Positions 1 to 35,090 of a stretch of DNA of 35,090 nucleotides are shown here, piece after piece. The notes beneath the pieces are model-generated. The model was not told where the DNA came from, searched no databases, and saw nothing but the letters and a program-made list of their open reading frames with translations. The position numbers and the translations under genes were made by a program. Source of the DNA: Octopus sinensis (Eukaryota); the NCBI RefSeq assembly GCF_006345805.1, contig NW_021829913.1, forward strand, positions 1 through 35,090, read 5' to 3'. Every line of letters starts with the position of its first letter. The first letter of the stretch is position 1.

Positions 1-166
1 TATATATGTATATATATTGTGCTTCCACTATATATATATATATTATATATAATATATATATATCTACGAAATTTAACCTTAGGCTACCTCAAGCCGTAAT
101 CCCATCTTACCCCATCTTTCCGCCATCGGCGGTGCGCCCCCCCCCACCCCCACCACCAATACCGAT

Positions 167-365
167 GAACACTGTTCTCACCCCCACCACCAATACCGGT
201 GAACACTGTTCTCACCCCCACCACCAATACCAGTGAACACTGTTCTCACCGCCACCACCAATACCGGTGAACCTGTTTTTCACCCCCACCACCAATACCA
301 GTATACCCTGTTCTCACCGTCTACACCGGATACGCCCTACTCATCTACACCGGATACGCCCTACT
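167..365 (+). repeat. Tandem minisatellites in the RTE 5' UTR
   Basis: About 4 copies of a ~33-bp unit aacactgttctcacccccaccaccaataccggtg (167-310), then 2 copies of ctacaccggatacgccctactc (321-365). Confidence 0.85.
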
Positions 366-712
366 CCCTCCTCCTCCCCCCACTACCCCTTCTCCTCATA
401 TGCTTTCACTGTGAAAAGACAAGCTGCTAGCGCCGTAGCTCATCAACTGCCCACCGATCTTACGCTTCCTCCTGACACTGCCTCAATCCGACCATCCCCT
501 TTTAGTACCCTCCCGCCTCGTAATATCCTACGTTTTTATTTCTTACGAACCTACACCAACCCTTCCTGCCATCGTTCCTCCTTACCCCAACCTTCCCCAC
601 TGGTTGCTCCCCTATATTACCCGCCTCAACTGGACCCCCCCTCCCCAACTCAACTCTAGAATATCTGTATTTCTTTCCTCTACCTAATTACGTTACTCAG
701 TGACGATAACGA

Positions 713-3700
713 ATGTCCACTGCTAACACCAGCTCCTGCCCACGGCGTGGTCAGGTTGGAAGAGAGATCAAAAGAAAAATACCACGAAAACTATCACCAC
801 CACAACAACCCTCCTCTTCTCAGGCGCCGAATCCCCCCCGTCCACCCCACATCTCCTTCCCAGTTTTCAGACTTGGCACTATCAATGTTGGTACATTGAC
901 AGGCAAGTCTAGTGAGATTGTAGAGATGCTAGAGAGAAGACAGGTTGATGTATGCTGCATACAAGAGGTAAGATGGAGAGATGCTTCGGCTAGGGTCCTC
1001 ACGGGCAAGGCACTTAGGTACAAACTCTACTGGCAAGGTAACGCAGAAGGTGTAGGGGGTGTAGGCATTCTCCTTGCGGAGGAATGGGTGGATAAGGTCA
1101 TAGAGGTTGTCAGGGTTGTGATAGAGTGCTTAAGCTCAGGTTGGTCCTACAGAGTGGCACAGCTATGATTATCTCAGCCTATGCCCCACAAGCGGGACTA
1201 CCAAATGATCAGAAGGACAACTTTTATGATACCCTTCTGCAGGCTACTTCAAAGACTAGTAACAAGGACCTCATCTTTGTAGGTGGAGATTTTAATGGGC
1301 ATGTTGGGCGGGAATCGGGTATCTTCACTGGGGTACATGGTGGCTATGGTATTGGCACCAGAAATGATGAGGGAACTAGACTGCTGGAATTCTGTGATGC
1401 ATGTAACCTTTCAATCTGCAACACTAACTTCAAGAAGCCAGTCTGCCACCTTATAACTTATCAGTCAGGAGACTCCGCTAGCCAAATAGACTTCATCCTC
1501 ACCAGACAACGGGATGCAGGGTTGCTCTTGAATACAAAGACCCTCCCGGGTGAAGAATGTATCCCTCAGCATAGACTAATCATCAGTGACTTTAAGCTTG
1601 AGGCCAGAAGGACTCCAAGAAACAAACCAATCCAGAAAAGAAGGATTTGGAGGCTAAAGAACCCTTCGCATGGTCAGAAATTTAGGGACATACTCATCAA
1701 GAAATTTGATGAGAGGGAGGAGGAGCTTCAGACGTCAGACATAGAAGGTAGCTGGGATTTCCTACGGGACAGCTTGTTGAGTGCCACAGACCAAGTCTGT
1801 GGATGGTGCAAAGTCCCTTCCAGACCTAGAATTACGTGGTGGTGGAATAGTGCAGTAGATAAAGCCATCTGTGAAAAGAGACGGGCCTGGAAAGCCTGGA
1901 AGGATGGGGGCAGCAGGGAACTGTACCAGATAGCCAAAAGGGAGGCTGGGCGGCAGGTATACATTGCCAAAGATGTAGCAGAAAAGAAGAAGTTTGCCAA
2001 TGTCCAGCGTCGCGAGGATCAAAGAGCTGAAGTATTTCGGATTGCCAGACAGTGTGTCAGAGAAAATAGCGATGTTATAGGAGAGAAATGTGTCCGCATG
2101 GATGATGGGGCACTTGCTTTTACTACTAGTGAAAAGAAAGAGGCTTGGAGAAGCCATTATGAAAGACTGCTGAATGAGGAGAATGAATGGGAGGAGGAGA
2201 GCCTGCCAAATGTTGACCCAGTAGAGGGACCAGCTACCCGAATAGACAGCTCCCTTGTAGATAAGGCAATTAAGGATATGAAACCAGGCAAAGCCCCTGG
2301 CCTATCAGGAATCACTGCTGAGATGCTTAAAACAGCTGGCTATGTGGGCTATGCCATAGTCACCCGCATTGTAAACCAGGTAGTTCACAATGGAGTCATA
2401 CCCAATGACTGGTGCAGCAGCACCATAGTCAACTGCTACAAGGGTAAGGGTGATGCTCTAGATAGAAATAACTACAGAGGTATCAAACTGTTGGACCAGG
2501 TGATGAAGGTCTCAGAGAAGGTCATAACCAATCTCATTAGGGAGAGAATTTGTTTAGATGAAATGCAGTTCGGTTTTGTACCAGGTAGAAGCACCACTGA
2601 TGCTATATTCCTGGTCCGACAACTGCAGGAGAAGTACCTAGCTAAAGATAAACCCCTCTACATAGCTTTTGTAGACTTGGAGAAAGCCTTGACAGGGTTC
2701 CCCGTTCCCTTATCTGGTGGTCGATGCGGAAACTGGAGATTGAAGAATGGCTAATAAGGGCTGTACAGGCTCTATACAGAGAGGCTGTCAGCAAGGTTAG
2801 GATTGGCAACGAATATAGTGAAGAATTCCGGGTAGAAGTAGGTGTGCACCAGGGCTCAGCCCTCAGTCCCCTTTTATTCATCATAGTCCTTCAGGCAATA
2901 ACAGAGGAATTCAAAACGGGATGCCCCTGGGAGCTCCTCTATGCCGATGACCTAGCTCTCATAGCAGAATCACTACCGGAACTAGAAGAGAAATTTCGGG
3001 TGTGGAAGCAAGGGTTGGAATCAAAGGGCCTTAGAATAAATGTAGCAAAGACCAAAGTATTAGTAAGCAGCAAGAGGTACTCAGCACACATCCCCTCGGG
3101 TAGGTGGCCCTGCTCAACTGTAGGAAAGGTACAGGTAGAAACTCCATAAGATGCACCCAATGTAAGTTATGGACACATAAGAGGTGCAGCAACATTAAAG
3201 GGAAATTAACAGATAAGATAGCTTTCATGTGCGGCAGATGCACAGGGACAATAGACACAACAGACACTCAGAAAACAGATTCCATCACACTCCAGGGAGA
3301 GAAACTAGAAGTAGTTGATAGTTTCCGCTACCTGGGTGACCAAGTTAGTAGCGGAGGTGGATGCACAGAGAGTATCACCACTAGAATACGAATAGCCTGG
3401 GCAAAGTTCAGAAAGCTCCTACCCCTACTGGCAACAAAAGGTCTCTCCCTCAGAGCAAAAGGTAGATTGTATGATGCATGTGTGCGAACTGCCATGCTTC
3501 ACGGTAATGAAACATGGGCTGTGACTGCAGAAGACATGCGTAGACTTGAAAGAAATGAAGCTAGCATGATCCGCTGGATGTGTAGTGTCAGTGTGCACGC
3601 AAAACAGAGTGTAAGTATCCTGAGAGAAATGCTGGATATAAGAAGCATCAGATGGGGTGTGCAAGAGCGACGCTTGCGATGGTATGGTCATGTGCTGCAG

Positions 3701-3943
3701 ATGGATGAAGAGAGATGTGTGAAGAAGTGCCACTCCCAAACAGTTGAAGGTATCAGGGGGAGAGGTAGACCCAGGAAGACATGGGATGAGGTGGTCAAGC
3801 ATGACCTCAGAGCATTGGGCCTCACTGAGGCAATGGCGAAGGACCGAGATCTCTGGAGATATGCTGTTACTACAAAGACCCGGGCTGCTTTCTGCAGCAA
3901 TTCCACATACCCCCTACCCATTCTAAGTACCCCGGATCCCTAA
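713..3943 (+). CDS. RTE ORF (AP endonuclease + reverse transcriptase + PHD-type zinc finger), ~1,077 aa after restoring three 1-nt deletions (~1116, ~2690, ~3117)
   Basis: No in-frame stops in the repaired frame. Breaks restore VVRVCDRVLKL, EKAFDRVPRS and PCSICRKG. The last two are confirmed by the paralogous copies at 14244 (gcctttgac) and 24943 (tgctcgatctgt). Confidence 0.88.
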
Positions 3944-3990
3944 AGTACCCTGGATCCCCAAAGTACCCCGATCCCCAAAGTACCCCGGAC
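3921..3990 (+). repeat. Tandem ~16-bp repeat at the start of the RTE 3' UTR
   Basis: aagtaccc(c)ggatccc(c/t)a-like unit repeated about 4 times, overlapping the ORF stop. Confidence 0.8.
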
Positions 3991-4260
3991 CTCGTTGCCC
4001 CCGTGCCGCTGACACGTTAAAATGCTCGAACCGATCGTGACGATGCTGGACCCTCCGGCCCCTGTGCAGGTGGCACAGAAAAAGTACCCAATCCACTCAC
4101 GGAGTGGTTGGCGTTAGGAAGGGCATCCAGCCGTAGAAACTCTGCCAGATTCAGACTGGAGCCTGGAGAGGCCCCTGGCTTCCCAGACCCGGTCGAACCG
4201 TCCAACACGTGCTAGCGCGGAAAGCGGACGTTAAACGATGATGATGATGATGATGATGAT

Positions 4261-4808
<548 letters not shown>

Positions 4809-5664
4809 ATATACATATATATATCCACACATATACACACACACACACACACACCATATATATTCAAGTAAATCAATCTCATGTAAAATCAACCCTCTCC
4901 TTTTGGCCTAAAAATTAGGAATTATCCATTGACCCCGATAAAGGTCAACTCTGTATTTCTCAAAGAAAAGACAGCCTCTGTGGGTCAAGATACCGTATTA
5001 TCTTCTACATAGAAATGACACTGTTACAAAATTGTGTGGCTACCTAACTGTAGGAATGGTGGAATGCTTGGTGCTTATAGTAAAATACCATTAATAGGGA
5101 CACTTCACATCTGTTGAGGGATTGCGATTGAATGAGTGCGACAGAAAGAAAAGAAGTGATAGAGAGATACTGAGCGTGAGTGTTGAGGGTAGAGAAGAGA
5201 GAGAGAGAGAGAGAGAGAGGCGCAGACAGCAACAGAGAGTTGCCAGTTGTAAAATGCGGATGAATCTCCCACTTGAGGTAGAAAAAAAGGTGGCAGGCAG
5301 GGGTCTTCAAAGGGAACAGTAATTTACTCATTAATTACTTCATACTGAAACCAATTACTTCATATTAGCAGTAATTATTTTCATTTCGAGTCTATCTATC
5401 TATGCATGTGGTGTGTGTAGGTATATAATTATGTATGTATGTCTGTATCTAAAAATGTTTTATTGCTTAAGAAAAGCTCAAAATGCTTAAATAAGTGATG
5501 ACCATTAGGGGCGATATCAGGGCAATAGGCACTGTGAAGAGGTTTTTAAAGGATCTTTCCATAGACACACACATTGCATTCTCAGATAAATTCTTTCATT
5601 TTTTCCCCCATTTATTCTAATCCATATTTTTTCATCCATAATTTTTACCAAATCAGTCAATAAA

Positions 5665-6050
5665 ATATTCTCCTTCATTGATCACAACTCCTTACCAATA
5701 TTTTGTTAGCTTCTCAATGCCCTGACGGTAGAAATTTCCTGGTCTTGCAATCGAAGAATTCATCGAGCCATGTTTTCAACTTCATGGCCGAGTTGAACGA
5801 AACGCCTTGCAGACTGTTGGAGAGCGACAATGGGGTAAAGAAATCTCGGCCTGTGTCCACGGGTAGCCTGGAGTGTGTCTCTTTTGTTCAGACCGTATGG
5901 TACCCATGCAACAAGATTTAGGACCTTACCCATCGAGTGCAGGTGATTCGCGACGGTACCATGAGAACCTCCCATCTGCTGGTTCAATTCCCTAAAGAAC
6001 TGGCATGAATCCTCATGGATGCGCTCCTTCTATCGATCCTCTTTGACACT
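5665..6050 (-). mobile_element. Internally deleted mariner transposase relic
   Basis: Minus strand gives HTH/linker SHGTVANHLHSMGKVLNLVAWVPYGL (WVPHEL motif) joined almost directly to C-terminal LSNSLQGVSFNS...WLDEFF...GIEKLTKYW*GVVINEGEYFID. Most of the catalytic core is missing and I found no TIRs. Confidence 0.8.
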
Positions 6051-6385
6051 CCAACCTCATTTTCCTGATAGGTGGTCAAGTTTATTGAACTCTCAAAATG
6101 ACAAACATAAACTGAAGAGAAAAATAGACATACTAAACACTCGTAAAAGTCTGGATAAATATATTTTGAGGAGAATTGAAATAATGTTGGAAAATAAGAA
6201 ACAAATTAATCTGAATAATACACACGCAGGCACGCTTGCTTTTGTGTGTGTGTGTGTGTGTGTGAACGTGTGTATATACCAATTGGAAAGATTTTATAGA
6301 AAATAAGCAAAACTAGGGACAAATAAAAAGAGAAGTACAGCAAAGAAAGCCCTTGCTAAACATAGAAACTGTGTCGTCCCTCAGT

Positions 6386-6744
6386 TGCTTAACTTCACAT
6401 CTGAGAAGTCATCTTCATGAAACTGGCTGTAAGATCATTCTAGCAAACATGCTCATGTGTCATATTCTTTTCTACTCTAGGCACAAGGCCCGAAATCTTT
6501 GGGGAGGGGGGCTAGTCGATTAGATCGACCCCAGTATGCAACTGGTACTTAATTTATAGATCCCGAAAGAATGAAAGGCAAAGTCGACCTGGCATTATTT
6601 GAACTCAGAACGTAAAGACGAAATACCCCTAAGCATTTCCCCTGGTGTGCTAACGTTTCTGCCAGCTCACCGCCTTTCATGTGTCATATTTGTAATAAGA
6701 CATTTAAGTCCTGCCTTGGTCTAAAAAGGCATTTAAATATCCAT
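6386..6744 (+). pseudogene. Relic of tandem C2H2 zinc fingers (3' end of an RTE/RTE-X-like LINE, or a C2H2-ZNF remnant), split by a SINE
   Basis: After removing the SINE and one TSD copy, a single frame reads CLTSHLRSHLHETGCKIILANMLM-CHICNKTFKSCLGLKRHLNIH (C-x2-C-x12-H-x3-H at 6682-6744). Confidence 0.65.
6467..6676 (-). mobile_element. tRNA-derived SINE (local family A) with 14-bp TSD
   Basis: Head GGCGGTGAGCTGGCAGAAACGTTAGC, B-box-like ttctgagttcaaat, core gtcgactttgcctttcattctttcggg...taagtaccag (resembles the Meta-type SINE core). Perfect TSD tcatgtgtcatatt at 6453-6466 and 6677-6690. Confidence 0.9.
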
Positions 6745-6864
6745 AAATCAGACAAGACAACAACACTGTACCATTTGATGTGTGAAACTTATTTGCATTG
6801 TTTGTGATGCAAATTTCAAACAGTTTTTGGGATTGAAAAGCCACTTAGGGGCTCATGCTTCATC

Positions 6865-8062
6865 TTGGGGTGATATTTGACAGTTTGCACAAAGGAAATG
6901 AAAGGACCATATCCCATCCAAAAGTAAAAGTATTTTTAAATAATTGAAAAATCAACCATGTTACGGTCGGGATAAAAGAGTTTAATCAAAGTAGCCACCC
7001 TCAACTGCCACCAGGGCCTCAAGGTGTCTCTGGAACCTAGCCCTTGTGTTCCTCGTTGAGTTCCTCAGATGATCTTCGAATGCCTTCTTCATCTTGGCCA
7101 TCAGCTCAGACTTTGTGTTGCAGAGAGAGCGGTTCATGTCTTTCCCAACTGCGCCACACACATAATAATCCATGGATTTGCAATCAGGGGGTTTAGAAAT
7201 TAAGAAATGGGGGCTGGTGAAGTCAAAGAAATTCTCCGACAACCACTTTTGATTATTTCTGGAAGTATGGAGACATAGTAATCCTGCTGCCACACATATG
7301 GCATTCCAGCAGAAATTTCTCCAGCCAGGGTTTCAACAGAGTCTCCACATAACCGTCTGAATTGACCCAAAAGCCCTGAGGGGTAGCACGATGTCACCCT
7401 CACTCAAGATACACTCAAAGACAGTCACTGTTTTGGGCAACTTTGTTTTTCATGATACACAGCACATCACGTGGATTTGTTTTCTTACAACTGTGAATAA
7501 CCAGACAATTCTTGGTTCAACGGGATGCCTTACCTTGTTCAGGAGATCTTTTGGCCTTGGTCAGGAGGTCCTCCTTGAACTTGGCTATCAGAATTTGTCC
7601 TTTGCTACCACGTGTAGTGGTAGCACAGGTCCTTCTTCAGGATCAGCTTCACAGTGGCAACTCTGACACCCATCTCGCTCACCAAAGCCCACATTCCTTT
7701 GTTTGGGTCTTACATCCCCTTCCCCTGCCATTGTGGATGAACCTTGGCATTCAGATCCAGTCAGGACCCATGATGTACCCTTTCCTTCTGGCCATGGTGT
7801 CGTAGTCTCCATTGCAGTTCTCCATGTCACGTGCTACAGCCTTAAAAATGTTCACAAAGCATTGAGCACCAGTCAGGATGTTGGCATTTGGGTACCTGGG
7901 TTGAATCATCATGATACAGGTAACTCGTTTCTAATATGCAGATGCCTGCCACACCTCCATCTCAGCTAACTTGTTTTTCTCAACGATACCTTTGACTGAT
8001 CGCCAACATATCAAGTGGTTCCTTAAGAAACAAGACATAGCAGATCGTCAAATATGACCCAG
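6865..8062 (-). mobile_element. Decayed Tc1/mariner-superfamily element, maT (DD37D) type, ~1.2 kb
   Basis: Minus strand: HTH MWALVSEMGVRVATVKLILKKDL, LLNKVRHPVEPRIVWLF, VF.CI.SEGD, YVWQQD-x37-D(YYV) after one 1-nt repair, C-terminal RLEALVAVEGGYFD. Candidate TIR gggt(g/c)atatttgac at 6868-6881 and 8047-8060. Confidence 0.8.
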
Positions 8063-8142
8063 ACATCCAGGTACTTGTATATACAAACATTCTCGGCTGT
8101 ACATGCATAGTGTATATATTATCTTTATACACACATTTATCA

Positions 8143-8348
8143 CGGAATAGCATTGAGGGAAATCTCCCTACGCGACCCCGAGTGTTAAAGAACACTGAAT
8201 GTCTCCGAACAGGCCAGACAAACTGTCCCCTACATGAGCTAGAATGGTAGATATCGATATTCCCCATTATTGTAGTTCCGGGTACCATGCATTCAGTGTT
8301 CTTTAACACCTGTCGTTATGTAGGGAGTCTCCCCAGAATGCTATCCCG
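8143..8348. mobile_element. MITE-like element with ~59-bp imperfect TIRs
   Basis: Perfect 20-bp inverted repeat gtgttaaagaacactgaatg (8182-8201 / 8290-8309), extending outward through ctccctac and atagcatt matches. Confidence 0.65.
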
Positions 8349-8759
8349 CAACAAACTGGCGGATAAACAAAACACATACACTATCAATATGCGACCGATA
8401 AAGTGTGTGTGTGTGTGTGTGTGTGTGTATTTACTACACAAGAATTCACTATAAAGGAAATATCAAGTGTTGAACATTTTCAGTGAGTTGATAGATACAG
8501 AGAGAGGGAGATGTATGATTCTACACGCATAAATGCATATATGTATATATGCGTACACACATAAATGAGTGTATGTAGAAGTGGTATGCATACACATGTG
8601 TGTATATATATACAAATATAAATATTATTTGAAACATTTTATTGCTCAGCAAGAATAAAGCACCATAAAAGGTAGAATTATAAATATAGAAAGCAGGCGT
8701 ACACGAAGTACGATCATTGCTAGAAATAGCAGCCGGTAAGCTATTGGCGATATGTAGAG

Positions 8760-9235
8760 CATCACTGAATGTTTACAGGCAGAGCCGCTAAGTTATGGGG
8801 ATATAAACAAACCAACATCGGCTATCAAGCGCTGGTCGGAGGACAAACACAGACACACACACAAATATAAACGTGTGTGTGTGTGTATGTCTGTTTGTCC
8901 ACTCATCAGCGCTTGAGAACAGGAGTCGGTGTATTGATGTCTGCATAACTCAGCGGTTCGGCAAAGCAACTGATAGAATACTTACCTGGGGGGGGGGGGG
9001 TCGAATTGTTTGACAAAAACGCTTCAAGGTGAAGCCCCAGCATAGCCGCAGTCAAATGACTGAAACAAGTAAAAGAATAAAAGAATACATGTGTATATCT
9101 GTATAGATTGCTTCCCAACTGTGTGGTTCTGGGTTCAATCCCACTGCATGGCACCTTGGGTAAGTGTCTTGTACCATAGCCTCGGGCCAACCAAAGCCTT
9201 CTGAGTGGATTTGGTAGACGGAATTTGAACTCAGA
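8760..9235. mobile_element. Family B SINE pieces: minus-strand tail (8760-8870), plus-strand tail (8885-9085), plus-strand head (9105-9235)
   Basis: Similarity to the complete copy at 19772-20186 (ccagcatggccgcagtcaaatgactgaaacaagtaaaagaata tail; ccttgggcaagtgtc...ggatttggtagacgg head). Confidence 0.8.
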
Positions 9236-9246
9236 ATGTGAAGGCA

Positions 9247-9460
9247 AACGAAATACTGCTAATCATTTCTCCCGGTGTGCTAGCGATTCTGCCGGGGCAA
9301 GCTTGGAGAGTCGTGAGCAAATCGGACAAGATGCTTAGCGCCATTCCGTCCATCTTTGCGCTCTCAGTTCACATTCTGCCAAAGTTGACATTGCTTTTAA
9401 TTCTTTCAGGGTCGATAAAGAAAGTAGCAGTGAGGCAGCAGGGTCAATGAAGTCGACCTA
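9247..9460. mobile_element. Family A SINE: inverted head (9247-9293, minus) back-to-back with a plus-strand copy (9295-9460)
   Basis: Reverse complement of 9247-9293 is ggcagaatcgctagcacaccgggagaaatgattagcagtatttc. The plus copy has atgcttagcg...ttctttcagggtcgataaa. Confidence 0.7.
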
Positions 9461-9497
9461 CCCCACTAAAAATATATAAATATACATATATATATAC

Positions 9498-9882
9498 GTG
9501 AGGTTATTTGCCACCTAAATGTGGCTAACCTTAAGGGTTGATGCTACTGTAGCTTGTAGCCCCAGGACGACATCTCCTCCAGCTGGCTATTGACACACTT
9601 TCTGTGCCCTATCAGTATTTGCAAAGGGAAGCCATCGTTCCCTTCTCCAGTCTGACATTATACACATGGACCGGAGTTTCTGGACAGGTCAATGCCAGAA
9701 ACTCGGGTCCGTGTGTATCACGTCAGGTTGAAGATGGGAAGGACGGCTTCCCTTTGCAAATACTGATAGGGCACAGAAAGTTTGTCAATAGCCAGCTGGA
9801 GGAGATGTCTTCCTGGGGCTACAAGCTACAGTAGCATCAACCCTTAAGGGTTAGTCATATTTAGGTGGCAAATATACTTCAC
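9498..9882. mobile_element. 385-bp foldback / MITE: two ~186-bp inverted arms with an 11-nt loop
   Basis: Arms pair along their length (for example ccttaagggttgatgctactgtagcttgtagccccagg and cagtatttgcaaagggaagcc with their reverse complements); loop acaggtcaatg at 9684-9694. Confidence 0.9.
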
Positions 9883-9989
9883 AATGTTGTGCAGTTACAG
9901 TTCATACCTCGCTCAGAGATTTATGATATATATATCCCTCTCTCCTCTCTTTCGGAGAGGCACTGAGCAGCTATACGCACACATACACA

Positions 9990-10128
9990 CACGGCAGAGT
10001 AACTCCCGCCTACCGAATTCAATCACAAAGCTTCGGTTGGCTCGGGGCTATAGTGGAAGACACCTACCCAATGTGCCACGCAGTGGGACTGAACCCTGAA
10101 GCCAGGTAGCAAGGAAGCAAGCTCCCTA
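9990..10128 (-). mobile_element. Family B SINE head
   Basis: Reverse complement contains gggttcagtcccactgcgtggcacattgggtaggtgtcttccactatagccccgagccaacc. Confidence 0.8.
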
Positions 10129-10129
10129 A

Positions 10130-10179
<50 letters not shown>

Positions 10180-10249
10180 AGAGAGAGAGAGAGAGGAGGG
10201 AGTGAAAGAGAGACAGACAGAAAGAGAGAGGACAGAAAGAGACTATTAG

Positions 10250-10428
10250 CTAGATGGATGTGTAGGCAAGGGCGTGTGTGCAATGCAGTGGTGTTGGCAG
10301 TTGAGGTGAAGGAGATAATGGCAAGGAGTCATTGTTTCCTCTGATATTGCAATCTCTTATTTCTTTGGCAAATCTCAAAGTTGAAGAGAATTTCACAATA
10401 AATGATGGCAGGTGGCAGGGAGGAGGGT
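10250..10428 (-). CDS. Candidate terminal coding exon of an unidentified minus-strand gene
   Basis: Acceptor cttatcctgtttgcag, then an open frame xPPPCHLPSFIVKFSSTLRFAKEIRDC...AYTSI* in non-repeat sequence. No family recognised. Confidence 0.3.
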
Positions 10429-10569
10429 CTGCAAACAGGATAAGAGCTGATAGGGGTGCAATATCACAGAAGATATATAAAGAGGAGTTGGGGGTAGGTA
10501 AGGGGGCGTTAATGGGTGTACGGTGTGTGTATACAAGAGCAACAGCTATGATAACTGTGTATGTGTGTG

Positions 10570-10920
10570 TGTAGTATCACTTTGTAAAGCCACATGGTTC
10601 TGGGTTCAGTCCCATTGCATGGCACCTTGGGCAGTTGTCATCGACTACAGCCACAGGCTGAGAAAAACCTTGTGAGAGGATAGGGTAAACGGAAACTGAA
10701 AGAAGCCCATCATCTCCAAGTGTGTGTTTGTCTCTCCCCTCCCACTGCTTGACAACCAGTGTTGGTGTGTTCATGTTCCTGTAACTTAGCGACTTGGCAA
10801 AACGAGATCGACAGAATAGGTTCTAGTCTTTAAAATAGTAAGTACAGGAGTTGATTCACTTGACTAAATGTCATCAGGGCATTGCTCCATCATGGGCGTA
10901 GTTTAATGACTGAAACTAGT
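10570..10920 (+). mobile_element. Family B SINE, near complete, diverged
   Basis: Head (gggttcagtcccattgcatggcaccttgggcag) plus tail (gcttgacaaccagtgttggtgtg...aatgactgaaac). Confidence 0.8.
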
Positions 10921-11039
10921 ATAGTACACACACACACACACATAACTGGAAACAAGCTATGTTAGATGATGATTATGATACATACATACATATGTACGTA
11001 CGTATGTCTATATATGTATGTATCAATTTAAAAACTGAA

Positions 11040-12160
11040 ATACATTTTGGCCAAAGACTAGCCCCAACCATGTCTGACTTAATAGCATCCCCTCATAGGA
11101 TCTATTAAATCGTTTTCAAGTCATATTTGGTGGTATTGAGCCCCATTCACGTAGGGAGTTGTTGAGTGAGATGTACCCAGGTATTGGGGGTTTCTCTGGT
11201 ATCCCCTGAGGAAATTTGTCCAGGTTTCATTTAAAGGGAATGGGATAGTATTTTTTTTTTCTTTGATTTGTTTTTGGATAACATTATATGGAATAGGGTC
11301 CTGTTGAGGAAAAGAATTATATTGCTGTGGATTTATGTGTTGTGATCCTGAATTGTGTAGGGGCCATGTGGCACGTGGCCACCCTAGCCCTGGATGTATT
11401 CTGAATCAAAATTAATGTTGTTTCAGCAATGCTGGTCATGTATTCGCCCACATCGTGCAAGATGGCTTTGGAGAGAATAAAGTTTCAATGCTTTAATGTG
11501 GTCCCAATAATCAAGACGAGTCATACTTTGTATTCTTTAATGATTGCTCTCTGGAGTGACTCATTTCTCTTAATGTTTTGTGTGGTGTGGGGCAGGGGTG
11601 GGGGGACCGTAGGGGGCAGCATCATTTTAGGTGTGGCTGCTCAAAAGAGGAGAGTGGGGAAACAAAACATCTTGCTCTCCCTGGACTGGAAAGTTCCGAG
11701 GATCCAGGAGCTCGTCCTGCAAGCTATATTGACTTCATTGTTGATGCATAGCAAGCATAAGACCGCTGCCCCACCCGTAGGTCCATTGAGAGACAATAAC
11801 AGGATTCTCCACCACAACGCTAAAGACATGGCTCAAGTACTACAGAAACAATACTGTCCTGCCTTTAGCGATCCCACTGATATTGATGCAAGGGATGTGA
11901 ACGGGGTCAACCCTCAGCATATTATCTCGACCATAACTGTCACACACTGAAGCAGCAAAGAAGACCAAACTGAACACGTGCAGTTTGCAAAAGAGAATGC
12001 CCTCAGCCGACCATATTCTCTTCCATCAGAGGAACTACTCACAGCATCCAAAAGAAGAGACTTAGGAGTAGCTGTTGGAAACAGTCTTGACTGGAGTGTT
12101 CTCATCAACACTAAAGTCAATATGGTTCACAGAATGAGCTCCTCGATCCTTAGAACCTGC
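11040..12160. mobile_element. CR1/L2-group LINE relic: minus-strand 3' part (11040-11750) joined to a plus-strand upstream part (11750-12160)
   Basis: Minus: INNEVNIACRTSSWILGTFQSRE, MTRLDYWDHIKALKLYSLQ, SSTGP, NLDKF..GIPEKPPIPGY. Plus: VGPLRDNN...KDMAQVLQKQY...FSDP and RDLGVAVGNSLDW..INTKVNMVHRMSSSILRTCQS. Confidence 0.75.
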
Positions 12161-12184
12161 CAGTCCAAGGTGCCAAAATGTCAT

Positions 12185-13105
12185 CAGACCATTTCCTCCA
12201 CCTCACATGACCATGCCAGCGCAGTCATCTATCTTGTACACCACATCCGATGTCTCCAATTTTCTCAGCACATTTCTTTGTCCTAAAAGCACCCTGGTAT
12301 TGCACATCCAGTGGAGCATGCTAGTTTCTTCTCTTTCTATATCTTCTGCATTCAACGCCTAACTTTCACAACTGTGTAGCTTTGCTGTTTGTATATAGGC
12401 ATCGTACAACCTACCTTTCACTCTGAGAGAAAAGTCTTTCATTACCAACTTACATAAAAGTTCTCTAAGCTTTCTCCACTCACATCTTATTCCAGTAACT
12501 ATCCTTTCAGTCTATCCTCCTCCACTGTTAATTAGCTCACCTAGATAACAGAATCTGCCTACTATTTCTAGGGAGCCTCCTAGGTATTCCACAACATCTA
12601 TTTCCCATGTTCTCTTATTACATATTGCTCCTGCACATCTGCCACAAACAACTTCTGTTCTCTCTCTCTTTACATTCCTCTCATACCACTACACCTCTTA
12701 TGCGTCCATGGTTTGCACTGAGGACATTGTAAGCAATTTCTGCCTACACCTTGTCTATACATGGAACAGGGTCATTTACCCAAACGGATTACTGCCCTAT
12801 TTTTCTGCTAACTTGAACTTGGGTCTTTGCCAACTTAACTTTAAGACCCTTTCATTCCTGTTTTGTTTTCACATTTGGAATTCTCAAATTAATTCTCCTA
12901 AGTTTCAGCTGTAAGAACAAGATCTTCATCATAGAGGAGTTCCCATGGGTAACCAGTCTTAAATTCCTCCGTTATGGCCTTGACGACTATGTAAAATAAG
13001 AGAGGTCTCATGACTGACCCATGATTGAACTCCCACTCGCACACTAAATTCATCTCCTGTACTCATTGTTAACTGTCTTCTTCATTAACTGGGCTACGGC
13101 TCTTG
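12185..13105 (-). mobile_element. Decayed RTE fragment (RT 3' half)
   Basis: Minus strand: AITEEFKTGYPWELLYDEDL, CPQCKPWTHKRC, KGRLYDAY..TAKLHSCE, LRWHGHV; multiple stops and frameshifts. Confidence 0.85.
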
Positions 13106-13139
13106 CAGGGACATTTATAACCTGGTCCAGTAATTTAAT

Positions 13140-13198
13140 ACACACAAGTATACACATACATACGTATATTTGTACATATACCTATACATATACATACA

Positions 13199-13232
<34 letters not shown>

Positions 13233-13262
13233 CATACATATACATATATGTTTACATATGTA
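13140..13262. repeat. (TACA)n microsatellite
   Basis: Direct reading. Confidence 0.9.
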
Positions 13263-13279
13263 TATGCCAAATCTGCAGC

Positions 13280-14657
13280 TGGTGCAAAGTCCCATCCAGA
13301 CCTAGGGTGACATGGTAGAGGAACAATGCTGTTGACAAGGCCATTAGAGCAAAGAATTTGGGGGTAGGAGGAAACCGTATCAGATAACCAGAAGGAAAGC
13401 TAGGGGACAGGTCTATCTAGCCAAGAGAGAAGCAGAAAAGAAGTTTCCCTATGTTTAGCGACATGAGAACCAGAGTCTTGAAGTGTTTTGGAATGCAAGA
13501 CAGTGTATGAGAGAGATTTGTGATGTCATAGGAGAGAAATGTGTCCACATGGATGATGGTTCACTAGCATTTAATGATTTGGCAAGGAAAGAGGCTTAGA
13601 AATTCCATTATGAAAGACTGCTGGACGTGGAGAATGAATGGGAGGAGAGTCTGCCAAATGTTGACCCAACTGAGGGACCAGCTATCCAAAGCGACAGTAT
13701 CTTGATAGATAAAGCAATTAAGAATATGTAAACAGGGAAAGGCCCCGGCCCATCAGGAATCACTGCTGAGATCCTTAAAATATCTTGGCGTGTGTGGGTA
13801 ATGGTCTACTCACTCATATCAAGTTGTTCACGAAGGAGTCATACCCAATGACTGGTGTAGCAGCACCATAGTGAACTGCTACAAATGGGAAGGTGATGCT
13901 TTAGATAGGAATAATTGCAGAGGTATCAAATTGTTGAATCAAATGATGTAAGTTGCAGAGAGGGTCCTAACCAAACTAATTAGGGAGAGAGTTAGTCTAG
14001 AAGAGATGCACTTTGGTTTTGTGGTGCCAGGGAGAAGCACCTCTGATGCTATATTTCTGGAAGGGCAGCTTCAGGAGTGTTATGGAGAGTTCTAGCATCT
14101 AAATCTGTCCAATAGAATATTCTAGAGAGTTCTACAACTATTCATTCGATTCTATTGGACAGATTTAGATGCTAGTGATCTCCACAACAAAGAGAAATAT
14201 GTAACCAAAAATAAACCTCTGTACTTGGCTTTTGTTGACTTGGAGAAAGCCTTTGACAGGGGCCCCCGATCCCTTATCTGGTCGTCAATGCTGAAACTAG
14301 GGTTAGACGAGTTGTTGGTGAGCCATTCAAGCAGTGTACAGGGACGCTATCAGCAAGGTGATCGTTGGCAAGGAGTACAGTGAAGAATTCAGGGTATAAG
14401 TAGGTATTCACCAAGGATCGGTTCCCAGCACCCTCTTGTTCATCATAGTTCTCCAGGCAATAACAGAGGAATGTATGACAGACTGCGCCTGGGAGCTCCT
14501 CTAAGCTGATGTCTTTGCTATAATAGATGAATCACTTCCAGAACTAGAGAAAAAGTTTCAGGTATGGAAGCAAGGTCTAGAATAGAAGGGCCTTAGAGTT
14601 AACCTAGCAAAATCTTAGTAAATAGAAGTCAGACAAATCATGAATCCCTTTAGGTAC
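13280..14657 (+). mobile_element. Decayed RTE fragment homologous to ~1806-3100 of the full-length copy
   Basis: Colinear DNA matches (ggtgcaaagtcccatccagacctag, ctgccaaatgttgaccca, gtcatacccaatgactggtg, ttggagaaagcctttgacagg, tgggagctcctct); contains stops and a 112-bp insertion. Confidence 0.92.
14078..14189. mobile_element. 112-bp MITE with 41-bp TIRs, TGT...ACA termini and a probable 5-bp TSD
   Basis: Interrupts RTE codons QLQE|KY. TIR tgtt(a/g)tggaga(gtt/tca)ctagcatctaaatctgtccaatagaat. Flanks aggag (14073-14077) and aagag (14190-14194). Confidence 0.85.
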
Positions 14658-14674
14658 ATGCATATATATATCTG

Positions 14675-15015
14675 AGAGACCCCCTTCAGTCACGACACTG
14701 ACCATGGGATTGCACCTAGAAAGTTACCCTCCCAGGCACAAGTCCGGGCAAGGTTGTTTATGGAAGACCAGCAGTCACCCATGCATACCAGCCTCCCCAC
14801 TCTACACCACCAGTGTTATCCAAGGGAAAGGCAAAGGGGCCGATACAGCTTGCCACCTGTGACACTGCAACTCATTTCTAAGGCTGAGTGAACTGGAGCA
14901 ACGTGAAATAAAGTGTCTTGCTCAAGAACACAACACGCAGCCCAGTCCGGGATTCGAGCTCACAACCTCACGATCGTAAGCTCAACACTCTAACCACTGA
15001 GCCATGCACCTTCAC
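14675..15015 (-). mobile_element. tRNA-derived SINE (local family D, CORE-like body)
   Basis: Reverse complement begins gtgaaggtgcatggctcagtggttagagtgttg...gagctcgaatcccgg (A and B boxes), then ttcttgagcaagacactttatttcacgttgctccagttcactcagc. Confidence 0.85.
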
Positions 15016-15044
15016 ATATATACACACATACATCTATCTATATT

Positions 15045-15086
<42 letters not shown>

Positions 15087-15350
15087 ATATATATATACAC
15101 ACACACACACATGCACATATATATTTATCTATACATACACATATATACCCACATATATGCATTCACATGATACAACACATACATACACATAGTTTTCTTG
15201 CACTTGTTTATCAGACACCTCTCCATGTGACACACACCACTTTAAATACCACTTCAGATATTGAAATATGTTCTTGGAATGACTTTGTTTCCATTACGTC
15301 CTGTGTTAAGCAGTGACAATGGGGCCATCCATGCCCACCCTCGCCAACTC

Positions 15351-15478
15351 ACTCTCTAAGCAACTTTGCAACACCCGAGGAATGTCACCAACGCATGACA
15401 TAATCTCCAGATAAACTGCTCTTCTCTCTTTGTTGTTTTTAGCAGATTGGATTAACAATGTTGACCAAAGTCTTCTCT
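15351..15478 (-). CDS. Candidate internal coding exon of an unidentified minus-strand gene
   Basis: Unique sequence between repeats. Open frame RRLWSTLLIQSAKNNKERRAVYLEIMSCVGDIPRVLQSCLE; acceptor ttctgttttgctgataag and canonical donor A|GTGAGT. Confidence 0.35.
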
Positions 15479-15679
15479 TATCAGCAAAACAGAACATACA
15501 CTCTCAGCTAATGAGGGGCTATGTACGTGGTAAATCAACAGACAAGAAATAGCAGCCAATTTTGCTGCTAATCACACCCTTGTCTTATATCAAAAGACCC
15601 CTTAGACAGTGCAGTTGAAAATAGATGTAAAATTTTGGGATGGTCATGGATGGAATGCTTTTGATCATGAATCCCAATC

Positions 15680-15699
15680 AGAGAGAGGAGAAAGAGAGA

Positions 15700-15738
<39 letters not shown>

Positions 15739-15770
15739 GGAGAGAGTGAGAGAGAGAGAGAGAAAGGGGG
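15680..15770. repeat. (GA)n microsatellite
   Basis: Direct reading. Confidence 0.9.
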
Positions 15771-15784
15771 TAAAAGTATAAAGG

Positions 15785-15924
15785 CTCCCTTCGGTCATGA
15801 ATGACCATGGGATTGCACTTAGAAAGTTCCCCTCTGAGGTACAAGTCCAGCAGTTGCCCATGCATTCCAGCCTCTGCTCTCCATGTCACCAATGTTGTCC
15901 ATGGGAAAGGCAAAGGACGATACA

Positions 15925-15927
<3 letters not shown>
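15785..15927 (-). mobile_element. Family D SINE, 3' part only
   Basis: Matches 14680-14850 (gaccatgggattgcac.tagaaagtt.ccctc...gggaaaggcaaagg..gatacagc). Confidence 0.8.
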
Positions 15928-15977
<50 letters not shown>

Positions 15978-16024
15978 TATATATATACATATATACAATA
16001 GATATGTGTGTGTGAGAGAGTACT

Positions 16025-16390
16025 TAGGTGCAGACGTGGGTTGGTGGTAAGAAGTCTGCTTCCCAGCCACATGGTTCTGGTTTCAGTCCCACAGTGTGCC
16101 ACCATGGGCAGGAGTCTTCTACTACAGTCTCACGCCCACCAAAGAATTGTGAGAGGATTTTGTAGATGGAAACTGAAAGAAGCCCATCATATGTATACAT
16201 ACATCTAAATGCATAGATCTTTGTGAGTATTTCTTCCCCACAATCGCTTGACAACTGGTGTGTGTTTACATTCCTGTAACCTAGTGGTTCATCAAAAAAA
16301 AATCAATAAAATAAATATCAAGATTTTTTTTAAATGAGGTCAATTCATGTGTTTAAAACGTTTCAAGGCAGTGCCCCAGCATGGGCACAA
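16025..16390 (+). mobile_element. Family B SINE, near complete
   Basis: Head and tail match 19772-20186, with an internal (TA)-rich linker. Confidence 0.82.
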
Positions 16391-16924
16391 TATATATAGA
16401 TATATATATATAGATACATACATATAATATAAATCAGAATGGAAAAACAAAACAATAAATTGAACAATGTATGCATGTATATGTAATTTATACACATATA
16501 TAGACACCCCCACCCCATCAGTGGTCTACTACCCCTTCTACCACTCCCTCTCCAATCACATACCCCTATTCATCTCCATTTCTGCCCCTCTCCTCTTCTT
16601 CATATTGATGTGACTAACGATAGCACTGGATCTTTCCGATGGCTCCCTCTACATCAATTCCCTTGTAACAAGAGAGCCAAGACATATATCACCCCCACCC
16701 AACACCCCTCTCATGCACATCAGTCTTCTGGTACTGTTTGGGGTCCACATATAAGGAGCTCATCAGATGTACATGTACCCCATACACTCGCTCCCACCAA
16801 TGTCCATTATATTGACATCAACCATTCACTCTCATCATTTATTGAGATGCCTTATATCTCGCTCTTTCTCACTTCTAATCCCTCCTGGGCTGGATCCAGA
16901 ACAAGAAGGCACCAAGGACACTGT

Positions 16925-17100
16925 AAGACAGTTGATGTTAGGAAGGACAAACACACCATAGAAACGAAACCCAAATAAATATAAAGGCTAAATGACATCC
17001 TGAGACCCATCTGGGAGAGAACCGCTGACCCTCCAATCCATACAAGTGGACAAAACAAATATGTACAGTGATGATGATGATGTGATGATGATGATGATTA
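16925..17100 (+). mobile_element. Decayed RTE 3'-terminal segment
   Basis: gttaggaaggaca...catagaaac and ctccaatccatacaagtgga followed by (GAT)n, similar to 4113-4260. Confidence 0.5.
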
Positions 17101-17427
17101 TAAATGAAGCTGAAAACACACGCACACATATGAAACTAATAAAATGATGAAGATGGAGAGCCCCTTCCAATGTGGAAAGGGTCAGTTAAGTAACATTTAC
17201 ATATTCCCGAAATATAAAAGATGACTTTTGCCTTTCTACATCGTAAGAAGCTGTCAGTCTCCAATGACAAGGCTTCTAGCAAACCACAAGGCTCTTCAGT
17301 ACATGTGTGTGTGTGTGTGTGACTATCTATGTATGTAAGTATGCACACACACACACACGTGGCATATATAGTTTTGTATATGTATATATATTATATATAT
17401 ATATATATACATATTATATATATATGT

Positions 17428-17575
17428 AGGCAGGAGTGCATTTGTAGTAAGAAGCTTGCTTCCCAACCACATGGTGTGGGTTCAGTCCCATTGCATGGCA
17501 CCTTGGGCAAGTGTCTTTGGGCCGAGCAAAGACTTGTGAGGATTTAGTAGATGGAAACTGAAAGAAGCCCATCAT
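17428..17575 (+). mobile_element. Family B SINE head
   Basis: gtagtaagaagcttgcttcccaaccacatgg...ggttcagtccc...ggaaactgaaagaagccc. Confidence 0.82.
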
Positions 17576-17594
17576 AATATATATAATTATATAT

Positions 17595-17911
17595 ATTATA
17601 TAAAAGGGCTTAGTAAAATAAATTACTTTGCCGCATACTGAACTCATTAGAAATAGCAGCTAAAAAACTTTTTTAAAGCTATTTCTAATACTTAAAGAAA
17701 ATCTCTCTCATATTATAGTGTTTGCTTAATTCAACTCACAAAAGTTTGGGGTAAGGACATCGAAAATTTTGTGAGTTGAATTAAGCAAACACTAATATGA
17801 GAGAGATTTTCTTTAAGTATTAGAAATAGCTTTAAAAAGTTTTTTAGCTGCTATTCTAATGAGTTCAGTATGCGGCAAAGTAATTTATTTTACTAAGCCC
17901 TTTTATATAAT
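17595..17911. repeat. 317-bp near-perfect palindrome (149/145-bp arms, 23-nt loop)
   Basis: Arms are identical except for three indels (1+1+2 nt) and have no substitutions; loop 17744-17766. Confidence 0.95.
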
Positions 17912-17999
17912 GTAATAATTTGAATTCGCCTTGAATGGTCCCTTTGCACTGACACTTGGTGAAATTGATTAATAATTAATTAATTTGCCCTCATTGTTG

Positions 18000-18036
<37 letters not shown>

Positions 18037-18230
18037 TTTCTCAGTGTATTTGCTTTGTATGTCGTAATTAGTATACTGTTAATTATAGCAGTTGCTTAAT
18101 CACTAGACTGGAGGCAGACACAATACACACACACACTAAATATATTATATATATATGTGTATGTATTATATTTATATATATATGTAAAAACACATTTATC
18201 TATGCACACAGAAATAATTGTATGTACATT

Positions 18231-18267
<37 letters not shown>

Positions 18268-18461
18268 AAGTATTTATCCCTTTTTCCCTGTAGTGGGAAC
18301 CTAGCACACACACATCCATATACACGAGTATATATATATATATAGACATGATATAGAGACACACATGTAGGACATGTCTAGGCTTTATCATTTGTCTACG
18401 TGATCAAATAGATAACAGCTTGTGTGCAAATTTCACACTACACACACACCCACACACACGA

Positions 18462-18603
18462 GGCGTTAACGCCCACTTCTTCCTGCTATTTATAAATAAG
18501 CCTCACTAGTAGGATTATCACATTTTTGCCCGTTCTTTCAACTGAACTCACAGACAGAAAGACTTCAGGCTGAAATCAAACGCAATTGTTGACTCAAGTA
18601 AGT
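18462..18603 (+). promoter_or_regulatory. Candidate Pol II core promoter and first non-coding exon (~18520-18597)
   Basis: Perfect palindrome GGCGTTAACGCC (18462-18473), TATAAA (18491-18496), TCA Inr-like site ~29 nt downstream, canonical donor AA|GTAAGT at 18598, all in unique sequence. Confidence 0.5.
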
Positions 18604-19203
18604 ACTTTTATGATAATTATCTTCATTAACAACTTCATTAACACATTTACAGTATGAAATATTCCTTACAACTATTTCAAACATAATTATGCTGTTATGT
18701 TGAAAATTGTTTTATTTTCAGGCAGTATTTTTCATACTAGGAACTGTTCAAACATTTCACAGAGTTACATTATAAGCAAAACTTTCATTTCCAGAATATA
18801 ATATAAAGGATAGTTTGGTTATGACAAGGTCAAAACTATTTGATGGAAATTAAGGAAAAATGTAGATTTGTGGATGAGAAAGACATGAATAATAATTGAA
18901 GAGAGGGTGTGTCATTTATAGAGATAGGTTAACAGACTAAATGGTGGTGGTCGTGGTGGTAGAAAGATTTCAAGTTATGTATGTAATGTGAGGCTGATGT
19001 GTTTTACTCCTTTAGTTATTGAACCATGGCCATGCTGGAGCATTGCCTTTATGTATTTAACTGATCGTATTAGCACCAGCATTTCTTTTTAAGTCCGGTA
19101 AATATTTTAACCGAATCTATTTGTGGATCAGCTAAATTAGGAAATGGAGTTGATATTTTAATTAAACAGTAAGTACTAATGATTAAATGATGGAAAGAAT
19201 ATA

Positions 19204-19235
<32 letters not shown>

Positions 19236-19544
19236 AAGTGAGAGAGAGAGAGATACACACTTGTATACATACATATATACGCACACTCTTCACGTTTGTG
19301 CTAATTTCCTCCAATAAACTATAAAAAATGTGTCCAGGATTTCAAATACTTTTACAAGAAGAGAAAGTTTATATTTTTTTGAACAATCTCAAAAATATTT
19401 GATAAATTCTAAAGAAAGAAAATGTAAATTATATTTAATGACAAAAAGTTTTAGATTTTATGTTTCATGGAAAATTCAAAGTTTGTAAAACAATTTTACA
19501 GAAATTTAAGATAGAAATCAAATAGGTTCGTAACTGTGTCTTTA

Positions 19545-20186
19545 TTTTTGTCCCACTAACATTGCTTGACAACCGATGTTGGTGTGTTTACATCCCTGTA
19601 ACTTAGTTGTTCAGCAAAACACACCAATAAATAACTAGGCTTACAAAGAATAAGTCCTGGGGTCGATTTGCTCGACTAAAGGTGGTGCTCCAGTATGGCC
19701 ACAGTCAAATGACTGAAACAAGTATAAGAATAAAAGAATATATATATATATTATATATATTATATACATACAGGCGCTGGAGTGGCTGTGTGGTAAGTAG
19801 CTTGCTTACCACCCACATGGTTCCGAGTTCAGTTCCACTGCGTGGCATCTTGGGCAAGTGTCCTTCTACTATAGCCTCGGGCCGACCAAAGCCTTATGTG
19901 TGGATTTGGTAGGCGGAAACTCAAAGAAGCCCGTTGTATATATATATGTATATATATGTATGTGTGTATGTGTATGTTTGTGTGTCTGTGTTTGTCCTCC
20001 TAGCATTGCTTGACAACCGATGCTGGTGTGTTTACGTCCCCGTCACATAGTGGTTCAGCAAAATAGACTGATAGAATAAGTACTAGGCATACAAAGAATA
20101 AGTCCCAGGGTCGATTTGCTCGACTAAAGGCGGTGCTCCAGCATGGCCGCAATCAAATGACTGAAACAAGTAAAAGAGTAAAAGAG
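19545..20186 (+). mobile_element. Family B SINE: tail-only copy (19545-19740) followed by the best-preserved complete copy (19772-20186)
   Basis: tRNA-like head ggcgctggagtggctgtgtggtaag...gttccgagttcagttcc, internal (TA)/(TG) microsatellite, tail ending gaaacaagtaaaagagtaaaagag. Confidence 0.9.
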
Positions 20187-20291
20187 AGAGTATATACATG
20201 TACACTATATAAACACACACACACATAATATATACATGTTTATGTAAAAGGGAAATAAAATGTTGAAGTTGATATTGAAAAGGAGAGAGGG

Positions 20292-20327
<36 letters not shown>

Positions 20328-20440
20328 AAGTAAAAGAAGAGAAGGACATATGAAGGATATAAAATAGGAAAGGAAGGGTTGTTATCATTATTATTAATTA
20401 CTATTACTATTATTATTATTAATTACTATTACTATTATTT

Positions 20441-21490
20441 GGGTGGTGAGCTGGCAGAATCGTTAGCATGCTGGGCAAAATGCTAGGCAGCTATTTGTTT
20501 GCCTTTACGTTCTCCGTGCAAATTTTGCAGACATCAACCTTTATCCTTTCGGGGTCAATAAAATAAGTACCTTTTGTGTTCTGGGGTCGATGTAATCAAT
20601 TTACCTGCTCTCCAGAACAAGCTGGCTTTCTGTTAAAATTTGAAGCCATTATTATTATCATTATTATTATTATTATTATTATTACAACTCATCTGCCACT
20701 ATATTCTGAGTTCAAATTCCACCAAGGTCAACTATGGCTTTCATTCTTTTGGGGTCAATTCAATAAGTTCCAGCTATGCACTGGAGGCGATATAATTTAC
20801 TAGTCCCCTCACCCCAAATTTCAGGCCTTGTGCCTATAGTAAGAGAGTATTCTTCTCCTTATTCTTCTTCTTCTTCTTATTATTATTATTATTATCATTA
20901 TTATTATAATTTCTGTGACGAGCTGGCAGAATTGTGAGAATGCAAGCAAATGTTGAGCGGCATTTTGTCCATCTTTACATTCTGAGTTCAAATTCCACCA
21001 AGGTTGACTTAGCCTTTCATCCTTTTGGGATCGATAAATTAAGTACTAGTTGAGTACTGGGGTCAGTGTAATAGACTGGACCCTTCCTTGAACTTGCTGG
21101 CCTTGTGCCAAACTTGAAATCATTTTTATTATATTAAAAAAAAAATAAAAGAAATCATTGCTGTTGTTGTTGTTGTTTTTACTGCTGCTGCTGCTAATAT
21201 TATTATTATTGATGTTGTTATTGTTATAGTTATTGATATTCTTCTTATCATTATTCTTATTATTATTAATGTGATGAACAAGCAGAATTGTTACAAAATG
21301 CCAGACAAAATACTTTGCATCATTTCTTCCAAGTTTACATTTTGAGTTCAAATTCCACCAAGGTTGATTTTGACCCTTGTCCTTTTGGGATTGATAAAAT
21401 AAGAACCAGTTAGGGGCTGGGGGGGGGGGTGTAATCAATTAACCCCCCCAATACCCAAAATTTCAGGCCTTATGTCTATAGTAGAAAGGA
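20441..21490 (+). mobile_element. Array of four same-orientation family A SINEs separated by (TTA)n runs
   Basis: Copies at ~20441-20625, 20700-20855, 20915-21125 and 21275-21490 each carry ttctgagttcaaattccaccaagg...ccttt(t/c)gggg.tcgataaa..aagtacc-like cores. Confidence 0.85.
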
Positions 21491-21519
21491 TTATTATTAT
21501 CTTCAAAATATTACCAAAA

Positions 21520-21690
21520 AAATTTGGGGGCATGGCTGTATGGTTAAGAAACTCACTTCACAACCTTGTGGTCTCAGGTTCAGTCCCACTTTGCAGCACC
21601 TTAAAGAATTAACTTCTTCTAATGTTCCAGGTTGACTCAAGCCTTGTGAGTGGGTTTCGTACATGGAACTGATAAATCCTATGGTATATA
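21520..21690 (+). mobile_element. Family B SINE head, diverged
   Basis: ggggcatggctgtatggttaagaa...caggttcagtcccact...caagccttgtgagtgg. Confidence 0.7.
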
Positions 21691-21749
21691 CATGTGTGTG
21701 TATATTCATGTATGCATATCTACATTTGTACTTGTATGTGTATGCATGT

Positions 21750-21787
<38 letters not shown>

Positions 21788-21902
21788 ATATGTCTGCTCA
21801 CGTCTCCTTGTCTTGACATCTGCTGCGAATTATAAACAAATGTCACGTCAAACAAACAGAGTCGTTTGTTTGCAGTGTTCCACCAGAAAACATATCCAAC
21901 CA

Positions 21903-22170
21903 TTGTGCTGTTCATGTTGGAAGAACTTGGGGAAATATTCTCTTGCTTGGAACCAGCTGAGGATTGGTGACCCTCATCGAGTGTAGTCATAGACTTGACT
22001 GAGTGGCACTCACAAGAACCTGGCAAGAAACAAAACAAAATTATGAGAGGGAAAATACAGAAAAAAAAAATACATCACCTCCAGTTCACTGCTTCCTGTA
22101 GCAGAAACAGCTGGAAGCTAATGAAGGTGTCTACGTAACTCTTGTTCTTTTGTCGTTCATTGATTCATAT
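21903..22170 (-). other. Candidate exon pair separated by a 59-nt GT-AG intron (22020-22078)
   Basis: Minus strand GAG|gtgatg...polypyrimidine ttttgttttgtttcttgccag|GT. The downstream exon (21903-22019) has an open frame GSCECHSVKSMTTLDEGHQSSAGSKQENISPSSSNMNSTM. The upstream exon does not splice cleanly in phase. Confidence 0.4.
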
Positions 22171-22270
22171 CTATAAACATACATAGACACAAACATTTAT
22201 ACACAGGTATGTGAAGGTATATTCATATATTTACATATGTCCATTTATGTATATGTGTATGTATGTATAT

Positions 22271-23649
22271 ATCATCATCATCATCGTTTAACATCCACTT
22301 TCCAAGCTACCATGGTTGGACAATTTCACTGAGGACTGGCGAACCAGATGGCTGCACCAGGCTCCAATGTTGATCCGGCAGAGTTTCTACAACTGGATGC
22401 CCTTCCTAACGCCAACCATTGAGAGTGTAGTGGGTGCTTTTACGTGTCACCAGCACGGGGCCAGTCACGCGATACTGGTAACGACCTTGCTCAAATCTTT
22501 TACACATGCCACCTGCACAGGTGCCAGTAAGGCGATGCTGGTAACTATCAAGCGACTTTTATGTGCCACTGGCATGGAAGCCGGTTAGCCACTCTGTCAA
22601 CGATCACACTCGTATGGTGCTCTTTGCTCCCCGCTAGCACAGATGCCAGTCATCGGATTTGATTTTGATTTCACTTGCATCAACAGGTCTTCGCAAGCAG
22701 AGTTTTAGTGTCCAAAGAAGGAAAAGGGACGCAAAGTGGGCTGGTTACGCCCCTGGCATAGGCCACGAGGTTATGTTCTCATGTGGCTTGTTGAGTCTTC
22801 TCACGCACGGCATATTTCCAAAAGTGTCGGTCACTAATCATTTCCTTGGTGAGGCCTAAAGTTCGAATGTCATGCTTCACCACTTCATCCCACGTTTTCC
22901 TGGGTCTACCTCTTCCACAGGTTCCCTCAACCGCTAGGGTGTGGCACTTTTTCACACAGCTATCCTCATCCATTCTTGCGGCATGACCATACCAGTGCAG
23001 TTGTCTTTTGTACACCACATCTGCTGCTTCTTAGGACCAATATTTCTCTCAAGGTACTTAGACTCTGTCGAGTATGCACACTGACATTACACATCCATTG
23101 GATCATACTGGTTTCATTCCTTGCGAGCTTACGCATGTCCTCAGCAGTCACAGCCCATGTTTCACTGCCATGTAGCATGGCTGTTCGTACACATGCGTCA
23201 TACAGTCAACCTTTTACTCTGAGCGAGAGGCCCTTTGTCACCAGCAGAGGTAAGAGCTCTCTGAACTTTGCTCAAGCTATTCTTATTCTAGCAGCTACAC
23301 TTTCAGCGCACCCTCTCCTGCTGCTGACTTGGTCACCTAGGTAACGGAAGCTATCAACTACTTCTAGTTTTTCTTCCTGGAATGTGGCGGAAGTTGTTCT
23401 CTGCGCATTTTCAGTGTTTATTGCACCCGAGCATCTGCCACATACAAAAGCTATCTTCCCAGTTAGCCTTCCTTTGATATTGCTGCACCTCTTATGTGTC
23501 CATAGCTTACCACTGGGTACATCTTATAGAATTTTTACCTATGCCTCTACTACAGATCGAGCAGGGCCATCTACCTGAAAGGATTTGTGGTTTGCTTGCC
23601 TTCCCACTTATTAGGATTTGGTTTTAGCTAGGTTGACTCTAAGGCCCTT
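22271..23649 (-). mobile_element. 5'-truncated RTE copy with a long (~500 bp) 3' UTR
   Basis: Minus strand GLRVNLAKT, PCSIC, YLG, MLHGSETW, CGRGRPRKTWDEVVKHD; (GAT)n tail at 22271-22285; the 5' end abuts (TA)n at 23650. Confidence 0.93.
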
Positions 23650-23733
23650 TGATAATATATATATATATATATATAAATTAATATTTAGCAGAAGTAACAA
23701 AGTGACCTAAAATCCGAAAGTTTTGTTTATTAG

Positions 23734-23795
23734 CATTTATCAAACTGGTTCTTTGGAGGTATATTCCCAGACCTCAAAAACCAGTTTGATAAGTG
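23734..23795 (+). ncRNA. Pre-miRNA-shaped hairpin (candidate only; strand uncertain)
   Basis: 24-bp stem with two 1-nt bulges and a 12-nt loop; perfect 14-bp core ttatcaaactggtt / aaccagtttgataa. No expression evidence. Confidence 0.3.
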
Positions 23796-24119
23796 TCAAC
23801 TCTCAGACCTTGAGTCCCTACTGCCATGCCCCTATCACCCCTACCTCTATCTTTCATCTCTCAATCACTCTCTCTTCTTCTTTTTACTCTACTATCTTAC
23901 TACTGTAACAAAGATTGGCAGTAAATCTCTTCTCTTCACCATTCTTCCAATGAAACTAGGGATGTTACTGGACCTACCTGAGTCTCTCCTCAACACTCAG
24001 CCACTCCTTTTCATATATTTATTACCCTAGATCTCTCACCCATCCCAGGGTATATGTCACACCCAGAGATTGAGGGGAACCTTTAGTTTTGTCAAGGTCA
24101 TGGCGATTGTCTCTAGCGA

Positions 24120-24280
24120 TGGTGCCATAAGATGCACCCAGTGCACATTGTGCAGTGGTTGGTGTCAGGAAGAGCATCCAGCTGCAGAAAGAAAACCAGA
24201 AAATGTAACTTCAGGCAAGATATTCTCTGAACCATCCAACCCATTCCAGCATGGAAAGTGGGGGTAAAATGATGATCATC
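24120..24280 (+). mobile_element. Isolated RTE 3'-terminal segment (extreme 5' truncation or RTE-dependent short element)
   Basis: gtggttggtgtcaggaagagcatccagctg...gaaccatccaacccattccagcatggaaag...atgatgatc. Confidence 0.7.
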
Positions 24281-24650
24281 ATACATACATACAGATGTAT
24301 GGATGTATAAATATACATATGTGCATCCTTGTGTATATATTATACACATTCATTCTATCATATATACATATATATGTATGTGTATCCTGAAGAAGGTCTC
24401 TTTTATTTTTCATTCCTCCTGGGGTCAATAGAGTAAGTCATTATTTCATAGACCAAGGAGGATCATTCTGATGATGATGGGTCACCAGAATGTCATTAAA
24501 AAACCCCCACCAATATTCCTAATCCACCTCATTAAACCCCCAATACTTCATAATAAACTACACCAAGTTATAACTCCTCACCTAACACAAAACAAAACAC
24601 ACTTCACCTGCCAAACCCCTTTTTCATACAAACACATCTTTCTCATTGCT

Positions 24651-26340
24651 ACGAAGAATTCCGGGTAGAGGTAGGGGTCCACCAAGGCTCAGTACTCAGC
24701 CCCCTCCTATTTATCATAGTCCTCCAGGCAATAACGGAGGAATTCAAGACAGGATGCCCTTGGGAGCTCCTCATATGCTGATGACCTTGCTCTAATTGCT
24801 GAGTCGCTATCAGAACTGGAGGAGAAGTTTCAGGTGTGGAAACAAGGATTAGAATCGAAGGGCCTCAGAGTCAATCTAGCTAAAACCAAAGTCGTAATCA
24901 GTAGAAAGGTAGACAAATCACAAACACCTTCAGGTAGATGGCCCTGCTCGATCTGTAGAAAAGGTGTAGGTAGAAACTCTATAAGATGCACCAAGTGTAA
25001 GCTATGGACACATAAGAGATGCAGCAATGTCAAAGGAAGGCTAACTAGGAAGATGGTTTTTGTATGTGGCAGATGCTCAGGAACAATAACACTGAAAATG
25101 CTCTGAGACCAACTTCTGTCACTTTCCAGGGAGAAAAACTAGAAATAGTTGATAGTTTCCGTTACCTAGGTGACCAAGTCAGCAGCGGGGGCGGGTGTGC
25201 TGAAAGTGTAACTGCTAGAGTAAGAATAGCTTGGGCAAAGTTCAGAGAGCTCTTACCTCTGCTGGTGACAAAAGGCCTCTCGCACAGAGTGAAAGGCAGA
25301 CTGTATGATGCGTGTGTACGAACAGCCATGCTACATGGCAGTGAAACATGGGCCGTGACTGCTGAGGATATGCGTAAGCTCGCTAGAAATGAAGCCAGTA
25401 TGCTCCGATGGATGTGTAATGCCAGTACTCACACTCGGCAGAGTGTAAGTACCTTGAGAGAAAAGCTGGACCTAAGAAGCATCAGTTGTGGTGTGCAAGA
25501 GAGACTTTTGCGCTGGTATGGTCATGTGGCGAGAATGGATGAAGATAGTTGTGTGAAAAAGTGCCACACCCTAGCGGTTGAGGGAACCTGTGGAAGAGGC
25601 AGACCCAGAAAACCTGGGACGAGGTGGTGAAGCACGACCTTCGAACTTTAGGTCTCACTGAGGAAATGACTAGAGACCGAGACCTCTGGAAGTGTGCTGT
25701 GCGCGAGAAGACCCGGCAGGACAAGTGAGTCCACAACCCGTGGCCTTCTACATGGGACGGAGCCAGCCTACGTATGCATACCTTCCCTTCTTGGGACACA
25801 AAACTCTACTTGTGAAGACGTATTGAGGCAAGTGAGGATCAGAATCGAAATCGATCAATGGAAATTGCGGATGTGCTACCAGTGCCGGTGGCATGTCGAA
25901 ACTCTGCTTGTGAAGACCCATTGAGGCAAGTGAGGATCAGAATCGAAATCGATCAATGGAAATCGATCAATGGAAATTGCAGATGTGTTACCAGTGCCGG
26001 TGGCATGTAAGAGAACTTTCCGTTTCGCGACCGTTGCCAGCACCGCCCCGTTTCGTGTTCGTTGCCAGCCTCGCCTGGCCCTCGTGCCGGTTGCACATAA
26101 AAAGCACCATCCGTTCGTGGCCGTTTGCCAGCTCTGTCTGGCACCAGTGCGGGTGGCAACGTAAAAAGCACCCACTACACTCACGGAGTGGTGGCGTTAG
26201 GAAGGGCATCCAGCCGTAGAAACACTGCCAGATTTGACTGGGCCTGATGAAGCCTTCTGGCTTCACAGACCCCAGCAGAACCGTCCAACCCATGCTAGCA
26301 TGGAAAACGGACGCTAAATGATGATGATGATGATGATGAT
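24651..26340 (+). mobile_element. 5'-truncated RTE copy, relatively young, with a tandem duplication in its 3' UTR
   Basis: ORFs 24834-25106 and 25064-25630 encode GLRVNLAKT, the PHD finger, FRYLG, MLHGSETW and LRWYGHV. A ~96-bp duplication lies at 25803-26010; (GAT)n tail at 26318-26340. Confidence 0.95.
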
Positions 26341-26588
26341 TAAAGATAATTAAGATGAACCTACCTTTCATTAATTGGGCTTATTCATTAACCAATCTTT
26401 ATTAATCTCAATTAGCAACAAATAATAACGATCCTCTCAACATGCTGTCTATCAGTGTGATTATATGAAAGCCCATCTTGGATAAGCTTTCCGAGCTAAT
26501 CAATGTTGTGTATGATAATTGTGTGGATTATATTGAAATGTCGAGAGATTTACAGCATTTGTCAGGTTAAGAACAGTTTCATCTCCAG

Positions 26589-26612
26589 CTTTATTCGTAT
26601 CTGTGAATCCAG
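26589..26612 (+). other. Candidate 24-nt 5' UTR micro-exon
   Basis: ttcatctccag|...|CCAG gtaaat, upstream of the strong acceptor at 27157. Confidence 0.25.
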
Positions 26613-27164
26613 GTAAATATGATGGAAACCAAGCCAACCATGACTGTCCCATCATTAGTAATACTTGTACCTGACAAATGTCTATGAAACATAATAAAGT
26701 CTATGTTTTGCTAATTGTTCCATGTTAACAAAGTTTGAACATGATTGCGTGTGTTGGGACATAATATAGCATGTACACCAATTAAAGTTAATTTTCTCTA
26801 CAGCTTAGTGTGTCTCGTTATTGAGTGCTTTTGGAGCAGGGGAATCTCTTTGACTAATTATCGTTAAATAAATCTAAGCCACACATGACTATTTCTTTGT
26901 GATGTTGAGAGCAAATATCATTTCCAGTGAAAATAATTATTTCTAATATTTAGACTCCATGTAATTAATGAAACTTATTAATACATCTTAGAATAGATTG
27001 TAATAAGTTGTTTAAATATTAATTAGACAAGATTAATTCACTGACAGAAATACATAAATGTTTTGTTTGGTTTTTCAAATGATGAAGCAAACATCATCTC
27101 CCTGAAACTTTAATATTTTCACAAAGCTAAATGTTTTCCTTATATTCTTTTTTACAGATTCACT

Positions 27165-29682
27165 ATGGAAGACCAGACTGAAAATACTTTAAGGAAACTT
27201 ATCCCTCAGAAAAGGGCTTTGAGTTACTCAACACCAAAATGGGATGAAGAAGGTTGACCATCAAAGGTGTAAATATGTGAGAGATGACGGTTCAGAGGAG
27301 AGAAATGTCCGAGAAACGAGCTTCATCTCAGCCAACAACAAAACAAAAAAGACATAAAGGAGACCCTAAAAACTGGGAAAAATGGGAAGACGAAATATTT
27401 TTGACAAACACATATTTTATACAAGATTCAATGCCTATGAGGACAAAATTGATTTGTTGATAAATTCTCGGAAAGAAATATGTACTTTTTTAAAAAGAAT
27501 AGGAATGGATGAAAATACTTTTCTAAAACATTTACACAGAGAATAGAAATTCTGACGAAAGACATTAAAAAAAAAGATTACAATCAAGAATTTATAATTT
27601 TTGGAAAACTAGAATTGTTCCTGGAACACTATATACAAGAAATATTCTACAAGACAAACACAAAACCATTGAAGCACCAAAAATAATCACAAAATTTCGG
27701 CCTCTTCAGCCAGTTGTGACTAGAGAAGCAAACATTGAGGAATCTGGAGAAGAATTTGAAGAAATCCAATAATATCCAATATTGTCATCATAGAAGAGGG
27801 AGTGATGACATATTCCCACAATTGCAAGATAATAAGTTTAGTAACAAGAGACAGTGACAGAATTAATGTCCATTGTCCATCTCTCTGTGACCAGTTTCAC
27901 AAGAATCAGTGAAGACATGGTTCTGGCAACCCTCCCCTTCCATGAAATGATTCTTATTATCAGCCCCAAAACCTTCAAGATCAAAAGGATACAGTTGGGG
28001 TTACATATGGGAGTTACTTGGAAGATTCTACACTTATAGGTGTAGAAATGTTTGGTAAGATAGTTTACCAATTGATTGGGAGGATAATACCATTAACTAT
28101 CATTTATTACCCAAGAAAACCCTACAGATATTGCTGTAGGGGTCCAGAATATACTTGTAATTACATTCGCCAGCATCAACAGAGTAATCTGTTACAAACT
28201 GGATGGCCAACAGTTATGGGAGGTAGAGACCCATTCTCTGCACCTCCCAAGTAAAATCTCTCTCTACCAAAATTATTTCTATGTCCTCCAGGGACAAATA
28301 ATTTATAGGATTTCAGCTAAAGGTGGTGTGACAAGGAGGGACATTGGCAGGAAATGCCACTCTATTTCTGTTGGTAAAGATACCATTTTGGTAACAGATT
28401 ATTGCGGCAAACCACATGGTATTCAAATGAATAAAGACTTTTGGCCCAACCTGTCATACAACCACCAGCTACATACCCCCAGTTTAAAAGACTATATCGA
28501 TATTGAGGATTGCTACAACATTACAAATATTCTACCTATGTCTACATCTCTATATTAATAATTTACAAAAACAAGAAAGCTAAATTATTCACTGATAACG
28601 GGGGAATAATAACCAAAATAATTCAGTTTTCCTTGAGCTTCCTTCTTTCTGTTGTAGAATAAACGCAAACAGATTCCTGGTATTTTATCCTGAAATGAAA
28701 GGGTTTCAGTATATCACCTGTCCTGAACTAAGAAAAGGCCCTTTAATAAAGGTGCAAACTGGTTACCTGAAAATATGTCATATTGTATCAAATAAGTGTC
28801 TAGCTGTGACCACCACTGAAAACAAAAGCGAGGTCCATATCCTCTTGATCCACAAATATAAAGTTGACATTGCAGAAAGAATTTCTCTGGGACATCATAA
28901 TGTCAGCATTGCTGCAACTCCAATTAATTTTGTAGTCGTAGATGGAAACGAAAATAAAATGGTATTTTATTCCACATGTGGTGAAGAACTTTTTCAAAAA
29001 TACCTTCCATTCTATGGCTACCCTCATCACATCTACTCTGATAATGTTTATTTCTATGTCCTCTTCAGGAGACACTCTCTCAGATGTTAGATGTTACGAT
29101 CTATATGGACAAATGAAATGGCAGTGGGAACTGCCTTTCCCTGTTCACCCTCACATTGCTGTTTTCCAAGGAACTCTTTATGTCCCGGACACTCAACTCA
29201 ACAGGGTTCTTCTTTACAAGTATCAAGACTGGTCGTCTGCTTGCCTTTTGCCCATTAAAAATCCTTACATCAGAAATCTAAATCTACGTCTCAAAGAAAA
29301 GGAGAATGACCAAAAACTTGTAATTGGCGAAATATGTGATCTGTCCAATGGACAGTTGGTGGTGTCCGACATCAACCATGATTGCTTGTTGTACATTTCT
29401 GAGGAAGGAGACATTGTGTCAAGATTACCTCTGCCGTCTACAGCCACAGATATATGTCGATGGGATTCTAATCATATAGGGGTCACATTACCCCTACAGA
29501 AACAATTAAGGGTCATCGGAAACCTATCAAAGAGAGTGAGAAGTGTATCATTTAGGCAGCCTTATGTACAGGTGTGTAAGATGGGTGAATGTGAAATTGT
29601 CTGTTATTGTGATAAACCATCACATTTAGATATTTTAGCCATCAATTATTTATCAAGTTGAAGAAGTAATTAAGACAATTAA
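27165..29682 (+). pseudogene. Frame-disrupted 5' half of the multi-beta-propeller gene (helical N-terminus + modules 1-3); real pseudogenisation or assembly indel errors
   Basis: Strong acceptor ttttccttatattctttttttacag (AG at 27156-27157) with ATG 8 nt into the exon. Frame-hopping gives continuous protein-like text, e.g. FNAYEDKIDLLINSRKEICTFLKRIG, TSFTRISEDMVLATLP, PTDIAVGVQNILVIT, ATDICRWDSNHIGVTLP. About 15 frame changes by manual count. Confidence 0.8.
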
Positions 29683-32625
29683 TATCCCTGTGTTGTAAAA
29701 TCATTATCAATAGACAAGAAAACAGAAAAGCTATTAATTGTTACTAGGGGAAAAGCTTTTCAGTACAACACTAGAATAGGTGGTGGTGGTCGTGGAGGTC
29801 GTGAGATGGTCCCCAGTGTTTTAATGTCCCAAGTGAAACGTCCCCTCAGTCTCCAAGGTGGATCTATTGACCAAACGTCTGTTTATCTGATAGACAGAAG
29901 CCGTATGTTTGCCATAAACGATCAGAATTTGTTGGTTAATGATCTCGTTACTAATAATCAACTGAATTATTATATCGACCTGGTGGATGTATTTTCCAGA
30001 CACATTTCTCTCAGTGAAATGTTGTCTTCCACTTTATATCTACAGGACCTCACAGTTTCTGATAAAGCCAGACATATTCCTCTCCCTAAACATTTGGGAG
30101 ACAAAGGACCAGCGAGGATTGAACGTTTGGTTCTTACTGAAAATAATCTGATTGCAGGATTTGACGAGGAGAATGGAATCATTAAGATATTCACATTGGA
30201 TGGTCACCTATTGGATTCAATCAAAGTGAATGTTTATAGAGATATTAAAATGTGTCGATGGCAGTCAAACACACTGGTCATTACGAGTTGGGATGATAAT
30301 AATAAACCCCAACTGTTGACATTAAAAGTGGAATTTCCATTGTCGTTGGTAATTTACAAAACGAGAAATAAATATGATTGTGTGGCTTCTTTATCAAACA
30401 ATCAACTGGTTTTGAGTGAATTTGGAGATGGAAGACATTTGCATTTTGTTGATATTAATGAAATACATTCGAGTGTGAAGGAAATAAAAAAAATAGACAT
30501 ACCTGAACCATTAATAGAGAGAGACGAAGATGGAGATTATTCTGATATAATCCAGGATATTAAAGTTACTGATGAAGATGTCATCATTGTCTTAAACTGG
30601 AGATTCATCATTTTCTTCAACAGTGGTGGTCAATATTTACATTCAGTCAGACACTACATGTGGTATTATTTTGGTGATGTTGTTGACACGATGACAATTG
30701 ATGACAGTTTTTTGTACATTCATGGTGAGTGGGAGAAATGTTTTGGTTTATCTGAATATAAAAACATTTTGAGTTTGACCCAGAATGGGGAATACAAGAG
30801 AATATTTTTAAATAAAAGGATTTATAAAGATGAAGTAGATTTCTCCAGTATAGACTGTAAAGGACCAAGGTTTGTTGGAAGCCCCAGGAGGGGAAGAAGA
30901 GAGAATGAATTGTATGTTGAAGGGTTGTTTATGGTGAATCGAGACAGCTTCCCGGTTGCTCGTTTACAAACAGACGAATGTCCTGTTCAAGTAAAAGATT
31001 TTGATGTCTCTGAGGAAGGAAAGACAGTTGTGTGTGAAAAAGCCAATAATGGAAATGTTAAAATATTCGATGAAGACGGCCAGTTGCTACGTCACAGAAA
31101 TGTTGCAAGTTTAGTTGGTGGTGTGTGTTTTACACAAGAATCACACATAATGGCCACGGTTCCTAAAAGGAAAGAAATATTTCAACTGAATGGAGAAGAT
31201 TTGCAGACATCTCAAGTTTGGTCGAGTCTCATCCCTTATGGTGTAATATGGAGAAAAGTGGCGGGTATTTACTGGTGTGTACATAATGAATTGATTGAAT
31301 GTCATTGCATAAAGATTGATGGGGACCAAGTGAACATTCTGGAATCTGTGTCGTCATTAAATCTTGATTCTGGTCTTCGTTTCCCTTCCATTACATCTGA
31401 AACGAACAAGGAAATATTCAGTAATGAATTAATTAATAAATTGGAATACAGAGGAGGGGATGGAGATGGAGGAGGAGGAAGAAGAAGAGGTAAATCAGGT
31501 GAAATAATTGGTGAAGGTAGATTAAAGGTGAGATGTGGTAATTACATAGCGGAGATTAATAATTCTGGAATTGATGAAATATCAGTGAGGAGACTTCCAT
31601 ATAGGACAGCAATGGTCCCTTTTTCCATTCCTGCATTCGAGGAACCTGTTGATTATGATTGTGGGGACATTAGGGACTGGAACAGTAAACTAATTAAGTC
31701 AGATGAGAATGTGAGTGTGTTGATGTTTCGAGAAAGTGTCACATTAATCAGAACAACAACAACAACAACAGTGGACATACTTCAACATGAACAACAACAA
31801 CGAACACCACTGGACATATGTCGGTGGACAGAGGAATGTTTCATTGTCGCCTTTGGGAGAGAAATGAGGGTCTTCAACAGGGATCTCCGTCGTTTAAAAA
31901 CCATCAGAACTGAGAAATACTACAACAGGATTTATAAATACAACGACAATCAACTCGTGTGTGGTGGTCACGATATTAGAGACATAACTCAAGAAGAGAG
32001 ACACAAGAAATACGAAAGAATATGGGAGAACAACAAGGATTACTATTATTGCAAAGACCTTGACATCTTTGACCCTTATTATGTGGATGTGGTTGATATC
32101 AAAGATGGGAAATGTAAAGATGAATTGTGTCGTGGGAAGAGGAGGAGATTGGGAAGGTTTGAGGGAGATGAAGGGGTGGATGATGTGGGAGTCACATCTT
32201 TTGGTGATGTTGTTGTTGTGAGGAGGGAGATGAAGGAGAAGAAGGGGTCTGAAGATTGGGAAGTTTTTTGTTTTGTGGAATGGTTCAGGGAAAAGTCTTT
32301 GGTGAGGAGGATAAGAATAGAAAAAGGAAGGTTTTATGATCTGGAATATTATATTCCAAGACCTCGTCTGACCATAATTGGTGAATGTGTTTATATAACA
32401 GATTCAAGAAACAATATTTACGAAATACCTCGACATATTGAAGAGGAAACATCTGAAGATGATGAAATCCTGAGATTAAAAGATAATCCAAAATATTTAC
32501 TCCTCAGTGAGGATGATAATGAAGTCTCTGAAGTTCTTGGTTTGGATGTTTCAGACAATTCTTTGATGGTTTTTGGAATTATTCCTGGACCTCAACCTTT
32601 TGCTTTCTTTTATTTTGACAAATAA
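29683..32625 (+). CDS. Intact 3' part (980 codons; first ATG 29806, 939 aa) of an intronless protein with tandem NHL-like beta-propeller modules
   Basis: 2.9-kb stop-free frame in AT-rich DNA with repeated blade-like motifs (IKIFTLDGHLLDSI, VKIFDEDGQLL, IIFFNSGGQYL, MCRW/ICRW). AATAAA (32621-32626) overlaps the stop. Fold assignment is inferred from motif pattern. Confidence 0.85.
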   Translation, partial: YPCVVKSLSIDKKTEKLLIVTRGKAFQYNTRIGGGGRGGREMVPSVLMSQVKRPLSLQGGSIDQTSVYLIDRSRMFAINDQNLLVNDLVTNNQLNYYIDLVDVFSRHISLSEMLSSTLYLQDLTVSDKARHIPLPKHLGDKGPARIERLVLTENNLIAGFDEENGIIKIFTLDGHLLDSIKVNVYRDIKMCRWQSNTLVITSWDDNNKPQLLTLKVEFPLSLVIYKTRNKYDCVASLSNNQLVLSEFGDGRHLHFVDINEIHSSVKEIKKIDIPEPLIERDEDGDYSDIIQDIKVTDEDVIIVLNWRFIIFFNSGGQYLHSVRHYMWYYFGDVVDTMTIDDSFLYIHGEWEKCFGLSEYKNILSLTQNGEYKRIFLNKRIYKDEVDFSSIDCKGPRFVGSPRRGRRENELYVEGLFMVNRDSFPVARLQTDECPVQVKDFDVSEEGKTVVCEKANNGNVKIFDEDGQLLRHRNVASLVGGVCFTQESHIMATVPKRKEIFQLNGEDLQTSQVWSSLIPYGVIWRKVAGIYWCVHNELIECHCIKIDGDQVNILESVSSLNLDSGLRFPSITSETNKEIFSNELINKLEYRGGDGDGGGGRRRGKSGEIIGEGRLKVRCGNYIAEINNSGIDEISVRRLPYRTAMVPFSIPAFEEPVDYDCGDIRDWNSKLIKSDENVSVLMFRESVTLIRTTTTTTVDILQHEQQQRTPLDICRWTEECFIVAFGREMRVFNRDLRRLKTIRTEKYYNRIYKYNDNQLVCGGHDIRDITQEERHKKYERIWENNKDYYYCKDLDIFDPYYVDVVDIKDGKCKDELCRGKRRRLGRFEGDEGVDDVGVTSFGDVVVVRREMKEKKGSEDWEVFCFVEWFREKSLVRRIRIEKGRFYDLEYYIPRPRLTIIGECVYITDSRNNIYEIPRHIEEETSEDDEILRLKDNPKYLLLSEDDNEVSEVLGLDVSDNSLMVFGIIPGPQPFAFFYFDK

Positions 32626-32687
32626 ATATTTCCAGAAATACTAAACTTCAATCTTCTTCTTCTTCTTATTGTTGTTGTTGTTGTAAA

Positions 32688-32740
32688 TGGCTTCGCCCGG
32701 GAATCGAACCTGCATCGCATACATTGCATTCTACACACTT
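32688..32740 (-). pseudogene. Degenerate tRNA(Gly)-like fragment
   Basis: Reverse complement agtgtgtagaatgc...ggttcgattcccgggcgaagcca resembles the D-arm (AGTGGTAGAATGC) and T-arm/acceptor (GGTTCGATTCCCGGCCGATGCA) of tRNA-Gly; anticodon arm unrecognisable. Confidence 0.45.
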
Positions 32741-32895
32741 ATTGTTGTAACATTCCTCAACACACTCTCTTTGTGTGTGTGTATATTTATATACAGTATA
32801 TGTACATGTGTTTATATATATATACACACATATTTAGGCATGTATGTATAGAAATAAGGCTATAAGTATGTATGTTTGTGTGTGTGTATATACGC

Positions 32896-32939
<44 letters not shown>

Positions 32940-33014
32940 GCATGCATGTATGTATAGGAATGTCTGGTCCGAAAGCAGAGACTTTCATAATCATCGATTC
33001 TCCATTAAAAGGCA

Positions 33015-33423
33015 GACGACCACCGCCGCCGTCTCCGCCGTCGTCGTCGTCGTCGTTTCCGCCGTCGTCGCCGTCGTCGTCGTCGTCTCCGCCGTCGTCG
33101 TCGTCTCCGCCGTCGTCGTCGTCGTCGTCTCCGCCGTCGTCGTCGTCGTCGTCTCCGCCGTCGTCGTCGTCGTTTCCGCCGTCGTGGTCGTGGTCGTCGC
33201 CGTCGTCGTCGTGGTCGTCGCCGTCGTGGTCGTGGTCGTGGTCGTCGTTATCATCATCATCATCATCGTCGTCATCATCATCATCGTCGTCGTCTTCATC
33301 GTCGTCATCATCATCATCATCGTCATCACCATCATCGTCATCATCGCCATCATCATCGTCATCACCATCATAGTCATCATCATCACCATCGTCACCATCA
33401 TCATCATCGTCGTCATCATCGTT
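33015..33423. repeat. Compound trinucleotide repeat: higher-order (GTC)nTCC/GCC units grading into (ATC)n
   Basis: Direct reading; ~410 bp with no frame-breaking interruption. Confidence 0.95.
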
Positions 33424-34902
33424 GTGTGTGCGTGTGTGCAGTCTGCATCTGACAGTTTTTAACGTTTAATAAGAATAGATTGTTGTTGTTGTTGCAGTGA
33501 CATTCCAACTGCACACACGCACAAACATTGCCTTTCGTCCTCGTAGGGTTGTTGTTGTTGTTGTTGTTGTAGTTGGGGGTTCATAAAAAAGAGAAGGACA
33601 CTTTAAGAAGCATTCAGTAAAAGCTTCCCATAGCTGGTCTTTTTCACGCTAGAATAGAAACCACTTTATTTTTCATATAAATTTTGAAGGACAGATAAGA
33701 AGCATTCATAAATAAAATTGACCTGTATATGGTCTCATTTCATGCTAGAAGAGCCATCTAACCTTCACATTTTTGTTTCATCACAATAAAAATCGATGGA
33801 CAATTTCCAAAGCATCCATGTCAAATATTGTCCTATAGATGGCCTAACAGTATGCCAGAAATAACAGCCAAATACTCTGAAATTTGTATCGTGTTTCATA
33901 AAAAGTGAAGGACACTTTAAGAAGCAACTCTAAAATATTGTCCTGCGGCGGTTTAAGTAAAATATTATAAAAGTATGCATCTATGAGTTTTATGTGTTTA
34001 AAAAACATAGCAAAGACATGTGTGTATATGTAGGTATATACATGTGTATAAAGGTATTTTTGTATAAAAATGGGTATTTTTGAATGAAATTTGGTAGAAA
34101 TAACTTTCAAACGATGCAGATTACGATTAAAAAGAAATTTGTTGGCAAAGTTTTGTAAGGGTTCGAGGGAAAAAGTGTGTGATTTAAGGGAGATTTGTGT
34201 TGTTTCTAGCACACCACCCTCCTTGTCTTCTTTTTTTTTTCTCATTTTTTCCCTCAGAAACACATTTATGTAACAAAAATAAAAAGAATATTTTTAAAAT
34301 CTCTGATTATTTTTAGCCCCACTTCCTGGCCCCCGATTCTTTCTCTTTATATAATTGTAAAATATTGGAGAGCCTGAGGAGATTCTTGCTGGGATTTATC
34401 CACGGGATTTAAATAAGAGCTTTGTAAAAGAGGATTTCTTTTGAGAGCATCCTTTTCTGTTAGAAATTGAAGTGGAAGTTTCATTAAAAATATCCATTTT
34501 CCTGGAAGTTATGAGGAAACAAAGTCGATGGGGTGTTCATCTGTAGTTATGCCACAGGATGTATACATATATATATATATATATATATAACTGTAGAAAT
34601 GTAGGTGTGTATATATATATATATATATTATATGTATGTGTGTTTGTGTATACATTTATTCATGTATATGTACAAGTTTAAAAAAGAAATATCAAAAGAT
34701 GTTGGAATATTTGAGGTATTGGATAATTTCCGACTCTATTGTATAGGATTGCCGATACATTTATATAGGAATATAAATATACATCATAATTATACCCACA
34801 GGAAAGCAGAATATTATACATACATGCATATTCATATATAAACTCAAATATATATACATATAATTATACATTATTATACGTAGACTTCTTGCACACACAT
34901 AG

Positions 34903-35044
34903 AAAAGACGACGGGTAAATCCATTTGTGACCATCCATACTTAAGGGTATCTGGTGATATTTCGGGTCTGGTATCATACAAACTGCCCAGTCTGGAGTCT
35001 CTATAACTTCTGCCGCTTCCCGTTCAATTGTTTCTATTTGTTGC
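34903..35044 (-). CDS. Candidate coding exon of a minus-strand gene
   Basis: Pyrimidine tract and acceptor (gcgtttag|G), open frame QQIETIEREAAEVIETPDWAVCMIPDPKYHQIPL..., possible donors TTAA|gtatgg or TCTAC|gtataa; GC-richer than the flanks. Confidence 0.3.
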
Positions 35045-35090
35045 CTAAACGCTAATTTGAATGACAAAAAACGTGGAGAAAAGGCGGGAA

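Follow-up and report, generated by a model that had tools for sequence, protein, structure and literature searches.

The canonical TRIM-NHL proteins (Brat, Mei-P26, Thin/TRIM32, TRIM2, TRIM3, TRIM71/LIN-41, and NHL-2) are conserved across animals and have one NHL propeller, the top face of which binds ligands, namely RNA for Brat and TRIM71/LIN-41 and protein partners for TRIM2/3/32. In molluscan TRIM-like proteins, such as those of Sepia/Acanthosepion pharaonis (CAE1315789.1, P0076) and Sinanodonta woodiana (KAL3857364.1, P0082), one propeller also lies behind a RING and/or B-box and a coiled coil. Several propellers per chain are found in multi-propeller scaffolds, including DDB1 (three WD40-like propellers), LRP4/5/6 and LRP2 (tandem six-bladed YWTD propellers), and IFT-A and UTP proteins (tandem WD40 propellers). 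We know of no described animal protein with six NHL propellers. Cephalopod genomes harbor many lineage-specific gene expansions, few of which have a structural or functional assignment.

Here we analyzed a locus in a stretch of 35,090 nucleotides of Octopus sinensis DNA (contig NW_021829913.1, positions 1 to 35,090 of the forward strand), hereafter the window. Our results show that this locus is one member of an octopod-specific family that combines a short N-terminal region with six tandem beta-propeller modules. Along most of its length, the propeller of the molluscan TRIM-like proteins shows homology to each module of the family, and it has a two-blade signature in common with it ('..VsD..N..iK.F..dG.l...L...P.GIC.W....i.VTLP..kQl'), but the octopod proteins string together six such propellers after a helical domain that is small and unrelated and has no zinc finger. 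The family shares with the canonical TRIM-NHL proteins the NHL-repeat blade motif and the six-bladed design, and theirs were the sole solved structures matched by the profile of module 4. Unlike those proteins, which it resembles weakly and over single blades, it stays below the Pfam NHL threshold, has six propellers rather than one, and is restricted to octopods; it also lacks the RBCC module and thus intrinsic E3 activity. The multi-propeller scaffolds gave the best Foldseek matches for both of our models, but TM-scores of 0.1-0.26 mean that only individual propellers superpose. Beyond short, single-stretch WD40 matches, no significant sequence relationship and no Pfam match tie the family to them, and they differ in blade family and cellular context, the LRPs being extracellular. 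Nevertheless, they are a useful functional analogy for a multivalent docking platform.

A single large coding exon with a broken 5′ half

The exon was delimited by tblastn and frameshift-aware alignment to the full-length paralogs P0012, P0020, and P0030. It runs on the + strand from an ATG at 27165 to a TAA at 32623-32625 (5,461 nt, or 1,820.3 codon-equivalents) and is colinear with the paralogs throughout, in agreement with an initial annotation that proposed a single exon of ~1,820 codons once frame breaks are bridged. The main features of the locus are as follows.

27135..27157, + strand: polypyrimidine tract with AG splice acceptor, immediately ahead of the ATG (from sequence)
27165..32625, + strand: entire six-propeller coding exon, with frame breaks in the 5′ half (tblastn, frameshift-aware alignment)
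29683..32625, + strand: sole long open stretch, of 980 codons, with a first ATG at 29806 (939 aa), encoding the end of module 3 plus all of modules 4-6
32621..32626, + strand: AATAAA, candidate polyadenylation signal overlapping the stop codon (from sequence)

The description of the gene as intronless does not strictly hold, since the acceptor directly before the ATG implies an upstream exon, either 5′UTR or short coding; the O. vulgaris gene model P0012, which spans 21.6 kb, joins an upstream exon at the matching site. The longest open stretch covers 29683-32622, and the rest of the exon is frame-broken. The frame does break, and more often than "bridging" had implied: 11 to 18 breaks are counted, depending on the reference protein aligned. 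Intact single-exon family members exist, but the window copy itself is broken and is not an intact giant protein. An exact protein look-up returned no protein identical to the 939-aa ORF, and the window copy is ~96-98% identical to the O. vulgaris reference but not the same.

Six modules homologous to the NHL propeller of molluscan TRIM-like proteins

The six recurring motifs initially described are all present at the positions given for them, spread over three frames, and each lies in a module of its own.

27710..28471, + strand: module 1, NHL-like propeller (HHalign E 1.5e-8; AF2 of paralog, 6 four-stranded blades, pLDDT 80-90)
27890-27937, + strand, frame 2: module 1 motif, TSFTRISEDMVLATLP
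28472..29268, + strand: module 2, NHL-like propeller (HHalign E 7.9e-8; AF2 of paralog, 24 strands = 6 blades)
28644-28691, + strand, frame 3: module 2 motif, SFCCRINANRFLVFYP
29269..30069, + strand: module 3, NHL-like propeller (HHalign E 6.3e-16; AF2 of truncated paralog, 4 confident blades and 1 past the loop)
29446-29493, + strand, frame 1: module 3 motif, TDICRWDSNHIGVTLP
30070..30942, + strand: module 4, NHL-like six-bladed propeller, apparently fast-evolving (HHalign E 3.3e-20; AF2 of window ORF)
30244-30285, + strand, frame 1: module 4 motif, IKMCRWQSNTLVIT
30943..31629, + strand: module 5, the shortest, with a Gly/Arg-rich loop (HHalign E 2e-7 over the first ~130 residues)
31117-31164, + strand, frame 1: module 5 motif, GGVCFTQESHIMATVP
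31630..32622, + strand: module 6, acidic, insertion-bearing propeller with 6-7 blades, apparently fast-evolving (HHalign E 4.6e-11)
31810-31854, + strand, frame 1: module 6 motif, LDICRWTEECFIVAF

BLASTP among pieces of the window detected weak internal similarity (best E 6e-5), insufficient alone. Profiles of the modules aligned with one another in register (HHalign E 1.5e-8 to ~1e-3 for linked pairs), and the six-fold repeat is far beyond chance. The 'hhhhD..N..I.hF..dG' blade that was said to precede each motif stands out in modules 2-5, is less distinct in module 1, and is weak in module 6. Module 3 is interrupted by a Gly/Arg-rich loop at ~29782-29808 that is followed by a helical linker, and module 5 is among the most conserved modules, with a concentration of the invariant columns of the family. 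Module 6 has a median pI of 5.3; no clear RNA-binding signal was found in per-module pI and net charge.

HHalign matched all six modules to the propellers of molluscan RING/B-box NHL proteins (E 2e-7 to 3e-20, probability 93.6-99.3%; reversed controls, E of at least 0.12), and the in-register alignments to these propellers spanned 130-216 columns per module. In a profile search of 1.84 billion representatives, the best relative outside the family was a RING+B-box+NHL protein of Sepia pharaonis (E 4e-8), accompanied by further B-box/NHL proteins, including one from a freshwater mussel. These single-propeller molluscan proteins, matched at E 4e-8 to 7e-4 (HMMER), pass Pfam NHL at 29-36 bits, and three short-stretch WD40 matches were interspersed among them (E 9e-8 to 2e-4). 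The signature '...VsD..N..iK.F...G.l...L...P.GIC.W....i.VTLP...Ql' is common to the modules and the cuttlefish and mussel proteins. When the module 4 profile was compared with the PDB, 12 of the 12 matches were TRIM-NHL domains (Thin, TRIM71, Brat, TRIM2, and TRIM3), short and single-blade, with E values from 4.6e-4 (Thin, the best) to 0.03. Together, these results establish, as the initial annotation had surmised, that all six modules are homologs of the NHL-type six-bladed propeller that molluscan RING/B-box (TRIM-like) proteins carry singly at the C-terminus.

Could the modules instead be generic beta-propellers of the WD40, YWTD, or SGL type, unrelated to TRIM-NHL and resembling it through convergent blade chemistry? 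Such a reading would accommodate the one-blade length of the PDB matches, the WD40/YWTD multi-propeller proteins (IFT-A, LRP2/4, and DDB1) at the top of the Foldseek results, and the sub-threshold scores for Pfam NHL (PF01436, gathering score 20 bits), for which the best window piece reached 11.6 bits (E 0.3) and the best paralog, P0059, 18.5 bits, the other paralogs giving nothing. We nevertheless consider it very improbable, because the long in-register HHalign alignments are to RING and/or B-box proteins that themselves pass Pfam NHL, the HMMER profile reached NHL proteins at E 4e-8 in so large a library, and the PDB matches were exclusively TRIM-NHL. Modules 1, 2, and 4 moreover have six blades, not seven, and the propeller modules had no WD40 or Ldl_recept_b match in Pfam; at E values up to 1, the search for these two domains returned nothing except a sub-threshold CFAP43 WD40 match of 12.8 bits. 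A Pfam scan of all open window pieces and six paralogs gave no significant domain, and phmmer with the 980-aa ORF gave no match in the PDB. The NHL homology became visible with profiles only.

Predicted structures contain repeated propellers

We modeled the window ORF and the paralog P0053 with AF2 and read blade counts from the secondary-structure strings of the models. In the window ORF (pTM 0.63), modules 4 and 6 were confident all-beta regions, module 4 (residues 130-413) with 6 blades at pLDDT 65-91 and module 6 (residues ~615-980) with 6-7 strand groups at pLDDT 65-93; module 5 (pLDDT <50) was not confidently modeled. In P0053 (mean pLDDT 71.7), modules 1 and 2 had 6 four-stranded blades each and module 3 had 4-5. 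Thus, modules 1, 2, and 4, each with 6 groups of 4 strands at pLDDT ~75-90, are confidently predicted to be six-bladed propellers, and modules 3 and 6 are predicted to adopt propeller-like all-beta folds. Module 5 is a putative propeller on sequence grounds. Foldseek with both models retrieved multi-propeller proteins (E 1e-13 to 1e-21) and ranked those of the WD40/YWTD type first, a ranking in which multi-domain models cannot separate NHL from WD40 or YWTD. The initial annotation had named structure prediction as a test of its own reading; since prediction yields repeated beta-propellers, the reading is not refuted.

A small N-terminal domain without zinc fingers

27165..27709, + strand: N-terminal region, basic and probably disordered at first, then a ~70-residue helical domain (family alignment, AF2 of P0053)

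The region ahead of module 1 had been described as ~200 aa of helices. We found instead ~80 disordered residues and a helical domain of ~70 residues; in the P0053 model, residues 1-78 have pLDDT <50 and helices span residues 79-145 (pLDDT ~51-67). The region had no Pfam or PDB match, the PDB profile search yielding noise (best E 0.0098, to designed helical binders), and its helices showed no profile similarity to the pre-propeller (coiled-coil) regions of the molluscan TRIM-like relatives (E of at least 0.03).

The absence of RING and B-box noted initially was borne out in the gene, the window, and the N-terminal region of the family. Neither domain had a Pfam match in the window pieces or the full-length paralogs, no RING pattern occurred in the six frames of the window, and the N-terminal alignment of the family contained no conserved Cys/His or zinc-finger pattern. 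The window held two loose Cys/His patterns only, a zinc-finger-like motif of a LINE remnant at 24945-25022 and a low-complexity segment at 13200-13286 on the minus strand. One O. vulgaris gene model, P0046, carries ankyrin and a RING of the zf-C3HC4_3 type and may be chimeric.

An octopod-specific family that turns over by birth and death

The family comprises 55 protein clusters, all from Octopus, named "uncharacterized" or "hypothetical" only and without a Pfam domain in the propeller region. The exhaustive profile search of the 1.84 billion representatives returned 39 matches, from Octopus species and Argonauta hians and then from single-propeller molluscan and WD40 proteins; the A. hians protein (P0056, 1,913 aa) has all six motifs. 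Family proteins are ~1,570-1,913 aa long, with the main ORF on one large exon and propeller modules of ~220-300 residues. O. bimaculoides P0039 has an intact, uninterrupted exon of 1,712 codons; LOC106873529 and LOC106873774 are named among the intact O. bimaculoides members. The window copy fits the family in its colinear full-length similarity, its six motif-bearing modules, and its N-terminal helical domain. Over the whole exon, its amino-acid identity to full-length members from O. sinensis and O. bimaculoides is 61-70%, and its 980-codon ORF is 85-89% identical to the closest full-coverage O. vulgaris models and up to 94% identical to partial-length ones. The locus is colinear, at ~96% DNA identity, with two O. 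vulgaris loci.

The family is multi-copy in Octopus, and a single O. vulgaris chromosome bears numerous gene models and fragments of it. Truncation affects many of the paralogous models, at differing points. In one deep branch, represented by LOC106882419, conservation between O. vulgaris and O. bimaculoides is 93.9%. The family turns over by birth and death. The proposal of a lineage-specific, unannotated family stands as regards lineage specificity and the lack of a functional annotation, but public "uncharacterized protein" models do exist. A literature search returned no mention of the LOC identifiers and no description of an octopus NHL expansion. The NHL domain itself is already known; for the six-fold arrangement and the family, we found no published description.

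We also weighed whether the ORF belongs to a transposable element. The single exon, the high copy number, the many broken copies, and the LINE neighbors would then be accounted for. There are indeed tens of copies, many of them decayed, and remnants of non-LTR retrotransposons flank the locus. We rejected this origin as extremely improbable, because homology between older paralogs extends over the CDS and ~100-260 nt of 3′ flank only, terminal repeats were not seen, the protein contains no transposase, RT, or integrase domain, and a splice acceptor precedes the ATG. Furthermore, the deep branch is 94% conserved between species at single loci, and the close copies sit within large colinear segmental duplications.

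The window copy is most likely a pseudogene or misassembled

Pairwise and three-way DNA alignments of the window with the two close O. vulgaris loci, L001 and L005, revealed ~14 frameshifting indels private to the window copy.

27252..29692, + strand: interval holding all private frameshifting indels (DNA alignments with L001 and L005, as for the lines below)
~27252 and 29649, + strand: private -2 indels
~27295 and 27883, + strand: private +1 indels
~29081, + strand: private +4 indel
~27380, 27530, 27765, 28010, 28071, 28101, 28548, 28609, and 29692, + strand: private -1 indels
27636, + strand: frameshift common to the window copy and L005

In the 3′ half of the exon, every indel relative to L001 and L005 is a multiple of three. 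Frameshifts also occur in the O. vulgaris copies, 5-6 in the 5′ half of L005 and 1 in L001. Because the 5′ half is broken by so many private frameshifts, the most likely reading of the window copy is a pseudogene, or else a gene copy into which the assembly introduced indel errors.

The origin of the breaks bears on whether the window copy might be an intact, functional six-propeller gene whose frameshifts are all indel errors of a long-read assembly. Eleven of the ~14 private indels are 1-nt deletions, mostly in homopolymers of 2-4 nt, and 1-nt deletions are in matching excess in the non-coding flanks of the window (20 versus 6), so some of the breaks may be assembly errors rather than decay. 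The ratio of private indels to substitutions in the 5′ half (14/37) is ~2-fold the non-coding background, and substitutions in the broken half still look constrained (dN/dS 0.59). However, the last 2.9 kb is wholly spared, with 0 frameshifts where errors would give ~8-9, and disruptions at other positions also affect the two nearest O. vulgaris copies, which come from an independent assembly. Decay is common in the subfamily of the window copy, as the many truncated paralog models show, and no identical protein is annotated anywhere. On balance, a fully intact gene seems rather unlikely.

The clean 3′ half could also be a functional, short three-propeller gene of its own (939-980 codons) next to a dead 5′ remnant. 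The private frameshifts all lie 5′ of 29692 with 0 in the 3′ 2.9 kb (P ~2e-5 if uniform), the 3′ indels are exclusively multiples of three, and L005 independently combines a broken 5′ half with an open 3′ ORF of 979 codons (P0010). A Met just past the Gly-rich linker is also conserved in the family consensus. A start inside module 3 would, however, leave a partial propeller, in a region of pLDDT <50 (AF2), and truncated family models begin at many positions, as expected from longest-ORF gene finding in decayed copies. Recent gene conversion of the 3′ half could produce the pattern equally well, the identity mosaic among the window, L001, and L005 being consistent with it. We therefore regard the short gene as improbable and retain the reading of a pseudogene or misassembled copy.

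Module-specific divergence and proposed function of the family

Compared with L001, dN/dS was 0.59 for the N-terminus and modules 1-3, 1.75 for module 4, 0.27 for module 5, and 1.73 for module 6; the values above 1 are drawn from ~120 substitutions between copies of ambiguous orthology, at least two of the three compared copies being themselves disrupted and two O. vulgaris segmental duplicates being about equally close. One-to-one orthology with L001 was dropped, since L005 is equally close or closer within the gene, and the comparison thus involves very close homologues rather than certain orthologues. These values suggest that modules 4 and 6 diverge fast (dN/dS ~1.7) and that module 5 is conserved (0.27). 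Among paralogs, modules 3 and 5 have a mean identity of 66-68%, against 53-55% in modules 1, 4, and 6.

Since the intact family proteins lack both an N-terminal signal peptide and a convincing transmembrane segment, they are probably cytoplasmic. By analogy with TRIM-NHL proteins, each of their six propellers would offer one top-face binding surface, so that the whole could act as a multivalent binding platform. The RNA or pathogen-ligand binding suggested in the initial annotation is an analogy of the same kind. The conserved modules 3 and 5 might dock a constant partner, and the variable, fast-evolving modules 1, 4, and 6 might recognize changing ligands, most plausibly viral or transposon RNA or protein, in which case the proteins would be sensors or restriction-type factors whose own E3-ligase module has been lost. 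We consider it probable that the two parts of our reading hold jointly, i.e., that the window contains a frame-broken octopod six-propeller member, most likely a pseudogene or misassembled, and that the intact proteins are multivalent platforms as proposed by analogy.

Families for innate-immune recognition typically show copy-number turnover, pseudogenes, in-frame indels, and module-specific dN/dS >1 beside conserved parts. As the octopod family matches this pattern, it is a testable candidate for antiviral or anti-transposon sensing in octopus or for lineage-specific RNA regulation. To our knowledge, the antiviral recognition repertoire of octopods is largely unknown. In a bolder version, which we hold to be unlikely, octopods would have made new intracellular recognition proteins from six TRIM-derived NHL propellers, discarding the E3 module, and the locus would be engaged in an arms race while sensing viral or transposon RNA or protein; copy-number turnover and diversifying selection on modules 4 and 6 would then reflect that race, with the constant modules 3 and 5 serving signaling.

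One cephalopod expansion can now be described concretely, as the NHL propeller of TRIM-like proteins reused six times per polypeptide without the ubiquitin-ligase part. The family also carries a warning for annotation: among Octopus models of 500-1,300 aa labeled "hypothetical protein", many represent pieces of its decayed members.

Structure of the locus

The window DNA is cephalopod. At ∼93 to 97% nucleotide identity, it runs colinear with locus L001, which occupies 10.21-10.25 Mb of O. vulgaris chromosome OX597841.1. A second segmental copy (L005, 9.08-9.10 Mb) is at least as similar to the window as L001 over the gene and its downstream flank. We mapped the coding exon by tblastn and frameshift-aware protein-to-DNA alignment with three full-length relatives (P0012, P0020, and P0030), which were colinear across the entire interval. 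The following features were delimited:

27165-32625, + strand: coding exon, 5,461 nt, from the ATG at 27165 to the TAA at 32623-32625
Directly 5' of the ATG at 27165, + strand: polypyrimidine tract and AG acceptor, read from the sequence
Overlapping the stop codon (TAA 32623-32625), + strand: AATAAA, read from the sequence

The initial annotation had described an intronless gene. The main ORF does lie on a single exon, yet an acceptor precedes the ATG and the O. vulgaris gene model contains an upstream exon, so the gene is not strictly intronless.

Six tandem modules related to NHL propellers

The six blade motifs that had first pointed to a repeat were each found where the initial annotation had placed them, spread over three frames. 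Since BLASTP between pieces of the window revealed only weak internal similarity, we aligned 19 family members, divided the alignment into six modules at boundaries set by the motifs, and ran HHalign between the resulting profiles. Linked modules matched in register (for example, columns 43-126 versus 42-127 and 2-106 versus 2-113), with E values of 1.5e-8 (modules 3/6), 2.7e-6 (modules 4/5), and up to ∼1e-3 that jointly connected all six. Each module also matched an alignment of seven outside propellers in register, with HHalign probabilities of 93.6 to 99.3%, whereas reversed-sequence controls gave E values of at least 0.12. Mapped to window coordinates, the modules and their E values against the outside propellers are as follows:

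27710-28471, + strand: module 1 (1.5e-8)
28472-29268, + strand: module 2 (7.9e-8)
29269-30069, + strand: module 3 (6.3e-16)
30070-30942, + strand: module 4 (3.3e-20)
30943-31629, + strand: module 5 (2e-7)
31630-32622, + strand: module 6 (4.6e-11)

Together, these profile comparisons establish at the sequence level that the proposed six-fold modular structure is real.

A HMMER profile covering the tail of module 3 to module 6, searched exhaustively against 1.84 billion representative proteins, retrieved 39 hits in total. The strong hits were family members from O. vulgaris, O. sinensis, O. bimaculoides, and Argonauta hians. The next tier (E values of 4e-8 to 7e-4) consisted mostly of single-propeller proteins and included a cuttlefish (Sepia pharaonis) protein with RING, B-box, and NHL domains in Pfam, one freshwater mussel protein, and several others with B-box and/or NHL above the Pfam cutoff. 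Three WD40 proteins were also hit (E values of 9e-8 to 2e-4), each over a short single stretch only. The single-propeller proteins aligned with module 4 (residues 143 to 377 of the window ORF) and module 3, and shared a two-blade signature with the octopus modules. When the module 4 profile was searched against all PDB sequences, all 12 hits were NHL domains of TRIM-NHL proteins, namely Thin (4.6e-4), TRIM71 (0.0026), and Brat (0.0026), followed by TRIM2 and TRIM3. The Pfam NHL model remained below threshold on the window pieces and paralogs, so the assignment rests on profile and transitive homology, by which the modules are established as a divergent NHL-type propeller.

Predicted structure and N terminus

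AlphaFold2 was run on the 980-residue window ORF with a 31-sequence family alignment (pTM of 0.63). Module 4 (residues ∼130 to 413) was modeled confidently as six groups of four strands (pLDDT of ∼65 to 91), as was module 6 (∼615 to 980) with six or seven strand groups; module 5 (415 to 637) and the orphan tail of module 3 (1 to 127) had pLDDT values below 50. A second run, on a paralog comprising the N terminus and modules 1 to 3 (P0053; mean pLDDT of 71.7), gave a disordered segment (residues 1 to 78), helices of modest confidence (79 to 145), and six four-stranded blades with pLDDT of 80 to 90 in both module 1 (∼171 to 405) and module 2 (424 to 669). In module 3, four blades were followed by a Gly-rich loop and a fifth blade before the construct ended. 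Foldseek matched both models to multipropeller structures in the PDB (IFT-A, DDB1, LRP2/LRP4, and UTP/WDR proteins; top E values of 8e-15 and 3e-21), with TM-scores of 0.1 to 0.26 that are low because only single propellers superpose. The predicted models thus confirm repeated propellers but do not distinguish the propeller subtype.

The initial annotation had noted the absence of RING and B-box from this gene; no RING, B-box, or coiled-coil signature was detected in it, in the rest of the window, or in the family N-terminal alignment. An N-terminal helical domain is conserved in the two sequence variants that the family shows at its N terminus, and had no match in Pfam, the PDB, or the prepropeller regions of TRIM-like relatives. 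From the hydrophilic character of the N terminus, and because the 19-residue windows of highest hydrophobicity correspond to beta strands that bear charges, we infer that the protein is cytoplasmic.

An octopod family

Clustering at 90% identity yields 55 clusters, exclusively from Octopus, each of them labeled "uncharacterized" or "hypothetical" and free of Pfam domains on the propeller region. Full-length Octopus members span 1,570 to 1,712 residues, and O. bimaculoides LOC106873529 (P0039) reads through 1,712 codons in a single exon without interruption. A 1,913-residue Argonauta protein carries all six motifs, which places the origin of the architecture before the split between Octopus and Argonauta. 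The family, which the initial annotation had thought possibly unannotated, is octopod-specific and unnamed; related loci do already have gene models, and the literature contains no mention of them. The NHL propeller itself is known, and the six-tandem, octopod-specific architecture lacking RBCC is not known to have been described before.

Numerous models from an expanded clade map to a single 29-Mb O. vulgaris chromosome, with positions that include 9.1, 10.2, 22.0, and 22.2 Mb. A deep branch, formed by P0059 (O. vulgaris) and P0102 (O. bimaculoides LOC106882419), is 93.9% identical between species over 1,661 residues and 32% identical to P0039 and the expanded clade. It seemingly occupies a single locus, may represent a conserved founder, and would be the first choice for functional study. 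Many family models are fragments with differing internal methionine starts, indicating widespread decay. In one sub-lineage (O. vulgaris P0046 and O. sinensis LOC115228948, P0054), the gene model couples a RING finger of the zf-C3HC4_3 type and ankyrin repeats to family modules; this is either a true E3-ligase fusion or a chimeric prediction.

The window copy is most likely a pseudogene

The gene family and its architecture stand, with the caveat that the window copy is broken. Relative to L001, 15 indels between 27253 and 29691 shift its frame. Three-way alignment with L001 and L005 assigned ∼14 frameshifts privately to the window, all in the 5' half and 11 of them 1-nt deletions. Downstream, the frame is open from 29683 to 32622 (980 codons; first ATG at 29806). 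In L005, 5 to 6 frameshifts particular to that copy fall in the 5' half, and a 3' ORF of 979 codons (P0010) is open; L001 is open over 1,123 5' codons and is frameshifted once, in an A-run. As the three closest copies are each differently disrupted, decay is typical of the subfamily, and pseudogene is the most likely status of the window copy. Some indels may nevertheless be assembly errors, since 1-nt deletions are also in excess in noncoding window DNA (20 versus 6), the private indel/substitution ratio (14/37) is about twice the noncoding background, and substitutions in the broken half look constrained (dN/dS of 0.59).

The 3' 2.9 kb contains no frameshifts (probability of ∼2e-5 under a uniform spread of indels) and only 3n indels. 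This could be explained by a short form that is functional, by recent conversion of the region from an intact paralog, or by uneven polishing; gene conversion agrees with the mosaic of identity seen across the three copies. Window positions 8190-26656 and 18857-34383 are colinear with L001 and L005, respectively, two segments ∼1.1 Mb apart on one chromosome. L001 is nearer to the window upstream of the gene (93 to 97%, versus ∼91% for L005) and L005 is nearer over the gene and downstream (∼96%). The neighborhood looks like a segmental duplication, with the mosaic identity suggesting exchange between copies. Against L001, blocks with ∼2% substitutions carry many 1-nt indels (3 to 4 per kb, in most cases bases absent from the window), whereas blocks with 4 to 6% carry almost none, a pattern that may stem from uneven assembly or polishing, or from exchange between the duplicates.

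Module divergence and possible function

Compared with L001, dN/dS was 1.75 in module 4 (60 nonsynonymous and 8.7 synonymous changes), 0.27 in module 5, and 1.73 in module 6 (47 and 7), and dS was not elevated in modules 4 and 6. With modules 4 and 6 pooled, a rough binomial estimate for this pattern gives a one-sided P of ∼0.01. Among eight diverse paralogs, mean identity was highest in modules 3 and 5 (66 to 68%) and lowest in modules 1, 4, and 6 (53 to 55%). Taken with copy number turnover, this pattern would suit a recognition protein that combines constant and variable modules. In TRIM-NHL proteins, top faces of NHL propellers bind RNA or protein partners. The octopus family resembles the canonical proteins in its NHL-type propeller, whose top face is by analogy a likely binding site, but differs in lacking RBCC and having six propellers; six top faces on one chain could together make a multivalent platform that has no E3 activity of its own. 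Confidence in the architectural and evolutionary description is high, and the interpretation of the initial annotation is essentially supported and its observation confirmed. The architecture is concrete and testable. The functional reading, drawn from analogy, is tentative, and an immune or recognition role would be plausible.

Other elements in the window

A 5.4-kb block (11071-16480), ∼96% conserved with L001, lies within the region that the O. vulgaris gene model P0012 covers. It has no family homology and a single ORF (173 residues) without a Pfam hit, and may be intron, untranslated region, or repeat. The remaining elements are as follows:

713-3943 and 24945-25630, + strand: non-LTR retrotransposon remnants, ORFs with endonuclease (Exo_endo_phos), reverse transcriptase (RVT_1), and PHD-like zinc finger
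32689-32730, ∼65 nt past the stop codon: tRNA-like gggaatcgaacc T-arm motif
32899-33420 and 34562-34637: long microsatellites, (TA)20, ∼95 x CGT, ∼57 x ATC, and (TA)38

The second retrotransposon remnant is a related C-terminal fragment ∼1.5 kb upstream of the gene. ARAGORN found no tRNA gene in the window, and the T-arm element is probably a tRNA-derived SINE fragment. The microsatellites generate spurious long ORFs on both strands at 32872-33462.
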